Shown here: one piece after another, positions 1 through 64,000 of the stretch | Layout: each line of letters opens with the position of its first letter | Position numbering within the stretch: position 1 is the first letter of the stretch | IMG/VR virus record: IMGVR_UViG_3300011253_000949 | Span: 2,614-66,613 of that record | DNA from: a virus | Reading direction: 5' to 3' (one strand) | Length of the DNA: 64,000 bases | Notes under the pieces: generated by a model | Told to the model about the DNA's origin: nothing | What the model saw: the letters and a program-made list of their open reading frames with translations, nothing else | Database searches by the model: none | Translations under genes and position numbers: made by a program

Positions 1-2
1 TG

Positions 3-1523
3 GAAGCTGTTGAGTATACCATCGAAACAAAGCAACCAGTGATTGCCATTCAAAATGGTGAGACAGAAGTTGAAGAAGAAGTTGTTGTTCGTAACCAACC
101 AACACTGGATATCTTGCATTATGAAAATTTGTTTTTGGATCCATCTGCAGAAGGCAACATCGACAAGGCAAACTTTGCAGTTCTCTCTTTCGAAACCTCA
201 AAAGCAGAGCTGATCAAAGACGGCCGCTACAAGAATCTCAAAAAGGTAAACTTCTCAACCAACACACCGCTGACAACCCCTGACCACGCTTCTGAGCTAG
301 ATGCTTCACAGGAATTCAAAGACGAACTTCGTCGTCGTATTGTAGCCTATGAATACTGGGGCTGGTACGATGTGAATGGGGATGACACATTGGTTCCTAT
401 TGTTGCTACCTGGATTGGCAACACGATGATCCGTATGGAAGCAAACCCCTTCCCTGATGAGAAGCTCCCAATTGTTATTGTCCCGTATCTGCCATTGAAG
501 CGATCAATCACCGGTGAACCAGATGCTGAGCTGCTGAGTGAGAACCAAGCAATCTTGGGTGCTGTCACACGCGGCATGATTGACTTAATGGGTCGATCTG
601 CAAACGGACAGACAGGCTATGCCAAGGGCATGCTCGATGTGGTCAACAAGCGTCGCTTTGAATCTGGTGCTGATTATGAATTCAATCCGAACATTTCACC
701 AGCGATCGGTTTCTACAGTCACAAGTATCCGGAGATTCCCAACTCTGCTTTGCAGATGCTACAGATCCAGAACAGTGAAGCAGAAGCACTGACAGGCGTT
801 AAGGCCTTCTCAGGTGGTCTCTCTGGTGAAGCCTATGGGGAAGTAGCTGCTGGCATCAAAGGCATGCTGGACGCCTCTTCTAAGCGTGAGATGGCTATCC
901 TGCGTCGATTGGCTCAAGGCATCTCTGAGATTGGTCAGAAGATTGTCTCGATGAACCAAGTCTTTTTGTCTGAAGAAGAAGTGGTTCGGATCACCAACAA
1001 AGAATTCAAGATTGTTCGTCGTGAAGACATCCAGGGTGAATTTGATCTTGAGGTAGACATTACCACAGCTGAGATCGACGAAGCACAGGCACAGGATCTG
1101 TCCTTCATGCTGCAAACCATGGGCTCTACTATGGAGCTGCCAATGGTACAGATGATCTTGTCTGAGATTGCCAAGCTCAAGCGTATGCCTGCACTGGCTC
1201 AAAAGATTCTCGACTTCCAGCCTACTCCTAACCCAGCAGCCGAAGAAGCGCAGCAACTTGAAAACGCTAAGCTCAAAGCAGAGATCCAAGAGATTGAGTC
1301 TAAGATCAACTGGAACAATGCACGTGCTCGTGCTGAAACATCTTCTGCAGATCAAGCAGATCTGGACTTTGTTGAACAAGAGACAGGGACCAAACATGCA
1401 CGGGATATCGACAAGCAGAAAGCCCAGGCAGAAGGCAACTCTAAGCTGGAGATCATCAAGAGCTTGGTGGATACGGAATCCCCAGGAAACATAATTGACG
1501 CTATCAATTATGGATCTTCTTGA
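3..1523 (+). CDS. Portal protein (N4 gp59-like), 5' truncated by the window edge
   Basis: Frame is open from the window start; sequences VAYEYWGWYDVNGD, NPFPDEKLP and ILGAVTRGMIDLMGRSANGQ are typical of N4-like portals; lies upstream of the capsid module. Confidence 0.9.
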   Translation, partial: EAVEYTIETKQPVIAIQNGETEVEEEVVVRNQPTLDILHYENLFLDPSAEGNIDKANFAVLSFETSKAELIKDGRYKNLKKVNFSTNTPLTTPDHASELDASQEFKDELRRRIVAYEYWGWYDVNGDDTLVPIVATWIGNTMIRMEANPFPDEKLPIVIVPYLPLKRSITGEPDAELLSENQAILGAVTRGMIDLMGRSANGQTGYAKGMLDVVNKRRFESGADYEFNPNISPAIGFYSHKYPEIPNSALQMLQIQNSEAEALTGVKAFSGGLSGEAYGEVAAGIKGMLDASSKREMAILRRLAQGISEIGQKIVSMNQVFLSEEEVVRITNKEFKIVRREDIQGEFDLEVDITTAEIDEAQAQDLSFMLQTMGSTMELPMVQMILSEIAKLKRMPALAQKILDFQPTPNPAAEEAQQLENAKLKAEIQEIESKINWNNARARAETSSADQADLDFVEQETGTKHARDIDKQKAQAEGNSKLEIIKSLVDTESPGNIIDAINYGSS

Positions 1524-1605
1524 AGGGAATTGACCTAAGCCACTGAGTTTTGTTACATAACTACCACACCACACCACCCCAAACCATATCACTGAGGATA
1601 TACAA

Positions 1606-1947
1606 ATGTCAGATGTAGAGCAGATCGAACTAAGTATGAGCCAAGCAAAGAAACTTATTGAGCGGAAAGACACCCTAAACCGTCTTTTTGAGCACAAAGA
1701 TTTCAAAGCCCTGATTGTTGAAGAGTACTTCAACGATGAAGCCGTTCGTCTCGTACATATGATGAGTGATCAGTCCATGGCTGAATACCGTGAGCAGATC
1801 ATCAAAAACATGGATGGCATTTCCACGCTGCGTGAGTGGTTCCGTGTTGTGAAACAGATGGGTGAAGCTGCTGAGAACGAACTGGCCGAAGCTCAAGAAG
1901 AGTACATCGAAGCCCTTGCTGAAGAAAACATGGGTGAGGAGGTATAA
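1606..1947 (+). CDS. N4 gp58-like conserved protein
   Basis: 113 aa, GAGGA RBS, DFKALIVEEYF motif, position after portal. Confidence 0.75.
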   Translation: MSDVEQIELSMSQAKKLIERKDTLNRLFEHKDFKALIVEEYFNDEAVRLVHMMSDQSMAEYREQIIKNMDGISTLREWFRVVKQMGEAAENELAEAQEEYIEALAEENMGEEV

Positions 1948-1949
1948 CT

Positions 1950-3206
1950 ATGAGCGATCCAAAATATGACACCATGTCTGATGAAGACATCGCAAACATG
2001 GAAGTGCCTTCTGACATCGACATTCCTTTTGATGAGGATGCCGCTGACTTTGAAACAGAGACAGCTGGAGAAGATGACGAGCCTACATCTGTAGAGCAGG
2101 TCAATCCAGAAGATGATGATGTTACACCAGAAGGTGACGGCACACTCGAGTCTGTCATTGGTTCCCCCCTTCAAGCTGAGGAAACAGATGATGATGAACC
2201 AGCTGCTGAGCCTGCTGTGGATGATGAATCTGAGTCCGAAGAGGCTGCAGCTCCAGAACCTGAGAAGGCTGGAAAAGAAAAAGCTGAAGAGGAAGCCTCT
2301 GAAGAAGATCCAGCCGAAGAGAAACCTGCCGAGGCAGAAGCAGCTCCAGACTACGAGGCTGCTTACAAAGAGATAATGAAACCGTTCAAAGCGAACGGCA
2401 AAATGTTCACGCCTAAAGATCCTCATGAAGCCATGCGGCTCATGCAGATGGGTGCGAACTACACAAAGCGTATGCAAGCACTCCAACCAAGTATGAAGAT
2501 CCTTCGTATGTTGGAGAACCAGGGCTTGATGGATCAAGAGAAGTTGAACTTCCTGATCGACATCAATGCAAAGAAACCTGAAGCCATTGCCAAGCTTTTG
2601 AAGGATGGTGACATCGATCCAATGGATCTGGATGTCTCATCTGAGAGCAATTACCGACCCAGCAATCACAGTGTTAGTGATCAAGAGATGACATTCCATT
2701 CCGTGTTGGAAGAGGTGCAAGCCACTTCACACGGACAAGAAGTCATCTCCGCTATCAACGATGACTGGGATCAAACAAGCAAAGAAGCCTTGTACAAAGA
2801 ACCCCAAATTCTGCAGACCATCGCAACGCAGAAAGAGAATGGCATTTATGACATGATCTCTTCTGAAATTGCGCGTCAGCGAACCCTTGGTAATTTGACA
2901 AGCACATCATTCCTAGATGCTTACAAGCAAGTAGGAGACCACCTCCACTCACAGAATGCGTTCACGCCGGAAGCTATGGCTGCAGGAGCACAGGCCAGTG
3001 CACCTACTCCCCCTACTCAGGCATCTGAACTAGCACCTATGGCCCTGGAGAGTCGTCCTGCCAAAGCTAAGAAAGCTCCATCGAGTGATGCACGTGCGAA
3101 AGCAGCTGGCCCTGCTAAATCGACACGTCCCGCGGCCTCACCCCCAATCGATGTCTTTTCCCTGACGGATGAGCAGATCGAAGCGATGACTCAAATTCCC
3201 GTCTAG
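1950..3206 (+). CDS. N4 gp57-like protein (acidic N-terminus; probable scaffold/head assembly)
   Basis: [15 protein letters not shown] and EKLNFLID conserved blocks; directly before the major capsid gene. Confidence 0.8.
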
Positions 3207-3229
3207 GGGATCAAATAAGGATTGTAATC

Positions 3230-4417
3230 ATGCAAGTTTACAATGATCCAAACACCACGCCATCATCCATTGAAGGTGCTGGCTCCTCTCAAATGAATAC
3301 CTTCTTCTGGTGGCGGAAGGCTCTGGTTGAAGCACGGAAAGAAATGTTCTTCATGCCGATGGCGTCTGTAAAAGACATGCCTAAGCATATGGGCAAAGAG
3401 ATCCGTGTGTATCACTACATCCCACTGCTCGATGACCGCAACGTCAACGATCAGGGTCTCGATGCTGCTGGTGCAGTACATGCTGACGGTAACCTGTATG
3501 GTTCCTCGAAGGACATTGGCGTTATCTCTTCGCGTATCCCAACGCTGACTGAAAACGGTGGCCGCGTTAACCGCGTCGGTTTCACACGTATTCAGCGTAA
3601 AGGTTCGATCACCAAGTTCGGCTTCTTCCATGAGTTCACACAAGAATCCATGGATTTTGACAGCGATGCAGAACTGTATAGTCACCTCTCCACTGAGATG
3701 GTTTCCGGTGCTGTTCAGCTGACTGAAGCTGTCCTGCAGAAAGAGCTGTTGGCTGGTGCTGGCGTGATCATCTACACAGGTGACTCCACTACAGACATCA
3801 CTGTTGATGGTGAATCTGCTGACCCAGCTGTGGTTGACTATGCAGACCTGATGCGTCTGTCACGTATCCTGTACGACAACCGCACTCCAAAGCAGACCAA
3901 GGTTATCGCTGGTTCCCGAATGATCGACACAAAAACGATCAATTCCGGCCGTGTGATCTACATTGGTTCTGAACTGGAATCCACTGTGCGTCAGATGGTT
4001 GACTCGTTTAGCGACAAGGCATTCATCTCTGTTGAGCAGTATGCAAATGCAGGCACAATCCTGAACGGCGAAATCGGTACGATCGATCAGTTCCGTATCG
4101 TGGTTGTTCCTGAGATGCTGCACTGGGCAGGTGCCGGCGCTGCTGTAACCACTAACCCTGGTTACGAAGAAGATGGCGGCAACTACAACATCTACCCGAT
4201 GCTTGTTGTTGGTGCAGAGAGCTTCACCACAATTGGTTTCCAGTACTCTGGCAAATCAATGAAGTTCAAGATCACTACCAAGATGCCTGGCAAAGAGACT
4301 GCAGACCGCACTGACCCATACGGTGAGACCGGCTTCAGCTCGATCAAATGGTATCACGGTACAATGATCCTGCGCCCTGAGCGTCTGGCTGTCGTTAAGA
4401 CCCTCGCAAAGGTCTAA
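3230..4417 (+). CDS. Major capsid protein (N4 gp56 family)
   Basis: [45 protein letters not shown] and [13 protein letters not shown] are N4-gp56 signature sequences. Confidence 0.97.
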
Positions 4418-4455
4418 GCCATATTGAGCCTGCTCCCCTGAGTGGGCTCAATTAG

Positions 4456-4496
4456 TCAGGGCAACGTTTCCTCCCGAATGTTGCCCTGATATTTTC
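4456..4496 (+). terminator. Probable intrinsic terminator after the capsid gene
   Basis: TCAGGGCAAC...GTTGCCCTGA stem followed by TATTTT; a second hairpin TTGAGCC...GGCTCAA lies at 4424-4451. Confidence 0.6.
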
Positions 4497-4519
4497 ATCA
4501 AACACTGAGGATCACTCCC

Positions 4520-5137
4520 ATGAATGACCAAGCTGAAATGATCGAAGAGACCCAAGCAGACGAAACCCAGATCCAGGAGCCTACAGACACTGAGATCTTG
4601 GATGCTTTGAAAGCCAAAGCAGACCTGATTGGTGTTTCGTACTCCCACAAAATTGGTACTGCTGCTCTGCGCAAAAAGATCAAAGATCACATTGAAGGGG
4701 TTGAGGAAGATGAGGCAACTGCCACACCCGAACCCAAGACAATGAGCAAAGCAGAACGCTATGCATCCATCCGCCAAAAGCAGATGAAAGAGTGCATGGC
4801 TCTGGTGCGTGTACGCATCACAAATATGAACCCAGACAAAGCTGACCTTGGTGGTGAGATCTTTGCTGTTGGAACCAAGTACATTGGTACAGTGAAGAAA
4901 TACATTCCCTACGGTGAAGCCACTGACAACGGGTATCACGTACCTAAGATCCTGTTGGATCAAATGAAGCAACGTGAGTTCTTGTCTGTGAAGTCTGTAC
5001 AGAACCGCAAGACTGGTCAGATGGATATTACCCAACGCTGGGTACGTGAGTTCGCTATCGAAGAGCTCCCTCCCCTGACGGAAAAAGAGCTCAAGGATTT
5101 GGCAACTCAACAGGCTGCCAAAGTAGGTATGGACTGA
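4520..5137 (+). CDS. N4 gp55-like protein
   Basis: LVRVRITNMNPDKADL, GTVKKYIPYGE and FAIEELPPLT motifs; synteny. Confidence 0.85.
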   Translation: MNDQAEMIEETQADETQIQEPTDTEILDALKAKADLIGVSYSHKIGTAALRKKIKDHIEGVEEDEATATPEPKTMSKAERYASIRQKQMKECMALVRVRITNMNPDKADLGGEIFAVGTKYIGTVKKYIPYGEATDNGYHVPKILLDQMKQREFLSVKSVQNRKTGQMDITQRWVREFAIEELPPLTEKELKDLATQQAAKVGMD

Positions 5138-5328
5138 TGGCTGTTACAAACCCTGGCTTCAATCCAAGCGGAAGCGTGCTTGTGGGTGAAATCAAAGCTG
5201 CAGCTCTTGTTCTGGAAAAGATTATTAAAACGATTGAACCAGGACGCAGACGTAATATCGCACTTACCCATCTGGAGACTGCCTCAATGTGGGCAGTCAA
5301 ATCAGCGGTGGTAGGTGATCAAGAATAA
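5137..5328 (+). CDS. Small Acb2/Tad1-like helical hairpin protein (putative nucleotide-signal sponge)
   Basis: EPGRRRNIALTHLETASMWAVKS resembles the C-terminal helix of Tad1 (RENACALTHVEEALMW) and Acb2 as I recall them; translationally coupled to gp55 (TGATG). Confidence 0.6.
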   Translation: MAVTNPGFNPSGSVLVGEIKAAALVLEKIIKTIEPGRRRNIALTHLETASMWAVKSAVVGDQE

Positions 5329-5359
5329 AGAGCAGGCTTGTTTTCAGGCCTGCACTTTT

Positions 5360-5398
5360 AAGAGATCCTTTGTGCTCCTCAGGCGGGGATCTCTTTTT
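5360..5398 (+). terminator. Intrinsic terminator
   Basis: AAGAGATCC...GGATCTCTT stem followed by a T run. Confidence 0.65.
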
Positions 5399-5420
5399 AA
5401 CATGAGGCAAGGAGAGTGGC

Positions 5421-6551
5421 ATGTCAGATTGCAACAATGACGTAGAAGCAGAAGCTCTCTATGTTGCGTTAGGGGATGAGGCAGATTTTGCCATTCCCGC
5501 GGTAGATCTAAATGGAGCTGAGTTCACCATACCAGCTGAGCTAGACAATGATCTGTACACGTCACTCTCACGCCTCACTGAGGCTGATCTAACCACTCGT
5601 AAGCTGGAAGGCACAGGCCTCTTTGATGGCCTCATGGAAGCCACCAACGCACAGCTACAAGAGCAGTATGACTCTGGGCGTATCACCGGCAGTGAATTTG
5701 CATCTGCGTATGTGAGCGGCCTCCAGTCTGCTATGGGCAATGCAGTTCAGTATCTGCTGAGCAGAGACACAACACATTGGCAGGCAGTTGTAGCCCAACA
5801 GCAAGCACGTGCAGCAGAGCTCGAAGTCGTCAAGACACGCCTTATGGTCGAAGAGTCCAAAGCTCGGATGCTGGCAGCTCAGCTCGATGTGAAGACCAAG
5901 GCAGCTCAATTGGCTCTCGGTAAGATGCAGCTGGTCAGTGAAGATGTTCGTACATGTCTGCTTCGGGTTCAGAAGAGCCAAGCAGAATACGAGCTGGCAA
6001 ACATCTTGCCAATCGAACTGGCAAAAGCTCAGGCACAGATTGCAGCAACAGATGCTGGCACACTGCTGACAACTTCTCAGAAAGACAAAACGCTGTATGA
6101 AACAGCAAGTGTCCTTCCGGCACAGGTTGCGAAAATCAACTCGGAAAAAGAAGTCAGCGACTACACTTGGGAAACTGTCATGCCTGCACAAGTTGCTGGG
6201 ATCACGGCAGACACTGTGGGCAAAGTGTACAACAACGATTTCATCCTGCCTGAACAACGTGCCAGCATTCAGGAACAGACTGAAGCACACAGAGCCAAGA
6301 CCTCGGATACCCGCTCTGATGGGGTCACTCCAATTGCGGGTGCAATTGGCAAACAGAAGGATCTGCACACACAACAGGTCAAGAGCTATCAGGATGACAG
6401 TCAGACCAAGCTTATCAAAATCCTCACAGATACATGGATCACTGGTAAATCAATGGATGAAGATTATGGTATTCCAACTGCCTTTGAGAAGTCGTTCGTT
6501 AACTCAGCCGTAGCTGCTCTGCGGGCAAACCTCGGACTGCCGGCTTCCTAA
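5421..6551 (+). CDS. N4 gp54-like virion structural protein
   Basis: GTGLFDGLM, QYDSGRITG and GKQKDLH motifs; synteny. Confidence 0.8.
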   Translation: MSDCNNDVEAEALYVALGDEADFAIPAVDLNGAEFTIPAELDNDLYTSLSRLTEADLTTRKLEGTGLFDGLMEATNAQLQEQYDSGRITGSEFASAYVSGLQSAMGNAVQYLLSRDTTHWQAVVAQQQARAAELEVVKTRLMVEESKARMLAAQLDVKTKAAQLALGKMQLVSEDVRTCLLRVQKSQAEYELANILPIELAKAQAQIAATDAGTLLTTSQKDKTLYETASVLPAQVAKINSEKEVSDYTWETVMPAQVAGITADTVGKVYNNDFILPEQRASIQEQTEAHRAKTSDTRSDGVTPIAGAIGKQKDLHTQQVKSYQDDSQTKLIKILTDTWITGKSMDEDYGIPTAFEKSFVNSAVAALRANLGLPAS

Positions 6552-6553
6552 GC

Positions 6554-8884
6554 ATGGGAATTTTCTCATCTAGTATCAAAACATATGTGAGTTCGTCGGT
6601 GTATAATTTGGCTGGGGATGAAGATCTCCGGCCGAACTTTTTGAGCACCACTATTGTTGGTTCTGCTGTCATAAATGAAAATGCCAGTACAGGAAGTGCC
6701 ATCATCTCTGCCATGTTTAAAGGCAACGGGATGAAGCAAAAACAGTTCTTTTTGTGGGCTAAGGCCAAGTATGGTCTGGGCATGCCGGTTGGTACGATCA
6801 GTGGTGACGCTGGCGTAGACACAGCCACGGTGAAGTCAGGCATTGCAGCTACTCTCACCCTGGCAGCCAATGAGACAGTCCGTGTGACACGAGCACTGAT
6901 TGATGATGCTGATCCAGATTACTTTGCAGAAGATTGGATCAGAAAGAACTACCCAACTGAGCTGAACAACGCATGGAGTGTGGAGTACAACAGTTTTAAT
7001 GGCATGCTCGAAATCAGCGGTGCATGGGGTGTAGCTTACGTTGCGCCTTCTGCAGATCTGGTTTGGGGATTGGACCGATCTAGCGATCGTAAGTTGCTTT
7101 ACGCGTTGTACTCGGTTTTGACCGAAGACACGACGACGGGTGAGATTTCTGAAAGCACACCTGAGTATTTTGTCTACCGAATGAACTCAGGCAACGTGGT
7201 CTTTGACACCCTCTATACTGAGCCAACGGTGATTGCTGAGTTCTTTCCGGCAATCCCACTCCGACTGAATAATGTGCCTATAGATGACGCAAGTTTGGCA
7301 AGTACCTATGCAACCGTGAAGACCGCTTACAGGCGCTTGACCGGTAAACCGGTCAGCGACCTGCTCGCTACCATCGAAGACAATGAACAGATAGACGATG
7401 TGGACTTTGCTTTCTTGGTTCAAGCTGTCTCACTGAATGTGAAAGAAGAAGACTGTAAGGCCTATCTTTATGAATTCTTCTTGTATCTGGCTGGTCTTCA
7501 ACAAACCAACAAACAGACATTTATAGACTACGAAGCACAGCTTCAGCAGTACAAGCTTGATGCAAGCACATGGGACAGATGGGCTGGTGCACGCGAACGT
7601 GACCCATTCAATCCAGCGTACCAGGAAGATGCGCCTGTTGTAGCAGATCCAGCATTTACACCTCCTACAATCAATGAGCTGAAGGTGGTTGCAGAGAACC
7701 TGACTGAGTATGATTTCAGGCTGCGGTGGGCATTTATCAATGAGACCCAGCACATCGGTAATGCGGCTCGATATGATGGAAACAAAGAACGAGTACTTCT
7801 AAAGAAGGGTAAATATTGGTTCCATCTTGTTGAAGATTACACGGTCAAAACTCGGACGCTGAACACACAGGGTGGTGAAGCAGAGAACGCTGGACAGTAT
7901 GAGTATCTGGATGTCCCCTACTCACGGGTTTATCTGCTACATCAACACAAGCAACTTCAGTATCGAAAGCTGGAGCTGGTTGGTCTTGAGCACCGGAACT
8001 ATGTGTACAACTCAAAGTCTGTGATCATCACAGGCAGAGAAGCACTGGAAGATGAGGAGGAGTCAGGATTCCTGATCCCCCTGCACTACCCTACCCTCAA
8101 GAACTTGAGCTTGGTCAAAGCCACTCAGATGACAACGGCAAATACCTTCATTGTCTTCAACTCGTACCAAGAGGTGAAGGTAAAATGGTATCAGAAGAGC
8201 ATCTTCAAGATCCTCGTGGTTCTGGCTTCAGTTGCCATCGCAGTCATATTCCCCCCAGCAGCAGGCCTAGGAAGCGCCACAGGCATCTTTGGGACCAATG
8301 CTGCGGTAGGTGCACTGGTTGCCGGCGCAGGAGCTTCTGTGGCTACAGCAGCCATTGTAGGGGCTGTGGTGAACGGTCTTGCAGGGATGCTGATTGCGAA
8401 CCTCATTCAGAAGTATTCAACCAAGATTTTTGGTGACAAACTTGGAGCTATCATTGGAACGCTGATTAGCTTTGTAGCATTCAACTATGGTGCTGAGTTT
8501 TTTCAGACTGGAAGCTTTGACATCGACTGGACTGCCATGATGCGTGCAGACAATCTCAGGGCACTGACAGACTCTGTACAAAATGCAGCAAGCAACTGGA
8601 TGGCAGCAGATACCGCAGAGATCTATGAAGAGATCGAAGGTCTGGATGCCAACTACAAAGATGAGATGGACAAGATCGCAGCACTGACAGAAGAGATCAT
8701 TGGACTGACTGGAGAGCCATTTGATCCTATGCTGCTGACAGATGTTCGCATGGAATATGGAGAACCAAGTGACGTATTCCTTGACCGTACCTTGCTCACT
8801 GGTTCAGACATTGCAGAACTCACACATAGCTTGATTGATAACTTTGCTGATCTTTCACTCGAACTTCCAAAGAAAATGGGCTAA
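6554..8884 (+). CDS. N4 gp53-like structural protein with hydrophobic C-terminal segment
   Basis: YVSSSVYNLAG N-terminus, FFPAIPLR and KWYQ motifs; synteny. Confidence 0.8.
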   Translation: MGIFSSSIKTYVSSSVYNLAGDEDLRPNFLSTTIVGSAVINENASTGSAIISAMFKGNGMKQKQFFLWAKAKYGLGMPVGTISGDAGVDTATVKSGIAATLTLAANETVRVTRALIDDADPDYFAEDWIRKNYPTELNNAWSVEYNSFNGMLEISGAWGVAYVAPSADLVWGLDRSSDRKLLYALYSVLTEDTTTGEISESTPEYFVYRMNSGNVVFDTLYTEPTVIAEFFPAIPLRLNNVPIDDASLASTYATVKTAYRRLTGKPVSDLLATIEDNEQIDDVDFAFLVQAVSLNVKEEDCKAYLYEFFLYLAGLQQTNKQTFIDYEAQLQQYKLDASTWDRWAGARERDPFNPAYQEDAPVVADPAFTPPTINELKVVAENLTEYDFRLRWAFINETQHIGNAARYDGNKERVLLKKGKYWFHLVEDYTVKTRTLNTQGGEAENAGQYEYLDVPYSRVYLLHQHKQLQYRKLELVGLEHRNYVYNSKSVIITGREALEDEEESGFLIPLHYPTLKNLSLVKATQMTTANTFIVFNSYQEVKVKWYQKSIFKILVVLASVAIAVIFPPAAGLGSATGIFGTNAAVGALVAGAGASVATAAIVGAVVNGLAGMLIANLIQKYSTKIFGDKLGAIIGTLISFVAFNYGAEFFQTGSFDIDWTAMMRADNLRALTDSVQNAASNWMAADTAEIYEEIEGLDANYKDEMDKIAALTEEIIGLTGEPFDPMLLTDVRMEYGEPSDVFLDRTLLTGSDIAELTHSLIDNFADLSLELPKKMG

Positions 8885-8931
8885 GGTAAGCAAACCACAC
8901 CACACCGCGTCATACCGCATCGGAGAACAAA

Positions 8932-9558
8932 ATGGGACTAAGTATTGAACCAGTAAGAGTACCACTTCCTCTTTTGGGAAGCAGCCAACCTTCTGGTGGG
9001 TATGATTGGAACAGCTCTACATTTGGAAACAAGCAGCCCATGAGTGTGTTTGGAACATCCCTTCCAGGCCCACAACTAGCAGGCCCAGCAGTACCTGTGG
9101 TTCAGCCTGTAGGTCCAGGTAATATGCGGCCGCGTGCACGTATGTCGACCAATGGTGGTGGCGGTGGAACAGATGTAGCTCCATTAGGCTTTGGTAGTCA
9201 GTACGACAACAACGTGTCTATTTATGGAGCACAGGCTGCACTGGATTGGCAGAACAAAGGTATGATGGGTAAGACGTTCACAACACCTGGAGGTGGACTG
9301 AACTTCGATAACATCAGCAGTGTCTTGAGCGGTGTCGGTGCAATTGGTGCTCTGTGGGGTGGTATCCAAGCGAACAAGATTGCAAAAGATTCACTGAACT
9401 TTCAGAAAGAATCTTACGCAACAAACCTGAACAACCAGATCTCCAGCTACAACACAGCTTTGGAAGATCGAGCATCATCAAGAGCCAACTTTGCCGGCAC
9501 TGCAGAAGCACAAGACAAAGCGCAAGCATACATCGCAAAACATAAGCTAGGAGATTAA
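8932..9558 (+). CDS. N4 gp52-like ejection protein
   Basis: Gly-rich with C-terminal NQISSYNTALEDR motif; precedes gp51 and vRNAP. Confidence 0.7.
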   Translation: MGLSIEPVRVPLPLLGSSQPSGGYDWNSSTFGNKQPMSVFGTSLPGPQLAGPAVPVVQPVGPGNMRPRARMSTNGGGGGTDVAPLGFGSQYDNNVSIYGAQAALDWQNKGMMGKTFTTPGGGLNFDNISSVLSGVGAIGALWGGIQANKIAKDSLNFQKESYATNLNNQISSYNTALEDRASSRANFAGTAEAQDKAQAYIAKHKLGD

Positions 9559-9560
9559 TC

Positions 9561-11297
9561 ATGGCAGTTGGTGGACGCCTCACATGGCAGAACGTTGCGG
9601 CTCCCAGCTTTCGGGATGCTCTGGTAGGTACTCAGATGGGTACAGGAATGATCACAAATGGCTTTGATAGCCTTGCTGGGATTGCTGGTGACATTCGTGC
9701 ACGTCAGAAAGATGCAGCTTCAGCCACTGCCATTAGTGAAGCACTGAAGTTCAATGATGCAGGGCAGTTCGAAAAAGCCATGGCAAATGGTGGATTGGCT
9801 GGTCTGGGCATTGATCCACGCAACCTGAATGAAGGTGCTCTGAAGTTCTTTGCAGATCGTGGCAGTGAGCTTCTGGATCAAGACAACACACAGCTTGGTA
9901 TGCAGAACACACAGCAGCAGATGAGTATTGCTGCAGCTGAGGAACAGTCTCGTATTGCTGACGATGCTTTCAATATGCCTAAGCGTATTCGTGATGAAGA
10001 AGAAGACAACCGCCTTTCCATTCTCACTGAGAATGCTCGTGTATTGGGTCTCAAAGCTCAGACTGATGTTGGCACCATGGCAAACACAGCGCTGAACCGT
10101 GAAGAGGTACAGCAGCAGATCATTGACATGAAGCTCGATGAGACAACTGAGAAGGCATACCTTGATGCTCTTGTTAAGGTAGATGAAGCCAACTTTGCTG
10201 TGAAGGATTCTACACGTCGGGACTTCACGACAGGCAACACAGCATCTCGTGAAACCGTTTATGCTCTCGACACATTTGACGTAGCGATTGACACATCTGT
10301 ATCGACAAATCCTACACTGCGCGCATTGGATACAGCTACAAGACAGTATGATGGCATCGCTGATCCAGTTGCTAAAGCTATTGAGAATCTTGGTGGTGTG
10401 TTGGGTGAAGATGGCCTCTTTACTCAAGGTGCTGGATCACTCCGTAAAGATGCAAATGACCGCGTAAGGATCTTCAATGTTGCTCCGGAGCTTGTTGCTG
10501 CATTAATGGAAACCAACCTTAAAAAAGGTGCTGCTATACGTCCTGGCGATCCCCAAAATGTCGACTGGGATGAAATTGATAAAGTACTTGGGGAAATCAA
10601 AACCGGCGGTGGTTACGCTGCGGCTCAAGCTCAGATGACGGACGTGAAACGTCAACGTGATGAAGTACAGCGTTTGCGGGATGATTTCCAACGAGCAAAT
10701 GAAAAAGCCATGCGCTTGCGTGATGTGGATCCTCAACGGTATGCGGCCGCTGATAAACAGCGTGATGCAGCTATGAAAGCCATCCAGCTGTATGCGGAAA
10801 AAAACACCAATAACGTTGGTGGCGGTGAAGTAGCAGACACACTTGGTGGTGGTGGCACAGGAAGCGCACAAACCGTACAAGCTGATGTACTAAGGGTAAA
10901 TCCTGATGCACCTAGAGAAGAACGCCGTAACCAGATGAATGCTGAAGCTGACGCTTTGATGAATGCAGTGGTTCAACGTGGTGGTATTCCAGGTCAGGTG
11001 TCTGCAGGTAGTCCTGCAGTGCTTGACAGCACTGATGCATACTCCCAAAAACGTACAACCCAAGATGAGACAAAAATCAAAGCTGCTGCAAATGCTGCAC
11101 ATGCTGAGTGGAAATCTATGAGTAAAGCTGAACGTGAAGAGCGTGGTTTGCCAACAAGTAAGTTAGCAGCGCAAAACTACTTTTCCCCAAACAAGTGGCT
11201 ACAGCAGGACACAGCTGCAAGAAATGGGGCAGAACCAACTCAGATTATGAGAGATGCTTATCAAGCCTACGCTCGCAGAAACCAACTTGCTCGGTGA
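9561..11297 (+). CDS. N4 gp51-like internal virion/ejection protein
   Basis: LTWQNVAAP N-terminus; Cys-free on reading; directly upstream of vRNAP. Confidence 0.7.
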   Translation: MAVGGRLTWQNVAAPSFRDALVGTQMGTGMITNGFDSLAGIAGDIRARQKDAASATAISEALKFNDAGQFEKAMANGGLAGLGIDPRNLNEGALKFFADRGSELLDQDNTQLGMQNTQQQMSIAAAEEQSRIADDAFNMPKRIRDEEEDNRLSILTENARVLGLKAQTDVGTMANTALNREEVQQQIIDMKLDETTEKAYLDALVKVDEANFAVKDSTRRDFTTGNTASRETVYALDTFDVAIDTSVSTNPTLRALDTATRQYDGIADPVAKAIENLGGVLGEDGLFTQGAGSLRKDANDRVRIFNVAPELVAALMETNLKKGAAIRPGDPQNVDWDEIDKVLGEIKTGGGYAAAQAQMTDVKRQRDEVQRLRDDFQRANEKAMRLRDVDPQRYAAADKQRDAAMKAIQLYAEKNTNNVGGGEVADTLGGGGTGSAQTVQADVLRVNPDAPREERRNQMNAEADALMNAVVQRGGIPGQVSAGSPAVLDSTDAYSQKRTTQDETKIKAAANAAHAEWKSMSKAEREERGLPTSKLAAQNYFSPNKWLQQDTAARNGAEPTQIMRDAYQAYARRNQLAR

Positions 11298-11350
11298 TAT
11301 GCATGGCTCCCCTACCCTACTAAAATACCCTCCCCATAAGGTTACATAAA

Positions 11351-14300
11351 ATGTCTGAACTTGATCGCATCGACTCTGATTACTTCTCAGGGCGGTTGGA
11401 CTTTGGTGATGGACGGGATGCACCGGTTCCCACTTCTCCTGTTCAGCAGAAGATGCAAACGATCAAAGACAAGACCTCTGCCAAGAAGATGCAGATGGCT
11501 GGGGATGATTACTTCAAAGCATTGGCTGTTGCAGATCAGCAAGGCAACGATCTGGGTGAAGATTCTGAGATGGTTCAGGACTTCAACACGCTCGACGATC
11601 TGACACTCATGTACAAGTACGGCGAGACAGCAATTCAGTCTCGTATGAACTTCCTCAATGCAGGACGTGAAGCAAACCGTGTCAGCAGCCTGGAACGTGA
11701 CTGGGGTGAAGTTGCTGGTGACAGTGCCATTGGGGTAGCTCAGGGCGTTGTGGGCATGGGTACAGGCATTGTGCAAGGTGCCTTGGTAGCCAACGACGCT
11801 TTGAACACCGGTGTTGAATGGCTCACAGGAACTGAGTTTGCTGAACCAGTGGCTCCCCTATTTGCTGAGCTGACTGCCAAAGGTAATGAATGGGCCAACA
11901 GCTTTAAGTCTGATCGGTATCAAGAGAAGAGCAAAGAGATGGCTTTGATCCAAAGTCTTGATGCTCAAGAGAACCAACGTCTGTACGATGAGGATATTGC
12001 CAAAGGTGCATTGGGCGCAGGCTTTCGTAAGTTTGTCCGTGATGCTGGAGACACCATCGGAAACTATGCACAGAGCCCAACAATGGTTGGAGACATCGCT
12101 GCTCAAGGTGTTGGCTCTCTGGCTGGTTTTGGTGTGCTGGCAAAAGTCATGGGTAAAGCTGGAGCTGTCAAAGAACTTGTTGCCGGTGGCATGACCAAGA
12201 AGCAGGCTCTTTCCGTTGTGAACTCTGGAGCTGCAAAGGAGATTGTCCGTAAAAATACGATCGCTGCTGTACCCATTGTGAACGGTGCAGTCGAAGGTGG
12301 TAGTGCTGCCAGCTCTGCTCAGTTTGAGATCATGAGCAAGTCAGAAGAAGAGCTGACCGGCATCGAAGAATATGATGCAATGCGGGCAGATGGTCTGACA
12401 CATCGACAAGCACAAAAAGAACTCGCCAACACAGCTGGTCAAGTCAGTGGTGTGATCGGTGGAGCTGCTGGCTTTGTGGTTGGTAAAGCATTGGATCCAG
12501 CCTTTGAAGCCAACCCCATGAAAGCTCTGAAAGGCAAAGGTGCAGGTAATGCACTGGCAGCCTCAGGCAAGACGATCGCAACAGAGACCCTGGAAGAAGG
12601 CGTCACAGAGACTGCATCGACCATCGCCAGTAACGTAGGTCAGAATGTTGCAGGTCTGGACGTAGACCCTTTTGAAGGCGCTGGTGAGGCATTTGCCACA
12701 GGTGCCATTGGAGGTAAGGTAACGGCCGGCACAGTACAGGCACCTGGGCTTGCAAAAGCTGCTTTGGGAGCTGCAGGACAAGGTGCAGTCAAGGCTGTCG
12801 GTGCTGCTGTTGAAGCTGGTGCTGAGAGAGGCAATAAAGCCATCAAAGCTGGTGAAGACAAGAACCGGAATGAACTGGGAGTGGCTGCATCAGCTGCTGC
12901 TGAGACCATTCTGGACACCACCCCACAGGACACCGCACCAGATGGTGTGGAGTCAGCTCAAACCGTTCTCAGCAAGAAGATCACCGATAACTACTATGTC
13001 TCCGATGAGGCAGATGCTCAGCTCATGAATGCAGAGATGTCTGGAGACGGATTTATCAAACTCAGAGAGCAGCGCAAAGCTGCAGGTCTGTCAGAGAAGT
13101 TTAGCCAACATGATGTTGTGAATGTCCTTGGTTCCACCTTGATGGACAAGAAAGCAACAGGCGTAAACAAGCAGCTTACTGCGGTCAGTCTCCTGAGTGC
13201 CTATGATGAAGTCCGTAAGATGACCTCAGATGAGGCCAAGGCTGCAATGGCTGAGCTGGGTAAAGACAACCCAACTGCACAGGACTTTGCCAAGATCCAG
13301 AAAGCCACAAATGAGCTGGAGAACACCGCGGCAATTCTTGAAGCCAAACTGCAGATGCAGACGATCACACAAGAAGATTTGAAAGCATGGATCGGATACG
13401 ATGTAGCTGGAACTGCAAAGCCTGATGATACCCAGGTTGAGTTTGTGGATCTGGTGACACGGTACAATCCAGGCATCCTGACAGTGAGCCAGTATGATCA
13501 GATTTTGGAGCAGCGCAAAAGTGGCTTGAACCCTAAGAGCTCCATTCTCATGAAGAGCCTGAAAAGCACACGTGAGATCGTAGCTGACATCCAAGAAGCA
13601 ACTCAGACCAAAGCAGCGATCAACGAAAGCACACAAGGCAAAGAGAGCAACTATAAGCCTGACTCGAAGATGGTCAGCATGGATGTGAATGTTGAAGGCA
13701 ACCGGAACAACAGCGGTAAATCTATTCTGCAGCACCGTGCAGACATCATAGATGCTGTAGCCACCGGCCGTACAAAGGATGCGCGAACAGCTTTGCGTGA
13801 CATGTATGAGTTTACCAGAAGCCAGATCAACAAAATGATTGCGCTGAACACATCAGCACAGGCCTATGATCCAGAGACCAAAGCCTACAAGAAGGTACGT
13901 TTCGATGCGTACAATCCTGACAAAGGCATCCGGTACAAGACAGACAAGAAGCAGTCTCCTTTCTCGGATCCAACCAATTCAGCATCCGTGGTTCAAGCCA
14001 TGGATACAGCTGCAGACACAAAGCTCTTGGTGAACGCCTATAACAGCCTCCTAGAGACCTATGGTGAACAGCTGGGTAAGCTGCCTAAAGCCATGGCTGA
14101 GAAGCCTCTGGTGGCCCCTGCACTCGATTCATCCATGGCTCTCATTGCACTTCCAGCCCCGGCTACGGTTAGTGATGTTTTGGTTTTGGAAGACACAAAC
14201 GAAGGAGCGAGTGCTGTGGCTTCAGCCACGAGCACTGCTTCTGAGAGCGTGACTGATAAAACGGAAACATCGGTAACCAATGACGAGGGCGGTAACGTTA

Positions 14301-17300
14301 CATCTACCCTATCCCTCTCAGAAGCAAATGAAGCCCGTCGTGAGGCTAAGTTTGCCAAGGAGCAAGAAGCTGTAGAAAACACCACACCAACCCAAGTCAC
14401 AGCAGTACCTGAAGAAGCTACAGGCGAAACAGCTATGGCTGCTGCTTTGATTGCTGCAGGACTGGTGACAGAAGACACCACACCAGCTCAAACCAAACCA
14501 AAGAAGAAAAAGAAGAAAGCCAAGAAAGCTGAGCAGAAAAAGCTTATCGAGCAGGAAATTCAGGATGCCAAACCGGAAGAAGCTGAAAGTGCCGCGGAGA
14601 CATTGGCTGATCTGATGCCTGATCTGGAAACAGACACAGACGGGAACAACTGGTTCCTGAAGTCTTTCCGTCGACTGAAGGACTCTAAGCTTCTGACACT
14701 GAGCAATCCTTTTGCCTGGATCAAAGAGAACTATGACGCCCTGGGTGTTGACCAGAAGGTTGAGTTTGATGACCAGCAAAAAGAAGTGCTGAGAGACTTC
14801 ACAGAGAACCAAGCTCCCAAGATCATGCAGCTTGTGAATGGCTATGCAAATGATGCATTGAACGCCACACGTAAGACCAGAGACAAAAGCAAGATGGGGA
14901 ATGACATCCCCGCTTCTGGTGTGAAGGTCATTCCTAAGAAGTGGCTGCAGGATCTTCAAAGCACCGGTGATGTGCTCACATACAACAACGCTCTGCCCCT
15001 GAACTTGGGCAGCCGTGATGAGAAGGATGTCTTCTCACTGGATGAGCGTGTCGCTCAGGCAGCTGTCATGGCTACAACAGAGTGGATGCTTCAGAACAGA
15101 AGTGTACCTTCTCCTTATCTGAATGATGAAGAGATCGCCAAGCGTCTGGGTATTCGTCAAAAGACTGTGACACAAGAGATGCGAGATGCTGTGAATGGTG
15201 GCATGTTCATTCAGCGTGCAATCGACGAGATCTCCCGTAAGATCACAAACCTGATGGGCGTGAAAGCACTCAAAGGATCCAGCATTTCATACACACAAGG
15301 TATCCCAAGGGCTCTTGCTGTGAACATGTTGGCTGCTTTCGAAGAAGCTCAGTTCATCAACATCAGTCAGCCTCTGGAATATGTGGACAGCAAAGGTGAA
15401 AAGGGCTCCTATGCATCAGTAAGCATCCGCAACACTCAGTACACAGAATGGATGGCAGACTCGTTTGTAGGCATGGAAGACATGTTCACGTCTGCCTTCC
15501 TCCCAAGTAGCTTCAAGGCTCGGATCATTGGTTCTCCTCCAGATCCAGCCAGCGTTGCTCGGACACAGATGCGCAATCCCCTGGTCAAATTGTCGCCAGA
15601 AGAACGCAAGGCAATGGCACGTCTGGAAGCCACACCCTTCAGAGCAAATGCGCCTTTGTGGGCAATGGCTCAAGCACTCGGTAAAGACCGGATGGCAAAG
15701 CTACGTGGGTTTGTAGAGGTCAACGAAAAGACCATGAACAAGGTGGATCGCAAGAGCATCGAAGGTAAAAATCGATCGATCCTGCGAGGCTTGAACGGTG
15801 TTGCCGGCTACATGGATGAAGCAGGTGGGACAGACAAACCGTTCTTCTTCAAGTGGGGTATGTCTTCCAACGGTCGTTTGTTCCAGCAAGGTCCGATTAC
15901 ACCACAGGCAGACAAGTATGCCCGTGAGATGATGACAGCCACAAATGCCGTGATCGATATGAATGATCCAACTTACGAGACAATGTTCTGGCTCACAGTG
16001 GCTCAATCGATCGATCAAAAAGTTCATAAGCAAGATGTAGAAGTAAGCGTGCACAATGCTATGGAAGCTATGAAAGATCCAGACGGGCTAAAGCCCGCCG
16101 TGGATCTCATGATGAAGTATCAAACTGAGGGTACGCTGACAGAAGAAGAGATGGACACAATGATGTCTGCCTTCTCAAACAAAGCATCTCCTGAGTTCAC
16201 TGACAAAGTGTTCCATGCTGTAAACGTGGTAGCACGTCTAAATAACGCCTCTGAGAGCGATAAGGCTGCATTCTCAACCTCCCTGTCCTTGGAAGCAGAT
16301 GGCGTCACAGACGGCCCTGTGAACGCTGTGGTGCATATGTCCACAGGCGAATTCAAGGCACACCAGCTCAAGATTATGGCAATGGGTGGCTTGTTCTTCT
16401 CTGAAGATCGGATGAGCCTCAACGATTACTGGAAGATCAACAACGTCGATCTGTACACAGAAGCCACGAAAGAAACTGAAAATCAGCTGTCAGCTGAGAT
16501 GACTGCTTTGCGTAACTCAGGCACACCTGATGAAGTGTCTCATGCTGAAAAGACAATGCGTGTACTGCATGCATTCCTTCCTGATTTCAACTTTGCTGAG
16601 AAAGCTGAAGACGACGCTGTCATCGACAATGAGAACCTTCCTTTCAAAGACGAAGTAGAAAGCGACGGGGAGTTCAAGCTGGGCAGAAGCAACAGCAAGA
16701 ACCCTCTGACAGTGTTCATCTACGGTGCTGGTTTGTCAGGGATCTCCGATAAGATCACCTCCACAGTCACCGGTGAGATCTACAAGAGGATGTCTGAGAT
16801 TGCTACACAGCTCGAAGATGGAACCATTACATCCTGGGACCAGCATGAGATCTTTGTGGATAATCCACAGCTGGTGAGCGATCTGAACGATGTGTTCAGT
16901 GCCACAGTGGAAGAGGGTGACTGGGAAAAAGTAACCCGTTCAGATCTGCGACTGGGTGACATGTTCCGCAAACCTGTAGAGGCATTCTTCAGGACTGATT
17001 GGCTGGATAACCTCCAGTCATCTATCAGCCGTTTCTACACAACAGCTTTGATCACAGCGATCGATCGAGTGACTGGGGGACTGCAAGAGAACATGCAGAT
17101 CATGCAGACCACAGCGTCTGTACAGGCCTATATGTTTGAGCAGACATTCAATGATCTGCTGGCTCAGAAGAACGAAGAGCGCAAAGCAAATACCGAGAAG
17201 GGCAGGGGCAACGTTCAACTGTCTGAAGAAGAGATCCAGGCTGTCTTTGAAGAGACTATGAAAGTGGCTCCCATCTACGAGACAGATGCACAGAGCTACC

Positions 17301-20300
17301 ACATTTCAGGTGGTACGCAGTACCAAAGCAAGACACGGATTGCGACCAACTTCAAAGGCAAGCTGTCTTCTGGGATGTCACATGTTGCACCCTCTGAGCC
17401 AAGCGTGAAGATCTCTCCATACCTGACCATTGGTACAGGGGATGGTCGTATGGTGGTGAACATCTACAACAAAGCAGATGGTTCTCTGGATACGTCATTG
17501 GCTGTCTTTGATGGTATCGAGCTGGCAGCTGACAACATCTACACCGGTTCAACACAAGTGAATGAGAGCGTCTATGACGCCTGGATGAACGGCAACAACT
17601 TCCAGACAATGCTGGAAGGCTATGACCGGTTCTTGATGAATGTCGATTATGACAAAATGGAGCCAATGCAAAAGAAGCTGAACAAAAGCTTTGGAAAGCA
17701 AAAAGGCGAAGTGGTTACAGAAGCAGACTTTGCAGCTCTGCGTGTCACGCTTCAAGCCAAGGCAGATGAAGTCCAGGCGCGTAAAAACACCATGACAAAG
17801 TTCAAGATCTGGGTTGATCACATGGCTGGAGCCAACAGCCCATATGGTAAGGTCGATGAAGATCTGACCGGCATCACGCACGCAAAAGACTCATACGACA
17901 CAAGTGCGCTTGAGGCGCAGATGAACGTAATCTTTGAAGAAGAGCTTGCGAAGATCACAGCAGACCGCACCACAGCATCCCAAACCGAACCAGTTCAGCC
18001 AGCCAACGAAGGGCTGCAAACGATGATCGAGCGTGTTGGTTCACCTCTGTATAAGCGGGAGGTACACGAGGTCTCCGGTAAGGTGATGAAGAAGTTCTTC
18101 TACAAGTCGAAAGACCAAGGCTACAACAACGAGCAGAGCCAAGTGTTTTGGAAGGTGATGAACCGCCCAGAAAACAAGGATCTCGATGATTGGCGGTTCT
18201 ACTTTGGTTCTGCTGAAGAGCTCAACCGTCTGAAGGCTGACGTGTTCAAAGACCTGAACCAAAAAGGCATTGGGAATGGTCAGGCATTTGCCGGCACAAA
18301 GGTAGCATTCATTGCCAATGCTTCACCTGAGACAATGCTGCACGAAGCCTTGCATGCCATGACGGCCGCACATCTACAGAACTACTACACCGATTCAAGC
18401 AACACAGCTGATTATGTGAAAGATGCAATTGTACGTCTTGAGGATCTGTTGAAAGAGTTCCGCGGATTGGACCTACAGTTTGAGCCTACAAATGTTCAAG
18501 TAGCTGCCAGAGAACTGATGGACAGCATCAACATTGCAGAAGCTGAGAGCTTGGATGCTCGTGCAGAAGTGATGGGTGAATTCCTGTCATGGACCTTGAG
18601 CAATCAAAAGCTGATTGGACTGACCAAGAAGGTCAAAGTCTATGGTCCATTGCACAAGTTGGCTTACAAAGTGCTGACAGCAATAAAAGAAATGTTTGGC
18701 ATGTCGAAGTCCTTCAAAGGGACAGACATGTTCTCCAACATCAGGTTCAACACAGAGATCCTGACAGGTACGCCAGCACAGTTTGGTGCAGACATCGTAC
18801 AGGAGCAGCGCTTCACAGCCTCAGAGCCAGTGGCTCATGTGGAGAGTGCCTATGTAGAGAAGCTCACTCAGACGCTCAAAGCCAACCTGCTAGACTCAGG
18901 CCTTGGTCCATTGGATGCAGCCAGGGAGAATACAGAACGTCAGCTGCAGCTGGAGAGAAATGCTACCAAGGCAGTGAACCAAGTAAATGCACGTGGCGAC
19001 TGGGGTATGAACCAGCGAGAAGCTCAGGCTTTTAAAGCTGTGCATGCAACAATGATGACCGGTTATGGTCTGAATGCTGCAGCAATGCGTGAAGCAAACA
19101 ATGTGTATGTGCATGCGGTCAAGAACCTGAAGGTCGATGACTTCTTGATCGATCCGGATACAGCAACAGTTGCAGAGCGTAAGACTGCCAAGCGACAGCT
19201 TAAGACACTGACAGGTGGGACTGGTATCCGCAAAGATGCCAATAACCGATCTGATCTGTTGGCAACATTCGTGGCTTTGAGCCAAGTAAGTGAGCCAATG
19301 AAGCTGGCACTTGGTCGACTGACCATTCCATCAAAGACAAGCAAGATTGAAAAGAGTGTGGATGGGGTCATTGATGGCCTTGCAGACACGTTGACCAATT
19401 ACCTGAGTGAGCTGCCGATGAGCAAGGGAAGCACACAGCAGAATGCTGCTCAGGCGATGAACATGCTGTCAGCCACACTGACCACCATCAACAAAGAAAA
19501 TGACATGCTGGCTAAGGTAGACGGCCAAGCTTGGATGATGCGTGCAAATGATCTGATTGTAGAGAAGGCAGGCAAGCTTACGAAAAAAGCATCTGAGGCT
19601 GTAAAGGCAAAGATTGCGGCATCAAGTACAGGACCAAAGAAGACAGGTTTGCAGGTAGCCAACTTGGTTCTCTCATTTGGGTCAGCCAAAGACAGTGATA
19701 CAGCTCAGGAATTCTTGGTCTCTGCGCTGAACAACACACCACGCTTTGAGAGCCTGAAGAAGATCTACAGCGACCTGAGAGGCATGACTCAAGAGAACGC
19801 GTCACTGATGCGTCTCATCAACCCTGTGAAGTCTGTCGTAGATGCAATGCGTCAGGAGTATCGTGAGCGTATCCCTGAAGAGTTTGCCAAGCAGTTCAGC
19901 CGCAAACTGAAGAAGGAAGAATGGGTGGGCATGTACCATGGCATTCTCAAGACAGATCTGACTGCTCTTGGTCGGAAAGAGACACTTGATCTGATCAAGG
20001 ATCCAAGCTCGATCCAAGCACGTATTGCTGCTGAAGAGGGCAACCTTGGTTCAAAGAATGTGCAGCTCTACAAAGAGAAGTCTAAGGCCTTGGCACATTA
20101 CATGGTCACCGGTGAAGTCACATCGACAAACCTGCTGCCAAATGCAGAAGCCATTGCCCGTCTGCTCAATGAGCGTAATGTCATTGGTTCCACAAACAGT
20201 GGTCTGGTGAGATCGATCGATCGATTGGTCAGCTTGTATGCTTTCGAGATGACAGACCAAGCTTCCAAAGACATGATGACAGAGCTGATGAACTCAGATC

Positions 20301-22171
20301 CAAAAGACGAAAGAGCCATGGGCTTGATCGTTGGATATGCCAAAGCAAACAACAGCCTTGAGAACAACAAACGTCCAAGCGGCCGTGAAGGCAATGTTGC
20401 AAAGTACAACGGCTTGAAAGGCTATGCACCGGCAACAGCTGAGAGCGGTCAGAGCCTGATGGTTGTACCAGACAGCCAAGCAGCAGACCTGATCAAAAAA
20501 GGCTACACACGGATCGGTGACTATGATGGTGACAGCTCTGAGAACTTCCGTGGACAGCGTGGGTATTACTACTCGTCGGTAGGTGGTCTGAACACATATC
20601 GCCAGGGCATTGCCCAGACAGTGCATGCAACCTGGAAAGGGGTTGATATGCGCAATGGTCAGTCCCGTGTAGGCAACACCGTTGGCAGTGCCATTGTTGG
20701 TTCCAAAGCCCGTCAGGTGAAAAGCACCATAGGACGGCCGCTGAATGGCCTAGCTGCTGGCGAGTACCTCATGCCCATCTTTGACGATAAAGGCGCTGTA
20801 AGCGGATATCAGCGACCTCTGGCTGCAGATAAGATGGCATTGCTGAAGAAGGACGAGCACATCGGTCGGATGCTGGGGGTATGGACCGGACGGATTGTGG
20901 AGGAGAATGCCGCCGATGGGTTCAACATGGAGCTGCTGAATACCCTCAAAGAGATCCACACAAAGCATAAGCTGGCGGGTCGGGACAGTGAGTTTGTGAA
21001 CCTTGCAGATCCTGAGCTGAAAGATCCCGTCTACAAGGATGCGTGGAACACGATGGGATGGAAGATGAAGGAAGATGCAGCGGAGGTATTCGGACGGGCC
21101 GACTACTTCCCTGTCAGGCGTGACATGATTGATGACGCGTTGGGATACCGTGCTGCATCTATAACGGATCCATGGACAGGGATTACGCGTTGGAGTCCTA
21201 AAACACAGAAGCTTCTGCGGGATACTGCAACGGCGATTATGGGCGTGAACGCCTATAAATATATGAAGATGGCTGAGAATGGGATTGGGGGCGTTGTCTC
21301 TTATGCCAAGACCAACATCATCATTCGATCAGTTGTTGTGATGTATGAGAACATCGTCTCGAACGGACTGCATCTGCTGACACATGGCATTGGACCGGTG
21401 ACAATGGCAAAGGCTATGAGAACCAAGTTCTTGGAGATCACCACCTATGTGAAGAACAAAGAAGAGATGCTGTCTCTCAACGTTCAGCTCTCTGCTGTGA
21501 TCAACGATGCTTCTAAAGCCAACCCCATCAAGGCACGTTTGATTGCATTGGAAGATGCCAACAACCAGCTGAGCATCAAACCATTGATTGACGCAGGGGA
21601 GTTCTCCACGATCTCGGAAAGCTTGACCGAAGAGGATCTGGCAGCACGAGATGGTAAGATTGCTGAGCTGGTCGAGAAGGCAGTAGACAAGCTGCCAGGA
21701 GTGGCAAGAACCATTGGTAAGAATGCCATCATCAGCAAAGACACTGCCCTGTTCAGGGTGTTGAACCGGATGGTTCAGTATGGTGACTTTGTAGGCAAAG
21801 CAGTCTTGTATGATCACCTGATCGAGAAGCGTGGCAAGACCAAGCAAGAAGCTATGGATACGATCTCAGAAGAGTTCGTGAACTATAACCGGTTGCCTGG
21901 ACGAACCAGAGACGCACTGGAGAGCAATGGTCTGCTGTGGTTCTTCAACTACAAGCTTCGTATCCAGAAGATTGCCATGAACGCTGTGAGAGAGCGTCCT
22001 GTGACAGCCTTGCTGTGGGCTGGAGGGGTAGGACCAGCCATGGACATAGACTCGGTGTTCTCAGGCTCTCTGGGAGGCTCCATTGTGGATGGTCGGATTG
22101 GGTATGCGATTGGACCTGAGATGGGATACAACGGATTGTTCCTGAACCCATGGCTCAACTTGGCAAATTGA
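11351..22171 (+). CDS. Virion-encapsidated RNA polymerase (N4 gp50, vRNAP), 3606 aa
   Basis: Size; T7-like motifs SSNGR, motif A LEADGVTDGP, motif B RSNSKNPLTVFIYG, motif C VFDG; no Cys seen, as expected for vRNAP. Confidence 0.97.
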   Translation: MSELDRIDSDYFSGRLDFGDGRDAPVPTSPVQQKMQTIKDKTSAKKMQMAGDDYFKALAVADQQGNDLGEDSEMVQDFNTLDDLTLMYKYGETAIQSRMNFLNAGREANRVSSLERDWGEVAGDSAIGVAQGVVGMGTGIVQGALVANDALNTGVEWLTGTEFAEPVAPLFAELTAKGNEWANSFKSDRYQEKSKEMALIQSLDAQENQRLYDEDIAKGALGAGFRKFVRDAGDTIGNYAQSPTMVGDIAAQGVGSLAGFGVLAKVMGKAGAVKELVAGGMTKKQALSVVNSGAAKEIVRKNTIAAVPIVNGAVEGGSAASSAQFEIMSKSEEELTGIEEYDAMRADGLTHRQAQKELANTAGQVSGVIGGAAGFVVGKALDPAFEANPMKALKGKGAGNALAASGKTIATETLEEGVTETASTIASNVGQNVAGLDVDPFEGAGEAFATGAIGGKVTAGTVQAPGLAKAALGAAGQGAVKAVGAAVEAGAERGNKAIKAGEDKNRNELGVAASAAAETILDTTPQDTAPDGVESAQTVLSKKITDNYYVSDEADAQLMNAEMSGDGFIKLREQRKAAGLSEKFSQHDVVNVLGSTLMDKKATGVNKQLTAVSLLSAYDEVRKMTSDEAKAAMAELGKDNPTAQDFAKIQKATNELENTAAILEAKLQMQTITQEDLKAWIGYDVAGTAKPDDTQVEFVDLVTRYNPGILTVSQYDQILEQRKSGLNPKSSILMKSLKSTREIVADIQEATQTKAAINESTQGKESNYKPDSKMVSMDVNVEGNRNNSGKSILQHRADIIDAVATGRTKDARTALRDMYEFTRSQINKMIALNTSAQAYDPETKAYKKVRFDAYNPDKGIRYKTDKKQSPFSDPTNSASVVQAMDTAADTKLLVNAYNSLLETYGEQLGKLPKAMAEKPLVAPALDSSMALIALPAPATVSDVLVLEDTNEGASAVASATSTASESVTDKTETSVTNDEGGNVTSTLSLSEANEARREAKFAKEQEAVENTTPTQVTAVPEEATGETAMAAALIAAGLVTEDTTPAQTKPKKKKKKAKKAEQKKLIEQEIQDAKPEEAESAAETLADLMPDLETDTDGNNWFLKSFRRLKDSKLLTLSNPFAWIKENYDALGVDQKVEFDDQQKEVLRDFTENQAPKIMQLVNGYANDALNATRKTRDKSKMGNDIPASGVKVIPKKWLQDLQSTGDVLTYNNALPLNLGSRDEKDVFSLDERVAQAAVMATTEWMLQNRSVPSPYLNDEEIAKRLGIRQKTVTQEMRDAVNGGMFIQRAIDEISRKITNLMGVKALKGSSISYTQGIPRALAVNMLAAFEEAQFINISQPLEYVDSKGEKGSYASVSIRNTQYTEWMADSFVGMEDMFTSAFLPSSFKARIIGSPPDPASVARTQMRNPLVKLSPEERKAMARLEATPFRANAPLWAMAQALGKDRMAKLRGFVEVNEKTMNKVDRKSIEGKNRSILRGLNGVAGYMDEAGGTDKPFFFKWGMSSNGRLFQQGPITPQADKYAREMMTATNAVIDMNDPTYETMFWLTVAQSIDQKVHKQDVEVSVHNAMEAMKDPDGLKPAVDLMMKYQTEGTLTEEEMDTMMSAFSNKASPEFTDKVFHAVNVVARLNNASESDKAAFSTSLSLEADGVTDGPVNAVVHMSTGEFKAHQLKIMAMGGLFFSEDRMSLNDYWKINNVDLYTEATKETENQLSAEMTALRNSGTPDEVSHAEKTMRVLHAFLPDFNFAEKAEDDAVIDNENLPFKDEVESDGEFKLGRSNSKNPLTVFIYGAGLSGISDKITSTVTGEIYKRMSEIATQLEDGTITSWDQHEIFVDNPQLVSDLNDVFSATVEEGDWEKVTRSDLRLGDMFRKPVEAFFRTDWLDNLQSSISRFYTTALITAIDRVTGGLQENMQIMQTTASVQAYMFEQTFNDLLAQKNEERKANTEKGRGNVQLSEEEIQAVFEETMKVAPIYETDAQSYHISGGTQYQSKTRIATNFKGKLSSGMSHVAPSEPSVKISPYLTIGTGDGRMVVNIYNKADGSLDTSLAVFDGIELAADNIYTGSTQVNESVYDAWMNGNNFQTMLEGYDRFLMNVDYDKMEPMQKKLNKSFGKQKGEVVTEADFAALRVTLQAKADEVQARKNTMTKFKIWVDHMAGANSPYGKVDEDLTGITHAKDSYDTSALEAQMNVIFEEELAKITADRTTASQTEPVQPANEGLQTMIERVGSPLYKREVHEVSGKVMKKFFYKSKDQGYNNEQSQVFWKVMNRPENKDLDDWRFYFGSAEELNRLKADVFKDLNQKGIGNGQAFAGTKVAFIANASPETMLHEALHAMTAAHLQNYYTDSSNTADYVKDAIVRLEDLLKEFRGLDLQFEPTNVQVAARELMDSINIAEAESLDARAEVMGEFLSWTLSNQKLIGLTKKVKVYGPLHKLAYKVLTAIKEMFGMSKSFKGTDMFSNIRFNTEILTGTPAQFGADIVQEQRFTASEPVAHVESAYVEKLTQTLKANLLDSGLGPLDAARENTERQLQLERNATKAVNQVNARGDWGMNQREAQAFKAVHATMMTGYGLNAAAMREANNVYVHAVKNLKVDDFLIDPDTATVAERKTAKRQLKTLTGGTGIRKDANNRSDLLATFVALSQVSEPMKLALGRLTIPSKTSKIEKSVDGVIDGLADTLTNYLSELPMSKGSTQQNAAQAMNMLSATLTTINKENDMLAKVDGQAWMMRANDLIVEKAGKLTKKASEAVKAKIAASSTGPKKTGLQVANLVLSFGSAKDSDTAQEFLVSALNNTPRFESLKKIYSDLRGMTQENASLMRLINPVKSVVDAMRQEYRERIPEEFAKQFSRKLKKEEWVGMYHGILKTDLTALGRKETLDLIKDPSSIQARIAAEEGNLGSKNVQLYKEKSKALAHYMVTGEVTSTNLLPNAEAIARLLNERNVIGSTNSGLVRSIDRLVSLYAFEMTDQASKDMMTELMNSDPKDERAMGLIVGYAKANNSLENNKRPSGREGNVAKYNGLKGYAPATAESGQSLMVVPDSQAADLIKKGYTRIGDYDGDSSENFRGQRGYYYSSVGGLNTYRQGIAQTVHATWKGVDMRNGQSRVGNTVGSAIVGSKARQVKSTIGRPLNGLAAGEYLMPIFDDKGAVSGYQRPLAADKMALLKKDEHIGRMLGVWTGRIVEENAADGFNMELLNTLKEIHTKHKLAGRDSEFVNLADPELKDPVYKDAWNTMGWKMKEDAAEVFGRADYFPVRRDMIDDALGYRAASITDPWTGITRWSPKTQKLLRDTATAIMGVNAYKYMKMAENGIGGVVSYAKTNIIIRSVVVMYENIVSNGLHLLTHGIGPVTMAKAMRTKFLEITTYVKNKEEMLSLNVQLSAVINDASKANPIKARLIALEDANNQLSIKPLIDAGEFSTISESLTEEDLAARDGKIAELVEKAVDKLPGVARTIGKNAIISKDTALFRVLNRMVQYGDFVGKAVLYDHLIEKRGKTKQEAMDTISEEFVNYNRLPGRTRDALESNGLLWFFNYKLRIQKIAMNAVRERPVTALLWAGGVGPAMDIDSVFSGSLGGSIVDGRIGYAIGPEMGYNGLFLNPWLNLAN

Positions 22172-22277
22172 TAAATATCAGTTTCACAAGAAAACCTCTA
22201 TGAAGGGAAAATGACTAGAGCTATCACGGTAGGTGACAAAGTGGTCCTCCCGTTTTCCCGACAGGTTTTACTTTGCA

Positions 22278-22318
22278 ATGAGCCTCCCTAGTTACCCCTG
22301 GGGAGGCTCATTTTGTTT
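22278..22318. terminator. Hairpin terminator at the convergence of late and middle transcription units
   Basis: ATGAGCCTCCC...GGGAGGCTCAT stem followed by TTTGTTT. Confidence 0.65.
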
Positions 22319-22474
22319 ACTCTGCATTGCAATATCAGCTTGAATGGCTTCCACCAGTTCGTCTGCAAGATCGCGGATGTCTTCCAAGTCGGCCAGCAAT
22401 TCATCAAGGGAGACAGCCGTGTTGGCGTGAACTTCCCGGATTGCGTAGAATGCTATTTGTTTTTGAGTTGCCAT
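22292..22474 (-). CDS. Hypothetical protein (60 aa)
   Basis: ORF with AAGGG RBS; acidic helical sequence. Confidence 0.55.
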   Translation of the reverse strand: MATQKQIAFYAIREVHANTAVSLDELLADLEDIRDLADELVEAIQADIAMQSKQNEPPQG

Positions 22475-22531
22475 AAATTGGCCCTTCTCATGTAAAAGGT
22501 GGCCCCCCTAGCTAAGGCTGGGGAGGCTCAC

Positions 22532-22711
22532 TCATTTATGCCTGTTGTTTCTTGCTGATGTGACAAGCCAAGACCAGATAAATACCCCAGCTAGAAGTAA
22601 AAGAGACAGTCCAAGCAAGCTCAACATGAATGCCCATGCAGCACTAAAGACAGCAGCCAAAGCAAAGAAAAACAGACATAGATATACAACCATGCCTGTT
22701 AGCTTTGTCAT
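22532..22711 (-). CDS. Small two-TM membrane protein (59 aa; below the ORF-track cutoff)
   Basis: Hand translation MTKLTGMVVYLCLFFFALAAVFSAAWAFMLSLLGLSLLLLAGVFIWSWLVTSARNNRHK; starts just after the upstream stop. Confidence 0.65.
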   Translation of the reverse strand: MTKLTGMVVYLCLFFFALAAVFSAAWAFMLSLLGLSLLLLAGVFIWSWLVTSARNNRHK

Positions 22712-22713
22712 GA

Positions 22714-23073
22714 TTATGAAGCTTTAGAGAAGATCGACTTGTTGCTCTTGGGCTTCTCATCAGGAGCTGAGTCTTCAGTCGTTGGCTCATCTGCTACTGT
22801 ATCAGTCTCAGGTTCGTCAGCTTCTGCTTCCGGAGTTTTATCAGCCTCTACTTCTGTAGGCTTAGAAGGTGTGGCTGCACGTGTCACCTTGGCAGGTTTG
22901 GCAGGTGCAGAGATGTCTTGAGCAGAGATGCTCAGTTCAGCAGAATAACCATTTTCGCCGCGGCCAGCTTTCATATCGATGTCGATCTTCTGATCATCTG
23001 AAATGGTAATCTGTTTGCGGACAAACGCGTCAAGTGCGCTCATGATTTCTGCCTGATTTAATGTGATTTGCAT
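22714..23073 (-). CDS. Conserved N4-like hypothetical protein
   Basis: MQITLNQAEI...AGRGENGYSAE followed by a disordered tail ending SIF; GAGGA RBS. Confidence 0.75.
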   Translation of the reverse strand: MQITLNQAEIMSALDAFVRKQITISDDQKIDIDMKAGRGENGYSAELSISAQDISAPAKPAKVTRAATPSKPTEVEADKTPEAEADEPETDTVADEPTTEDSAPDEKPKSNKSIFSKAS

Positions 23074-23236
23074 AGTGTTTCCTCAAGGTTTGGAGTGGAG
23101 TGGAGTGGTGTATTTAGCGAAGCATCACAGAGCTGAAAAGAGCCATTGATACTCTGCTGCTTCTGCTGTGGTTAGAGCCGGAATAATAAAGGCTCAGCTC
23201 GGCACTCACAGCTTACCGCCAACGTAAAGCTGTTGG

Positions 23237-23446
23237 TCAAGCTGTGGGAAAGAAGGACATGGTTCGCGCAGATTCACGTTTGGTAGTGTAAACGTAGCTC
23301 TTGGCACGCAGATACACGGTAGCTTCTTGAACTGCCTGATAGGTCAGCTTGGTTCGAATAGCCAATTCTCTGATACTGATACCTGGATGTTCCGTGATGG
23401 TATCTTGCACGAGATCTCTCGCCTGTTGGCCTTTGTTTTTATGCAC
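23237..23446 (-). CDS. Winged HTH protein
   Basis: GTG start after AAGGAG; HPGISIRELAIRTKLTYQAV HTH-like pattern. Confidence 0.6.
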   Translation of the reverse strand: MHKNKGQQARDLVQDTITEHPGISIRELAIRTKLTYQAVQEATVYLRAKSYVYTTKRESARTMSFFPTA

Positions 23447-23915
23447 GCTGTATCTCCTTAGCGTAGAGGGCAATAAGAGCAGCTTCAGCACGTCCATCAT
23501 CCTTGACCCGCTTGAAGAGGTGGGCGTAGGCAGGGAAGCGCTGTGTGGCTAAACCACGGCTTGCTCCTTTGTCTCTCTGCAGACCGAAGTGCTTCTTCCA
23601 TTTCTGGGGAGTCACATCGACTGTGGAGGTACGGTGAGCAAGCAGAGCCATCTGCAGGGCTCCGTATCCTTGTCCAAAGCGGAACGTGGATGAGAGACCC
23701 TGTTTAGGCATGGAGTGTACCTGCTCAAGGTATGCGATGACACGACGACCATCATCAGGTGGGGTAAGAGAGTCGAACAACGCAACGTGATCGATCTCTT
23801 TCTTACCTGACTTGGCAACGAGGATTGGCATGTCCAGTACAACCAGACCGCCAGTGTCCCCATCGTGACAAGCAATGGCCCCGGTGAACCCGGGATCTAT
23901 GCCTAAATATAGCAT
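23439..23915 (-). CDS. RuvC-like Holliday junction resolvase
   Basis: LGIDPG, LEQV, PQKWKK and DGRAEAALIA motifs. Confidence 0.88.
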   Translation of the reverse strand: MLYLGIDPGFTGAIACHDGDTGGLVVLDMPILVAKSGKKEIDHVALFDSLTPPDDGRRVIAYLEQVHSMPKQGLSSTFRFGQGYGALQMALLAHRTSTVDVTPQKWKKHFGLQRDKGASRGLATQRFPAYAHLFKRVKDDGRAEAALIALYAKEIQRA

Positions 23916-24637
23916 CAGCCAAAGAGCTTTTTCTTTGGAGATGCATCACCACCTGGTTTGCCGGAACCAGAACTTCCTGGACCAGAGTTACCTTTACCGG
24001 TGGTTTTGTCGCGGTCTTTGCCTTTGTTACGCTCAACCCAGCTTTCATGGAATTCAGCGTTCTCAACTTCCTGACGGTACTCGTTGACTGTCTTGTTGGT
24101 CTCAGAGTGAAAGGCTTTGTTGATGGTGTTGGAAACACGCACTTCATCGGTGTCGTGGTAGTTCCCATCATCACCTTTTTTCTGCTTGAATTCTTTGACA
24201 CGCAGAACAGCCAGATTGACAGGCTTGCCGATCATGTCGATCAGTACAGGCACTTCAGTAGGGAGCTCTTTTTTCTCATCAGAGTTCCAGACTTTGACCA
24301 TCTTCATCTCGACATTTTGTTCAGACAAAGGAGACTCAGTTGTCAGAAGACAAATGTCATCAATGGTTGTGTACCCTGGGAGAGGGTTCTTCTTACCGTC
24401 TTTGGTGTAGAAGTTTTCACCTTTCTTGTTGGTAACATAGATCGTTTCACGGAACTCAGTGGCTCCAGCCTTGGCAATGATGGTGACGTTCTGAGCACCG
24501 CTGGATGCTTCACCGGCATATGCCATGGTGACTGTAGCAGCATAGACATCTGAAGGTGCTGGGGCGAAACCACCAAGTGTGTCTTGAGTTTCTTCAAGAC
24601 CTTCAGTGGTCATTTTGGCGAATGGATTAGAGGACAT
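23915..24637 (-). CDS. Single-stranded DNA-binding protein (N4 gp45-like)
   Basis: FRETIYVT, LPGY and NTINKAFH motifs, C-terminal KKLFG; synteny. Confidence 0.85.
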   Translation of the reverse strand: MSSNPFAKMTTEGLEETQDTLGGFAPAPSDVYAATVTMAYAGEASSGAQNVTIIAKAGATEFRETIYVTNKKGENFYTKDGKKNPLPGYTTIDDICLLTTESPLSEQNVEMKMVKVWNSDEKKELPTEVPVLIDMIGKPVNLAVLRVKEFKQKKGDDGNYHDTDEVRVSNTINKAFHSETNKTVNEYRQEVENAEFHESWVERNKGKDRDKTTGKGNSGPGSSGSGKPGGDASPKKKLFG

Positions 24638-24695
24638 ACATCTTTCCTTTGATTGTGATGTGGGGTGGGATGGTGTGGTGTCTCAGGGAGTGAGA

Positions 24696-25436
24696 CTATG
24701 CGTAAAACGAACGCAGGTGGTCAAGTAGAAGCTGAGCATCATTGTCTGTGTAGGTCTCAGCAGCAGTGAACATGCCCATAGGAGAGCGGATACGTTCCCC
24801 TACAGTCTCTTTGGTCAAGCGTGTCTGAAAGACATACTTGAAGCCAAGTGCTTCATCTTCTTCAGTGATGTTCAGAAGCTTTGACTTATACTTTTCGAGG
24901 GCTTTCAGAGACATTTTCTTCGAAGAAACAACTGTCGAGAAGTATGCCTCTAGGCCATTGTTTTTGAGAGCACCTTTGACAGGTACAGCAGTCTCCATGA
25001 TCATCTTAGCTTCATTCAACTCTGAACGTGTATGAGCTGTAAAGATGACAGGAAGAGGGCAGGAAGCAACATACTCTTGCATGAGCTTTTTGAAGAATTG
25101 CTGATACTTTGACCAGCCTTTCATGGTGTCAGCAGAATCGATCACGTGGATCGATTCAAACATATCCATGAGGAAGGTGAGAGTATCAATGACAACCACA
25201 TCAAACTCACCGGCACCATCACCATCGATATGCTCGAAAGCTTCATAGATCTGATAAGGATCGGTGACAGTCATGTTGGTAAAGTCATTCCGGAAAGGCA
25301 GCTTTTTACCGGATTCACAGTTGAGATACATCACACGTGGTCCACCCATAAGGTGACGTAGACTTGCGGATTTACCTGTAGCGCTTTCACCCGAAATCAG
25401 GAAAAGCTGATCGTTCTGGGTAGGTACATCTGTCAT
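24696..25436 (-). CDS. AAA ATPase (N4 gp44-like, Sak4-type)
   Basis: Walker A GESATGKS, Walker B VVVIDT; ERIRSPMGMF. Confidence 0.88.
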   Translation of the reverse strand: MTDVPTQNDQLFLISGESATGKSASLRHLMGGPRVMYLNCESGKKLPFRNDFTNMTVTDPYQIYEAFEHIDGDGAGEFDVVVIDTLTFLMDMFESIHVIDSADTMKGWSKYQQFFKKLMQEYVASCPLPVIFTAHTRSELNEAKMIMETAVPVKGALKNNGLEAYFSTVVSSKKMSLKALEKYKSKLLNITEEDEALGFKYVFQTRLTKETVGERIRSPMGMFTAAETYTDNDAQLLLDHLRSFYA

Positions 25437-25444
25437 ATTGGTTC

Positions 25445-25699
25445 CTAATTTTTGAGTCTGTTTACGCCTGAATCCATGATCCCTGCGAACTCTTCAGCAT
25501 CAAGATTGAACATGACATGCTCAACTGCTGATTCATCTTCAGGTGGGTATGGACCCAAGTAGGTAAGCATGGAGTGGGATTCGTGATCACGACGGATACG
25601 CACATAGAGGCCAACGTCATCACCAGCTTTGTCTTGGAGAATGACTTCAAACAAAATTTGATATCCATCTACGACCTCAAGACGGGCAAATTTACTCAT
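25445..25699 (-). CDS. Hypothetical protein
   Basis: 84-aa ORF with AAGGA RBS in the operon. Confidence 0.65.
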   Translation of the reverse strand: MSKFARLEVVDGYQILFEVILQDKAGDDVGLYVRIRRDHESHSMLTYLGPYPPEDESAVEHVMFNLDAEEFAGIMDSGVNRLKN

Positions 25700-25794
25700 A
25701 GTGGTTCCTTTTGAGATTGCTGCTCCCTGCCAAAGTAGGACAGGCAGGGAGCGTTACAGAGACGTTCGAGGTAGGGTAGGAGCCCTCCCACCTA

Positions 25795-27945
25795 CTACGG
25801 CAGTCCCTGCAACCTTTTTGCGACTGTCACGAGGACAGTTCTACGCAACTCACTTTCGTCAAGCCCTTCGGAAAGCTTGCGATTGAAGTTGAGCACGCTT
25901 TGCTCAACCTCATTGTAGGTCATACCATTGTCCACGAGAGCCAGGGCGAACTTGATCAATTGGTTGCTACGATTGCCACTGGCGATACGCTCAGCGAACC
26001 AACGCTCAAGATTGTCCAGAGACTCCAGCTTCACAAATTCCTTTTGGAACTGTTCATTCTTTGCTGTTTTGGGAACAAAGGGCAGGACATCAAGAAGCCG
26101 ATCAGTCGTGTTGTAATAGACGATCGCTTTATCGTTAGACATCCATTTGCGGGAACGCTGGTTCGCGCTTTCATCAACGGCAAATGGGAGCCACTTCACG
26201 ATATTTTCCATGAAGTCGCGGTAGTCATCACGATCAAGCGAAAGCTCATAACTGATCGGCAGCATGATACGGAAACGGTTTTCTGCATCCGTATGACGCT
26301 TTGTCGTGTAGGTCATGAACGTGTACTCTTTGAGGAGTTCATGAACCATGTCGATACGAACGCCACCATCAACATCCAACACAACCATGTTGAAGCCTTG
26401 GATCACATTCTCTTCTGCCCGATGCTCTTTGACAAAAGCGTGATTTGCCCAATGGTATCCAGGCTCTGTGACGAGATTATGAAGCTGGTCAAAGGGTACA
26501 CGCTCATGCCCATAGTTGTAGGCAAAGTCCGTGGAGTAAGAGACATCAATCTGATCCAATGAAGTCTCTTTGAGAGTGTCACCGGTAAAGAACTCGATGC
26601 CATCTACAAAGGTCTTTTTGAGGATGATGTGCTGACGGATGCCAAAGGCTGTTGCCAGGGTCATCATCTCAGAGCGTGCTGATGCGCTTGCCTTGTAGAA
26701 AGGTAGAGCTTCGTGGAGATCAGCATGCGTGACTTCTTGACCGCAGTTGGCAACGTAATGTGCCAGCTTCATGTAAGGTTTTTCACGGGTGAGAAGCTTT
26801 TGAAATGCTGCACCGGATTCTTCCACCAGCTTGATGGCAGAGTGAAGGTGAGACATTTCAATGGAGAAGCTTTCATCAATGAAGGCCAATGCGCCGGCCA
26901 ACTTCATTGCTTTGAAGTAGCGGTGTGACATTTCTGTTTTACGGATCTCATCATAGAGAGGCAGTTCCTTAGCTGCACGCTCACACAAGATACGATATTG
27001 CAGACACTCGATGCCAACATCATCAGCCACATCCAAAGACCAGTTGAACTTGTCTGGAGTTGCCAGTGAGGTCAGATGGCTGGCCCACTTAGCAGCCATC
27101 ATTTCATTGGCTGGATTGATCAATGATGCGTAGATTTCTGCTGCAGATGCATCATTTGCTGCTGGTTCAGGATGACCCATGGCAAAGATACAACGTCGTC
27201 CGTAACCAGTTTCGAGGAAAGAGTAGAAAGCATCCTCTGTGGTTCCACCATCCAAGAGCTTTGAAGGTGTACCAAACAGGAGCATGTTTGAGGGGGTTTT
27301 ACCCTCAATTTCCTCATGTCGTTTGTTGTCGGCCGTGTTCTTTGTCAGCTTAGGCTTGATCATGCCCTGATCGTAAAGCTCAAGGTATGTGTTGAGGACT
27401 TCGGTAGATCCAATCAGGTTGGATCCAATTTCATCGATCTGAAGGTTGATTGCACCGGCACCAGCCAACAAAAGTTTTTGCCGTACCTGTTTGATGGCAG
27501 GAGCTGAGCCACTGTCGAAGCTGTATGGGTAGGCACCGGTATCGTTGTACTCTTTTTGCAGACCAGTGAACTCATCTTTTTCATCAGTTTGCTTACGCAC
27601 AGCACGCTTTGTGGCGATAGACCACATGTTGTTTTGAGCGATATCTGGCAGAGTATTTTCAACAAAGTTCTGACGGAACCCGTGCACGATCTCATTCTCG
27701 AGAATACCCAGGGAGAAACCTTTGCCTGTGCCAGATGGTGACAGGGCCAGAGTGTAGGTGTTGACCGGTATGTTACCACGGTCTTTGGTGTTGATGGTGG
27801 TACGCATGGAAGAGGCAATGACGCTCAGAGAGTAAGCGACAATTACACGGAAAAAGGCCTTGTCGTTGTTCTGGGTCTTTGTCGATAGGACTTGCGTGAT
27901 CTCTTCAATGGCATGGTGATGGGGAACTTGTTCAAGATCAAGCAT
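25795..27945 (-). CDS. DNA primase (N4 gp43-like, with P-loop and PriCT-like end)
   Basis: SPSGTGKG, IDEIGSNL, VLDVDGG, YTTKRH and GNRSNQL motifs; start moved to ATG 27945, coupled to gp42. Confidence 0.88.
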   Translation of the reverse strand: MLDLEQVPHHHAIEEITQVLSTKTQNNDKAFFRVIVAYSLSVIASSMRTTINTKDRGNIPVNTYTLALSPSGTGKGFSLGILENEIVHGFRQNFVENTLPDIAQNNMWSIATKRAVRKQTDEKDEFTGLQKEYNDTGAYPYSFDSGSAPAIKQVRQKLLLAGAGAINLQIDEIGSNLIGSTEVLNTYLELYDQGMIKPKLTKNTADNKRHEEIEGKTPSNMLLFGTPSKLLDGGTTEDAFYSFLETGYGRRCIFAMGHPEPAANDASAAEIYASLINPANEMMAAKWASHLTSLATPDKFNWSLDVADDVGIECLQYRILCERAAKELPLYDEIRKTEMSHRYFKAMKLAGALAFIDESFSIEMSHLHSAIKLVEESGAAFQKLLTREKPYMKLAHYVANCGQEVTHADLHEALPFYKASASARSEMMTLATAFGIRQHIILKKTFVDGIEFFTGDTLKETSLDQIDVSYSTDFAYNYGHERVPFDQLHNLVTEPGYHWANHAFVKEHRAEENVIQGFNMVVLDVDGGVRIDMVHELLKEYTFMTYTTKRHTDAENRFRIMLPISYELSLDRDDYRDFMENIVKWLPFAVDESANQRSRKWMSNDKAIVYYNTTDRLLDVLPFVPKTAKNEQFQKEFVKLESLDNLERWFAERIASGNRSNQLIKFALALVDNGMTYNEVEQSVLNFNRKLSEGLDESELRRTVLVTVAKRLQGLP

Positions 27946-28900
27946 GCTCGTATCTATCCTTCTGGCTACATATGGGGAAAGCTGGGCAGTATGCACATGC
28001 TTTCACTTTGCCGTTGACTGTGATGACAATGCCTTTGCCTTTTTCAGCACAAAAACGATTAGCCTCGTTGATGTCGTCAAAGTTCTTGGTGGCACGTCCT
28101 GAGATTTTGGATGGGTCAGAGAAGTATTTGTAGACAGGAGCACTGCGCCACAGTTCAGCATCGGTACACTCAGGCAGGGATTCCTCTGGGAGCTCTGCAG
28201 AGGCCTCTAGATGGCGAAGTCTGGTTTTGATCCAGGCTTCCGTCTCAGAGAGGGACATGAGCTCTACACGGTGCTCCAGGACTCTCTGTTGAGGGTAATT
28301 GGGGTTCTGCTTAGATTGTGCACGTGACCAGTCTGTGAAGATGAACTGAATGTTGATGTGATCTTCGGTAATCTTGTCTTGATGGATCCACCGATAGATT
28401 GAACCCTGCAGACAGTAATCTTCGTCTTTGGATCCAAGCATCCAGCTGTATACGGATGTGGATTTGAAGTCCTGCAATGTGCCTTCAAGCACCATGTCGA
28501 ACTTACCAGACAAAGTGTATCCCATAATTTGACGGGAACCACGTTGCTCCAGCCAAATGGGAATCTCACCTTCTACAAGGTCGGTTGGATTGATTTTGAC
28601 CTTTTCGATCAGAGACTGTGGATAGCCGAGTTTGCGTAAAGAGCTGGCGTAGTCATGAATCCAAGCTTTCTCAATCCCATCGTGAATGGTGTGACCAAGG
28701 CGGGATGCAATGAAGTCTGATACATCGGGGGTTTGACGTGCTTCAGGAGAGAGACGCTCTCGAAGCAAGATCTGACGCACTGGTTTGAGAAGAGCAGTGG
28801 CTGAGATAGACTTACCTTCGGGGAAGAAGTCATATCCGTCAGCAGCAAGCCAGACAGCCAAAGGCAAAGAAATTCCACTGATATTGGTAATCTGTGCCAT
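27938..28900 (-). CDS. PD-(D/E)xK exonuclease (N4 gp42-like)
   Basis: SATALLKP, GKFD...DFKSTS, QGSIY and C-terminal Cys cluster. Confidence 0.85.
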   Translation of the reverse strand: MAQITNISGISLPLAVWLAADGYDFFPEGKSISATALLKPVRQILLRERLSPEARQTPDVSDFIASRLGHTIHDGIEKAWIHDYASSLRKLGYPQSLIEKVKINPTDLVEGEIPIWLEQRGSRQIMGYTLSGKFDMVLEGTLQDFKSTSVYSWMLGSKDEDYCLQGSIYRWIHQDKITEDHINIQFIFTDWSRAQSKQNPNYPQQRVLEHRVELMSLSETEAWIKTRLRHLEASAELPEESLPECTDAELWRSAPVYKYFSDPSKISGRATKNFDDINEANRFCAEKGKGIVITVNGKVKACAYCPAFPICSQKDRYEHA

Positions 28901-28945
28901 GGTGTCTGGCTCCTGTTTTGGTGTGGTTTAGAGTGGTGTGGTTTA

Positions 28946-29248
28946 TTATACGCTGACGCAAACTGGCTCTTCATAGATGACTTGAGCTGACTCACCTGCC
29001 AAAGCGAAGTAGGCAGCACCATCAACATAATCATCCAAGTTGAGCATGCCCTGACGTGCACGAGACATCTTCAGGATAGCCATGAACATCCATCCTTGGG
29101 TCTCATTGAGGTATGTTCCGTTGAGCGCATTGAAAGCATCTACGGCCGCAGCCATAGAGCGTTCAGCTTTGCCTTCATCATCACGTTGAGAAGCGCGATC
29201 GGCAATGGCATCACGGGCAGTCTCCAAAATATCAGGAGCTTTTTGCAT
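28946..29248 (-). CDS. Conserved phage protein (DUF6378-like)
   Basis: ERSM...GWMFMAILKMSR...DDYVDGAAYFALAGE pattern. Confidence 0.6.
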   Translation of the reverse strand: MQKAPDILETARDAIADRASQRDDEGKAERSMAAAVDAFNALNGTYLNETQGWMFMAILKMSRARQGMLNLDDYVDGAAYFALAGESAQVIYEEPVCVSV

Positions 29249-29537
29249 GAAATGCCTCCGGCTTCATGTGACCCAGGTAAGGGAAGTTTTCAAAGACGGT
29301 GTCTTTCACATCTGTCTTGGGAATGCCTGTCTCTGTCTCAAGACGAGAGAGAGCAGCATTGTGGGTATCACGAAGAACCTGTTGGGTAATTTCAGGCGTC
29401 TCCAACTCAAGCAAAACGTTCAGGGTACGTTCTTTGAGAACCTCATCTTTTGTGTAGATGACCTTAACGGCTGCCAAAAAGAAATGAGATTTGGAAGAGC
29501 CTTTACGGGGCTTTGGGTTACGGTGGTCGTCAAGCAT
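29232..29537 (-). CDS. Hypothetical protein (N4-like conserved)
   Basis: 101-aa ORF in operon; C-terminal YLGHM..EAF. Confidence 0.65.
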   Translation of the reverse strand: MLDDHRNPKPRKGSSKSHFFLAAVKVIYTKDEVLKERTLNVLLELETPEITQQVLRDTHNAALSRLETETGIPKTDVKDTVFENFPYLGHMKPEAFHAKSS

Positions 29538-29548
29538 ATGCTGGTTCC

Positions 29549-29905
29549 TTATTTAATGACAGCATGAACGATGCAGCGAAACAATGCATCTTTGGTTTGC
29601 TGGATTTTTGGCAACTGATCGAATGGAACGATGCAGGGGTGTGTAGGTGGCATAGCTTCAGGATTTTTCTCTTTACCATACACCCAACCCTCTGAAATCT
29701 TCTGGGCCATCCAGTTATTATGTGATGCACTGTCGTCAGCGTCTGGGTTGTCAATGTGAAACTGAACACCATTCAAGGCGCTAATCTGTTGCCAAACAGG
29801 AGCTTCCTCCCATGTTGGTTGGTTCATATCACCGTTTGCAGCGCACCATGCACGATTTGCCTCATGAGCAACCATGGCTGCGTAAAGATGGTTTTTGGGA
29901 GTCAT
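29549..29905 (-). CDS. RyR (ryanodine-receptor repeat) domain protein
   Basis: HNNWMAQKISEGWVYG...THPCIVPFDQLP...KD is the RyR repeat signature. Confidence 0.8.
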   Translation of the reverse strand: MTPKNHLYAAMVAHEANRAWCAANGDMNQPTWEEAPVWQQISALNGVQFHIDNPDADDSASHNNWMAQKISEGWVYGKEKNPEAMPPTHPCIVPFDQLPKIQQTKDALFRCIVHAVIK

Positions 29906-29921
29906 ATAAAATTTCCTTGTG

Positions 29922-30515
29922 CTATGCTGCTTCAGAGACAAGGTCTCGGATACTGTCTTCCGAAGCATGATTTGGCAACTCAATTTCTTGAGCCCAGGTG
30001 GGGTAGAAGATGCTCAAGTTACCGCCAAGCTTGACAGTATCATGTGCAATATCAGGGTGTTCTTGCCACTGAACAGCCTTGACCAGATGTTTATTCACAT
30101 ACTGCAAGATCTCAATATCATCAGGGATCAGATAATATTGCGCATCATGGATGTGAGCGATCGGTCGGATCTGTAGTCTGTGTTTGCCTGCACGGACTGT
30201 CTTCATGAATTCAGAAGCAGCTCGTGTGTTGAGCAAGCACCAAGATTGACCCAAAGCATTACCGGCAGTACGGCCTTCGGCCTCTGCCTCATAGGGTGTT
30301 GCAGAATTACCGCGGATAACTTGGTGGAGCAATGGTGTGCGAACACGCAAACCAAAGGCAGCACTAACATAGCCTGTACGTGAGGCTTCATCGAGCTTGG
30401 TTGCTACCCACTCATCACTCACTTTGTAGAGCTCGTGATATTTGTGCTCGATCTGCTGAGCGACAACTTTAGAGAAGCCACCTTTTGCCATCAGGGTGAT
30501 GTAGGTTCCTTGGTA
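29922..30515 (-). CDS. DNA polymerase C-terminal subunit, segment after the 47-nt gap (YQGTYITLM...; motif C HIHDA)
   Basis: Frame reads TAC CAA GGA ACC TAC ATC ACC CTG into the ATG at 30491; AFGLRVRTP, RTAGNALGQS and IHDAQY are family A motifs. Confidence 0.9.
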   Translation of the reverse strand, partial: YQGTYITLMAKGGFSKVVAQQIEHKYHELYKVSDEWVATKLDEASRTGYVSAAFGLRVRTPLLHQVIRGNSATPYEAEAEGRTAGNALGQSWCLLNTRAASEFMKTVRAGKHRLQIRPIAHIHDAQYYLIPDDIEILQYVNKHLVKAVQWQEHPDIAHDTVKLGGNLSIFYPTWAQEIELPNHASEDSIRDLVSEAA

Positions 30516-30562
30516 AGTTCATTTCTCTCATCCCCCCCCTAGTTTACTAGGGGGGGTCAGAG
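30516..30562 (-). other. 47-nt coding gap; putative programmed ribosomal bypass element
   Basis: ACT|CTC TGA CCCCCCCTAG TAAA CTAGGGGGGGG ATGAGAG AAATGA ACT|TAC: matched ACT codons, in-frame stop, strong hairpin. Confidence 0.7.
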
Positions 30563-30703
30563 AGTGAGAGCGAAGGTTGGCATCTTGCTCTCTTGGCGCT
30601 CCTCTGAATACAATGTTTTAGTTGAATTAACCCGTTCTTTGTCATGACGTAAAACAGAAATTTCAGTCACTTCACTTATGGTTTGGTTGATTTTTAGCAC
30701 CAT
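30557..30703 (-). CDS. DNA polymerase C-terminal subunit, first 47-48 codons (ends ...RQESKMPTFALT)
   Basis: Hand translation MVLKINQTISEVTEISVLRHDKERVNSTKTLYSEERQESKMPTFALTL*; GAGGA RBS; carries the first half of motif B. Confidence 0.85.
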   Translation of the reverse strand: MVLKINQTISEVTEISVLRHDKERVNSTKTLYSEERQESKMPTFALTL

Positions 30704-31271
30704 TTATCCTCGCTCTTTGTACGCGTTGAAAACGTAGGGACTCATTTAAATCTCCTTCAATGCCTAGCTCTTTTGCCATGCGTCTAAGTTTTACAGACAG
30801 GTAAGGAACTTTATACGGAACACGTTGTGAAAGTGACCAATACGATTCTCCATTAATGACAGATTGCAAGCAGTCAAAGAATTCATCTTTGGTCATTCGA
30901 TTGGTGTATGTCCGTAGTCCAGTATCGGCAGCATGTTGGCTGTTACCTGAAGAGTTTACCCACTCAAGATTGTGTGTTGAGTTATCAAAACGGTTCCCAT
31001 TTTTATGGTTAACTTCAGACAATCCTAGAGAATTTGGGATGTGGGCTTCAGCCACTAAACGATGGACGTAGTGTGATGTGCCTTTCCCATATTTCCACAA
31101 ACTGACCTGAAGATATTCAACTTGTTTATTTGAAGAAGGACGCAAAATTTTGCCTTTAAAGGGATAGATGGATCCATCACGTCCTAATGTTGACCGATCT
31201 ACTGAACGTACCGTACCAAGCGTAGAGACTTCGTACAGCCCTTCATAATTAACTACCGGTAAGTAGCTCAT
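30672..31271 (-). CDS. NUMOD4-HNH homing endonuclease, free-standing inside the split DNA polymerase gene
   Basis: YEGLYEVSTLGTVRS (NUMOD4); VHRLVAEA...VNHKNGNRFDN...NLEW (HNH); overlaps both polymerase parts. Confidence 0.92.
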   Translation of the reverse strand: MSYLPVVNYEGLYEVSTLGTVRSVDRSTLGRDGSIYPFKGKILRPSSNKQVEYLQVSLWKYGKGTSHYVHRLVAEAHIPNSLGLSEVNHKNGNRFDNSTHNLEWVNSSGNSQHAADTGLRTYTNRMTKDEFFDCLQSVINGESYWSLSQRVPYKVPYLSVKLRRMAKELGIEGDLNESLRFQRVQRARINGAKNQPNHK

Positions 31272-33261
31272 ACAGTTCTGCTCCTTTCATTGATTTGCCC
31301 AGATACTCTACATCCTCGTCAGAGTGGAAGTAAATGTTGGTGTTACCTACTTTCGCTTTATAGCAAGTTGCATTTTCAGGGGCTATTTCGATATCAGGCA
31401 TACGCTCAGCAAAGTAAGACTGAGCTCTCAGACAGTGTCCGTCAAACCCATCCAAGTAGACTTTTAGCTTGTTAGGATCTTTGGTCGTGAGAGCGGAGAT
31501 CATGTCTTCGAGAGAGTTGAAATCCAATCCAATCATGAGCCAACCGTCAGGAGCAGTGAAGCAGCTCTTGATCAGCTTGGCATACTTGGTTCCTGTGGCA
31601 GGAATGGTTTGAAGGTTTGGATTTGAAGAGCTCAGTCGACAGGAAACCGTACCACCCAGGTTGAAGTTACCGAAGAGGTAATGGCATCCATCTGGACCTT
31701 CTACAGCACTCTCCAACGCAGGGATGAAGGTGGTGTAGATTTTGTCCACTGATTTGTAATCCAACAGAGCATTGATGAGATCAATGATGTGAGAATCTTC
31801 AGTGTAGGCTTTGAGCTTTTCAAGCACTTCAGCTTTGGTGGCTGGTTGTTTGGTTTTGGTTCTTTCAATGACCGGTAGACCAAGATGTTCATGCAGAAGG
31901 TTCTGCAGCTGATCTGGACTGTTGGGATTGAATTTGTCGGGGTAGTCAGCCAGAACAACACGCTTGATTTTAAGCTCATTGTTCCGCTTCTCTACCCACT
32001 TTTCAGCAAGCATGTAGGTGAAATCTTGGATGTGCTGTTCTTGATAGATACGCTCAAGTGCACTGTCTCGATCCACCTCCAAAAGAACCTTGGCCTGAGC
32101 CACTTGGTTCATATCGATAGACATACCTGTCAGCTGCATTTGGATGATGTCGATGATTGCTGGCTTGAAGATCTCTTCGTAGAGTTCCAGCTGATCATCT
32201 GCCACCATCTTATCCCACCACTTATGGTACACGTACCACGTGGAGCATGCGTCGATGAGATTGTACTCAAGCAACTCTGGCAAAGGTATCTTGGTGATGT
32301 CCTTGATCTCTTCAACGGCATAGTTGCCGGCAAACTCTTGAGCCTGATCTTTGAGACCCAGCTTGTTACCGGCACAAGTGTTGGTGGCGAGATAGGAGAT
32401 GAGCTTGGTATCATGCCAATTTGAGAGCATGATCTCGAGACCATTGAGCAGACCTTTGGTATCTATCAAATGCTCCATGAAGAGCTGGTAGATTAAGACT
32501 GTGGCATCGTAGCTGATGTTGTGAAACAGGAGAGGTTGCTCAAACTCACAAAAGAATTTGACGAGGAGTTTGCGTACAGCCTCACCATGAATTCCCATGT
32601 CGATGGCAAAGGCAATGCCTTCATGTTGGTTCCAAGCAAAGCTGATGGTGCCAAGACCTGCACTGTAGTGCTTGAGAGAAAAGGCCTCAATATCACAGGC
32701 CAAAGGACATTGCATGTCCATAAGCTTCTGGAGCCATACAGCGATGTCAGCAGGGGTGTGAGGGTACTCAGCAGTCTTGAGGATGTCATGCCCTGGTTCT
32801 TGGTAGGTGCCTTTCATATGGCTCCACAGAGCGTCTAATGCAGAGGCAATACGTACCCGGGTAGGTGTCGGGTTGTAGAAGACCTGACGGTAGTTTGGCA
32901 CAAAGATGACATTGAACTGACCAGCCATGCTGGCAGGGAACTTGTTTGGAAGGACGTAGCCAAGATAGGGATCTACCTTAGCCACGCCTACCAGAGTCTT
33001 GAAGTAATCGCTGTCAGTGACAAGGATGTACTTGGTGTCGATCTCACTGAGCAATTCGAGCATGTCAGTGAGAAAGACTTTCTGATCAACTACCTTGGTT
33101 TTCTTGCCAGTTGTGTAGAGCTGGTAAGCAATGACATCTTCAGGATCGATGAGAGAAGGGTCGAGGTACTCTTTGGTCATACCTGCACTATCAAGCTTGG
33201 GAGCCAAAATGCAGATGGGGTAGGTTGAGTTCTCGTGATCTGTAAATGTCTGGAAGTCCAT
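31249..33261 (-). CDS. DNA polymerase family A (N4 gp39-like), N-terminal subunit with 3'-5' exonuclease and motif A
   Basis: CDIE, FHNISYD, RLSSSNPNLQTIP, motif A GLDFNSLE, DGHCLRA; stops before motif B. Confidence 0.92.
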   Translation of the reverse strand: MDFQTFTDHENSTYPICILAPKLDSAGMTKEYLDPSLIDPEDVIAYQLYTTGKKTKVVDQKVFLTDMLELLSEIDTKYILVTDSDYFKTLVGVAKVDPYLGYVLPNKFPASMAGQFNVIFVPNYRQVFYNPTPTRVRIASALDALWSHMKGTYQEPGHDILKTAEYPHTPADIAVWLQKLMDMQCPLACDIEAFSLKHYSAGLGTISFAWNQHEGIAFAIDMGIHGEAVRKLLVKFFCEFEQPLLFHNISYDATVLIYQLFMEHLIDTKGLLNGLEIMLSNWHDTKLISYLATNTCAGNKLGLKDQAQEFAGNYAVEEIKDITKIPLPELLEYNLIDACSTWYVYHKWWDKMVADDQLELYEEIFKPAIIDIIQMQLTGMSIDMNQVAQAKVLLEVDRDSALERIYQEQHIQDFTYMLAEKWVEKRNNELKIKRVVLADYPDKFNPNSPDQLQNLLHEHLGLPVIERTKTKQPATKAEVLEKLKAYTEDSHIIDLINALLDYKSVDKIYTTFIPALESAVEGPDGCHYLFGNFNLGGTVSCRLSSSNPNLQTIPATGTKYAKLIKSCFTAPDGWLMIGLDFNSLEDMISALTTKDPNKLKVYLDGFDGHCLRAQSYFAERMPDIEIAPENATCYKAKVGNTNIYFHSDEDVEYLGKSMKGAELYELLTGS

Positions 33262-33752
33262 TAGAAGAGCATCCTGCTTGCTAGGTAATGATCAATGACC
33301 CGAAGCGTTGTTGACTCATAGCTATGAAGTTTCATAGGCATGTCGATCAACGTGTACGCTTCAGGTCGGGTGCGTGGAAAGTCAGCGATGACAGGGAGAA
33401 ACTGCATGACTGTATCAGGAAGTGCATCACGCAAATCTTGATAACCTGTGCAGGGAGCCAACAGAGTTTTCAGGCCTTGTTTTAGGATGAGTTCATCCCG
33501 CTCTAAAGCAAGCTTTTCTGTATGTGCATCAAACGCATCTTGGAAGATGGAAGGATGTGCTGGCACCTTACGAGCAAGAGCCCGCGATACACCTGTGAGT
33601 TGGCTATAAAACCTACCAGATACCAGAAAATCGGTGTTTCCTGTCAAAGCGTGCTGTTTGTCATGGAGCTTATCAATCTCATCATCACTCCTGGAGACGG
33701 ATCTTCGCATCAGCTTTTCGATAAGATCAGTGATAAATTCTGAGACAGTCAT
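33261..33752 (-). CDS. Conserved N4-like protein between helicase and polymerase (gp38-like)
   Basis: Synteny; RDALPD and RTRPEAYT motifs. Confidence 0.65.
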   Translation of the reverse strand: MTVSEFITDLIEKLMRRSVSRSDDEIDKLHDKQHALTGNTDFLVSGRFYSQLTGVSRALARKVPAHPSIFQDAFDAHTEKLALERDELILKQGLKTLLAPCTGYQDLRDALPDTVMQFLPVIADFPRTRPEAYTLIDMPMKLHSYESTTLRVIDHYLASRMLF

Positions 33753-35074
33753 GCCGCTACCTTTCCTTGATATTTGGCAGGTAAGTTTCCGTAGAAAAAT
33801 ACCCGTGTGGTTGCTCTAGACACCCCCACAAAAAGCATTCGAGCGACTTGCTCAGGATCGCGGGCAGTGCCTATGTTTCCCAAGTCAATGAACACAGTAT
33901 CATATGTACTGCCTTGGGATTTGTAGACTGTGCAGGCATACTTATCTCGCAGATCCAGGAACTGATTTTTGAGCTGGAAAAATTCAGGCCAGCGTTTCTT
34001 ACGCTTGAGAGCCTGTAGAACACACCGGAGCTGAGCAGGATCATCCACAACATCACATGTCAGAGATGAGACACCAAGAGAGCCTGGAGGAGAGATATGA
34101 AACTTCTTGTAGGTGAGGTCTTTACTGTCTCCAGTCAGCTCAGCATAGCGAGCATTGTATGTGTCTGGTTCAATCTCTGTAATGAGAATTTCACGTTCGA
34201 CATTCAGAGCAAATTTTCCAGACATGTATGACTGAGCTACAACAAGCTCATCTCCAGCTGTGAACTCTGGTGGGAGTCCACGAACCTCGCGGATGAATGC
34301 ATTGTAATCTTGCACACGTGAGTTGGTGTAGCAGAGGATCCGGACAGCTGGATTGGGCAGCTTGAAGTAATGCTCCAATGCAGTCTGCATGTCTTCCGGT
34401 CCAAGATAGTCAATGACTCCTGGGACTTCGACCATGGGATGAAACTCGCCTGCCTCAACTGTGTTTCTCAGCTGGGTACATAGATCCATCAAAGCAGGTT
34501 GATCCGCGTTACGGACAGGCTTCGATAGGAAGGCAAAGTTTGACTTATCAACATTCAGATAGACCGGTGAAATTTCTTCACCTACGGGAGACATCTGAGC
34601 ATGATCACCCACAAAAACTATCTTACTGTCTTTGAATGCATCCATAATGAAATCATACATCTGTGTGTCGATCATGGATGATTCATCAATGAAGAGGATG
34701 TGATTGTGACGAACACGATATTGACGTGTTGGTTCAAGAAAGGTCTTACCTGTTTTTTGGTTCTCTTTGACAGTGACACCTAAGAATGAGTGCACTGTTG
34801 AAACAGGCTTGTTGAGGGTTTTTTCGAGGACTTCAGCAGCTTTGTTGGTGGTCGCTGTGAAAGAGACTTCATGGTACTCAGGCTTGATATTCATCAAGGT
34901 ACAGGCATCATGGTAGGTCTGCATCACGTTGTTGGAGATGTACTGCATCAGTGTTGTCTTACCAACACCTGCACCACCTGAGAGAACAAAGGTAGGTGCA
35001 TCGCTCATGAGAAATTGGAAGAACTGATCCGCAACTGCCTGTTGATCTGGGGTAGGTACAAACGTGGTAGTCAT
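33749..35074 (-). CDS. Dda/RecD-like SF1 DNA helicase (N4 gp37-like)
   Basis: GGAGVGKT, IDESSM, VGDHAQ, TVYKSQGSTY and VGVSRA motifs. Confidence 0.93.
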   Translation of the reverse strand: MTTTFVPTPDQQAVADQFFQFLMSDAPTFVLSGGAGVGKTTLMQYISNNVMQTYHDACTLMNIKPEYHEVSFTATTNKAAEVLEKTLNKPVSTVHSFLGVTVKENQKTGKTFLEPTRQYRVRHNHILFIDESSMIDTQMYDFIMDAFKDSKIVFVGDHAQMSPVGEEISPVYLNVDKSNFAFLSKPVRNADQPALMDLCTQLRNTVEAGEFHPMVEVPGVIDYLGPEDMQTALEHYFKLPNPAVRILCYTNSRVQDYNAFIREVRGLPPEFTAGDELVVAQSYMSGKFALNVEREILITEIEPDTYNARYAELTGDSKDLTYKKFHISPPGSLGVSSLTCDVVDDPAQLRCVLQALKRKKRWPEFFQLKNQFLDLRDKYACTVYKSQGSTYDTVFIDLGNIGTARDPEQVARMLFVGVSRATTRVFFYGNLPAKYQGKVAA

Positions 35075-35077
35075 GAC

Positions 35078-35371
35078 TTATGCCTCCAGCATCAGGCGTG
35101 CTTTGAGATCATCATCAAGCAGCTCTGCTTTGGGAATTACCTTGGTTCCAAGACGATTGAACAAGCCACGGTAGAGCGGCACGTCTGTCTCGATATGGAT
35201 GAGGAAGGTGTTGGGTTTGGATGTGGATCCATCTGACTTGAGCAGGATGAATGAGTTGTTTGAGAGACCGGCAAACAGATACCCGTTACGTTCGTACAGG
35301 TTAACCTGCTTCTGGACTCCACCGGTTGAGATGATCGCTTGATCTCCATCACGGAGTTTGAAGAGAGACAT
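35078..35371 (-). CDS. Hypothetical protein
   Basis: 97-aa ORF with AAGGA RBS. Confidence 0.65.
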   Translation of the reverse strand: MSLFKLRDGDQAIISTGGVQKQVNLYERNGYLFAGLSNNSFILLKSDGSTSKPNTFLIHIETDVPLYRGLFNRLGTKVIPKAELLDDDLKARLMLEA

Positions 35372-35516
35372 ATTTGGTCCTTTCTAGAGGCTGAAACCGA
35401 AAAAAGTATCTAACGATATGAGGTGGTTCGACACGATTTGGTGTGGTGTGGTATTATTTAGGTGACATTTAGGTAAAACTGTGAATGAATACAGATGGGA
35501 AAACAGGAGAACTTAG

Positions 35517-36212
35517 ATGCCAGTCATCACATTTGCGTCTTCGAAAGGAGGCGCAGGAAAAACCACATCTGCAATCATCCTCGCAACCACATTGGCTCAG
35601 GCCCAACGTGTATGCTTGATTGATGCTGACCCTGCACAGCGGCTTATGTCGTGGGCCAATAAAGGTCAGTTACCAGACAATCTCAAGGTATTTTCTTCCG
35701 AAGGGGAGAGGTACATCCATGATGAGATCGATCGAGGTAAGGCAGAATACGCCTACACCATTGTAGATCTTGAAGGGGCAGCAACCAGATTGAATGCTTT
35801 CGCCATGGGCGAGAGTGATCTGGTGATCATCCCAATGTCAGACGAACAGCCCGATGCAGAGGGAGCCATCGAGACACTCTCTCAGCTGCTCTTAGAAGCC
35901 AAGGCCATGCGTAGGGAGATACCGGTAAGGATCCTCTTTGCACGTACCCAGGCGGCTGTAAAATCACGGTTAGAACGCTCTCTGAACGATCAGGTCCGAC
36001 AAAAGATAGGCAGCTTCACAACTGAGCTGCACAGACGGACTGCATATTCATCTCTGCACAGCATTGGTGGCACGCTCTACGACATGGAACAGAGCGAAGT
36101 CACTGGGGTAGCCAAAGCCATCCACAACGCTGAGCTCTTTGTTGAGGAGCTGCACAGAGCAATGGAATGGATCCAAGAGATCACCAAGAGGGAGACCAAC
36201 AATGTCGCATAA
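35517..36212 (+). CDS. parA: ParA family partition ATPase (type Ib, no N-terminal HTH)
   Basis: Deviant Walker A KGGAGKTT, LIDADP, IVD; CAGGAG RBS; opposite orientation to the surrounding phage genes. Confidence 0.92.
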   Translation: MPVITFASSKGGAGKTTSAIILATTLAQAQRVCLIDADPAQRLMSWANKGQLPDNLKVFSSEGERYIHDEIDRGKAEYAYTIVDLEGAATRLNAFAMGESDLVIIPMSDEQPDAEGAIETLSQLLLEAKAMRREIPVRILFARTQAAVKSRLERSLNDQVRQKIGSFTTELHRRTAYSSLHSIGGTLYDMEQSEVTGVAKAIHNAELFVEELHRAMEWIQEITKRETNNVA

Positions 36213-36435
36213 ACCTTTGAACTTCACACCGCTTGATACTGCCACTGCCGAACCAACAAAACGCTGGAAGAGTAGGGAAGCACCAAAGACGATGCAGACC
36301 TCACTAAGAATGCGGCCGGAGACCTATGATGAGTTTAGGATGATGTGTCTGCACGAGAGACGTACCAATGGTGAAATGCTTGAAGTGTTGATGAACCACT
36401 ACAAGAAGACCGGTACACCAGACATCCAAAGGTGA
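36202..36435 (+). CDS. Ribbon-helix-helix partition partner (ParG-like)
   Basis: 77 aa, overlaps the parA end; flexible N-terminus, then QTSLRM strand and two helices. Confidence 0.7.
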   Translation: MSHKPLNFTPLDTATAEPTKRWKSREAPKTMQTSLRMRPETYDEFRMMCLHERRTNGEMLEVLMNHYKKTGTPDIQR

Positions 36436-36463
36436 AGAATATGGGGAGCCTTAGTTGGCTCCT

Positions 36464-36706
36464 CTATCCTGCTTTCGTATTTACGTAAGACAAAAGTGTC
36501 TTTGGAAGATCAGAAAGTATGACAGGCAGAAGGGGAAGTTGGAATCGGCCGGCAGCTTCATGATGTGCATGCGCTACAGCTTTCTGAGCCTCTTCTGAGG
36601 TGAAGAGCTTAGCGTCACTGATGTGAACAGTGTAGGATGTTGGCAAGGTACGAACCCAGGCATTCATGGGGATAGACCACAGCAAGTAGGTTTTCATATC
36701 TGACAT
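36464..36706 (-). CDS. Hypothetical protein
   Basis: YLLWS...W...YT...AKLFTSEEA small phage-type protein; start uncertain. Confidence 0.55.
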   Translation of the reverse strand: MSDMKTYLLWSIPMNAWVRTLPTSYTVHISDAKLFTSEEAQKAVAHAHHEAAGRFQLPLLPVILSDLPKTLLSYVNTKAG

Positions 36707-36783
36707 ATGCGTTCTCTTTTGTTCATGGTTCATAGATTCAGTGCTTGAATCCACAAAATAAATCAGTGGGTTAACCTCTCAAA

Positions 36784-36864
36784 TGTGAGAGACATGGGGA
36801 GTCTGGTGAGGAATATGGGGGGAAAGGTGAGAGATATGGGGAACAAAGGTGAGGTATCTGGGGA
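36784..36864 (+). repeat. Four 17-bp iterons (putative plasmid origin)
   Basis: TGTGAGAGACATGGGGA (36784), GGTGAGGAATATGGGGG (36805), GGTGAGAGATATGGGGA (36826), GGTGAGGTATCTGGGGA (36848); 21-22 bp spacing; extra copies at 36431 and inverted at 37793-37809. Confidence 0.85.
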
Positions 36865-36866
36865 GA

Positions 36867-37733
36867 TTACTTCAGCTGTTTGAGTCCATTTCTTGTCACT
36901 CTGTTGAGGCTTGGTGATGGTTCCAACACCAAAGAAACCTGATCAGATATGCGTGCTCTTCGACCAACCTTAGATCGTTGAAGCTCTTGCCATGCAGCTT
37001 TCACTTCATCTTTGTCTTTGAGCCACCAGCCAATACGTAGATGGGTGACTTTGTTGCCTGTCTTGATGGGCAAGACACTGATGTTGAACTGAGCCAAAGC
37101 ATTAAGCTCTTGGGAGATTGGTTTGATGACATGCTTGTTGAGATCGGAGAACCTGGGATACTTGGATCCCTCTACGCCAAGCATGGCACGCATCTCTTCG
37201 AGCGTAAGTACCTGTGAGGTTTTGTTTGTAAGGCCTGCCCATTGAGAGACATGCTCATAGAAGCTGATGCTGTACTTTGATGAGAGTGCCACCAAGACAG
37301 GAAGTGAAATCTTTCCCCAGATGGTAGAGTTTCTGAGGATGTTCACGAGACGCTTATCAAAGCTGTAAGTGAGGACACCGGCAGGACGGGTAGGGGAATC
37401 CATGTCATTGCCACCCAGGAATTGAACACGGGTAGTTGATCCATCTGGATGCTTGACCGTTATCAGCGCCTGCATGAGGGCAACCACAGCTTCCTCTACC
37501 ACATCATAGCCTTTGTGGTTCGAAGCAATGAGATCGTCTATTTCGATGGTGTAATCACGTCCTTCTTCAATGCCTTGTTGATGGGCATTGTGCCAAAGCA
37601 ATGTGATCGATCGACGGGCATTCAAGCTGAGTGCTTGATGTCCTGTGATCTGGATCAACTCAGAAGGTTTGGTGGCATGATCAGCTCTGGGAGTGAGATC
37701 AATCACCAACAAAGGTTCGTTCTTTTTGGTCAT
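36867..37733 (-). CDS. Plasmid replication initiator (Rep_3 / RepB-like)
   Basis: KPSELI, LSSKYSISFYE, LEEMRAMLGVEGSKYPRFSDLNKHVIKP...ELN and KTGNKV are typical of Rep_3 winged-helix initiators. Confidence 0.9.
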   Translation of the reverse strand: MTKKNEPLLVIDLTPRADHATKPSELIQITGHQALSLNARRSITLLWHNAHQQGIEEGRDYTIEIDDLIASNHKGYDVVEEAVVALMQALITVKHPDGSTTRVQFLGGNDMDSPTRPAGVLTYSFDKRLVNILRNSTIWGKISLPVLVALSSKYSISFYEHVSQWAGLTNKTSQVLTLEEMRAMLGVEGSKYPRFSDLNKHVIKPISQELNALAQFNISVLPIKTGNKVTHLRIGWWLKDKDEVKAAWQELQRSKVGRRARISDQVSLVLEPSPSLNRVTRNGLKQLK

Positions 37734-37813
37734 TAGGAGAAGATAAAGTGAGTCTGAGGAAAGTGAAAGTAGCTAATGCTGTTGGTTCACTTTCCCCAAA
37801 TTCTTCACCTTTA

Positions 37814-37868
37814 GAAAAAAGATCTCTCCCCTAGTAGGTATCGGGGTTAGCGATGAAGGGGAGAGATC
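37814..37868 (-). terminator. Terminator after thyX, insulating rep
   Basis: GATCTCTCCCC...GGGGAGAGATC stem with T7 run on the - strand. Confidence 0.65.
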
Positions 37869-37910
37869 AGGTGCCTGTGCTGGGAGGGGTAATTAGGCAC
37901 AGGTAGGGAG

Positions 37911-39878
37911 TTAAGTTACGTGATTTTCATTTGGTACAGTCTTACGGAATTGAACCCATCCTGAGAGGTTGCCGTGAAGATGCTCATTTTCCCAAGCTTC
38001 TCCTCCATACAAACGATCAGGTGTAGCTTGATGCTCCAGTGGAGAGGCATGCACACGGTCAGAGCTGACCAGCATGTCATACCGCTCAAGCTCGCGCTCA
38101 TAGGATGCATCACCGTCAAAAGGCTTGTAGGAGATACGTGCACAACGAGCAGCTGAGATCTTCTGAAGAACGGGCATAACTTGGAAAGTATTAGCCCGAA
38201 CTCCTGGAGCTAGTTTTACCATTGATGCAGCTCCATACCAGTCATCTTGAGTGATGTAAGGCAAGTGCCATTCCCCTGGCTCCAGGATCTGTACTTCAGC
38301 ATCGTCGATGGCTTGTTTCACCAGACGTGCCAGATCCTGAAGGTGTGGTTCAGCGTCAGCATGATCACGGAGCCACAGGAAGTTATCCCATTCACATGAA
38401 GTGATCAGTGTGTCGATCCAAGAGAAGGGCTCCAGCAGACGGTTGGGGATCTGCTTGTGATAGCCAGCTTCCATGTAGGCTTCAGCAACTTCCACTGCTG
38501 TATTACGGGCTACGAGCCATGCTTCTTTTTGAGTGTAAAAACATTCAGCTGGATCCATGGAAGGATCAGGAAGATAGATTTCTTCATCACAATCTTCAGA
38601 CGCTTGCATGCCCTTCTGGTTCTTGCCCCAGTGCCAAGGGATGAACGGCATGGAGGTGCATTCCAGCAGCATGGTCTTGACCGGTACAGCACGTGAGCTG
38701 CGAGCATTGCGTGAGTTGTGAACAACTACACCATCGGCAAAGAAGTTCGGAAACTCTCCAGCGATTTCGAGATCATAAGTATCGCATTCGCCTTCGCTTA
38801 AAATGCTATCGACCAGCGTGCCGACTGATCCAAGGGGAACTCCAATCTGCCAGCCCTGCGTCTCATGCAGATCCTTATGCGCGTCGGGATTGACGGCGAT
38901 CACATTATCCAGGTCGAAGGCCAGGTCAGGACGCTCATGCCGTGGTTTGACGTGATGCAGATGGAATGACCGTTCCAGCAATTCTCCAGTAATGGCGCAT
39001 TTGTGATACTGTCGCTGCGCAATAGTGCTGCGGTTCTGACGTGTCCAGGTCTGAACCCATTGACCGTCAATCTTATTGTGTCTGTTGGGGTCAGCATTTT
39101 CCCCTGCGCCGTAACGATAAGTGATGATCTGATCCTGACCTGGAACAATATCTTCAATACGCTTCCAGCCAGAGTCAGTGAAGACGCGGTGATCTTTTGA
39201 GCCACAGACAGAGAATGACCCTGCCGAGACGCGAAAAACCTCTTTCTTTCCTGAGACAATCACGTCCTTGACAGTAGACGTTTGCACTTCTCCAGTGCGT
39301 TCGTTGATCTGCCTGATTTGCATTTTGGACAAACGAGACTTCAATGAAAAGCTACGATTTCCGGTGCTTTCACGCCAGTCCATCCAGTAGCGCCCATAAG
39401 CGCACCACTTTCCTCCCCGCTTGTGAGCGCCGTAAATTTTACCTTTGCGACACAGCGCGTTGAGATTACTCGTAACGCTCATACCAAGTTCAGTCGCAAT
39501 CTCTTTGGCCGTGTAAGTCTTGGCGGCATCAAGATGATCAAGAGTCTTACCATTGTGACGAGAAGTTGCGCCCTTTGCGGCACCGTTGATCCATTTGTCA
39601 GCGAACTCACGTAGGCTCATGGAATGAACACGCCGGGTATTTTTGCCGTGCTGACCACCGGGAAGATCAAAGTCGAGCATGGCATCACCTGCGAGACAGA
39701 ACACCCGATGGGTCATGACTTCACCATGAATGATCCGCGGATAGCGCATACGGATGGTGTAGAGGGGTGGTCCTTGGTCATCGCCATCTACATTGACAGC
39801 ACGTGAGGCCAGGATCACTTCGACCTGCATCTGAGGCTGGCCTGAATGCGTGAAGGTCTTGTAGGTCATCATATTCAT
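37911..39878 (-). CDS. thyX: Flavin-dependent thymidylate synthase ThyX containing an intein
   Basis: THRVF^SRNARSSRAVP after intein removal; NRLLEPF, LRDH, SAARCARISY and HASPLEHQA motifs. Confidence 0.92.
   Translation of the reverse strand: MNMMTYKTFTHSGQPQMQVEVILASRAVNVDGDDQGPPLYTIRMRYPRIIHGEVMTHRVFCLAGDAMLDFDLPGGQHGKNTRRVHSMSLREFADKWINGAAKGATSRHNGKTLDHLDAAKTYTAKEIATELGMSVTSNLNALCRKGKIYGAHKRGGKWCAYGRYWMDWRESTGNRSFSLKSRLSKMQIRQINERTGEVQTSTVKDVIVSGKKEVFRVSAGSFSVCGSKDHRVFTDSGWKRIEDIVPGQDQIITYRYGAGENADPNRHNKIDGQWVQTWTRQNRSTIAQRQYHKCAITGELLERSFHLHHVKPRHERPDLAFDLDNVIAVNPDAHKDLHETQGWQIGVPLGSVGTLVDSILSEGECDTYDLEIAGEFPNFFADGVVVHNSRNARSSRAVPVKTMLLECTSMPFIPWHWGKNQKGMQASEDCDEEIYLPDPSMDPAECFYTQKEAWLVARNTAVEVAEAYMEAGYHKQIPNRLLEPFSWIDTLITSCEWDNFLWLRDHADAEPHLQDLARLVKQAIDDAEVQILEPGEWHLPYITQDDWYGAASMVKLAPGVRANTFQVMPVLQKISAARCARISYKPFDGDASYERELERYDMLVSSDRVHASPLEHQATPDRLYGGEAWENEHLHGNLSGWVQFRKTVPNENHVT
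38715..39698 (-). mobile_element. Intein (328 aa) with HTH and HNH domains
   Basis: Begins CLAGDA; block B CGSKDHRVFT; ends YDLEI...NFFADGVVVHN followed by Ser; internal HHVKP...N...H. Confidence 0.93.
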
Positions 39879-40165
39879 TCTGCTGGTTCCTCAGAATATT
39901 TGTAAAATTGCAAAACCGCATCATAATCTCCCATCTTAGGGGAGAGTTGCCAGATGGGTATGTTGAGTGAATCATCCCGCACTAGGATACCTTGCTCAGC
40001 CATCATGTTGAGTGCTTCACCGGTGCTGGAACGCAGGCTTGGGGAGGTACGCTCAAGGCGCATACAGATATCTGTTGTGGTTCTCGCTCTGGTGTCTTTC
40101 ATCACATCAAGGATACGGCTTTTGAGATGGGACGGACGACCACGTTCATTAATAAGATTTTGCAT
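39875..40165 (-). CDS. Putative winged-HTH protein
   Basis: ILDVM...TTTDIC...ALNMMAEQGIL pattern. Confidence 0.55.
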   Translation of the reverse strand: MQNLINERGRPSHLKSRILDVMKDTRARTTTDICMRLERTSPSLRSSTGEALNMMAEQGILVRDDSLNIPIWQLSPKMGDYDAVLQFYKYSEEPAE

Positions 40166-40246
40166 ATGTTTTCCCGACGTAGAATTTGAAAAAATTCCCC
40201 AAGCGGAGATGTGATTGATCTCACGCTTGAGGTAGTTGGGCAGATT

Positions 40247-40759
40247 CTATGGTTTGAGGGGAGATGCTTCGAAGACTGACTCTACAGGCTCATCAGATTG
40301 GTTCTGATACTTTCCATCATAGGCAGCAGTTTCGATGACTTCGTGAAAAAGGATCTGGGCAATACCACAGCCAGCAGGCAGGTTCAGAGGCTCTCTACCG
40401 TGGTACACAAGCTCAAGCGTGAGGTAGCCTTCCCACCCTGGCTCGATGACTGTGTTGAACACTGAGAGGCCTTGTCTGGCCCATGTGGACTTGTCGTGAA
40501 CCACACCAAGAAGATGGCTGGGCATATGAAATTTCTCCATGGCAGATGCGATGGTGAAATTCTTCTTCTCATGAGTTGCATGATCAACGCTGACACAGAT
40601 GGCCTGATCGTAGTTGGGGAAGAACCGAACGTTCTGTTTGAGCCGGATGTCATATCCTGCTTCCGCTAGACCATGGCTGACGCCATGCTCTCGCTCTTTG
40701 GTGTGAAGCATGTCTTGAATGGGGGCTGCTTTGAGCAACCTCTGACCGTTGATAATCAT
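40247..40759 (-). CDS. dcd: dCTP deaminase (N4 gp26-like)
   Basis: GYDIRL, HDKSTWARQG, IEPGWEGYLTLE and YDGKYQNQ motifs. Confidence 0.92.
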   Translation of the reverse strand: MIINGQRLLKAAPIQDMLHTKEREHGVSHGLAEAGYDIRLKQNVRFFPNYDQAICVSVDHATHEKKNFTIASAMEKFHMPSHLLGVVHDKSTWARQGLSVFNTVIEPGWEGYLTLELVYHGREPLNLPAGCGIAQILFHEVIETAAYDGKYQNQSDEPVESVFEASPLKP

Positions 40760-40853
40760 ATGAGTTCCCGAAAATATGTTTGCCTGTGTTGACACCAAAC
40801 CACACCACCACACACCGGATCAAGGTTTAATTGATCCAGTGTGTAGGGGAGAT

Positions 40854-41162
40854 TTAGTAGAGCATCAGACCAAGATCGGGCTGAGTACTCCATTCTGTAT
40901 TGTAGGTAGGTAAGCCCTGTAGGGGCTCAGCTTCGTTGTCTAGGTAGATCCAAGTACAGCCTTGATCTCGAGCCATTGCGACCAACAAAAGAAGGTCTTT
41001 GTGGATGATCTTGGATGTATCTGTTTTGGGATCTGGAGGGACTGCAATCCAGCATCCAAAGCAACTGGCATAGCTGGATACACCAATCATATCTTCTTCA
41101 ATTTTTACCATAGTGAGGGGTGTAATGTTTAGAAGAGAACCATGTAAAAATTGTTCAATCAT
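40854..41162 (-). CDS. Hypothetical protein
   Basis: ARDQGCTWIYLD...LPTY phage-type motif; start uncertain. Confidence 0.6.
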   Translation of the reverse strand: MIEQFLHGSLLNITPLTMVKIEEDMIGVSSYASCFGCWIAVPPDPKTDTSKIIHKDLLLLVAMARDQGCTWIYLDNEAEPLQGLPTYNTEWSTQPDLGLMLY

Positions 41163-41169
41163 AAAAAGG

Positions 41170-42324
41170 TTACTCGTTACTGATGTGGATCTGTTTACCA
41201 AATGAGGTTTGTGCTGATGGGTTACCAACAACAACCCACAAAACAGGAACACGGGGGTTTTTCTCCATTGGAGAACACCAAAGATCTGAGAAGATGACAG
41301 CTGCAGTTGGCTTACGCTTAACAATCTCAGCGTAGACATCTTCAAGGCAGGTGCCTCCTCGACCTTCTACAACAATCTCTGAAAACTTGTCGTCTTGAGC
41401 AAACTCATAGATGTCACGGATGCTTGTATCAAACGTCATGATGGTGAGCTGTTTGGGACGCAAGGTTTTGTGGATATGTTTGACTTCGGAGTTGAAGCGT
41501 ACAATGTCTGCATCCGAAACTGATCCAGATACATCGAAGAAGTAGAGGAGATGTTCGAGACCATTCTCTCCCATAAGGGAAGGGAGATACATGTCTTCGT
41601 AGCGACGTGATGGACGCTTCCATGAGTAGTCATCATTGCTCAGATCAGTGAAGTACCGGTTCAGCAAAACTTCCCATTTGAGGACAGGATTGAGGAATGA
41701 GGAAACCGAAAGAGTGACTTCTCCAGGCAATGTGCCGGCATCTTTAGTAGCTTTAGAAGACTGAATGGCTTGGATCACTTTGGTGATGATCTCGTAGCCT
41801 TTCCCTTTTTCAGGTTCTAGCAAATCAGGCCCCCATTCAGAAGGTGCAGGCTTTCTGTGTGGTTCTTTTTGGAGTAGTTCGTAGATCTGCTCAGTCGACA
41901 TGTGATCCAAAGAGTGATCAATGTAGCCTTGAACAGGGATACCACTGAAGTCAAAGCCGTTGTTTTCCATGTCGTTATTGATGACATAGTCACAGGCGAT
42001 GTTCCAATCTTCTAGTTCATGATAACCCATGCGGCCGAAGTGATCTCGGCCTGTATGCCAAAGCTCATGTGCCAAGAGAGTGACACGGCCGGAAGGTGTA
42101 CAGTCCAGATAGAAGTTTGGATTGAAAGTGATTGTGGAACCATTGTTCTGGGCAGTTTTTACTGTGTGATCCCATTTGTACGTATGGCTACAAACAAGAG
42201 AACCAAGGAAACCAGCTTGGTGTTTGAAGAAGAGCTGGCCCTTGGTTTTGGAGAGCATCATATCAAGCGATGCACGTTCTTGAGAGGTAATGCGATCAGG
42301 CCGCGAGAGCTGCGTTATCATCAT
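41170..42324 (-). CDS. Metallopeptidase-like / vWA protein (N4 gp25-like)
   Basis: HELWH, WNIACDYVIN, DVSGS and GRGGT motifs. Confidence 0.88.
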   Translation of the reverse strand: MMITQLSRPDRITSQERASLDMMLSKTKGQLFFKHQAGFLGSLVCSHTYKWDHTVKTAQNNGSTITFNPNFYLDCTPSGRVTLLAHELWHTGRDHFGRMGYHELEDWNIACDYVINNDMENNGFDFSGIPVQGYIDHSLDHMSTEQIYELLQKEPHRKPAPSEWGPDLLEPEKGKGYEIITKVIQAIQSSKATKDAGTLPGEVTLSVSSFLNPVLKWEVLLNRYFTDLSNDDYSWKRPSRRYEDMYLPSLMGENGLEHLLYFFDVSGSVSDADIVRFNSEVKHIHKTLRPKQLTIMTFDTSIRDIYEFAQDDKFSEIVVEGRGGTCLEDVYAEIVKRKPTAAVIFSDLWCSPMEKNPRVPVLWVVVGNPSAQTSFGKQIHISNE

Positions 42325-43339
42325 TGAGGAACCTCGTGAGGTGTTGAATATGTGTGGCATATTCAGGGTTACGAGCCATGGTTTTATCGCGGGAAGCGAT
42401 GCCACGGAAAAAGACAACTTGGAAGTCAGCTGAGAACCGTTTCATGTAGGTTGCCAGTTCGTTGAAGTTGTCTTTAGTGAAGTACTCCAGCAGCATGGAT
42501 GCTGTGGCATACTGTGTACTGGTGCGATCGGGGACAGGTGCAGACTGAGGATTTGCAATGATCTCTTCGATCTTAGGCAGGTACTCATACTCTTTCAGAA
42601 ATGCATGGAAAGAGACTGCTGCACCTTCAGAGATTGTGCCAGCAAGCAAAGGAAGATTGATCTGCTCAAAAGACTTTCCTTTGATGAGCTTTGAAGCAAA
42701 CTCCCAGGTCCGAGGACAGGCAAAGGTTTTGTCAGTATGATCTGGATCAAACTCGTGCAGTTTTCCTGGTTGGCTCTCCAGATAACCAATCACACGATAA
42801 TCAAACAGCTTCTCGTTGGCATGCTTGATGAACTCAGGAAAGGATGGTTCGATTTGGATGTGAACCAAGCGAGACTGCATGGCTGTACCCATGTCAGTGA
42901 CGATGGCTCCATCTGTGGATTTGTTGCCTGCACAGACGATAAACACGTCATCATGAAGGTGCTCTTGTCCTGCCATGCGGTCTAGGACCACTTTGTAAGC
43001 AGCAGCCTGTACGGCCTTTGTAGCGGACGTGAACTCATCCAAGAATAGGATCCAACCTTTGTAGCCTTTGGGGATTGGATCTCCGCGGAGAGGGAACATG
43101 GCAAAGGGAGAGAAGACTGACTTCTTACCTTCACGAGATGGCAGGCCCATGAAGTCTTCTGGCACACACATGCTCAAGCGCAGGTCGATAACGCAAAGCT
43201 GAAAGTCAGCTGCAATTTGGTGAATGAGAGAAGACTTTCCGACTCCTGGAGATGATTCAAGAGAAGGCACAAGGCCAGCCTCAAAGCACTCGATGACAGA
43301 AGCCCTGGCTTCGCTAGGGGTCATGATAAAAAGTGACAT
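42296..43339 (-). CDS. MoxR-like AAA+ ATPase (N4 gp24-like)
   Basis: SPGVGKS, LFLDE, AGN and PRTW motifs; paired with the vWA gene. Confidence 0.88.
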   Translation of the reverse strand: MSLFIMTPSEARASVIECFEAGLVPSLESSPGVGKSSLIHQIAADFQLCVIDLRLSMCVPEDFMGLPSREGKKSVFSPFAMFPLRGDPIPKGYKGWILFLDEFTSATKAVQAAAYKVVLDRMAGQEHLHDDVFIVCAGNKSTDGAIVTDMGTAMQSRLVHIQIEPSFPEFIKHANEKLFDYRVIGYLESQPGKLHEFDPDHTDKTFACPRTWEFASKLIKGKSFEQINLPLLAGTISEGAAVSFHAFLKEYEYLPKIEEIIANPQSAPVPDRTSTQYATASMLLEYFTKDNFNELATYMKRFSADFQVVFFRGIASRDKTMARNPEYATHIQHLTRFLNDDNAALAA

Positions 43340-43471
43340 GTGGGGGTATTCCTATTCTAGAGCTCGATGCTTTTCATGAGCTGACGTTGGCCTTCAACAG
43401 AAGGGGTCATCCACCGCTCTTGGGGAATGCCTTTGAGCCAGTCATGGGGTGAATGCACTTGATGTCAGCCA

Positions 43472-46315
43472 TCATTCAGGCCCCTTTTGAGCTATGATAT
43501 TCGTGCCTTTATCGGTCGCAAACCACCCGTATTTTCCCTGTCGCGTCTCGATATAACCCAAGCGCGCCAATCGCCGCTCCTTGCGACCATCCAAGCACCA
43601 TGAGCCGCCATCAGCTATGTGCTCAATTTCCCTCATGTCTTCCGCTGTGATTGTCTCAATCTGCATCTGACTGCTCCTTTTGTGCATCGTCAATCATGCG
43701 CTTGGCCTCGGCCTTAGCCTTGCCGCGTGTTTCGTGTCGCCCCCCGTGCGGCAACCGCTTTGGCCTGCCATACTCACAAGTGACGGCAGGGTAATACCAT
43801 TCCGCGCCTTGCTCTTTGCTGGCAGTCGGCTTACCCGCAACCGCTGCGAATTTACCCATTATTCCGGCTCCTTTAATGCTGCAAACGCGGGCTTCAATTC
43901 ATAGCGGCGCATCCTCAATTCCATATCCCCCAGCGCCTCGGCTTCATTGTAGTTACTCGCCCACTCCATAGGTTCACCCATGACAATTTCGTAAGCGTCT
44001 GAAAAAGCCCGTTCCAGACGATCACGGTTGCTAATTTCTTGCATTAAAGCGCGCCCATCATCCACGGCCAGTCTCCTTCTCATTGGTCAATATTGGGGCC
44101 ACCATAAGTGTTACCCACTCCTCCTCTAGGTCTAAATACAGCCTGTCTGCGCGTCTGATTTCAGCAGCGCATTCCTCACAAGGTTCAGGTGCGGAAGATG
44201 TTAGGCGTCGGCAATTCGGACAGGGTTCTCGCATCATTCACTCTCCTTTTGTGCTACGATGTTGCGTGAATGGTGAAGCGGCCATTCTGCGATATCAGGG
44301 TAAAATCCGTCAGAACCTGCTCTGCGTCCAAGCCGGGAATAGGAATAGTGACTTCGACCTCAACATCACCATCAAAGTCTCGCAGTTCATCAATCAATTC
44401 CTGAACAGTCATTCTTCACTCTCCCTTAATGCTGCGACCAGAGCGTCACCATTAGCATTGAAAAACCAAGCCGTGTCACCTTCTTCGAGCGTGTCAGACG
44501 GCTGTTCAACCACGCCCCGATCCATAAGGCCGTTTGTCTCTAGTAATTCCAAATCCGTAATATCGCATCGGTCGCACCCCTCAGCAAAGATAGTCGAAAC
44601 CCGCTTTGTCGCGGCGATAACTGGCAGTGAATAGTTCATGCTTTCGGCTCCTTTTGTGCTTTGCTGTCGCTGACTTTCACACGACCTCTTGGCGCAAGGC
44701 AGACATGCTTTCCACACCTGTCGCATTTTAGGTATTGCCACGTCCGACCAGTTAAGCCACCGCTTGATGTTGCCCACCTAACCATTCGGTGCCCTAATAG
44801 CCAACAAATCACTTTGACTGCCCCTTTGCTGCTATCTTGATTTCCGCATTAGCGGCCCTGAACGCTTCTAGCGCGCGGCGGCGGCACCATTTAAGTTCCT
44901 TCTTAGGCTTGTCTGGCCACTCTGGTTCACCGTCACCGATGTCACCCAACGCTCCAGCTGCAGCTTTCAGCGCGCCCCGCAGGCGCTCAATTTCGTCGGA
45001 CATATCACTGATAAGCGTCACGCCTGCGTCCATTTCGTCTGAGCCATCCATGGGTCGCAGCCCTTGAGTAACGGTTTCAATTCTGGCCTGTGAAAAATCA
45101 GCCATTAGTTTGCTCCTGTAATATTTCATGCTTGGCAATATCCAGAACACCAATGGCAGTGGCTAAGGGGATACAGCCCGCGAACGAATATATCGTTTTC
45201 TTGGTCTCTTGGCACATTTGATCCGCAGCAACCTCCGCCCTCACGCCACCTGAAAAAACCTTGATATTACTCATGCTTCTGGCTCCTTTGATTCAATGTC
45301 AGCAAGCCGGGCTGCCAGGGCTTCAACCTGCGCACAGGCATCAAGATACGCGTCAGCCCGAACGTATATGATTGCAGGTTCGTTGGCCTGCTTGTCGTCT
45401 TCATGCAGTCCGATCCTGCCATCTCCGATATCGTAATCAGCGTCAGCAAAAATCAAAGAGGGGGCCAAACTGTCTGCGCCGTCTTGGTGACTGACACTCG
45501 CCCGCAACCGATATCCAAAAGCCTTCCTAATGCGCGGGTCATTCATCTGCCAGGCCCTCCTTTGCTGCTACGGGAACCCAATCGTTGTGGATGGACAGCG
45601 GCCCGATGTTCAGCGCTTTGTAGATCACACCATCAAACTGCATTGTATGCCAGCCGAACGTGGACCAGTCCCAAGGGAACCAGTCCCATGTGACGTGCCA
45701 TTTTTCCTCGCAATAAATCACGCGCTTCATTCCGGCTTCTTGGATTCAATTTCAGCACACGTAACCACCCGCACAAAATCTAGCGCACCGTCTGAAATCT
45801 TATCAAGTAGGGACAGGATCGCCTGAATTTCCTCAATCATGTCTTATATCCTTTTTGTCTGCGCTCGGCTTTCCAAGCAATTTGACGCAACCTGTCAGCT
45901 GCTTTTTCCAGTGCTTTGTAATCAATGTCTTCATGTCTATCTCGCATGATCATGTGATCCACATAGATGTTCAGCACAGCTGGGAGACCCAACATCATGA
46001 GCTTCTCTGTGGCTGTACGGGTGAGGGCAGGGGGCAAGGCTGAGCTGATCTTCTTGGCTCTTCTCCAAAACATACTCATGATTTGAGACTTTCTCTGTAA
46101 CCTTCTCTTGCCATCCGCATATGGGAGTTGTTGTGAGTTTCACGGAACCATATGTCGGCAAGGTATGAGATAGATGTATTGGTGATGACCTTACCTTCGG
46201 CACTGTGGCTCTGAAGTTGGGTCAGCTGGTCGAGACACCATTCCTGATCTTTGTTGTAACGAACACAACACCGGTAAATGACCGCGACCCTCCAGACGGG
46301 ATCAGGGTGTGACAT
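43472..46315 (-). other. Array of about 14 tiny, overlapping hypothetical genes (accessory cassette)
   Basis: Coupled ORFs, e.g. 46076-46315, 45837-46079, 45727-45840, 45539-45730, 45271-45546, 45098-45274, 44809-45105, 44636-44812 (CxxxGH..CxRC), 44409-44639, 44254-44412, a CxxC ORF starting near 44237, 43859-44068, 43656-43859, 43472-43666. Confidence 0.7.
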
Positions 46316-46566
46316 AAAATTAATCCTTTTCAGTTTTCAAATGCTGGGCAGCCCGTGACTACCCAGCTGATGAAAAGTGACGAGGTTACATGGAGACCTC
46401 CTTTGGTTTCTTGCTGCTGGTTCTCTTCTGAGAACACCAACCAAAAAAAGGGATGAAAGTACGTTTGCGGGTTGCCGAATCCCGTAAGCTCCGTAAACTC
46501 AGGATACTTCCCTGATACAATCCAGATACTATCTAGAGGTTTTTCTAGAGATCATTGTAGGTCAGG

Positions 46567-46603
46567 GAAAAAATAATAGCCCCTCCCCGTGAGGGAAGAG
46601 GCT
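46567..46603 (-). terminator. Terminator after RNAP II subunit 2
   Basis: AGCCTCTTCCC TCAC GGGGAGGGGCT followed by ATTATTTTTT on the - strand. Confidence 0.7.
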
Positions 46604-46608
46604 GTTGT

Positions 46609-46793
46609 TTAGCTGAGTGCATAATCGGCATTAACGATCTGCTGAGAGATGTCACCAAACTTAGTGACCACCGTGTCCTCACCCACAATCTGACTTACGA
46701 TAGACTGAAGCAGGTTGCTCTGTGCGAGTTCACTGAGGATCGTGTTGTATTGCTTACGCAGGTCATTCCCGTAGTTGGGATGAACGCGGAAAC
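46609..46793 (-). CDS. RNAP II subunit 2 (N4 gp16-like), exon 3
   Basis: Splicing gives [19 protein letters not shown]...DYALS*. Confidence 0.9.
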
Positions 46794-47768
46794 CATTTGT
46801 TAAACGAGACGTTACTCTCGCCCTTCAGATTCCATGATTGTAGTGGAATCCATACTTAGCTTCAGCAGCTTGGCGAGCTGCTTTTGCATCATCTATGTTG
46901 TCATATGAGCCGAGAGCGATTTGCTTACGGTTCACCATGATGTAGGCGTGATACTTCCCAGAGGGAAGGACACGAACACCAGTGACACCAGACGTGTTGC
47001 TTTTCTTTTGGCTCATGTTGAGTTGGTTTAGCCTGCTAGATACTTCTCGCAGATTGCTCCAGCGGTTATTGGATCGATCGTGGTCAAGATGATCCACTTG
47101 ATCAGGCCAAACACCTATTTGCATAAGCCAGATGATACGATGTGCCAGATAGTCTTTTCCGCCTATAGAAACAGATAAGTAACCTTGACTGTGTAGATAA
47201 GTCGCAAGGTCTCCTTTGGCTCCTTTAATCGTATCAAGTTTGTGACACAGCTCACCAGAGGCAGGGGTATACTCATAAAGGTTGAGTAGGCTTGTCTGGG
47301 TGAACTCACGAAGATTGACGATACGGTGCGTACATTTTTTACATAGATGTCCGATCCGGCTTTTCTTCGCATCATATAAACCAACCTCAAAGTCAGAATG
47401 GCATTGAGCACATTCACACAAAACTTTGAATTTTGTTAGTTTCATCTTGATCTGCCACGTTTGCAACATTGTATGTACCTTGATTAAGCCATGCACGTTG
47501 TTTTTGTGCTTAGCCTAACCTTGGCAAGAAGTCCACGGCTTTCACTGTGGTATCGGACTATATCATCACCCTTCTGCAGAGCAGTTAGGGGCGAGGCGCT
47601 TCGGAGGGGACTTCCCTCTCCTACTCCCTTGCGGGATAGTCTCTGAACCTTCAATGCAGTTTGGACCTGCAAAGCTTGGCTGCTGATTGGCATAGGATTT
47701 CTCCCTTAGCTTTCCAGCAATTCACCTCGTTCTTCGACAGGGATTTCTCCCTGAAGGACCGTTAATTC
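46794..47768 (-). mobile_element. Group I intron 2 (975 nt)
   Basis: P1 GACU/GGUC with U-G at the 5' splice site; P AATTGCTGGAAA, Q AATCAGCAG, R TTCAGAGACTA, S GATATAGTC; terminal G at 46794. Confidence 0.92.
46825..47496 (-). CDS. Intron-encoded HNH/AP2 homing endonuclease (start uncertain)
   Basis: AHRIIW...VDHLDHDRSNNRWSNLR; NTSGVTGV AP2-like tail; N-terminal CxxC pairs. Confidence 0.88.
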   Translation of the reverse strand: MHGLIKVHTMLQTWQIKMKLTKFKVLCECAQCHSDFEVGLYDAKKSRIGHLCKKCTHRIVNLREFTQTSLLNLYEYTPASGELCHKLDTIKGAKGDLATYLHSQGYLSVSIGGKDYLAHRIIWLMQIGVWPDQVDHLDHDRSNNRWSNLREVSSRLNQLNMSQKKSNTSGVTGVRVLPSGKYHAYIMVNRKQIALGSYDNIDDAKAARQAAEAKYGFHYNHGI

Positions 47769-48386
47769 AGTCATGGATGGAGAGAACAGGGAAGGGGTGC
47801 TTTGGCATGTTGTCGAGCAAGTCAAAGAGTTCTTCCAAGGGAGCATAGTGGATTGAATCTTCGTCGATGTAGTCCACGATCCGAGCAGAAAGGAAGCCTG
47901 TCTCGTGGAAGTTCTTTGCCAGGGTCCGAACCATTGAGATGTTTGGGCTGATCTTATCTGCAGGACGTGAGCTGTGAGACAGAGCAATAGCTGCAAAGCA
48001 CAAACCCATAGCCTTTACCATTTGGCTCCGATCATAGGTACAGCGCCGTGAGACTTCACGAACGATCATACCATCAATGGAGTGGGTGATGTTGGCCGGC
48101 AGTGACTTGCCGGTTTCAGTGGGTGTGTTGATCTTGGTGACAACATCGTAGGGACGTTCCAAGAAGTGAACTGTCTCATGTTGAAAATCCATGACTTTGG
48201 TTTTGACATGGAAGTTGTCAGGAAGAGTCCACTCATAGACCAGAGCTTCAGGATTCCACAGAGCCAAGAGAGCTTCGTTGAGTTGCCAGATGCCAGGGGC
48301 TTCTTCGTTCATGACTTGCAAGAACATGTCGAGCATTTCCCCTTCACCAAATACCTCTTTAGGGACAGCCTTAGAGCCATACAATG
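47769..48386 (-). CDS. RNAP II subunit 2, exon 2
   Basis: (S)LYGSKAVP, WTLPDNF, ANITHSIDG and SIHD motifs. Confidence 0.92.
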
Positions 48387-49262
48387 CGTTTTGTTCAACA
48401 AGGGTTCGTTACTCCCTTGCCCGTCCACTTGCTCATGTGTGGACCGCTACATGTTACCATGCAGACCAGACTATATCTTCACCCTCTTACGAGGGGTTCT
48501 GCGCTTCGAGCCACTTGGCTCTACTCCCTCACGGGATAGTCGTTGCACGTTCCGATACTTCAACCACTCTACGACACATCTCAATAAAATCGAGAGTTGT
48601 CATATCACCCTTGGCTCTGTTTGCGGCCCAAGATAGCCACTGTATGTTGCCTTTTACATATCCCAATTCAGGATATATTTTGTCCAATGAAGGACAAAGA
48701 GGATGTTTCTTCTCAATCACAAATGGGCAACCTGTGGCAGCACATTTGAGGTCTTGAAGATTGATTAGCTCGTAGAGATAGTCCTCATCAATATCAGGGG
48801 TCACCTGATTGTATTTGCTGGCTCTGCTTTTGGCTTCAGTGATCCTCCCTCGTATGAGAGACATCAGCTTTCTATCCTCTGGCGGAACCTTCTTAAGTTT
48901 ACCTGTCCCTCGATACCCTTGACCATGTTTCTCACTGTAGGCTTTTCTATATGCACGAGCTTTTGCTGCGTTACATGGCTTACAGTACGAATGGTAACTT
49001 TGGGACGTCGGGTGTTTGAAGTTGTCAGACTTCTTCCAATTTTCATTTAATTTGGCTTTGGTAAACTCTTGAAGAGGTTTCGTCTCACCGCATTCTTTGC
49101 AGCTACGAGTGGTTGATTGATCCATAGAAGCATTCCTTAATTGCTTATACGGATTTGTATTGGCTTCGCTCAGGATTGTCCACAGCTTGACCTGTTGGGA
49201 GGTTCCCTGAATTCACAGAATTGCGTATCACCAGTTACCCGGTGAGTGACCCCTTTATGTTA
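48387..49262 (-). mobile_element. Group I intron 1 (876 nt)
   Basis: P1 UGACCU/GGGUCA; P AATTCAGGGAA, Q AATCCTGAG, R GCAACGACTA, S AAGATATAGTC; terminal G at 48387; splicing gives AIMT-S-LYG. Confidence 0.93.
48529..49125 (-). CDS. Intron-encoded His-Me finger (HNH-like) endonuclease
   Basis: CKEC..CKPC zinc ribbon; PSLDKI...GYVKGNIQW...N..K; ORF runs into the intron R element. Confidence 0.8.
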   Translation of the reverse strand: MDQSTTRSCKECGETKPLQEFTKAKLNENWKKSDNFKHPTSQSYHSYCKPCNAAKARAYRKAYSEKHGQGYRGTGKLKKVPPEDRKLMSLIRGRITEAKSRASKYNQVTPDIDEDYLYELINLQDLKCAATGCPFVIEKKHPLCPSLDKIYPELGYVKGNIQWLSWAANRAKGDMTTLDFIEMCRRVVEVSERATTIP

Positions 49263-49674
49263 AGGTCATGATAGCTTGCTTCACATCTGCTCGATCGATC
49301 TTAGACACGGTTCCTAGGCGTGCACACATGATCTCATAGATGTTGGTGTAGAGATCCTCCCGATCACCTGTGCTGATGACATTGCACAGAGAGGCTGACT
49401 TGCTGCATCCAACCAGGATAGCCAGAATTTGAGCCCCAGAGGCTGTGGCATCAAGGCTGATGGGGTAGGAGATAGGCTTGCCCTGTGAGGCTGTTCTGTA
49501 GGCCTGTACGCCAGCGTAGTAGAGGGCTGGTTCTTCTGCTTGATCAATGAGATTTTTAAGCAGTGGTTCATTGGTCTGGAACCATGAGATACGATCAGTC
49601 CAGCTTTCTTTGTCGAGACCAAAGTTACCAGCAATGTCGATCATCAGATATTCTGTAGGTGTGAAAGTTTGCAT
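49263..49674 (-). CDS. RNAP II subunit 2, exon 1
   Basis: YLMIDIAGNFGLDK, motif A LDATASGAQ, motif B start RADVKQAIMT; the three exons total 1215 nt = 404 aa. Confidence 0.93.
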
Positions 49675-49685
49675 AAGATGGGCTC

Positions 49686-50244
49686 CTAAAGATGGGTTTT
49701 ACAGTAGAAAATTGTCACGTCTGGGTTGTTTGTAAGAAGTCTTTCGATTGTTTTTTTGGCAGTGTTAACGGTTTTAGGATAGCCAGCAGGGCCACTATGT
49801 ACTCGAAAGCTAAATAGCCAGCATTCATGTAGCCAAGCGTTTACAAGGACACTGCCCAACAGCAGTTCATAAGCTTCTGTGAGCATGTGACGGGGAACAA
49901 TCCAGTGATACGCAGTAGCAGAGTTCAGATAAGCTTTACTGGTATTATCTCGGATGAAATATGTGAGCAGTGGATTACGGATAGTGACTTCTGTGATTTG
50001 AGCATGTTGAGGATTAGGTAGATATCCCACTGTACTTCTCCTGCCTACGTTTGGCTGCACTCACTGCTGCAGACATATCTTTGTACTGATGGCTCGAGAC
50101 AAAGCCTGAGCAGTTACGATCAAACTGGACACGGACATGGAATGTCTGAACCAGTTTATATATCGGCTTATGATCAAGCATACTCCGAAGTGTTGTTGGA
50201 CGGCGCTGTGTTTGGGAAACAGCCTTGAACTGTGGATATGTCAT
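49686..50244 (-). other. Two small hypothetical ORFs (49686-50060, 50014-50244)
   Basis: ORFs in operon order; the second has an AGGAG RBS. Confidence 0.5.
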
Positions 50245-50253
50245 TGGTTCTCC

Positions 50254-50766
50254 TCACGCTTGTCCAAGACGTTTGATGCATTGTTTCCAGTCAGCAATGG
50301 CTCTGGATGTGCCACGTAGACTGAAAGAAGGGTCATAAGCTTTACCGTTGGGATCAAGAAAGTAGAGTCTTTGACCGGAAGACATTTCTTTGAGCAAGTT
50401 GCCCCAAACAGGCGAAGAAGAAGCATGTGAGAACAGGATGTAGCTTCCATAGTTTCTAGCGCTATTCAGCTTGAATGGGGATTCTCTATCAATCTGAAAA
50501 CGTAGATTTACCTGTGAAGGTACTGGCTCTAGTTCGTTATTAAACAGATGGAGAACCAGAGACACGCTGTCGTCATCCCAGAATTCTATGTTCAACTGAA
50601 CATTGTTTACTTTGGTGACGAGATCACAGGATGCTGATTTTTCTCCCATGTAGAGTTTGACCTTCCAATCCCCATGAGAGGAGATGTCGAAGTCTTCTGC
50701 TTGAGCAGCTGTACCCATGACAAAGAGAGTCATGATTGCTGCAATGAAATGTGTAAGTATCTTCAT
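50254..50766 (-). CDS. Secreted/periplasmic protein (IalB-like fold possible)
   Basis: Signal peptide MKILTHFIAAIMTLFVMGTAAQA; HGDWKV...C and FSLRGTSRAI...C. Confidence 0.65.
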   Translation of the reverse strand: MKILTHFIAAIMTLFVMGTAAQAEDFDISSHGDWKVKLYMGEKSASCDLVTKVNNVQLNIEFWDDDSVSLVLHLFNNELEPVPSQVNLRFQIDRESPFKLNSARNYGSYILFSHASSSPVWGNLLKEMSSGQRLYFLDPNGKAYDPSFSLRGTSRAIADWKQCIKRLGQA

Positions 50767-50944
50767 TTGGTTCACCTTTTGTTCTAGGGTTGTTATTTGC
50801 CACACCAGCAGCATGGTTCTTCCTCTTCACCATTGCACCAAGCGCAAGGATGATCTTCAACAGTTGGTTCTGGTTCATCATGTGCTGCGTCGATGAGCAG
50901 CATCTGTTTGAATTCCCAGTCACGTTCTTCCTTTTCAGTTTCAG

Positions 50945-51205
50945 TCATCTCGTCATCCTTTCAATGCGACGTTGCTCCATGTTGATCATAAGAGTGATGA
51001 GCTTCTGGAGTGCGGATCGAACTGTAGATTCAGGAAGCTCACTTCGCAGTGTGATTAGCTCATCCAAGGTTGGAGTGGTGAGGTCTGAAGGCTGAGTCCG
51101 GATTGTGTGCTCCCTCAAGATGAAGCAGGCGTCACAATATGGAGAGCTTCCAAGAGGGTCGATGATCATTTGACAGCTTGGACATCGTGGTTTTGAATCA
51201 GTCAT
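50945..51205 (-). CDS. Small zinc-finger protein
   Basis: CPSC...CDAC; AAGGAG RBS. Confidence 0.6.
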   Translation of the reverse strand: MTDSKPRCPSCQMIIDPLGSSPYCDACFILREHTIRTQPSDLTTPTLDELITLRSELPESTVRSALQKLITLMINMEQRRIERMTR

Positions 51206-51260
51206 ATTGGTTCACTCCTTGTTCAATGTTTCTTCTTCAGCAAACTGGATACAGGCTTTG

Positions 51261-51755
51261 TTATCTTCCGTGGTTGGGATGGTAGTCATAGAGTTGCTCC
51301 ATTTCTTTCCGGGCTTCACAGGCTAGGCGAAACGCTTCTTCTTCTCCGTATTTGGAGATCGAGAAAGTTTTGATTTTCTGCTTGCCGTCTTTGTCATGGC
51401 ATGTGGCGCGCCACATACTAATTTTTTGATTGCCTCGGCGTGTGGTTTCCCAGTGACTTACGCCTTGGACCCCAGAGGCATTATCCTGACGTTTGGCGGC
51501 ATTTCTTCTTTGTCCCTTGAGAGGAATACAACGAAGGTTTTCAAAACGGTTATCTGTTCGGATACCATTAATGTGATCGATCTGATGTCCCTTTGGAATG
51601 GGGCCATATTTCTGTTCCCATAGCCATCTATGCAGGTACATCACGCGGTTATTCCGTGAGATACGTATGTACCCGTTTTTACCGTTTGCAGCGGATTCTG
51701 GATAATGCTGGGCAAGCTCTTCAGCAGAGCCTGCCCATTTGTTTTTGTCAGTCAT
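51261..51755 (-). CDS. Free-standing HNH/AP2 homing endonuclease
   Basis: LHRWLW...IDHINGIRTDNRFENLR; NASGVQGV...KTFSISKYGEEEAF. Confidence 0.9.
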   Translation of the reverse strand: MTDKNKWAGSAEELAQHYPESAANGKNGYIRISRNNRVMYLHRWLWEQKYGPIPKGHQIDHINGIRTDNRFENLRCIPLKGQRRNAAKRQDNASGVQGVSHWETTRRGNQKISMWRATCHDKDGKQKIKTFSISKYGEEEAFRLACEARKEMEQLYDYHPNHGR

Positions 51756-51791
51756 ACCTTGATCTCCTTACATGATAACCATATAGGGAGG

Positions 51792-52616
51792 TTATTCTTT
51801 GTTCAATGGCTCTGCATCAGCAAATTCCACACATGCTTTATTCCAGTCTGATCCCTGATACGAAATGTGATAGCCTTGGCTGTATGTCCGGCCGCGTTTG
51901 TCGTATTTGTGTGTGAGCCAGAAGCGATCGCCTTGAGCCAGCAATGCTTTGATCACACCACGAGAGGATTTGTCGTACTTCTCAAATGCTTTGACACGTT
52001 TGCGGAAGTCTTCTTTGCTTTCACCATCTTTGGGTTTGTCGAGGTTCTTCCATTGGTGTTGTACAAACGAAACCACATCTGTGTTCAGGCTTAGAGGAAT
52101 ACGATTCATCCGGTTGATGTGATCCAGACAGACATCTTCAGCATGGTGATTGTCTTTGAGGATGATCGAACCTGAGATGGTTTGATATCCCGTCTGCAGG
52201 TTGTTTCGTACCGGTACTGGTTCTTCGATCATAGGCAGTGGGTACTGAAGCATTGCCATACGTGTTTTGACATCTTGGGTGATGTCATAGGTCATCACGA
52301 TGGTTTGGGTCATTTCATCCCAATCTACGAAGTCTTTCTCCGCGGCGATCAGGATCATGTCTGCGCATGCCTGTGCAGGGTTCTCTTCCAACTCGAAGTG
52401 TTTCTTCAAGATGGCTACGAGGACAGGGATGCCGGCACGTTTGTGCAGCACGAGTTGGACAAGGAGATCCAATCCAAAGGAGATGGGGATCTCTGCTTCG
52501 ATGAGAGCATCAGAGAAGTTAGCCTGGATGAACTCATATTTGATGAGGGACATTGCTTGGTGCTTTGAGAACAGCTGTTCCATTGCAATCTGTGAAGTGA
52601 ATTCGAGATCAGTCAT
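51792..52616 (-). CDS. RNA polymerase II subunit 1 (N4 gp15-like)
   Basis: QYPLPMI, NHHAEDVCLDHIN and THKYDKRGRTYSQGYH (DxRGR) motifs. Confidence 0.93.
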   Translation of the reverse strand: MTDLEFTSQIAMEQLFSKHQAMSLIKYEFIQANFSDALIEAEIPISFGLDLLVQLVLHKRAGIPVLVAILKKHFELEENPAQACADMILIAAEKDFVDWDEMTQTIVMTYDITQDVKTRMAMLQYPLPMIEEPVPVRNNLQTGYQTISGSIILKDNHHAEDVCLDHINRMNRIPLSLNTDVVSFVQHQWKNLDKPKDGESKEDFRKRVKAFEKYDKSSRGVIKALLAQGDRFWLTHKYDKRGRTYSQGYHISYQGSDWNKACVEFADAEPLNKE

Positions 52617-53122
52617 ACGAGCTCCATGATTTGTGCTTGGGCATTCTCGAGCGTGAGTGCTCCAAGGTTGATGACGGGGATGTTGTTGGCGAGAGCAATG
52701 TTGATTGCCAGTGCTGTGCCTCCCACAAGCTTTCCGTTAGGTGTCCAACACACGACAAAGTTGGTGGGTGACTGGAGTGAGACTCCCAGGATCTGATGCA
52801 CATTGCGTGCCATCAGCTTTCGGCCGGCCGTGTAGAGCTTGGGCCAGTTAGGATGGAATGATTCAGCAATCGCATAAGCTTCTTGCTTTGGTTCAAGCTT
52901 GCTGTGGTGACCATTGAAAGAGGGCCAAGGAAGGTAGATCTCACGCCGTCCATTGTACTCTGTGGCTCCCCTCTCAAAGGCTGCGTCAGCGCCCTCTGCA
53001 GCGCCTGAGCGTAGGGTGAAGTCCTGTTGAGCCATGAAGCCTGCAAGGGCTTCCATAGCCTCTAAAATGACGGGTGGAGTCTTTCGAGATCCAATACCTG
53101 TGTAGGCACGATATTCATACAT
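52613..53122 (-). CDS. SLOG / DprA-Smf-like Rossmann-fold protein
   Basis: YTGIGSR, LRSGAAEGAD, ARN and GGT motifs. Confidence 0.75.
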   Translation of the reverse strand: MYEYRAYTGIGSRKTPPVILEAMEALAGFMAQQDFTLRSGAAEGADAAFERGATEYNGRREIYLPWPSFNGHHSKLEPKQEAYAIAESFHPNWPKLYTAGRKLMARNVHQILGVSLQSPTNFVVCWTPNGKLVGGTALAINIALANNIPVINLGALTLENAQAQIMELV

Positions 53123-53345
53123 AGCAGCTCCATGGCTTTAGGGTGTGTCCAGTGAAAACAGGGGTTTTTTGGGGAGTTAGGTTATAGGTAATAAAGTTCG
53201 GTCAAATTTGACCAATCTACGGGGCTGGAAGCCCCTGAATACCTAAAGACACCTAATAACCTAGAGTAACTACTGAGTAGGTTACTCATACTATCTAAGT
53301 AGAAATGTAGTAGCCCACCCGGATCACTCCGGGCAGGCTCTTGGT

Positions 53346-53759
53346 TTACGCTGACTTCTTGGCGAATCCGAGGCTGTTCAACGTGTGCATGTGAGGATTA
53401 TCCCCAGGTGCACCAGCTGCTACAGCATCAGCGACACGGCGCATCTGGATTTGTAGGTCATTGATGATGAACTCCTCGCCTGGAGCCATCTCACCAGCAG
53501 CGTCTTGCAGCTGCTTCAACAGTGCATTCTTGGCCTGCACCAGCTGATTGTACTCGACATTGCTGCCACGTACTTTGGCTTCCAGCATCGTATCAATGCC
53601 GAGACCCAGTGGCAGAGAGACAAACATCTCTTCGCCGGTATGTGGATCAGTAGAAGTGAAACCAACGTTCATCCATACAACAGGCTGTGCCTTGCTGTTG
53701 GCTGCTGTCTCTTCAACAGGTGACTTTGGTGCGGTGATGATGTTGCGTTCGATTGCCAT
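53346..53759 (-). CDS. N4 gp2-like ssDNA-binding RNAP II activator (Drc family)
   Basis: WMNVGF, FVSLPLGLGID, PGEE and IQMRRV motifs. Confidence 0.82.
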   Translation of the reverse strand: MAIERNIITAPKSPVEETAANSKAQPVVWMNVGFTSTDPHTGEEMFVSLPLGLGIDTMLEAKVRGSNVEYNQLVQAKNALLKQLQDAAGEMAPGEEFIINDLQIQMRRVADAVAAGAPGDNPHMHTLNSLGFAKKSA

Positions 53760-53929
53760 TGTTTTGGGCTCCTATAACAATGATTATTGGTTCGCTACAC
53801 AGGATGCATAGCGAGTCCGTTTGGGTCGTAAGTTGTAGAGTGATTGTCGATCAGGGCAGATAATCTACCCCAAAGAAACAACTGTTGGTACGCTAACACA
53901 GTTTGTTAGATATGCTACCATCAGTAGTA

Positions 53930-54177
53930 TTATTTTTGCTGAGTGAGGGTCAGCAACAGGTCAGAGTAATCTGCCGGTTTGATGGGTTTGAGGCCCATCT
54001 GAGGATCACTGAGCTTACGCTTCAGATAGATGTAAGGATAAGTTTTCATTGGTTTACCTTTCAGGTGAGGGACACTGCGATGAACGCAGTGCAGATGGTT
54101 GCCACAACAGTAAAGATCAGGAGATCTTCTTTATCCGCGGCAAGATGTTTGCACAGAAATGCAATGAATAAGGCCAT
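53930..54177 (-). other. Two very small early ORFs (53930-54049, 39 aa; 54061-54177, 38-aa hydrophobic peptide)
   Basis: Hand translation; RBSs AAGG and AAAGGAGG. Confidence 0.5.
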
Positions 54178-54321
54178 GGAGACCTCCTTTCTGACTGATG
54201 TGAGGGGTGTGAAGCCCAGCTACAGATGATTCTGTAACTGAGCTGTGACCGGTACAACGAGCATCACCGGTTGAAGCCTTGTGCGTTTAGCTCACAAGGA
54301 GAGCTGGACTGTTTGGCAACA

Positions 54322-54343
54322 ATCCACAGGCTGCGGAGCAGCC
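54322..54343 (-). promoter_or_regulatory. vRNAP hairpin promoter P3
   Basis: Template (+) strand ATCCA..GGCTGC GGA GCAGCC, matching the N4 C-GGA-G triloop promoter design. Confidence 0.85.
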
Positions 54344-54412
54344 CTTAGTTATTACCAAAACAGTAGTTTCAGTCAGTCACGTAGGTATCCTCTGGATGTA
54401 GAGTCAGATGGA

Positions 54413-55108
54413 TCATGATGGTTCTCCTTGGCACCAGATGTGTCGATCAAGATCGGCTTGATGCTCCTCTATCCATTCAAGGGCCTGATCGCACTCACCC
54501 ATCGAGCCGTAGAGGCTCAACGGGAAAGCACGTGTTTCGACATCAATGTCAGAAGCTGTAGGAGCTACCAACATGAAGATAATGACTGCGATACCGTTCA
54601 TGATTTGTTCTCCATGTTGGTTTTGATACGTTGAACAGTCTCACGCTGAACAGTTGTCAGCTTTGTAGGACCGTTGTTGTCCATCAGTGAGTAGATGATC
54701 TCACATAGGTCATTGCCACGTTCGATCTCCTGACGGATCATCTGCTCCTGAAACAAGAGCAGGTTATCCATCTGGTCCTCTTTGGTTCGAGGATCCATGT
54801 TGGGCTTACGTGGTGCGGTGAATTTGAGAGTCATGATGATTATCCTTTCAGGAGTTTGAGATTTGGGGTTAGGTGCGAACACCACCAGTAGAAGCAGATA
54901 GTTTTGCTGCTATACTGGCGACACGTTCCATACGGAGCTCAAGCTCAAGGTGACGGTCCATCATAGCTTCGGACAGCTCCTCGTCGTGTTCTCTGAGAGC
55001 CTCTGTACCAACCTCGGCACAATTGATCATTTGCTCAAAGAGACGTGTCTCTATGACGTCGATACGGTTCCAGTTCGGGTTGCGATAGTTCATTTGTGAG
55101 TAGGCCAT
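54413..55108 (-). other. Three early hypothetical genes (54413-54601, 54598-54834, 54869-55108)
   Basis: ORFs with RBSs downstream of promoter P2. Confidence 0.6.
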
Positions 55109-55170
55109 GTTGGTTCTCCTTTGAGAGGGTGAAATGAGTTTTGCTTTTGAAGAGTGATTTCTCCACAAGC

Positions 55171-55192
55171 ATCCAACGGCTACGGAGTAGCC
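55171..55192 (-). promoter_or_regulatory. vRNAP hairpin promoter P2
   Basis: ATCCA..GGCTAC GGA GTAGCC; same 13-nt ATCCA-to-loop offset as P1 and P3. Confidence 0.85.
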
Positions 55193-55341
55193 CTCACGTT
55201 GGAGAACAGGGATTTGCAGCACCCACTACCTAAATGGTGGAGTAGGGGCTGTATGGAGCTGTTTTGAGGGTGTGTGAGGATGCTGAAAGGGTTCAGGATG
55301 TGTTGTGGGATGAGGGAGTGAAGTGACAGGATTTGGGGAAA

Positions 55342-55393
55342 CAGCAGTTAACAGAGATAAACCGTAGTTAAAACAGTAGTTAACCGTAGTTAA
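55342..55393 (+). repeat. Four 10-bp direct repeats C(A/C)G(T/C)AGTTAA
   Basis: CAGCAGTTAA 55342, CCGTAGTTAA 55362, CAGTAGTTAA 55374, CCGTAGTTAA 55384. Confidence 0.75.
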
Positions 55394-55530
55394 CAGCGTG
55401 ACATCCAGTAATTTGATCAACATCCCTCATGAGTGATAGATTTTGTTTATACCCCTCCTGCACCTCTATCGGAGATAGTGTCGTTGTGTAAAAAAGAAGA
55501 GCCACACTCCCGAAGGAGTGCAGCATTGAT

Positions 55531-55857
55531 TTAGAGTTCAGCAAGAGCGGCTTGGTACTCAGCCATGATGGCATCGTAGCGCTGCTTGAGAGGGGCATTG
55601 GACTCGAGCTCTGCGTCGAGCTTGAGCATTGCGCGTGAACGCTCTGCTACACGCTCTGAGAGCTTAGAGGAGATACGCTCCTTGGCGTCGAGCTTGTTGG
55701 TGATCTTGGACTCGGTAGCCCAAGTCTTGAGGTTGTCCTCCATGACATCGACAGCAATGGATGCTGAGCCGATTGTTCTGCTGATGACGTTAGCAGTGGT
55801 GGAGATGACTGACAGTGAGTCAGATGCAGTGGTGCGTACGTTGACGAGGATAGACAT
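55531..55857 (-). CDS. First early gene (N4 gp1-like position)
   Basis: 108 aa, AGGAG RBS, immediately downstream of P1; followed by hairpin CACTCC TTCG GGAGTG and a T-rich run. Confidence 0.7.
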   Translation of the reverse strand: MSILVNVRTTASDSLSVISTTANVISRTIGSASIAVDVMEDNLKTWATESKITNKLDAKERISSKLSERVAERSRAMLKLDAELESNAPLKQRYDAIMAEYQAALAEL

Positions 55858-55890
55858 GATGAGCTCCTAGCTAGGGATGGACCGTGATTG

Positions 55891-55911
55891 ATCCAAAGAG
55901 TGCGGAGCACT
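55891..55911 (-). promoter_or_regulatory. vRNAP hairpin promoter P1
   Basis: ATCCA...AGTGC GGA GCACT. Confidence 0.85.
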
Positions 55912-56056
55912 GGTGAAGGGGGTAGGTACATCTAGGGTGAGAAATGAAGGTGGGGGGGGGTATTCTTTCTGTGTGTATCCACAGTGTAAGAGAGAGGCTT
56001 CAGACACCTCTAGGGTACTTTTCTGAGACCCTACCACACAAAAAATTCTAAAAATA

Positions 56057-56332
56057 TTATGAGGGATTTTTGACCCATGAAACTATCAGACAAACGTCGA
56101 TCCTACGGCCATCTTGTGTGGTGACAGGGGTGATGATGTGCTGTGTGTCTGCGGTATCTTCCCTGGCTTTGAATCCTTGGCTCCAGACCAGTTCTCCTAG
56201 GGAATAAGGCTCATCTATCCAGTCACCTGAGTCTATGCTCGCGCGTGTGGCATATAGAGGTAACAGTCTGTTTTGTTTAATATCTCTAAGTACTCTTCCT
56301 TTAGAGAAGCTTAGTATATTAGAACCTTTCAT
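56057..56332 (-). CDS. Hypothetical protein
   Basis: AGGAG RBS upstream of the ATG; 91 aa. Confidence 0.5.
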   Translation of the reverse strand: MKGSNILSFSKGRVLRDIKQNRLLPLYATRASIDSGDWIDEPYSLGELVWSQGFKAREDTADTQHIITPVTTQDGRRIDVCLIVSWVKNPS

Positions 56333-56517
56333 ACCTACATCTCCTATACATATATTTGATGTAATATCCCGACTAGGAAGTACGTAGTACTTCCGTAGGA
56401 AGGGATATTACTTATACAAGATAAACTAGATAGTACAAGAAAACCTATTGACTACCTAAAGCTTGTAAACATATCTAAGGGTATAATCTCTTAATATTTC
56501 ATAAGGTTAGATGATAT

Positions 56518-57384
56518 ATGCTTACTGTACCTGAGCTTAAAGAATGTTTACCTAAGCATCTTAGAACAGCAGCTACGCAAGAGTTTGCGGACAAGATCAA
56601 CACGATCGCTTCTGAACCAGAGACAGCTGAGTATATCAGGGATAACTTTGTCTCGTACATCAAGGTGCTTGAAGAGGGTAAGTTCAAGACTGAGGATTAC
56701 CTCAATGCGGTGTCCTATGTCAGTTATAAGCTGATGGGTCGAACCAACCAGGATGCGTACAAGGCAGCGTTTCCGGAGCGGTATAAGGCACTGGTGGCGA
56801 GGGGAGCCACGGATAAGGATATCTCGGCTTACGTGTCGGCGTATAACAAGAATAAGCTGGTGAACCTGATCCTACATCAATCCATGGTTCCCTCTTGGGT
56901 GTTGAACCAAGATCACTTCCAGAGAGCGATTAATACTCAGGCCGATCTTATGATCAACGCCAACAGTGAGAAGGTGAGAACGGACGCGGCTAACTCTTTG
57001 CTGACACATTTGAAGCCACCTGAGACCAAGCAGATGAAGGTCGATATTGGGATCCGTGAGTCAGAGGGTATGAGTGAGCTTAAGACCATGCTGAATGCCA
57101 TGGCTACGCGACAGCAGGAGCTTATTGGACAGGGTGTGACGACACGGGAGATTGCTCATCAGAAGCTTGGTTCTCCTTTGCCTGCTTTGGTAAACCACAC
57201 CACTCCACACCAACATGATATGATTGAGGCAACTGCAAAAGATGTGACGCCCAAAGAAGATAAGTTGAAGTCAATTTTTCAGCCAGAGCCGTCTTCGGCA
57301 TCCGTGCCGGATGCCACGACAGGCTCACATGAACCTGGGACCGTGAGTAAAGCCAATCCTTTGACATCGTTTCGGCCGGAGTAA
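56518..57384 (+). CDS. N4 gp69-like protein (possible terminase small subunit)
   Basis: YLNAVSYVSYKLMG, AYNKNKLVN and SEKVRTDAANSLLTHLKPPE motifs; upstream of terminase. Confidence 0.8.
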   Translation: MLTVPELKECLPKHLRTAATQEFADKINTIASEPETAEYIRDNFVSYIKVLEEGKFKTEDYLNAVSYVSYKLMGRTNQDAYKAAFPERYKALVARGATDKDISAYVSAYNKNKLVNLILHQSMVPSWVLNQDHFQRAINTQADLMINANSEKVRTDAANSLLTHLKPPETKQMKVDIGIRESEGMSELKTMLNAMATRQQELIGQGVTTREIAHQKLGSPLPALVNHTTPHQHDMIEATAKDVTPKEDKLKSIFQPEPSSASVPDATTGSHEPGTVSKANPLTSFRPE

Positions 57385-57578
57385 TGAGCATGCCTAAGAT
57401 TATCCAACAAGAGGTTAAGACCTACGTGATCAAAGTGATCTGCTGTGATGTTGAGATGTATCGGGCAAGCGTCGTAGAGGGCAGTAATCCAATCAAGTTT
57501 GAGTACCGGTGCAGGGGATGTGGGATGTCTTTTGAGAGCACCTATTCCTATCCGACAACCAAGAAGATGGTGGTCTAG
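57384..57578 (+). CDS. Small zinc-ribbon protein
   Basis: CC...CRGC...YP; coupled to both neighbours. Confidence 0.6.
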   Translation: MSMPKIIQQEVKTYVIKVICCDVEMYRASVVEGSNPIKFEYRCRGCGMSFESTYSYPTTKKMVV

Positions 57579-59249
57579 ATGCAGACACTTGATCCAGCTC
57601 ACTTGGAAGAGAGTCCGATTGACGAAGCAGCAGCGATCAGCGCGAAGCTTCTAAAGCGGGGACTGATCAAACAACCTGTTGATGATTGGCTCAATCAGGT
57701 CGATTACAAGAACATTAACACCGGCAACTATGTACCATCTACCTTTGCTCTGAACTTCATGAACTTCATCAAACTGGTGAATGGTGGGGAAGGGGAGCAG
57801 AACCTGACACCTGTTGTGCATCTGATGATGCTCGATGAGATTGCTGGAACCAAGAAGCGGATTGCGAACCTTTGTGCACGGGGCATGGCAAAGACCACGC
57901 TCATGTTTGAATACTTGGTTCTCTATGTGGCAGTCTTTGGCGAGATCGAAGGTTTCGGTGAGATCGATGGAATGATCTACGTGTCTGACTCCATGGACAA
58001 CGGTGTGAAGTCTGCACGCAAGAACATTGAGTTCCGGTACTACAACTCAGAATTCCTGATGGAATGGTTGCCTGAAGCCAAGTTCACAGACAACTACCTC
58101 GAGTTCAAAAACAAAGAAGGTCACCAGCTGGGCTGCAAGATGTTTGGTGCCAAGACCGGTCTGCGTGGTACGAAGATCTTTGGTAAACGTCCTGTGCTGG
58201 CTGTGCTCGATGATCTGGTCTCAGATGATGATGCCAAGTCTAAGGTGGCGATGGAAGCGATCAAGGACACGGTCTACAAAGGTGTGGATTATGCGCTGCA
58301 TCCTGGTCGTCGTAAGATCATCTTTAACGGAACCCCCTTTAACAAAAACGACATCCTCTACGAAGCCGTTGAATCGGGTGGGTGGCACGTCAACGTGTAT
58401 CCGATCTGCGAGAGGTTTCCTTGTTCAGAGGAGGATTTCTCAGGAGCCTGGGAAGACCGTTTCACCTATGAGTTCGTGCTCGAACAGTATGAGGTGGCAG
58501 CCGCCACAGGTAAGATGGCTGCCTTCATGCAGGAGCTTATGCTCAGGATCACCTCATCAGAAGAACGTCTGGTTCAGGATGAAGAGATCAAATGGTACAA
58601 ACGTTCGTCTGTGCTCAGCAACCGCGGCAAGTTCAACTTCTACATCACCACAGACTTTGCCACCAAAGCCAAACAATCTGCTGACTTCTCTGTCATCTCT
58701 GTCTGGGCCTACAGTGCCAATGGAGATTGGTTTTGGGTAGATGGCACCTGCGTCAAGCAGACCATGGACAAGAACATCAATGACCTGTTTCGCTTGGCTC
58801 AGACCTACAAGCCTCAGTCAGTGGGTGTTGAGATTGCCGGCCAACAAGGTGCGTTTATTGATTGGATCCAAGATCAGATGATCACCAGAAACATCTGGTT
58901 CAATCTGGCCCAAGGAAGAAATGGCAAAGCAGGTATCCAACCCGAAGGAGACAAGCTGGCACGTTTCAATCTCGTGGTTCCCCAGTTCAAAGCAGGCAAG
59001 ATCTTCTTTCCTGTTGAGATGAAGACATCTCTGATCGTGGGAGAGTTCATCAACGAAATTAGCATGACCACTCTGACCGGCATCAAATCAAAGAATGATG
59101 ACTGCCTCGACACAGTGTCCATGTTGCCGTATCTTAACGCTTGGAAGCCAAGCGAAGCCTCACCCCTTGCACAGACCGAAAACGGAATGTGGGAGATCGC
59201 GGATGAGTTCGATGACAGCCATTCTCCCATGTCTTCGTACATCGTCTAA
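57579..59249 (+). CDS. Terminase large subunit (N4 gp68-like)
   Basis: RGMAKTT Walker A, VLDDL Walker B, GTPF, TTDFAT and DDCLD nuclease motifs. Confidence 0.95.
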   Translation: MQTLDPAHLEESPIDEAAAISAKLLKRGLIKQPVDDWLNQVDYKNINTGNYVPSTFALNFMNFIKLVNGGEGEQNLTPVVHLMMLDEIAGTKKRIANLCARGMAKTTLMFEYLVLYVAVFGEIEGFGEIDGMIYVSDSMDNGVKSARKNIEFRYYNSEFLMEWLPEAKFTDNYLEFKNKEGHQLGCKMFGAKTGLRGTKIFGKRPVLAVLDDLVSDDDAKSKVAMEAIKDTVYKGVDYALHPGRRKIIFNGTPFNKNDILYEAVESGGWHVNVYPICERFPCSEEDFSGAWEDRFTYEFVLEQYEVAAATGKMAAFMQELMLRITSSEERLVQDEEIKWYKRSSVLSNRGKFNFYITTDFATKAKQSADFSVISVWAYSANGDWFWVDGTCVKQTMDKNINDLFRLAQTYKPQSVGVEIAGQQGAFIDWIQDQMITRNIWFNLAQGRNGKAGIQPEGDKLARFNLVVPQFKAGKIFFPVEMKTSLIVGEFINEISMTTLTGIKSKNDDCLDTVSMLPYLNAWKPSEASPLAQTENGMWEIADEFDDSHSPMSSYIV

Positions 59250-59267
59250 CTACGCTTGGAGTTTCAC

Positions 59268-59999
59268 ATGACCCTTGAAGAATTTTATGCAAAGCTATCG
59301 TTTGAACATCTGAGCAGTGTTGCTGCTGGTTCCAGTGGGGCAGGTGAGATCCACCCAGATCATCAGAACAAGGTACTTGGATTCACGAACAGTGGGCTTA
59401 TCCAACTGTACAGCAGATTCGCACATAAAAAGCGTTATGTTACTCTTGTGCTCGATGAAGCCATCAAGACCTACTATCTGTCGACAGACTATGCAGTCTC
59501 AAACACAGACATCACCAACACCAATCCGCGTTACTTGGCAGACACAGCCAATGATCCTTTCAAAGATGATCTGATCAAGATCCTTGGTGTGATCCAAGAA
59601 CCGATGACTGATGATGAGACCCAGGTTGAGATTCCCATCAATGACAATGGTGACAGCGCTTCAGTGAAGACGCTGGAGTACAACACACTCTATGTCAAAG
59701 AGCCGGAGCAAGGCCGTAACCTTTCAGTCGAGTATCAAGCCTATCACCCCAAGTTGCTCACTGATTGCAATGATGTGTTGGCTCAAAAGATCTACCTTTC
59801 TCCCATCCTGTCTGAACCGCTTGAGCTGTACGTTGCCAGCCGTGTGCTGATCGGTATGGGTGGTGAGGCTCATGTCAATCGCGGCATGGCTCTGCAGCAG
59901 CTGTATGAGAGCCTCTGCATGCGCGTGGAAGCCAAAGACACGATGCAGGTCACAGAGACTGACAATCATGACAAGCTGACGGAGCGAGGGTTTATCTGA
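59268..59999 (+). CDS. N4 gp67-like head-tail adaptor
   Basis: LYSRF, VEYQAYHP, LELYVASR and C-terminal ERGF; synteny. Confidence 0.8.
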   Translation: MTLEEFYAKLSFEHLSSVAAGSSGAGEIHPDHQNKVLGFTNSGLIQLYSRFAHKKRYVTLVLDEAIKTYYLSTDYAVSNTDITNTNPRYLADTANDPFKDDLIKILGVIQEPMTDDETQVEIPINDNGDSASVKTLEYNTLYVKEPEQGRNLSVEYQAYHPKLLTDCNDVLAQKIYLSPILSEPLELYVASRVLIGMGGEAHVNRGMALQQLYESLCMRVEAKDTMQVTETDNHDKLTERGFI

Positions 60000-62038
60000 T
60001 GGCTGTAGAACCAGACACGTTCATTGAAGTCGCAGCCGCTCTAGACCTAAACACGGTACGGACGGCTACAGCTCAAACATCAGCTGACACAGCTCAGGGA
60101 ACAGCATCTGATGCGCTGACCCGGGTGTATGGTGCTGAGCTTGGAGCCAAGACCTATACAGACGCTGAGATCCAGGAGATCCGAGATTATATTGATGCAG
60201 AGCTGACATCTCGTATCAACATTCTTGCAGCTGCTCTTGGGATCGACATCACAGATTTGGTCAATGGAGCTTTGCCAAGTCTCGATGCAGCCATCCTACA
60301 GGCTCTTTCAGATTTGGGAGTCATTAAGTCAGCGGCTGAGACAGACCGAACTGCAGTCGAAGATGCCATTGCAAATTGGGTCAACAACCTTATTCCGGAT
60401 CTCGAGACATTATTGGATCAAACGGTTCTGGGCCTGAATGGTGTTGAAACCACATTGGGTGAGTTGACCAATGGACTTGAGTACACCGAAATTCGAGCAG
60501 CTGTAGACGATATACGGAGCCAGGGAGAGAAGGACTTGGTTCCCCTGGGTGTGAGTACCCTTCGTGTACCGGCAACGCTGTGGGGGCTTAATGTCGATCA
60601 GGCAAATGCCAATCTGGTGAAAGCAACGCTTGGCACCTATGGCTCGTTTGTGACCAGTGATGCAGACTTTGGAGAATGCTTTCATTTTGCGGCCGGAGAT
60701 GAGCAAAACGTGGGAGCCGCCTACCCCATCGATTATGCAGATGGCAATCTGTACAAAATCACAGTGGAGTTGAAAGTACTTGATGATGGTGCACCGGCAT
60801 CAGGAGTGGAAGTCAAAGTTGGAGCAACGCTTCAGAACGGCACCTCGATACTGTCTGCAAACCAAGAACAGAAATTTGAACCACAGTATGTGAAAGTGGT
60901 CGATGGTGTTGTAAAGCATCATATTTTTGTATCGTCTGACCAAGTAAAGTTGGACGATTATGGTACGATCGCAGATGAGCAGATCCTGCTTGGTTCCTTC
61001 CCTACCGCAAACAAGATTTACTTCCACGTCAGGCAAAACGCTGGAGGAAACACCAATGGTCAGCTTGCTTTGGGAACACTTCGTGTTGTCGATGTCACCG
61101 AGATAAGCGCACATGTTGATCGACGGTACGAGCAGCTGAAAGCAGAAACAGACACAAGCATCGCTACAATCATCACAGACTACATTACGATTGCAGCATC
61201 AGAAGCAGCATTGGCATCTGCAACAACAACACTGCAGGCATCCATAGATGGACTTGATGGTGAGATTGATGCCATCAGCTCAGATCTGACTGTCAACTAC
61301 GTGACCAACTCTTCACTTGATAACTCACTGGCATCTGCCAGCACAGTACTCAATTCGAGATTTGCAGTCGTACAAGGAGCTGCAGATGCAGCACAGTCAA
61401 CTGCAAACGTTGCTACAGCAAATGCCTCATCTGCACTGACAACTGCATCTAATGCAGAAGGCTCAGTTGCTTCACTCAACACAAGTTTGAATACTAATTT
61501 TGGTGGCACAGGCGGAAGCGTTACAACGTTTGCTTCAACCATGACTGGGCTGAACAATGATGTAAAATCAGGGTTTTGGCTCAAAGCGACAGCAGGAAAC
61601 AGCAGTGCAGGACTGAACGTATACGCAAACGGATCCACCAGTGCGATTGAATTGAATGCAGACAATGTGATTGTAAATGGCACCATCATCACTGATCTCA
61701 TTGCAAGTGGACAAATCAGTGCAATGTCTGTTGCATCAGGTACGAGAGCAGGCAACACGGGCTGGGGAACTGTATGCTCTACAGGAATTACATTACCGAG
61801 TAGTGGTACAGGCGCTTATGTTATGTGGTTTGTAGATCAAGGCTACACTGGGGATGCTCAGCCTTTTGGCATTGCCATTGGAAGCTTTAACCGTGGTGCT
61901 ACATTTGGATCAGATTTTTGTAGCGGCATTGTCTATCTTGGTTCAGGCGCTGGATATCACTCAGCCACGTTGCAGTGGTATGGGGGATCCAACATGAACT
62001 GCACAGGAAACATCATTGTATTTGGAGCAAAACGATGA
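59999..62038 (+). CDS. Tail fibre / host-specificity protein
   Basis: Coiled-coil Ala/Ser/Thr-rich segments and SAIELNADNVIVNG tip-like region; position in tail module. Confidence 0.65.
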   Translation: MAVEPDTFIEVAAALDLNTVRTATAQTSADTAQGTASDALTRVYGAELGAKTYTDAEIQEIRDYIDAELTSRINILAAALGIDITDLVNGALPSLDAAILQALSDLGVIKSAAETDRTAVEDAIANWVNNLIPDLETLLDQTVLGLNGVETTLGELTNGLEYTEIRAAVDDIRSQGEKDLVPLGVSTLRVPATLWGLNVDQANANLVKATLGTYGSFVTSDADFGECFHFAAGDEQNVGAAYPIDYADGNLYKITVELKVLDDGAPASGVEVKVGATLQNGTSILSANQEQKFEPQYVKVVDGVVKHHIFVSSDQVKLDDYGTIADEQILLGSFPTANKIYFHVRQNAGGNTNGQLALGTLRVVDVTEISAHVDRRYEQLKAETDTSIATIITDYITIAASEAALASATTTLQASIDGLDGEIDAISSDLTVNYVTNSSLDNSLASASTVLNSRFAVVQGAADAAQSTANVATANASSALTTASNAEGSVASLNTSLNTNFGGTGGSVTTFASTMTGLNNDVKSGFWLKATAGNSSAGLNVYANGSTSAIELNADNVIVNGTIITDLIASGQISAMSVASGTRAGNTGWGTVCSTGITLPSSGTGAYVMWFVDQGYTGDAQPFGIAIGSFNRGATFGSDFCSGIVYLGSGAGYHSATLQWYGGSNMNCTGNIIVFGAKR

Positions 62039-62601
62039 GCGATACCCCTGAGTATGACTTTGTTGTTTTTGATACAAACACCGGAGAGATCGCCTACACC
62101 GGTACAAATCCAAACTGGCAAATACATCCTTTGGATACGGGACAAGACATCATGCAAGGTGTTGGAGATTCCCGCATACAGAAGATTGTAGACGGTGTTG
62201 TTGTTGACAAGACAGAAGCTGAAAAAGCACCTCATCTGAACTTCGAACGGAAGCGTATCATCTTTGATGAGCAAACAAACCGAACCCGTGCAGGCTTCAC
62301 ATATAATGGAAAACTGTATGACTTTGATGTGACCAGCCAAGGACGGATCGACGGTGCAGCTACACTTGCCAACTCAGCCATCATGGGTGGTGCACAAGCT
62401 GGAGATCTGAGATGGCATGGAGGCGCTTCAGATTTCATGTGGATCACTGCGGATAACTCATTTGTAGCAATGGATGCGCAGACAATGTTGAGTATGGGTC
62501 AGACAGCTGCAGAGCATGTACGTGCTCATATCTTTGCAGCCAGGACACTTAAGGATGATCCAACAATCACAGATGTGACAGCCGACATACATTGGCCGTA
62601 G
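62035..62601 (+). CDS. DUF4376-like tail assembly protein
   Basis: DVTSQGRI, WITADNSFV, HIFAARTLKD and C-terminal WP. Confidence 0.7.
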   Translation: MSDTPEYDFVVFDTNTGEIAYTGTNPNWQIHPLDTGQDIMQGVGDSRIQKIVDGVVVDKTEAEKAPHLNFERKRIIFDEQTNRTRAGFTYNGKLYDFDVTSQGRIDGAATLANSAIMGGAQAGDLRWHGGASDFMWITADNSFVAMDAQTMLSMGQTAAEHVRAHIFAARTLKDDPTITDVTADIHWP

Positions 62602-62687
62602 CCCTTCCCTTCTAAGAAAAGCTTTCGCTGGTATCTGAAAACATGTTACACCACACCAAACCACACCATTAAGGATTGGACAGTAAA

Positions 62688-63059
62688 ATGACCAAGCGTC
62701 CAGTTTTACAAAGAAAACGTGGAGCTACACTGACAATCGTGTGGCAGATCGATGAAGACACGGACTCGATGATTGATGTAAACACACCCATTCGGTCTGT
62801 ACTGAAGAAGATTTCCACAGAGCAATCTCGTATCCCAAACAATGATTCAGCAGAAGATGCTGTGATGGATGTGACCTACGTACCTCCGGTTGGAGAAGCC
62901 AAAGGATACATCCATTGCGAACTGACTCCCGCACAATCTGAAGCCCTCTGTGAGGGCTTTTATGTAACTGATGTTTGGATGGACTTGGCAGGTATCACTC
63001 CAGTGGTTCCAGCAGCCACAGTTCAAATCATGAACACTGTCACAGGAGATGGTGCATGA
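62688..63059 (+). CDS. Hypothetical beta-rich tail-associated protein
   Basis: KRGAT...LTPAQSEAL..G.Y..DV pattern. Confidence 0.55.
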   Translation: MTKRPVLQRKRGATLTIVWQIDEDTDSMIDVNTPIRSVLKKISTEQSRIPNNDSAEDAVMDVTYVPPVGEAKGYIHCELTPAQSEALCEGFYVTDVWMDLAGITPVVPAATVQIMNTVTGDGA

Positions 63060-64000
63060 CCGTCAAACTCACCCTCATCGAAGACTCTGTAATCTTGGGT
63101 CTTGTGGAAGACATCAACGAGCCCTCTCCTGTTACAATCTTGGTAGGACCAAGAGGAGCAGTAGGACCAAGTTCATATGATGGTTGGATTGCGCTTGGCA
63201 ATGTAGGTACAGAACTTGAGTATCAAGATTGGCTCTCAGATGGAGCTATCACAAAAACAACAGACAATGTCACAGCAGCTCAACTGGCAGAAACCAACGC
63301 AGCGGCCTCTGAGATTGCTGCCGCTGGATCTGAAACAGCCTCTGCCCTTTCTGAGACAAACTCAGCTGCCAGTGAGTTGAGTGCCTCGACAGATGCGGCT
63401 ACAGCCACGACCCAAGCAGGTATTGCCACCACGCAAGCCACAGCTTCCGCCACTTCTGCAACGGCAGCACAGACGGCTCAAACAGCGGCTGAACTGGCTG
63501 AGACCGGAGCGGAAACTGCACTCGCTTCAAGCCTTGTTGCACAAACAGCAGCAGAACTTGCTGAAACCAATGTCGCTGCATCGGAAGCTGGTGTCGCTGC
63601 TGATGCAGCTACGGCTACCACAAAGGCTGCGGAATCTGCATCCAGTGCTACTGCTGCTTTGGCAAGTCAATTATCTGCTACTGCTTCTCAAACAGCTGCA
63701 GCTACATCCAAAACAGCTGCTGAGTTGGCTGAGACAAATGCCGAAGCAGCTGAAGCCGGAGCCTTGACCAGCGCCACAAATGCCAGCGCCAGTGAAGTTG
63801 CATCTGCCTCATCTGCAACTGGCGCAGCAACAAGTGCCACAGCTTCTGCTGGATCTGCTACTGCGGCTTCCACATCAGAATCTAATGCTGCTACCAGTGC
63901 ATCAACAGCAACCACCAAAGCTTCAGAAGCCAGCACCTCTGCAGGACTGGCTGCCACCGCAAAGACGGCTGCTGAAACCGCCCAGGCTGCTGCGGAATTG
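63056..64000 (+). CDS. Ala/Ser/Thr-rich side tail fibre-like protein, 3' truncated
   Basis: ATG 63056 (ATGA overlap): MTVKLTL...GPRGAVGPSSYDGW...GNVGTE, then AASETNAA-type repeats to the window end. Confidence 0.75.
   Translation, partial: MTVKLTLIEDSVILGLVEDINEPSPVTILVGPRGAVGPSSYDGWIALGNVGTELEYQDWLSDGAITKTTDNVTAAQLAETNAAASEIAAAGSETASALSETNSAASELSASTDAATATTQAGIATTQATASATSATAAQTAQTAAELAETGAETALASSLVAQTAAELAETNVAASEAGVAADAATATTKAAESASSATAALASQLSATASQTAAATSKTAAELAETNAEAAEAGALTSATNASASEVASASSATGAATSATASAGSATAASTSESNAATSASTATTKASEASTSAGLAATAKTAAETAQAAAEL

What the first reader, a model, noticed from the sequence alone, without database searches (positions are those of the whole stretch)
29922..33261. 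Split DNA polymerase plus HNH plus a 47-nt putative ribosomal-bypass element inside motif B: a possible independent analogue of the T4 gene 39/mobA/gene 60 cassette
Seen: the PolA gene stops after motif A (670 aa) and a NUMOD4-HNH gene follows. A new ORF with its own RBS then starts at 30703 and reads ...RQESKMPTFALT(ACT, codon 47) CTC TGA. After a 47-nt gap ending in a second ACT (30518-30516), a different frame resumes YQGTYITLM. ACT-to-ACT skipping restores motif B exactly (R...K...FALT-YQG) and gives a 244-aa subunit. The gap folds as CCCCCCCTAG-TAAA-CTAGGGGGGG, extendable by CTCTC/GAGAG. A GAG sits 6 nt before the landing codon, and an in-frame TGA directly precedes it, so neither read-through nor a homopolymer sequencing error can restore the frame. 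Known: T4 gene 60 hops 50 nt between matched GGA codons at codon 46, with a stop, a hairpin and a GAG mini-SD 6 nt before landing, and that insert travels with an HNH gene that split the parent gene. Inference: this is a new, sequence-unrelated bypass that may protect the HNH target site. It differs from T4 in having a sense codon (CTC) between take-off and stop.
Basis: partly seen in the sequence, partly recalled or inferred. Interest (0 to 1): 0.95.

Follow-up and report, generated by a model that had tools for sequence, protein, structure and literature searches.

The report
Ribosome-hop gap in phage polymerase gene
An uncultured N4-like marine phage carries 47 untranslatable, hairpin-forming bases inside the catalytic motif of its only DNA polymerase gene, next to a selfish nuclease gene, and ribosomes most likely jump over them as in the rare phage T4 gene 60 case.

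Summary
The family A polymerase is split by a NUMOD4/HNH_3 endonuclease gene. About 75 nt further on, a 47-nt insert (44 nt plus a second ACT) breaks motif B between PTFALT and YQGTYITLM. All frames are closed, so neither read-through nor a simple frameshift can restore the protein.

The insert is real. Contigs from 4 runs of 4 studies (2017-2024) bridge it. Three of them carry a 96.6% variant that has lost one C and one G from opposite hairpin arms, giving a 45-nt gap, and that shows only synonymous changes downstream.

The insert is the 3' end of a roughly 0.93-kb mobile cassette that is absent from 97%-identical relatives. Five other diverged cassettes (HNH 56-63% identical to the window's in the four compared) carry 40-51 nt gaps at the same codon. 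They share ACN at both ends, a covarying two-tier hairpin that starts 6 nt after the first ACN, a purine tract 6-7 nt before the second ACN, and a 5' stem-loop. Three further cassettes carry 5-nt or +1 inserts.

The best reading (about 0.7) is a programmed translational bypass that shields the HNH target site. It is analogous to the T4 mobA/gene 60 element but not homologous to it. It differs in having no stop or rare codon directly after take-off. No RNA or protein data exist.

My searches found no publication of this. This scan has already noted similar gaps in other phage genomes, one of them N4-like.

The parts
31249..33261 (-). PolA piece 1 (670 aa): exonuclease domain, polymerase N-part and motif A. 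The last 44 codons (31383-31252) are a cassette-borne C-terminal extension, and the stop is at 31251-31249.
   Evidence: ORF list; Pfam; alignment with N4 and Zuri. The extension is conserved in L119, L120, L122 and L204.
30672..31271 (-). Free-standing NUMOD4 + HNH_3 homing endonuclease gene (199 aa).
   Evidence: Pfam. It is 63% identical to the L090 HNH. 395 clusters match at E <= 1e-30. No group I intron match in 29800-33400.
30638..30703 (-). New N-terminal extension of the downstream polymerase subunit (22 codons from ATG 30703; the conserved GTG is at 30700). GAGG lies 4 nt before the ATG and 7 nt before the GTG.
   Evidence: Sequence. The distance from GTG to TTY is exactly 129 nt in all 9 cassettes. 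Alignment A4.
30563..30637 (-). Cassette-borne copy of 25 polymerase codons (ERVNS...RQESKMPTFALT), ending in the take-off codon ACT at 30565-30563.
   Evidence: Only about 55% identical to the 97%-identical relative L036 over this stretch. Aligns to N4 ESVNS...PTFALT.
30566..30592 (-). 5' stem-loop: GAGAGC (30592-30587) pairs with GCTCTC (30571-30566). The 3' arm ends on the base before the take-off codon.
   Evidence: Folds. Cassettes average -10.2 kcal/mol (n = 9) against -4.3 (n = 75 uninterrupted genes), one-sided Mann-Whitney p = 2e-5.
30516..30562 (-). The 47-nt coding gap, made of: CTC (30562-30560); TGA (30559-30557); upper hairpin 30556-30533 (10 bp, loop TAAA); an extra G at 30532; the spacer; GAGAG at 30529-30525, which pairs with CTCTC at 30564-30560; in-frame TGA at 30521-30519; and the landing codon ACT at 30518-30516.
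   Evidence: Sequence; folds. Contigs of 4 runs bridge it. Homologous gaps are in L090, L120, L122, L198 and L199.
29922..30518 (-). PolA piece 3 (TYQGTYITLM... 198 aa plus stop): the second half of motif B, then motif C. The first in-frame ATG is codon 10 (30491).
   Evidence: Translation. 68% identical to N4 DNAP from residue 1 of the piece. Pfam. 8 of 8 substitutions in cassette-bearing variants are synonymous.

Best explanation
A mobile HNH homing-endonuclease cassette of about 0.93 kb has replaced a short stretch of the phage's only DNA polymerase gene. The cassette runs from about 31450 to 30516. It contains a 44-aa tail for the upstream half, the HNH gene, a 22-aa leader, its own copy of 25 polymerase codons, and a 47-nt gap.

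The gap sits in the DNA that encodes motif B. That DNA is the likely HNH target, so the gap protects the carrier genome from its own nuclease (inferred).

The polymerase C-subunit (47 + 197 aa) is made by programmed translational bypass (inferred), in these steps:

1. The ribosome reaches ACU (codon 47 from the ATG, 46 from the GTG).
2. The two-tier hairpin holds the last two bases of ACU and the next codon in its lower stem, and a 10-bp G-C stem starts 6 nt further on. This hinders A-site decoding.
3. Peptidyl-tRNA-Thr lets go and the mRNA slides. A 5' stem-loop that ends on the base before ACU may re-form behind the ribosome.
4. [quoted passage not shown]
5. [quoted passage not shown]

Shown here: the anatomy, the closed frames, that the gap is real and persists, the cassette borders, and conservation with covariation of the signals across six gap-bearing cassettes. 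Inferred: the hop itself, its efficiency, and target protection.
For: **The gap is real and persists.**
- Contigs of 4 runs from 4 studies bridge 30301-30800.
- X1 is identical and may be the source of the window.
- X4 (2017), X8 (seawater 2022, depth 173) and X13 (sediment 2024) carry a variant about 96.6% identical.
- The variant's only indels are single-base losses at 30539 and 30550, one from each hairpin arm, so the gap is 45 nt instead of 47.
- The variant's loop is UUUA instead of UAAA, and both ACT codons are kept.

**Selection downstream.** In those variants 8 of 8 substitutions in piece 3 are synonymous. Two of them are at codons 3 and 9, which lie before the first ATG.

**No backup polymerase.** The 66.6-kb record, about 90% complete, has no second PolA and no PolB.

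**Mobile cassette.** The relative L036 is 93-100% identical on both sides but lacks the stretch from about 31450 to 30519. The gap is the 3' edge of that stretch. The six nearest relatives are unsplit and ungapped.

**Homologous gaps.** L090 (45 nt), L120 (48), L122 (40), L198 (46) and L199 (51) each have a gap after the same Thr codon, downstream of HNH genes that are 56-63% identical to the window's in L090, L120 and L122.
- All six, counting the window, have ACN at both ends: ACT/ACT, ACG/ACC, ACC/ACT, ACT/ACA, ACC/ACC and ACC/ACC.
- Gap lengths fall in all three frame classes, so the gap is not translated.

**Covarying structure.**
- The upper stem is fully paired in 6 of 6 sequences.
- 6 of 9 stem positions vary in pair type.
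- A sequence's 5' arm forms canonical pairs with its own 3' arm at 100% of positions, but with other sequences' 3' arms at only 81% on average.
- Six G-U pairs are compatible only with the sense strand.
- The lower stem pairs take-off bases 2-3 plus the next codon with the purine tract, and it covaries: CUCUC/GAGAG, GCUCU/AGAGC, CCUG/CAGG, CCCGC/GCGGG and CCC/GGG.
- The upper stem starts 6 nt after the take-off codon in 6 of 6 sequences.

**Landing signal.** A purine triplet (GAG, GGA or GGG) lies 6-7 nt before the landing codon with an A-rich spacer in 6 of 6. Manning and Atkins describe the same rule for gene 60 cassettes.

**5' stem-loop.** It is stronger in cassettes than in uninterrupted genes.

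**Target-site logic.**
- All 9 distinct cassettes of this HNH/leader type are interrupted within about 15 nt of motif B: six by 40-51 nt, one by 5 nt and two by +1.
- A 50%-identical HNH lies in a group I intron inserted 5 nt upstream of the gap site in cultured phage nACB1.

**Scale.** 113 representative proteins match the leader profile. About 90 of them stop or lose frame inside the eight codons K-x-P-T-F-A-L-T.
Against: - No RNA or protein data: no RNA run holds the stretch, and only contigs could be laid.
- The codon after take-off is CTC, which is common in this phage at 17 per 1000. The stop comes one codon later. The T4 requirement for a slow A-site codon is therefore not met by codon identity. 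In L122 and L199 the first stop is 8 and 6 codons after the take-off codon.
- L090 pairs ACG with ACC, which one tRNA does not read under the standard wobble rules (recalled).
- The hairpin is far more stable than T4's: -30.7 kcal/mol for 68 nt against -17.5 for 71 nt. It could stall ribosomes rather than let them slide.
- The L122 fold is weak, z -1.6.
- The cassette entered this lineage recently, so downstream conservation rests mainly on the 96.6% variants.
- About 9 leader-bearing representative proteins are uninterrupted, so an interruption is not obligatory.
- No cultured phage carries this cassette.
- All relatives are metagenomic and share ancestry, so the counts are not independent events.
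Confidence: 0.72

Rival explanations
1. There is no bypass and the polymerase works as three separate chains: the 670-aa piece, the 48-aa peptide, and a C-terminal piece started at an internal codon such as Met10 (30491). The gap serves only as a DNA-level shield for the HNH target.
For: An in-frame ATG lies 9 codons after the landing codon. Split polymerases are tolerated in cultured N4-like phages, whose records annotate an HNH gene between two DNA polymerase genes. Stops follow the take-off region.
Against: This product would lack Y-Q-G, the essential second half of motif B (role recalled from Klenow and T7 work). Yet TYQGT is kept at the amino-acid level with synonymous differences in all six gap-bearing cassettes, and in the 96.6% variants codons 3 and 9 change only synonymously. 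No start codon is conserved at or after the gap: L090 has none in its first 15 codons. The model gives no reason for ACN at both ends or for the purine tract 6-7 nt before the second ACN.
Confidence: 0.1
2. The 44-47 nt are removed from the RNA by an unknown small-intron or cleave-and-ligate process guided by the hairpin, so ribosomes read a continuous message.
For: The two-tier hairpin brings the two ACN codons next to each other. The same phage is reported to carry group I introns elsewhere (first-stage note e1-6172559, not tested). An HNH homologue sits in a group I intron at nearly the same site in nACB1.
Against: No Rfam family, including group I introns, matches the region. At 40-51 nt the gap is far below any known self-splicing intron (recalled). 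No sequence is conserved at the borders beyond AC. The conserved SD-like spacing before the second ACN is a translational signal, not a splicing one. In T4 the gap stays in the mRNA (Manning and Atkins, introduction).
Confidence: 0.07
3. The gene is broken: a recent selfish insertion has made a defective phage or a decaying pseudogene, or the insert is an assembly artefact.
For: The cassette was acquired recently compared with 97%-identical relatives that lack it. All carriers are metagenomic contigs.
Against: Independent contigs from 3 further studies over 7 years hold the gap at depths up to 173. Those variants show a compensatory double deletion in the hairpin and only synonymous change in piece 3. 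Five diverged cassettes keep gap, hairpin and intact downstream frames. It is the only polymerase in the record. One carrier record is complete with terminal repeats (L119).
Confidence: 0.06
4. The hairpin acts at the DNA or transcription level, as a cruciform, terminator or RNase III site, and its position in motif B is incidental to decoding.
For: The stem is a near-perfect palindrome. In the window and L120 the antisense strand folds as well as the sense strand or slightly better.
Against: No terminator-like site was found, and no T run follows the stem. Six G-U pairs in four relatives work only on the sense RNA, where the fold is 1.3-4.1 kcal/mol better than the antisense fold. This reading does not explain how the polymerase is made.
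Confidence: 0.05

Closest known systems
Phage T4 gene 39 / mobA / gene 60 element with its 50-nt translational bypass, and its homologues in Myoviridae topoisomerase genes (Manning and Atkins, bioRxiv 10.1101/2022.08.31.505936; T4 record NC_000866)
   Same: Features shared with the T4 element:
- An HNH cassette splits an essential replication gene.
- It adds a C-terminal extension of about 44 aa to the upstream half (44 aa here).
- It adds a leader to the downstream half.
- It carries its own diverged copy of the target-flanking codons.
- It ends in a non-coding gap of 40-51 nt (T4: 50 nt).
- Take-off is at codon 46 or 47 (T4: codon 46).
- Take-off and landing codons are paired.
- The take-off codon lies in the 5' side of a stem.
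- The stem is a 10-bp helix with a tetraloop, which is UUCG in L090 and L198 as in T4.
- A purine mini-SD lies 6-7 nt before landing with an A/U-rich spacer.
- There is a 5' stem-loop.
- The cassette is present or absent among near-identical genomes.

Sources: for T4; here.
   Different: Differences from the T4 element:
- The host gene is a family A DNA polymerase, motif B, not a topoisomerase.
- The phage is an N4-like podovirus, not a myovirus.
- The HNH is of the NUMOD4 + HNH_3 type and shows no similarity to T4 gp60.1.
- The leader peptide is unrelated to gp60 residues 1-46.
- The hopping tRNA is Thr (ACN), not Gly or Asp.
- No stop or rare codon directly follows take-off.
- The main stem starts 6 nt after the take-off codon, and a covarying lower stem sequesters the next codon together with the mini-SD.
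- The hairpin is much more G-C rich and more stable.
byp inserts in mitochondrial genes of the yeast Magnusiomyces capitatus (Lang 2014 and Nosek 2015; seen only as described in Manning and Atkins' introduction)
   Same: Short (27-55 nt) G-C-rich inserts in essential genes that must be bypassed. The codon after take-off is a sense codon. The inserts behave as small mobile elements.
   Different: Those are mitochondrial and number 81 in 12 genes. They have no linked endonuclease, and they depend on a sense codon that lacks a tRNA. Here there is one insert per gene, it is tied to an HNH cassette, and the following codon is common.
Group I intron carrying an HNH gene in the polymerase of Acinetobacter phage nACB1 (OQ032511), of the I-HmuI kind (kind recalled)
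   Same: The HNH is 50% identical over 98% of its length. The insertion point is in the same motif B codons, GCG T|TA ACA, 5 nt upstream of the gap site. Both ways of inserting let the polymerase be made despite the interruption.
   Different: In nACB1 the interruption is removed by RNA splicing (Rfam RF00028 hits at E 9e-9 and 1e-5, both below the gathering score). The window has no intron match, and its HNH lies 75 nt upstream as a free-standing gene.
Short ribosome hops over a slow codon, and +1 frameshifts at a P-site slip (E. coli hopping cases cited in Manning and Atkins' introduction; prfB recalled)
   Same: Sister cassettes carry 5 nt (ACC TAG CT, L119) or one extra base after TTT (TTT-C or TTT-T in L121, L088 and L204). 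These could be decoded by re-pairing of tRNA-Thr on GCU or of tRNA-Phe on UUC/UUU.
   Different: Those short forms are not in this window. The window needs a 47-nt hop past a hairpin.

Membership tests
Programmed translational bypass of the gene 60 kind (how it works) | A coding gap that no read-through or single frameshift can cross, with both flanks encoding one conserved protein. | tested here: met
   Stops close both frames and the open frames do not overlap. The flanks join to the N4 motif B sequence.
Programmed translational bypass of the gene 60 kind (how it works) | Take-off and landing codons that one tRNA can read. | tested here: met
   ACT/ACT in the window. All six long gaps have ACN/ACN. 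Five of the six pairs are readable by one isoacceptor under the wobble rules (recalled); L090 (ACG/ACC) is the exception.
Programmed translational bypass of the gene 60 kind (how it works) | [quoted passage not shown] | tested here: not met
   The next codon is CTC, at 17 per 1000 in this phage. TGA follows one codon later. In the relatives the next codon is CTC, TGC, GGA, CGC or CGA.
Programmed translational bypass of the gene 60 kind (how it works) | A stem-loop with the take-off codon in its 5' side, conserved by compensatory change. | tested here: met
   Bases 2-3 of ACU lie in the lower stem. The upper stem is paired in 6 of 6 sequences, and 6 of its 9 positions vary. Close variants show a compensatory double deletion.
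Programmed translational bypass of the gene 60 kind (how it works) | A Shine-Dalgarno-like purine element 5-7 nt before the landing codon. | tested here: met
   GAG is 6 nt before the landing ACT. The relatives have GAG, GGA or GGG at 6-7 nt.
Programmed translational bypass of the gene 60 kind (how it works) | A nascent-peptide signal in the exit tunnel. | tested here: inconclusive
   The leader length is fixed in 9 of 9 cassettes (129 nt from GTG to TTY) and 15 of 43 columns are invariant. There is no similarity to gp60 residues 1-46. Function cannot be judged from sequence.
Programmed translational bypass of the gene 60 kind (how it works) | The gap is kept in the mRNA and one polypeptide spans it. 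| not testable with these tools
   No RNA run holds the stretch. There are no proteomic data.
MobA / gene 60 mobile element (descent) | An endonuclease homologous to MobA, inserted in the topoisomerase II large-subunit gene. | tested here: not met
   BLASTP against T4 gp60.1 gives E 0.92. The Pfam make-up is NUMOD4 + HNH_3. The host gene is PolA. The word 'polymerase' occurs 0 times in Manning and Atkins' main text.
Free-standing HNH homing-endonuclease cassette | An HNH catalytic domain, presence or absence among near-identical genomes with clean borders, and a diverged copy of the flanking host codons. | tested here: met
   Pfam. L036 is 93-100% identical on both flanks and lacks the cassette, and the stretch between HNH and gap is only about 55% identical.
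Free-standing HNH homing-endonuclease cassette | Cleavage of the gap-free target and immunity of the gap-bearing one. | not testable with these tools
   Inferred only, from 9 of 9 interrupted targets and from the intron site in nACB1.
Group I intron | A catalytic core that matches Rfam RF00028. | tested here: not met
   No match at E <= 5 in 29800-33400. The same search finds RF00028 in nACB1.

The most novel reading that the evidence does not exclude
Recoding may be a general, repeatedly evolved way for homing-endonuclease cassettes to immunise their own target inside an essential catalytic motif. In N4-like phages most split polymerase C-subunit genes would carry an insert of 1 to about 51 nt in the eight codons K-x-P-T-F-A-L-T. 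Those inserts would be decoded by +1 slips, short hops over a stop, or long hairpin-guided bypass. The long form would be a second, independent invention of the gene 60 mechanism, one that uses mRNA structure instead of a slow codon to empty the A site.
Probability: 0.5. Interest if true: 0.95.

Novelty: new variant of a known kind. Interest (0 to 1): 0.87.

Why it matters
Efficient long-range ribosome bypass has been shown at the bench only for T4 gene 60. Its only published relatives are homologous MobA cassettes in topoisomerase genes; the yeast mitochondrial byps are a separate case.

An unrelated cassette that arrives at the same set of signals would show that bypass is an evolvable solution, not a frozen accident. 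The shared signals are paired codons, a take-off stem, a mini-SD 6-7 nt before landing, a 5' stem-loop, take-off at codon 46/47, and terminal extensions on both halves of the split gene.

It would also separate the features that are essential from those that are T4-specific. Here no slow A-site codon is present, and a structure seems to mask that codon instead.

The naturally varied series of 40-51 nt gaps, plus the 5-nt and +1 forms, is a ready-made mutational panel for reporter assays. It links recoding to self-immunity of selfish nucleases.

There is a practical consequence too. Gene callers split or truncate these essential polymerase genes, so annotation of N4-like phage genomes needs a rule for them.

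Tried and rejected
**Searches that found nothing or little**
- Exact hairpin in IMG/VR: 0 hits.
- Megablast of the locus against cultured phages: only 47-56 nt polymerase matches.
- blastn 'distant' with the cassette 3' part and tblastn with the 47-aa leader against cultured phages: no match.
- The leader pattern in bacterial and archaeal genomes: 0 hits.
- The leader pattern in IMG/VR returned 4 known contigs but missed L120, which does match locally. The scans are therefore not exhaustive.
- A gap-shaped pattern in IMG/VR gave 3 known loci and one chance hit, L208, which is not a polymerase.
- The 48-aa ORF in the word-indexed protein search gave 1 near-length hit, P0002 at 96% identity, and no candidate among longer proteins, which is weak evidence.
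- RNA evidence: no RNA holder was listed. Only contigs could be laid, and no joints were seen.

**Ideas rejected**
- Terminator: none found.
- Phage tRNA that might hop: none in the window.
- Rare A-site codon: CTC is common.
- Take-off from CTC, with TGA in the A site, landing on CTT or TTA: this gives the wrong frame (read).
- Homology to MobA or gp60.
- Group I intron in the window.

**Limits on the analyses**
- The MAFFT alignment A3 misaligns the 3' arms. Pair counts were therefore taken from single-sequence folds, not from the count of structure pairs.
- The regex sorting of the 113 small proteins is approximate. At least 5 were misfiled (P0153, P0169, P0204, P0206, P0218). Some short proteins may be cut by contig ends. 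Their DNA could not be fetched, so their gap lengths are unknown.
Manning and Atkins' supplementary alignments were not seen and could hold cases outside topoisomerase genes, although their main text names none.

**Literature searched:**. None reports bypass in a polymerase gene or in Schitoviridae.

Full report
**1. What is there**

The window is part of a 66.6-kb IMG/VR virus record rated about 90% complete. Its polymerase pieces are most similar to N4-like phages (Schitoviridae): piece 3 is 68% identical to N4 DNAP from its first residue.

On the minus strand the family A polymerase is in three parts:

- Piece 1 is 33261-31249, 670 aa. It holds the exonuclease domain and Pfam DNA_pol_A positions 12-199.
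- A NUMOD4 + HNH_3 endonuclease gene is at 31271-30672.
- A 48-aa ORF at 30703-30557 ends ...RQESKMPTFALT-L-stop.
- Piece 3 is open from ACT 30518 and reads TYQGTYITLM... to 29922.

N4 and Zuri read PTFALTYQGTY(I/K)TLM without a break. The two ACT codons (30565-30563 and 30518-30516) are 44 nt apart. TGA codons close the piece-2 frame at 30559 and the piece-3 frame at 30521 and 30530, so no read-through or single frameshift can join the pieces.

The gap folds into a 10-bp G-C stem with a TAAA loop on top of a CUCUC/GAGAG lower stem. The fold is -37.1 kcal/mol with z -5.0, and it is the strongest short hairpin in the window.

**2. The gap is real and persistent**

Logan contigs of four runs from four studies cover 30301-30800 in one or two pieces and bridge the gap.

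- X1 is identical and may be the source of the window.
- X4 (2017), X8 (seawater 2022, depth 173) and X13 (sediment 2024) hold a variant with up to 17 substitutions and 2 single-base deletions in 500 nt.
- The deletions, at 30539 and 30550, remove one G and one C from the opposite arms of the hairpin. The stem shortens by one pair and the gap becomes 45 nt.
- The loop changes from UAAA to UUUA, and both ACT codons stay.

All 8 substitutions in piece 3 are synonymous, including codons 3 and 9, which precede the first in-frame ATG at codon 10. In piece 2, 3 of 6 changed positions are synonymous.

The record holds no other PolA and no PolB. An assembly artefact or a dead gene is therefore unlikely.

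**3. It is the edge of a mobile cassette**

The six nearest relatives in IMG/VR (L035-L040, 95-97% identical in piece 3) have one continuous polymerase gene with no HNH and no gap.

A nucleotide alignment with L036 shows 93-100% identity per 60-nt bin on both sides. There is no counterpart for about 31450-30640, only about 55% identity over the 25 polymerase codons that precede the gap, and a return to 93-97% identity directly after the landing codon.

The cassette therefore consists of five parts: a 44-aa C-terminal extension of piece 1, the HNH gene, a 22-aa leader, its own copy of 25 polymerase codons, and the gap as its 3' end.

The 44-aa extension is conserved in L119, L120, L122 and L204. 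This layout is the one Manning and Atkins describe for MobA elements: a C-terminal extension of about 44 aa, an N-terminal extension followed by the bypass cassette, and an insert-derived diverged flank.

**4. Relatives of the cassette**

Three searches gave nine distinct cassettes in all, counting the window.

- An HNH alignment search of IMG/VR kept 80 loci, of which 5 were 56-63% identical to the query: L118 (the L090 contig) and L119-L122.
- A pattern built on the leader start and motif B found 7 metagenome stretches: L198; L199 and L201, which are identical over the stretch read; L200 and L202, which match L121; L203, which matches L122; and L204.
- In all nine the distance from the leader GTG to the Phe codon is exactly 129 nt.
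- All nine are interrupted within motif B.

Six cassettes have long gaps directly after the Thr codon:

| Locus | Gap (nt) | Take-off / landing | Codons after take-off |
|---|---|---|---|
| window | 47 | ACT / ACT | CTC TGA |
| L090 | 45 | ACG / ACC | CTC TGA |
| L120 | 48 | ACC / ACT | TGC TAG |
| L122 | 40 | ACT / ACA | GGA TTA ..., stop later |
| L198 | 46 | ACC / ACC | CGC TAA |
| L199 | 51 | ACC / ACC | CGA ACG ..., TAA in the loop |

L119 has 5 nt (ACC TAG CT, then TAT). L121 and L204 have one extra base after TTT.

Of the 80 polymerase loci found with piece 3 (the best 80 of 152 relatives), 75 read through motif B and 5 do not. The five are L090; L054, L055 and L081, which have 6 nt beginning with a stop after Pro; and L088, which has +1.

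**5. Signals conserved in the six long gaps**

- **End codons.** ACN stands at both ends in 6 of 6 while the third base and the neighbouring spacer vary. Five pairs can be read by one isoacceptor under the standard wobble rules (recalled). ACG/ACC in L090 cannot.
- **Gap length.** Lengths fall in all three frame classes (40, 45, 46, 47, 48, 51 nt), so the gap is not read as codons.
- **Upper stem.** It begins 6 nt after the take-off codon in 6 of 6 and is fully paired in each.
  - 6 of its 9 positions vary in pair type.
  - A sequence's 5' arm forms canonical pairs with its own 3' arm at 100% of positions, but with other sequences' 3' arms at only 81% on average.
  - Only 5 of the 30 cross combinations are fully paired.
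  - L199 has a different stem sequence in the same place.
- **Strand.** Six G-U pairs in L090, L122, L198 and L199 are possible only on the sense strand. In those four the sense fold is 1.3-4.1 kcal/mol better than the antisense fold.
[quoted passage not shown] It is weak in L122. This explains why the codon after take-off differs between cassettes.
- **Landing signal.** A purine triplet lies 6-7 nt before the landing codon with an A-rich spacer in 6 of 6. This matches the gene 60 rule of GAG, GGG, GGA or AGG 5-7 nt upstream.
- **5' stem-loop.**
  - It is GAGAGC/GCUCUC in most cassettes and AAGCGC/GCGCUU in L122.
  - It ends on the base before the take-off codon in 7 of 9 cassettes, against 8 of 75 uninterrupted genes.
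  - Mean fold energy is -10.2 against -4.3 kcal/mol, one-sided Mann-Whitney p = 2e-5.
  - The sequences are related, so this p-value overstates independence.
- **Tetraloop.** L090 and L198 have C(UUCG)G tetraloops like T4.

**6. Target-site logic**

A cultured phage, Acinetobacter phage nACB1, has an HNH 50% identical over 98% of its length. It lies between PTFA-stop and a restart whose reading joins to ...LTYMGTW. The interval gives two sub-threshold Rfam group I intron hits, E 9e-9 and 1e-5.

Reading the sequence, the intron sits at GCG T|TA ACA, 5 nt upstream of the gap site. Intron, gaps, 5-nt insert and +1 inserts all fall within about 15 nt. That is what one expects if this DNA is the nuclease target and any insertion there gives immunity (inferred). 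For MobA, the bypass insert is what blocks nicking.

**7. Scale**

The HNH family has 395 clusters at E <= 1e-30, and the best 120 are 59-100% identical to the window's.

A 43-position profile of the leader plus the first half of motif B (alignment A4, 9 sequences) finds 113 representative proteins at E <= 0.001 among 1.84 billion. My approximate sorting gives:

| Class | Count |
|---|---|
| Stop directly after PTFALT | 25, plus 3 misfiled under 'other' |
| Stop after K-x-P | 25 |
| Stop after PTF, PTFA or PTFAL | 13 |
| Stop after K-x-P-T | 5 |
| Frame lost right after PTF | 11 |
| One sense codon after PTFALT, then stop (as in the window) | 8 |
| Continue through Y-x-G | 14 |
| Unclear | 12 |

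Of the 14 that continue, 6 are unsplit polymerase fragments that match only the motif B half of the profile. Some short entries may be cut by contig ends. About 9 leader-bearing proteins are uninterrupted, so a gap is common but not obligatory.

**8. Mechanism and its weak points**

The most likely mechanism is a tRNA-Thr hop from the first ACU to the second, as set out under the best explanation.

The main departure from T4 is that the codon after take-off is a common sense codon (CTC, 17 per 1000) and the stop comes later or much later. I infer that the lower stem, which contains that codon, plays the role of the slow codon by masking the A site.

The other weak points are:

- the ACG/ACC pair in L090;
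- the very stable hairpin, -30.7 kcal/mol against -17.5 for T4;
- the weak L122 fold;
- the recent arrival of the cassette in this lineage;
- the absence of any RNA or protein data;
- the absence of the cassette from cultured phages.

**9. Comparison with what is known**

The element works like the gene 60 / MobA element but does not descend from it. The HNH is of another type and shows no similarity to T4 gp60.1. The leader peptide is unrelated to gp60 residues 1-46. The host gene, the phage family and the tRNA also differ.

In Manning and Atkins' preprint I read the abstract, sections 3, 10 and 12, and search passages. All known cassettes there are in Myoviridae topoisomerase genes, the word 'polymerase' does not occur in the main text, and the authors state that no similar bypass had been reported in other phages.

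Five full-text searches found no report of bypass in a polymerase gene or in Schitoviridae. These rest on search listings and abstracts only, apart from passages of PMC6027278, which notes HNH genes in N4-like phages.

This scan's own earlier notes describe similar gaps in other genomes, including a 45-nt gap in an N4-like phage (e1-6086743) and hairpin gaps in PolB motif B of huge phages. Those are unchecked AI notes. My independent results agree with the N4-like one.

**10. Verdict**

I rate it a new variant of a known kind: a programmed translational bypass linked to a homing endonuclease, unrelated in sequence to the only published phage family. Confidence in bypass is about 0.72, and interest is high.

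Noticed in passing
L116 (Acinetobacter phage nACB1, OQ032511) about 3361-4206: A cultured Schitoviridae phage has its polymerase annotated as two genes around an HNH gene. The interval gives two sub-threshold Rfam group I intron hits, and reading across it joins PTFA to LTYMGTW. It looks like an unannotated HNH-bearing group I intron in motif B.
   Followed up: partly
L054/L055 about 640-673; L081 3611-3766: A different HNH cassette (zinc-finger tail, leader of 46 aa) is followed by a 6-nt insert that starts with a stop right after the Pro codon of K-x-P-T-F (CCT TAG CTT ACA; CCG TGA ACA ACA). 25 of the 113 representative small proteins end at this same point. No matching landing codon is evident in L081, and how these are decoded is unexplained.
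   Followed up: partly
L121 4147-4168, L088 about 940-969, L204 4241-4262: There is one extra base directly after the Phe codon of motif B (TTT-C-GCA or TTT-T-GCC). This would need a +1 slip of tRNA-Phe. L088 has this without a split gene, which may be a trace of a lost cassette. 11 representative proteins lose frame at this point.
   Followed up: partly
L119 4198-4223: A complete N4-like genome with terminal repeats has only 5 nt (TAG CT) after the Thr codon ACC. A +5 hop onto GCU, which can pair with the same anticodon through G-U pairs, would restore motif B.
   Followed up: no
window 31252-31383 and 30638-30703: The 44-aa tail on piece 1 and the 22-aa leader on the downstream subunit are conserved across cassettes. 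They may hold the two halves of the split polymerase together, as proposed for MobA and MobE elements.
   Followed up: partly
L090 1-445 and the far end of its 73.9-kb contig: In this relative, polymerase piece 1 lies at 70940-72961 and the HNH at 446 of the same contig. About 1.4 kb, including a 116-aa ORF of unknown function, therefore seems to sit between them if the contig is circularly permuted.
   Followed up: no
L081 2539-2988: The gene upstream of the HNH is a helicase-like gene on the opposite strand, not polymerase piece 1. The two polymerase halves may not be adjacent in that phage.
   Followed up: no
IMG/VR scan: The leader pattern matches L120 locally, but the collection scan did not return its contig. 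The collection scans can miss true matches.
   Followed up: no

Follow-up and report, generated by a model that had tools for sequence, protein, structure and literature searches.

The 64-kb stretch of DNA analysed here (the window) belongs to an N4-like (Schitoviridae) viral contig of 66.6 kb and carries a cassette of ~2.5 kb in which a Rep_3-family initiator with its iterons is joined to a ParA partition operon. We read this module as an episomal maintenance cassette by which the phage would persist as a low-copy plasmid, either as a phage-plasmid or in a stabilised carrier state, a reading that in our judgement stands evenly between right and wrong, and we propose the clade that carries it as a new candidate phage-plasmid group. 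As far as sequence comparison tells, the module is homologous to genuine alphaproteobacterial plasmid cassettes and has been retained under selection throughout an uncultured aquatic clade of N4-like phages. All elements listed in the initial annotation were recovered, each where it had been placed or a few bases off, and together with the flanking genes they are arranged as follows (L003 is a related IMG/VR contig).

33749..35074, minus strand: Dda-like helicase, a phage core gene (PHROG 325 at 4.4e-113)
35078..35371, minus strand: ORF97, confined to the window's own lineage (dN/dS 0.14 against L003)
35428..35509, plus strand: parA control region, with a promoter-like site, repeat boxes and a leader
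35517..36212, plus strand: parA, a ParF/VirC1-like small Walker-type partition ATPase, running against phage middle-gene transcription
36202..36435, plus strand: 77-aa small partner ORF, overlapping the parA stop by 11 nt
36427..36448, plus strand: fifth (distal) iteron, overlapping the small-ORF stop and kept in L003
36445..36462, no strand assigned: GC-rich, terminator-like hairpin separating the par operon from ORF96, which converge on it
36464..36754, minus strand: ORF96, lineage-specific, probably 89 aa from the ATG at 36733
36780..36865, plus strand: four tandem iterons, presumed oriV, in 22-nt units, the last ending 1 nt short of the rep stop codon
36867..37733, minus strand: rep, a Rep_3-family initiator with WH1 and WH2 domains
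37793..37815, minus strand: inverted iteron, presumed autorepression operator, 60 bp upstream of the rep start
37814..37868, minus strand: terminator-like element in the thyX/rep gap, with a 12-bp perfect stem (37821-37832 / 37857-37868)
37911..39878, minus strand: thyX with an HNH-domain intein (PHROG 85 at 3.4e-72, residues 387-652; HNH matches)

The source record is a viral contig from a metagenome rather than the replicon of an isolate, and its N4-like identity, as first proposed, was borne out by the gene content. A 3606-aa ORF matches the vRNAP family PHROG 2206 at E 0, the RNAPII subunits match PHROGs 2051 and 2166, and the major capsid protein (PHROG 1357), the N4-type portal (1216), the primase (2135) and the exonuclease (2139) were all found; the window DNAP is 52.5-54.6% identical to those of N4-like phages. 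The phage replication set (DNAP, primase, helicase, exonuclease, SSB and Sak4) is kept in full beside Rep, which thus represents an addition rather than a replacement.

Both Rep domains exceed their Pfam cut-offs (Rep3_N, or WH1, with 35.7 bits against 22.4; Rep3_C, or WH2, with 61 bits against 21.1), confirming a Rep_3-type initiator, the family for which pPS10, pSC101, R6K and F RepE are the iteron paradigms; no PDB match was recovered by sequence. Next to the 3' end of rep, the phased iterons, four in number, start at 36780, 36801, 36822 and 36844 (spacing 21, 21 and 22), and the fifth copy reported at the end of the par operon is present, as is the inverted copy upstream of rep, 91% complementary over 23 nt, for which repression is presumed. 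A scan of the 64-kb window with the iteron consensus, allowing up to 2 mismatches, returned six matches, all inside the module, with a mean of 0.28 matches in shuffles, none of 100 of which reached six. Lineages L004, L006, L026 and L028 each have an iteron sequence of their own in the same layout, 3-4 phased copies directly following rep, and in all four of these other lineages scanned an inverted iteron precedes rep by 54-91 bp (shuffles give 0-0.02 matches in the lineage scans). Rep and iterons thereby appear to co-vary between lineages, as expected of a self-contained replicon.

The description as a complete replicon is not fully borne out in the window's copy. The module contains no DnaA box within 1 mismatch, its share being zero of 22 matches in the window (14.3 expected), and no marked AT-rich stretch, the lowest GC reaching 40% against 48% overall. 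The candidate box GAATCCACA at 36748 was discarded, with 2 mismatches and no conservation in L003; the relative L006 has two perfect DnaA boxes. The element in the thyX/rep gap has a 24-nt loop followed by a T-run on the minus strand, and escaped the terminator scan because its loop is longer than 8 nt. The module is insulated, and looks intact and autoregulated.

ParA (231 aa) displays the deviant Walker A motif KGGAGKTT, is devoid of an N-terminal DNA-binding domain, and matches VirC1 (1.4e-19), CbiA and AAA_31 in Pfam as well as PHROG 164, 'ParA-like partition protein' (1.3e-29). Against the PDB it recovers ParF of TP228 (4dzz) and 5u1g, with E 5e-19 over residues 1-195, and the NCBIfam match to ParA_partition, at 2.9e-29, remains under the equivalog cut-off (102 against 180 bits). 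Six aligned phage ParAs share 118 invariant columns, KGGAGKTT among them. The small partner ORF finds no family in Pfam, PHROG or NCBIfam, and a profile search of the PDB gave McdB alone (E 0.024). Its seven-sequence alignment begins with a disordered N-terminal tail holding an invariant R21, followed by strand-helix-helix, a ParG-like layout; in the AF2 model (mean pLDDT 71) helices 39-52 and 56-70 come after a conserved extended QxSxRM stretch. Foldseek matches are weak (all E > 0.9) and mostly to RHH proteins, namely Arc, ParG (1p94) and CopG. Of the intact parA and RHH operon claimed to oppose the phage genes, ParA and the orientation therefore stand, and the small ORF is compatible with an RHH-like protein rather than proven to be one, because no Foldseek match attains E <= 0.001.

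Upstream of parA, a sigma-70-like promoter (TCGACA-18-TATTAT, scan score 10/12) spans 35428-35457, in a region where the number of promoter-like sites is not above that of shuffles. GGTGTG repeat boxes at 35436-35456 constitute a putative operator/centromere, succeeded by a GTGACA box at 35462-35467 and a conserved GGGAAAAC-GGAG leader at 35497-35509. The same set, with TTTGGTGTGATTT-type (GGTGTG(A)TTT) boxes, a (C)GTGACA box and the GGGAAAAC.GGAG leader, precedes parA in seven of eight N4-like loci, L026 having a variant repeat. The two lineage-specific ORFs, ORF96 and ORF97, are without family match in Pfam, PHROG or NCBIfam. Reading ORF96 as non-coding origin DNA was rejected because its substitutions relative to L003 favour third positions (14/8/26 by codon position), with a dN/dS of 0.19.

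Contigs of other studies bridge the junctions, ruling out a chimera at the module edges, which had been named as a refuting possibility. Two contigs, of 56,459 bp (run X4) and 69,588 bp (run X8) and both ~97-98% identical to the window, span the whole module from the helicase through parA, the small ORF, ORF96, the iterons and rep to thyX; their sole interruption there is a 162-nt insert at 36463/36466, an insertion polymorphism directly beside the GC-rich hairpin. Run X11, from a third study, covers the stretch in several contigs with breaks at 36462/36466, and the IMG/VR contigs L002 and L003 have the gene order of the window.

The suggested search for Rep_3 with ParA in Schitoviridae revealed a module conserved over an N4-like clade in IMG/VR. 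A single-protein ParA scan, which gave three loci and was too insensitive, was replaced by a ParA-profile scan that recovered 18 loci, 14 of them on N4-like contigs with adjoining helicase or DNAP. Including the window's own record, the N4-like carriers amount to 15 contigs in seven lineages; Rep is present in 13; in the remaining two the sequence stops 0.2-0.6 kb beyond the small ORF. Among the carriers is G001, whose 70,741-bp record has terminal repeats and a completeness rating of 100%. The helicase adjoins parA in all seven lineages, all helicase relatives of at least 49% identity that reach upstream carry the module, and in some lineages rep and par are separated by thyX or by ~4 kb. A ParA-profile scan of JGI metagenomes, which is no census and in which one pattern was the generic KGGAGKTT, gave two matches at clade level among the 80 listed. 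Across 50,697 phage records neither the module DNA (distant blastn) nor Rep (tblastn) found a match, and the 13 records matching ParA are none of them N4-like; two non-N4 phage contigs with homologous ParA/Rep were identified.

Between the seven lineages the identities are 45-61% for the helicase, 63-72% for ParA and 51-67% for Rep. Relative to L003, dN/dS is 0.028 for ParA, 0.021 for the small ORF and 0.040 for Rep, with 0.069 for the helicase, and GC3 of rep and parA follows that of each phage's DNAP from 0.48 to 0.89. GC content is 48.5% in the module, 48.4% over the window and 61.8% in the closest plasmid. In the tree the seven phage ParAs group together as a single clade (SH-aLRT 99), and the phage Reps may likewise have a single origin, at a weak SH-aLRT of 48.

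The five closest Reps in PLSDB, 59-66% identical, reside on alphaproteobacterial plasmids of 16-45 kb from Pukyongiella, Paracoccus, Thioclava, Acuticoccus and Acidibrevibacterium, each with ParA and a small protein near Rep. Two of the five have similar 21-bp-phased iterons, with the core TGTGAG....CGGGG common to the phage family, and the ParAs of three are 33-53% identical to those of the phages, which group apart from them. Rep_3-family iteron plasmids, among which the direct relatives are alphaproteobacterial ones such as Pukyongiella litopenaei p4 and Paracoccus sanguinis pPspOM44, share with the phage module the ParA-small protein-Rep cassette, the WH1/WH2 Rep, the 21-22-bp iterons and the inverted iteron upstream of rep. 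In p4, however, rep and par form one co-directional array, whereas they are convergent in the window; moreover, the phage module is embedded in a lytic-type phage genome of 66-72 kb, and the window copy is without a DnaA box.

As first described, the module lies between thyX on the right and the helicase on the left. In phage N4 the slot between the dCTP deaminase gp26 and the helicase gp37 is filled by rIIA/rIIB, and the reported lack of such ORFs in the window was verified. A search for an integrase came up empty in the window, again in line with the initial annotation, as well as in the remaining 2.6 kb of its record and in two nearly complete relatives, and PF00589 is missing from G000, G001, G008 (98% complete) and G002. 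In a Gemmobacter MAG, an N4-like contig that lacks the module carries a tyrosine integrase directly behind the dCTP deaminase, in the same slot; the module queries detected neither Rep nor ParA in this MAG. In the window record a single replicon thus combines phage core genes with genes for plasmid replication and partition, with no integrase.

A plausible course of events is that the clade ancestor took the cassette once from an alphaproteobacterial iteron plasmid, after which selection would have kept it. The injected linear genome, with its terminal repeats, would circularise, and host RNA polymerase would transcribe rep from its own promoter, perhaps with the hairpin as a shield against read-through from thyX. 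Rep may then repress this promoter via the inverted iteron, as the observed layout suggests. By the Rep_3 plasmid paradigm, Rep monomers on the four iterons would recruit the host replisome for theta replication, and autorepression together with iteron handcuffing would set the copy number. ParA and the small ORF, whose homology and conservation are established, would operate as a type Ib (ParF/ParG-like) partition system, with the GGTGTG(A)TTT boxes possibly bound as operator or centromere. Lytic growth would run on the complete N4-type replisome of the phage.

The outright statement that the phage persists as a low-copy plasmid is one that we do not uphold in that form, all 20 of the 20 runs listed with the stretch being metagenomes and no carrier having been found in a bacterial assembly. 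PLSDB returned no N4-like record of the module clade, the capsid query yielding a single record, from Acinetobacter. A GTDB-wide capsid scan with two peptide patterns, whose emptiness elsewhere is weak evidence, gave one locus, the Gemmobacter contig, and the N4-type capsid was detected in none of 400 other sampled Rhodobacterales genomes. As these searches of PLSDB, GTDB and Rhodobacterales are incomplete, they amount to absence of evidence only. A contig depth of 173x in one seawater run, not taken here as a copy number, would fit lytic blooms too. Pfam identified no repressor, HTH or antirepressor domain in the module ORFs or in 45 further ORFs, many small ORFs being unmatched.

These observations lend something to a different, rather unlikely explanation, in which Rep and the iterons provide an extra origin for the productive cycle, for example for early theta replication, with no heritable plasmid state, and ParA and its partner place or arrange the phage DNA as it replicates, or serve some other purpose during infection. 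The missing repressor and carrier and the high metagenome depth are congruent with it, as is the placement of rep, which in all seven lineages is co-directional with helicase and DNAP within the replication cluster, on the strand of the phage middle genes, a point against the plasmid reading. The N4-type replisome is however already complete without Rep, and no cultured N4-like phage among the 50,697 records has the module's Rep or ParA. Furthermore, the terminator-like hairpin before rep and its own iteron operator resemble plasmid-style low, autoregulated expression, the par operon opposes phage transcription behind a host-type promoter-like site, partition systems (from what is generally known of ParABS) pay off only across cell divisions, and a relative has an integrase in the same slot.

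The episomal reading has a stricter form, true phage-plasmids with latency lacking a repressor, which we consider doubtful. Early promoters would be served by vRNAP only and later classes would need early products; after loss of the injected vRNAP, the plasmid that Rep replicates and ParA segregates would stay shut off at transcription, and could turn on only if some vRNAP is made. The idea of repressor-free silence through dependence on injected vRNAP fits N4 biology. It does not account for the onset of latency, since injected vRNAP starts every N4-like infection, a point that also counts against the plasmid reading. If true, repressor-free latency would be a new lysogeny logic, with a polymerase cascade instead of a repressor, and the clade offers a test case for latency in a phage that sets its program going with an injected polymerase.

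It is improbable that the cassette instead acts on other replicons, through incompatibility or Rep titration on resident host plasmids of its own family or on co-infecting relatives, from which the phage would profit, with no self-maintenance. The iteron core shared between two related plasmids and the phage family hints in this direction, as do the many low-copy plasmids in which Rhodobacterales are rich according to the excerpted text of PMC9025767. Interference would however require neither that every lineage conserve a Rep-iteron pair plus autoregulatory operator nor that ParA and its partner stay at dN/dS 0.02-0.03, and the iterons diverged between lineages together with their cognate Rep. 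Finally, that the module arose as a chimera of assembly or came in recently from a plasmid as a functionless passenger, a thought prompted by its metagenomic source and plasmid-gene relatives, has next to no probability and is refuted by junctions recurring in contigs of other studies and in 14 other IMG/VR contigs, a GC practically equal to that of the window, a GC3 following each phage and dN/dS of 0.02-0.04.

The preferred reading, an episomal maintenance cassette, concerns a textbook lytic family, whose supposed inability to lysogenise often makes its members the choice for phage therapy. A complete assembly of A. baumannii contains the 75-kb circular 'plasmid' pRBH2-3, an N4-like genome that encodes ParA together with a recombinase and an HTH protein. 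The initial 25-kb segment of pRBH2-3 shares 98.7% identity with phage vB_IME_Ab2712 over 96% of that segment. The ParA of this lineage, which is without Rep match, is 32% identical to that of the window over 111 residues. No mention of pRBH2-3 was found in the literature, and 'Ab2712' led to unrelated papers only. In cluster A mycobacteriophages, parABS reportedly replaces the integrase at the same locus, with an extrachromosomal prophage (Dedrick et al. 2016); integrase and partition cassette alternate at one slot there as in the N4-like group, but their repressors are known and they replicate by other means, whereas the N4-like clade has a dedicated initiator and iterons. The N4-like phage Ab09 was kept through colony passages as a pseudolysogen, according to the excerpted report (PMC6467409), and N4-like UViGs and proviruses with integrase, transposase or DGR are described in the portion available of another (PMC10654107). 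Like the window clade, such persistent viruses, to which the Gemmobacter relative with its same-slot integrase belongs, are N4-like genomes with a non-lytic option; unlike in those that integrate, persistence in the window clade would rest on the Rep_3/iteron replicon and a ParF-type system. Together with the integrase relative and the Acinetobacter 'plasmid', the window clade suggests that persistence options evolved repeatedly in one N4-like slot.

Phage-plasmids, of which the census of Pfeifer et al. 2021 is said to comprise the P1, N15 and SSU5 groups, resemble the window clade in combining a full phage gene set with plasmid replication and partition genes and no integrase. They differ in the phage part, which here is Schitoviridae with a virion RNA polymerase, and here carriage is a prediction from gene content. 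In the excerpted text of PMC10090143, the marine Roseobacter phage-plasmid of Tritonibacter mobilis, for which plasmid carriage is shown, has a C1-type repressor, parAB, a P4-family primase and a toxin-antitoxin pair, none of which, as there described, was found in the window clade; the aquatic setting, probably with an alphaproteobacterial host, is shared. The same text reports fusions of backbone and phage, comparable to the plasmid-backbone family shared here by unrelated phages. In literature judged mostly by title and abstract start, no description of an N4-like or Schitoviridae phage-plasmid was found, and the words 'plasmid' and 'partition' are absent from two N4-like phage surveys as excerpted. 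A deep aquatic clade with a selected replicon and partition system would add a new backbone to the phage-plasmid groups.

As to other elements of the window, it contains no tRNA genes, and the sole Rfam match over its whole length is a group I intron, with none in the module. Within thyX, a 984-nt stretch (38713 to 39698) is precisely missing from near-identical contigs of three runs.

The module between helicase and thyX most likely serves to maintain the phage genome as an episome in dividing cells, either as a phage-plasmid or in a stabilised carrier state, a function to which we assign about an even chance. Its components and flanks are arranged as follows.

Features of the module and its flanks (window coordinates)
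33749-35074, minus strand: Dda-like helicase, left flank of the module
35517-36212, plus strand: parA
36202-36435, plus strand: 77-aa ORF
36464-36754, minus strand: ORF96
36780-36865: four 22-nt iterons
36867-37733, minus strand: rep
37814-37868, minus strand: terminator-like hairpin (12-bp perfect stem, then a T-run) separating thyX from rep
37911-39878, minus strand: thyX, interrupted by an intein with an HNH domain

Both backbone proteins agree with the initial annotation. Rep, proposed as a Rep_3-type initiator, scores above the cut-off for both Rep_3 domains, and ParA matches VirC1, CbiA, AAA_31 and PHROG 164 as well as the solved ParF of TP228 (E 5e-19). The small ORF, which overlaps the parA stop, had been assigned to the ribbon-helix-helix (RHH) class, and its predicted structure is compatible with this: the AlphaFold model (pLDDT 71) displays an extended stretch followed by two helices, and a weak Foldseek list contains mostly RHH proteins, among them Arc, ParG and CopG. 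Sequence searches however assign no family to it, and no Foldseek match reached E <= 0.001. The alignment reveals a conserved core, QxSxRM...TNGEM, and an arginine, R21, that is invariant within a variable tail; ParG has an arginine finger.

The iteron family consists of five direct copies (spacing 353, 21, 21 and 22) and a sixth, inverted one. The latter occupies 37793-37815, where it precedes the rep start by 60 bp and abuts the hairpin between thyX and rep; this hairpin was missed by the terminator scan because of its 24-nt loop. A consensus scan of the whole window returned six matches, all within the module, against 0.28 in shuffled controls (0 of 100 shuffles reached six). Combined with the ParA and Rep matches, these module-only iterons confirm the replicon components originally reported. 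Neither a DnaA box within one mismatch nor a marked AT-rich stretch was detected in the window's module. Four N4-like relatives (L004, L006, L026 and L028) each possess an iteron sequence of their own while keeping a common plan, in which three to four copies, phased at 21-23 bp, directly follow the rep stop and one inverted copy precedes the rep start by 54-91 bp (0-0.02 matches per region in shuffles). In L006, the stretch between rep and its iterons additionally contains two perfect DnaA boxes. This Rep-iteron layout, co-varying across lineages, is that of autoregulated iteron plasmids, and we take it as the strongest sign that the replicon would work.

Upstream of parA, a sigma-70-like site scores 10 of 12, the count of such sites in the region not being above chance. 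GGTGTG boxes are also located here, together with a GTGACA box and a leader of the form GGGAAAAC-GGAG; these elements recur 5' of parA in seven of the eight N4-like loci compared. Late transcription in N4 is performed by the host RNA polymerase.

The module is a feature of an N4-like clade. A helicase scan of IMG/VR yielded 12 loci; three end before the module position, and all that reach upstream of the helicase carry ParA, the small ORF and Rep. In line with the suggested search for Rep and ParA in N4-like phages, a ParA-profile scan of IMG/VR recovered 18 loci, 14 of them N4-like contigs (15 with the window's own record), with Rep present in 13 of the 15 and the remaining two ending 0.2-0.6 kb past the small ORF. 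Carriers include G001 (70,741 bp, terminal repeats, rated 100% complete) and G008 (72,475 bp, 98% complete). Identities between the seven lineages are 45-61% for the helicase, 63-72% for ParA and 51-67% for Rep. The strand is constant, rep running with the helicase and par opposite, and in some lineages the rep and par halves are separated by thyX or by about 4 kb. Relative to L003, which shares the window's gene order, dN/dS is 0.028 for ParA, 0.021 for the small ORF and 0.040 for Rep, and higher, 0.069, for the helicase, and GC3 of rep and parA tracks the DNA polymerase gene of each phage (range 0.48-0.89). In small trees (12 and 17 rows), the ParAs of the seven phages group as a single clade (SH-aLRT 99), and their Reps fit on the same side of a branch whose SH-aLRT is only 48.

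A separate N4-like lineage is recorded both as phage and as plasmid. The A. baumannii replicon pRBH2-3 (L013, NZ_CP110465.1) is listed in a complete assembly as a circular 'plasmid' of 75,126 bp and has genes for an N4 capsid, a ParA, a recombinase and an HTH protein. Its initial 25 kb match phage vB_IME_Ab2712 (OK149216.1) with 98.7% identity over 96% of that length, and the two ParAs are 100% identical. A literature search on the names pRBH2-3 and vB_IME_Ab2712 found no paper. The N4-like phage Ab09 is described as a pseudolysogen kept through colony passages (PMC6467409).

Congruent with the earlier remark that the window lacks an integrase, no tyrosine integrase was found in the whole record, beyond the window too, or in the relatives G001, G008 and G002, all control genomes giving matches. 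The slot filled by the module holds rIIA/rIIB in phage N4. In the single N4-like relative found in bacterial assemblies, an 86,904-bp contig binned in a Gemmobacter MAG (G006:C39; L042, L043; capsid 68%, helicase 46%), the same slot, directly after dCTP deaminase, holds a tyrosine integrase (L043:9518-10615). Rep and module-type ParA were not found on this contig, and the element may be an integrated N4-like prophage; parABS swapped for integrase is known from mycobacteriophages. The contig's integrase is followed by large ORFs, spanning about 9 kb, that have no PHROG match.

Several results speak against a plasmid lifestyle. Among the matches listed, all 20 runs with the window stretch are metagenomes. 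PLSDB contains no member of this N4-like clade, an N4-type capsid is absent from all 400 other Rhodobacterales genomes sampled, and a shallow GTDB-wide capsid scan with two peptide patterns gave no N4-like locus beyond the Gemmobacter contig. No repressor-like domain was detected in 45 further ORFs. The injected virion RNA polymerase, active during infection, we count as a difficulty for the onset of latency, and the placement of rep, on the phage strand inside the replication cluster, likewise counts against a plasmid lifestyle. The latter brings up a rival role, that of an extra origin used in productive infection, with a repurposed ParA, which we consider unlikely. The window has a typical N4-like (Schitoviridae) gene content, with a virion RNA polymerase of 3606 aa, the two RNAPII subunits, and N4-type portal, capsid, primase, exonuclease, SSB, Sak4-like protein and terminase; its DNA polymerase shares 52.5-54.6% identity with the enzymes of N4 and relatives. 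The N4-type replisome is complete, and Rep is thus an addition; this we count in favour of a plasmid lifestyle, as we do the lack of an integrase, the Gemmobacter relative with its integrase in the slot, pRBH2-3 and Ab09.

Episomal maintenance, our preferred reading, is also to be seen alongside the plasmid kin of the module. Rep matches 1161 PLSDB records, the best five of which (59-66% identity, on 16-45 kb plasmids) derive from Pukyongiella, Paracoccus and Thioclava (Rhodobacterales), Acuticoccus (Hyphomicrobiales) and Acidibrevibacterium (Rhodospirillales). Each of the five has ParA and a small protein near Rep, the latter annotated as CopG family, 'stability/partitioning determinant' or ParB, and two plasmid relatives have iterons phased at 21 bp with the shared core TGTGAG....CGGGG. 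The phage host is probably alphaproteobacterial. Interference with such related plasmids is a further conceivable role of the module, one that we judge quite improbable; the probability left over we assign to no particular reading. In metagenomes, the Rep subfamily is large and amounts to 1080 proteins at E <= 1e-30, with the relatives P0042 and P0083 encoded on contigs of 68-70 kb. Homologous ParA (54-60% identity) and Rep (54-61%) occur on two non-N4 phage contigs, G005 (L010/L059; 54,608 bp, terminal repeats, rated 100% complete, own DNA polymerase, primase-helicase and small terminase subunit) and L007/L058 (45,811 bp, tape-measure protein, RecE-like exonuclease), which may be further phage-plasmid candidates on the same backbone family.

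Phage-plasmid groups include P1, N15 and SSU5. A literature search found no report of a phage-plasmid among N4-like phages or Schitoviridae. In the accessible portion of a metagenomic N4-like survey, the marks of lysogeny are integrase, transposase and DGR, 'plasmid' and 'partition' are never used, and 54 genomes are counted as 'lysogenic' (PMC10654107), some module contigs possibly among them. A term search of the family proposal returned none of 'plasmid', 'partition', 'lysogen', 'temperate' and 'prophage' (PMC7650795). In a marine Roseobacter phage-plasmid, whose phage measures 40-50 kb, a C1-type repressor is reported to accompany parAB and a P4-family primase (PMC10090143).

That the module is an artefact or passenger is refuted by junction-spanning contigs from other runs and by its GC content (48.5%), which equals that of the window (48.4%), the closest plasmid having 61.8%. 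A 56,459-bp contig of run X4 and a 69,588-bp contig of run X8, approximately 97-98% identical, span helicase, module and thyX, and a chimera at the module edges is hence not borne out. Both differ from the window by a 162-nt insertion at 36463/36466 and the precise absence of the 984-nt thyX intein. The insertion (36463-36466), carried by these near-identical contigs of two runs, lies between the par operon hairpin and the ORF96 end. Run X11, of a third study, holds the same stretch in several contigs, breaking at 36462/36466; one loose end at the break is AT-rich. The intein (~38714-39697) has clear PHROG HNH matches, with Pfam Intein_splicing and HNH matches below cut-off. Exactly 984 nt are absent from near-identical contigs of three of the four runs compared, and the intein is thus polymorphic in the population.

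The source IMG/VR record comprises 66,613 bp (class linear, completeness ~90%), of which the window is bases 2614-66613. Compared with the virion map of N4, the contig is circularly permuted, with the junction at window 56332-56518, where the early-gene end (minus) meets the terminase-side late genes (plus) and where, at the corresponding point, N4 has its physical ends. The permutation fits terminal-repeat collapse in assembly; a circular form does not follow from it alone. Between dCTP deaminase and thyX, a 96-aa ORF (39875-40165, minus) gave no match in Pfam, PHROG or NCBIfam and has no counterpart in other lineages. The DNA polymerase gene (29922-33261) is split by an HNH endonuclease ORF (30672-31271), and is a single ORF of 851-859 aa in relatives L003-L006. 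A group I intron (RF00028, 76 bits) at 47533-47778 (minus) adjoins an HNH endonuclease ORF, with ORFs at 46825-47496 and 48529-49125 nearby, and the gene of the RNAPII large subunit is fragmented (47767-48384 and 49255-49674), the pieces being separated by an endonuclease VII-like ORF.
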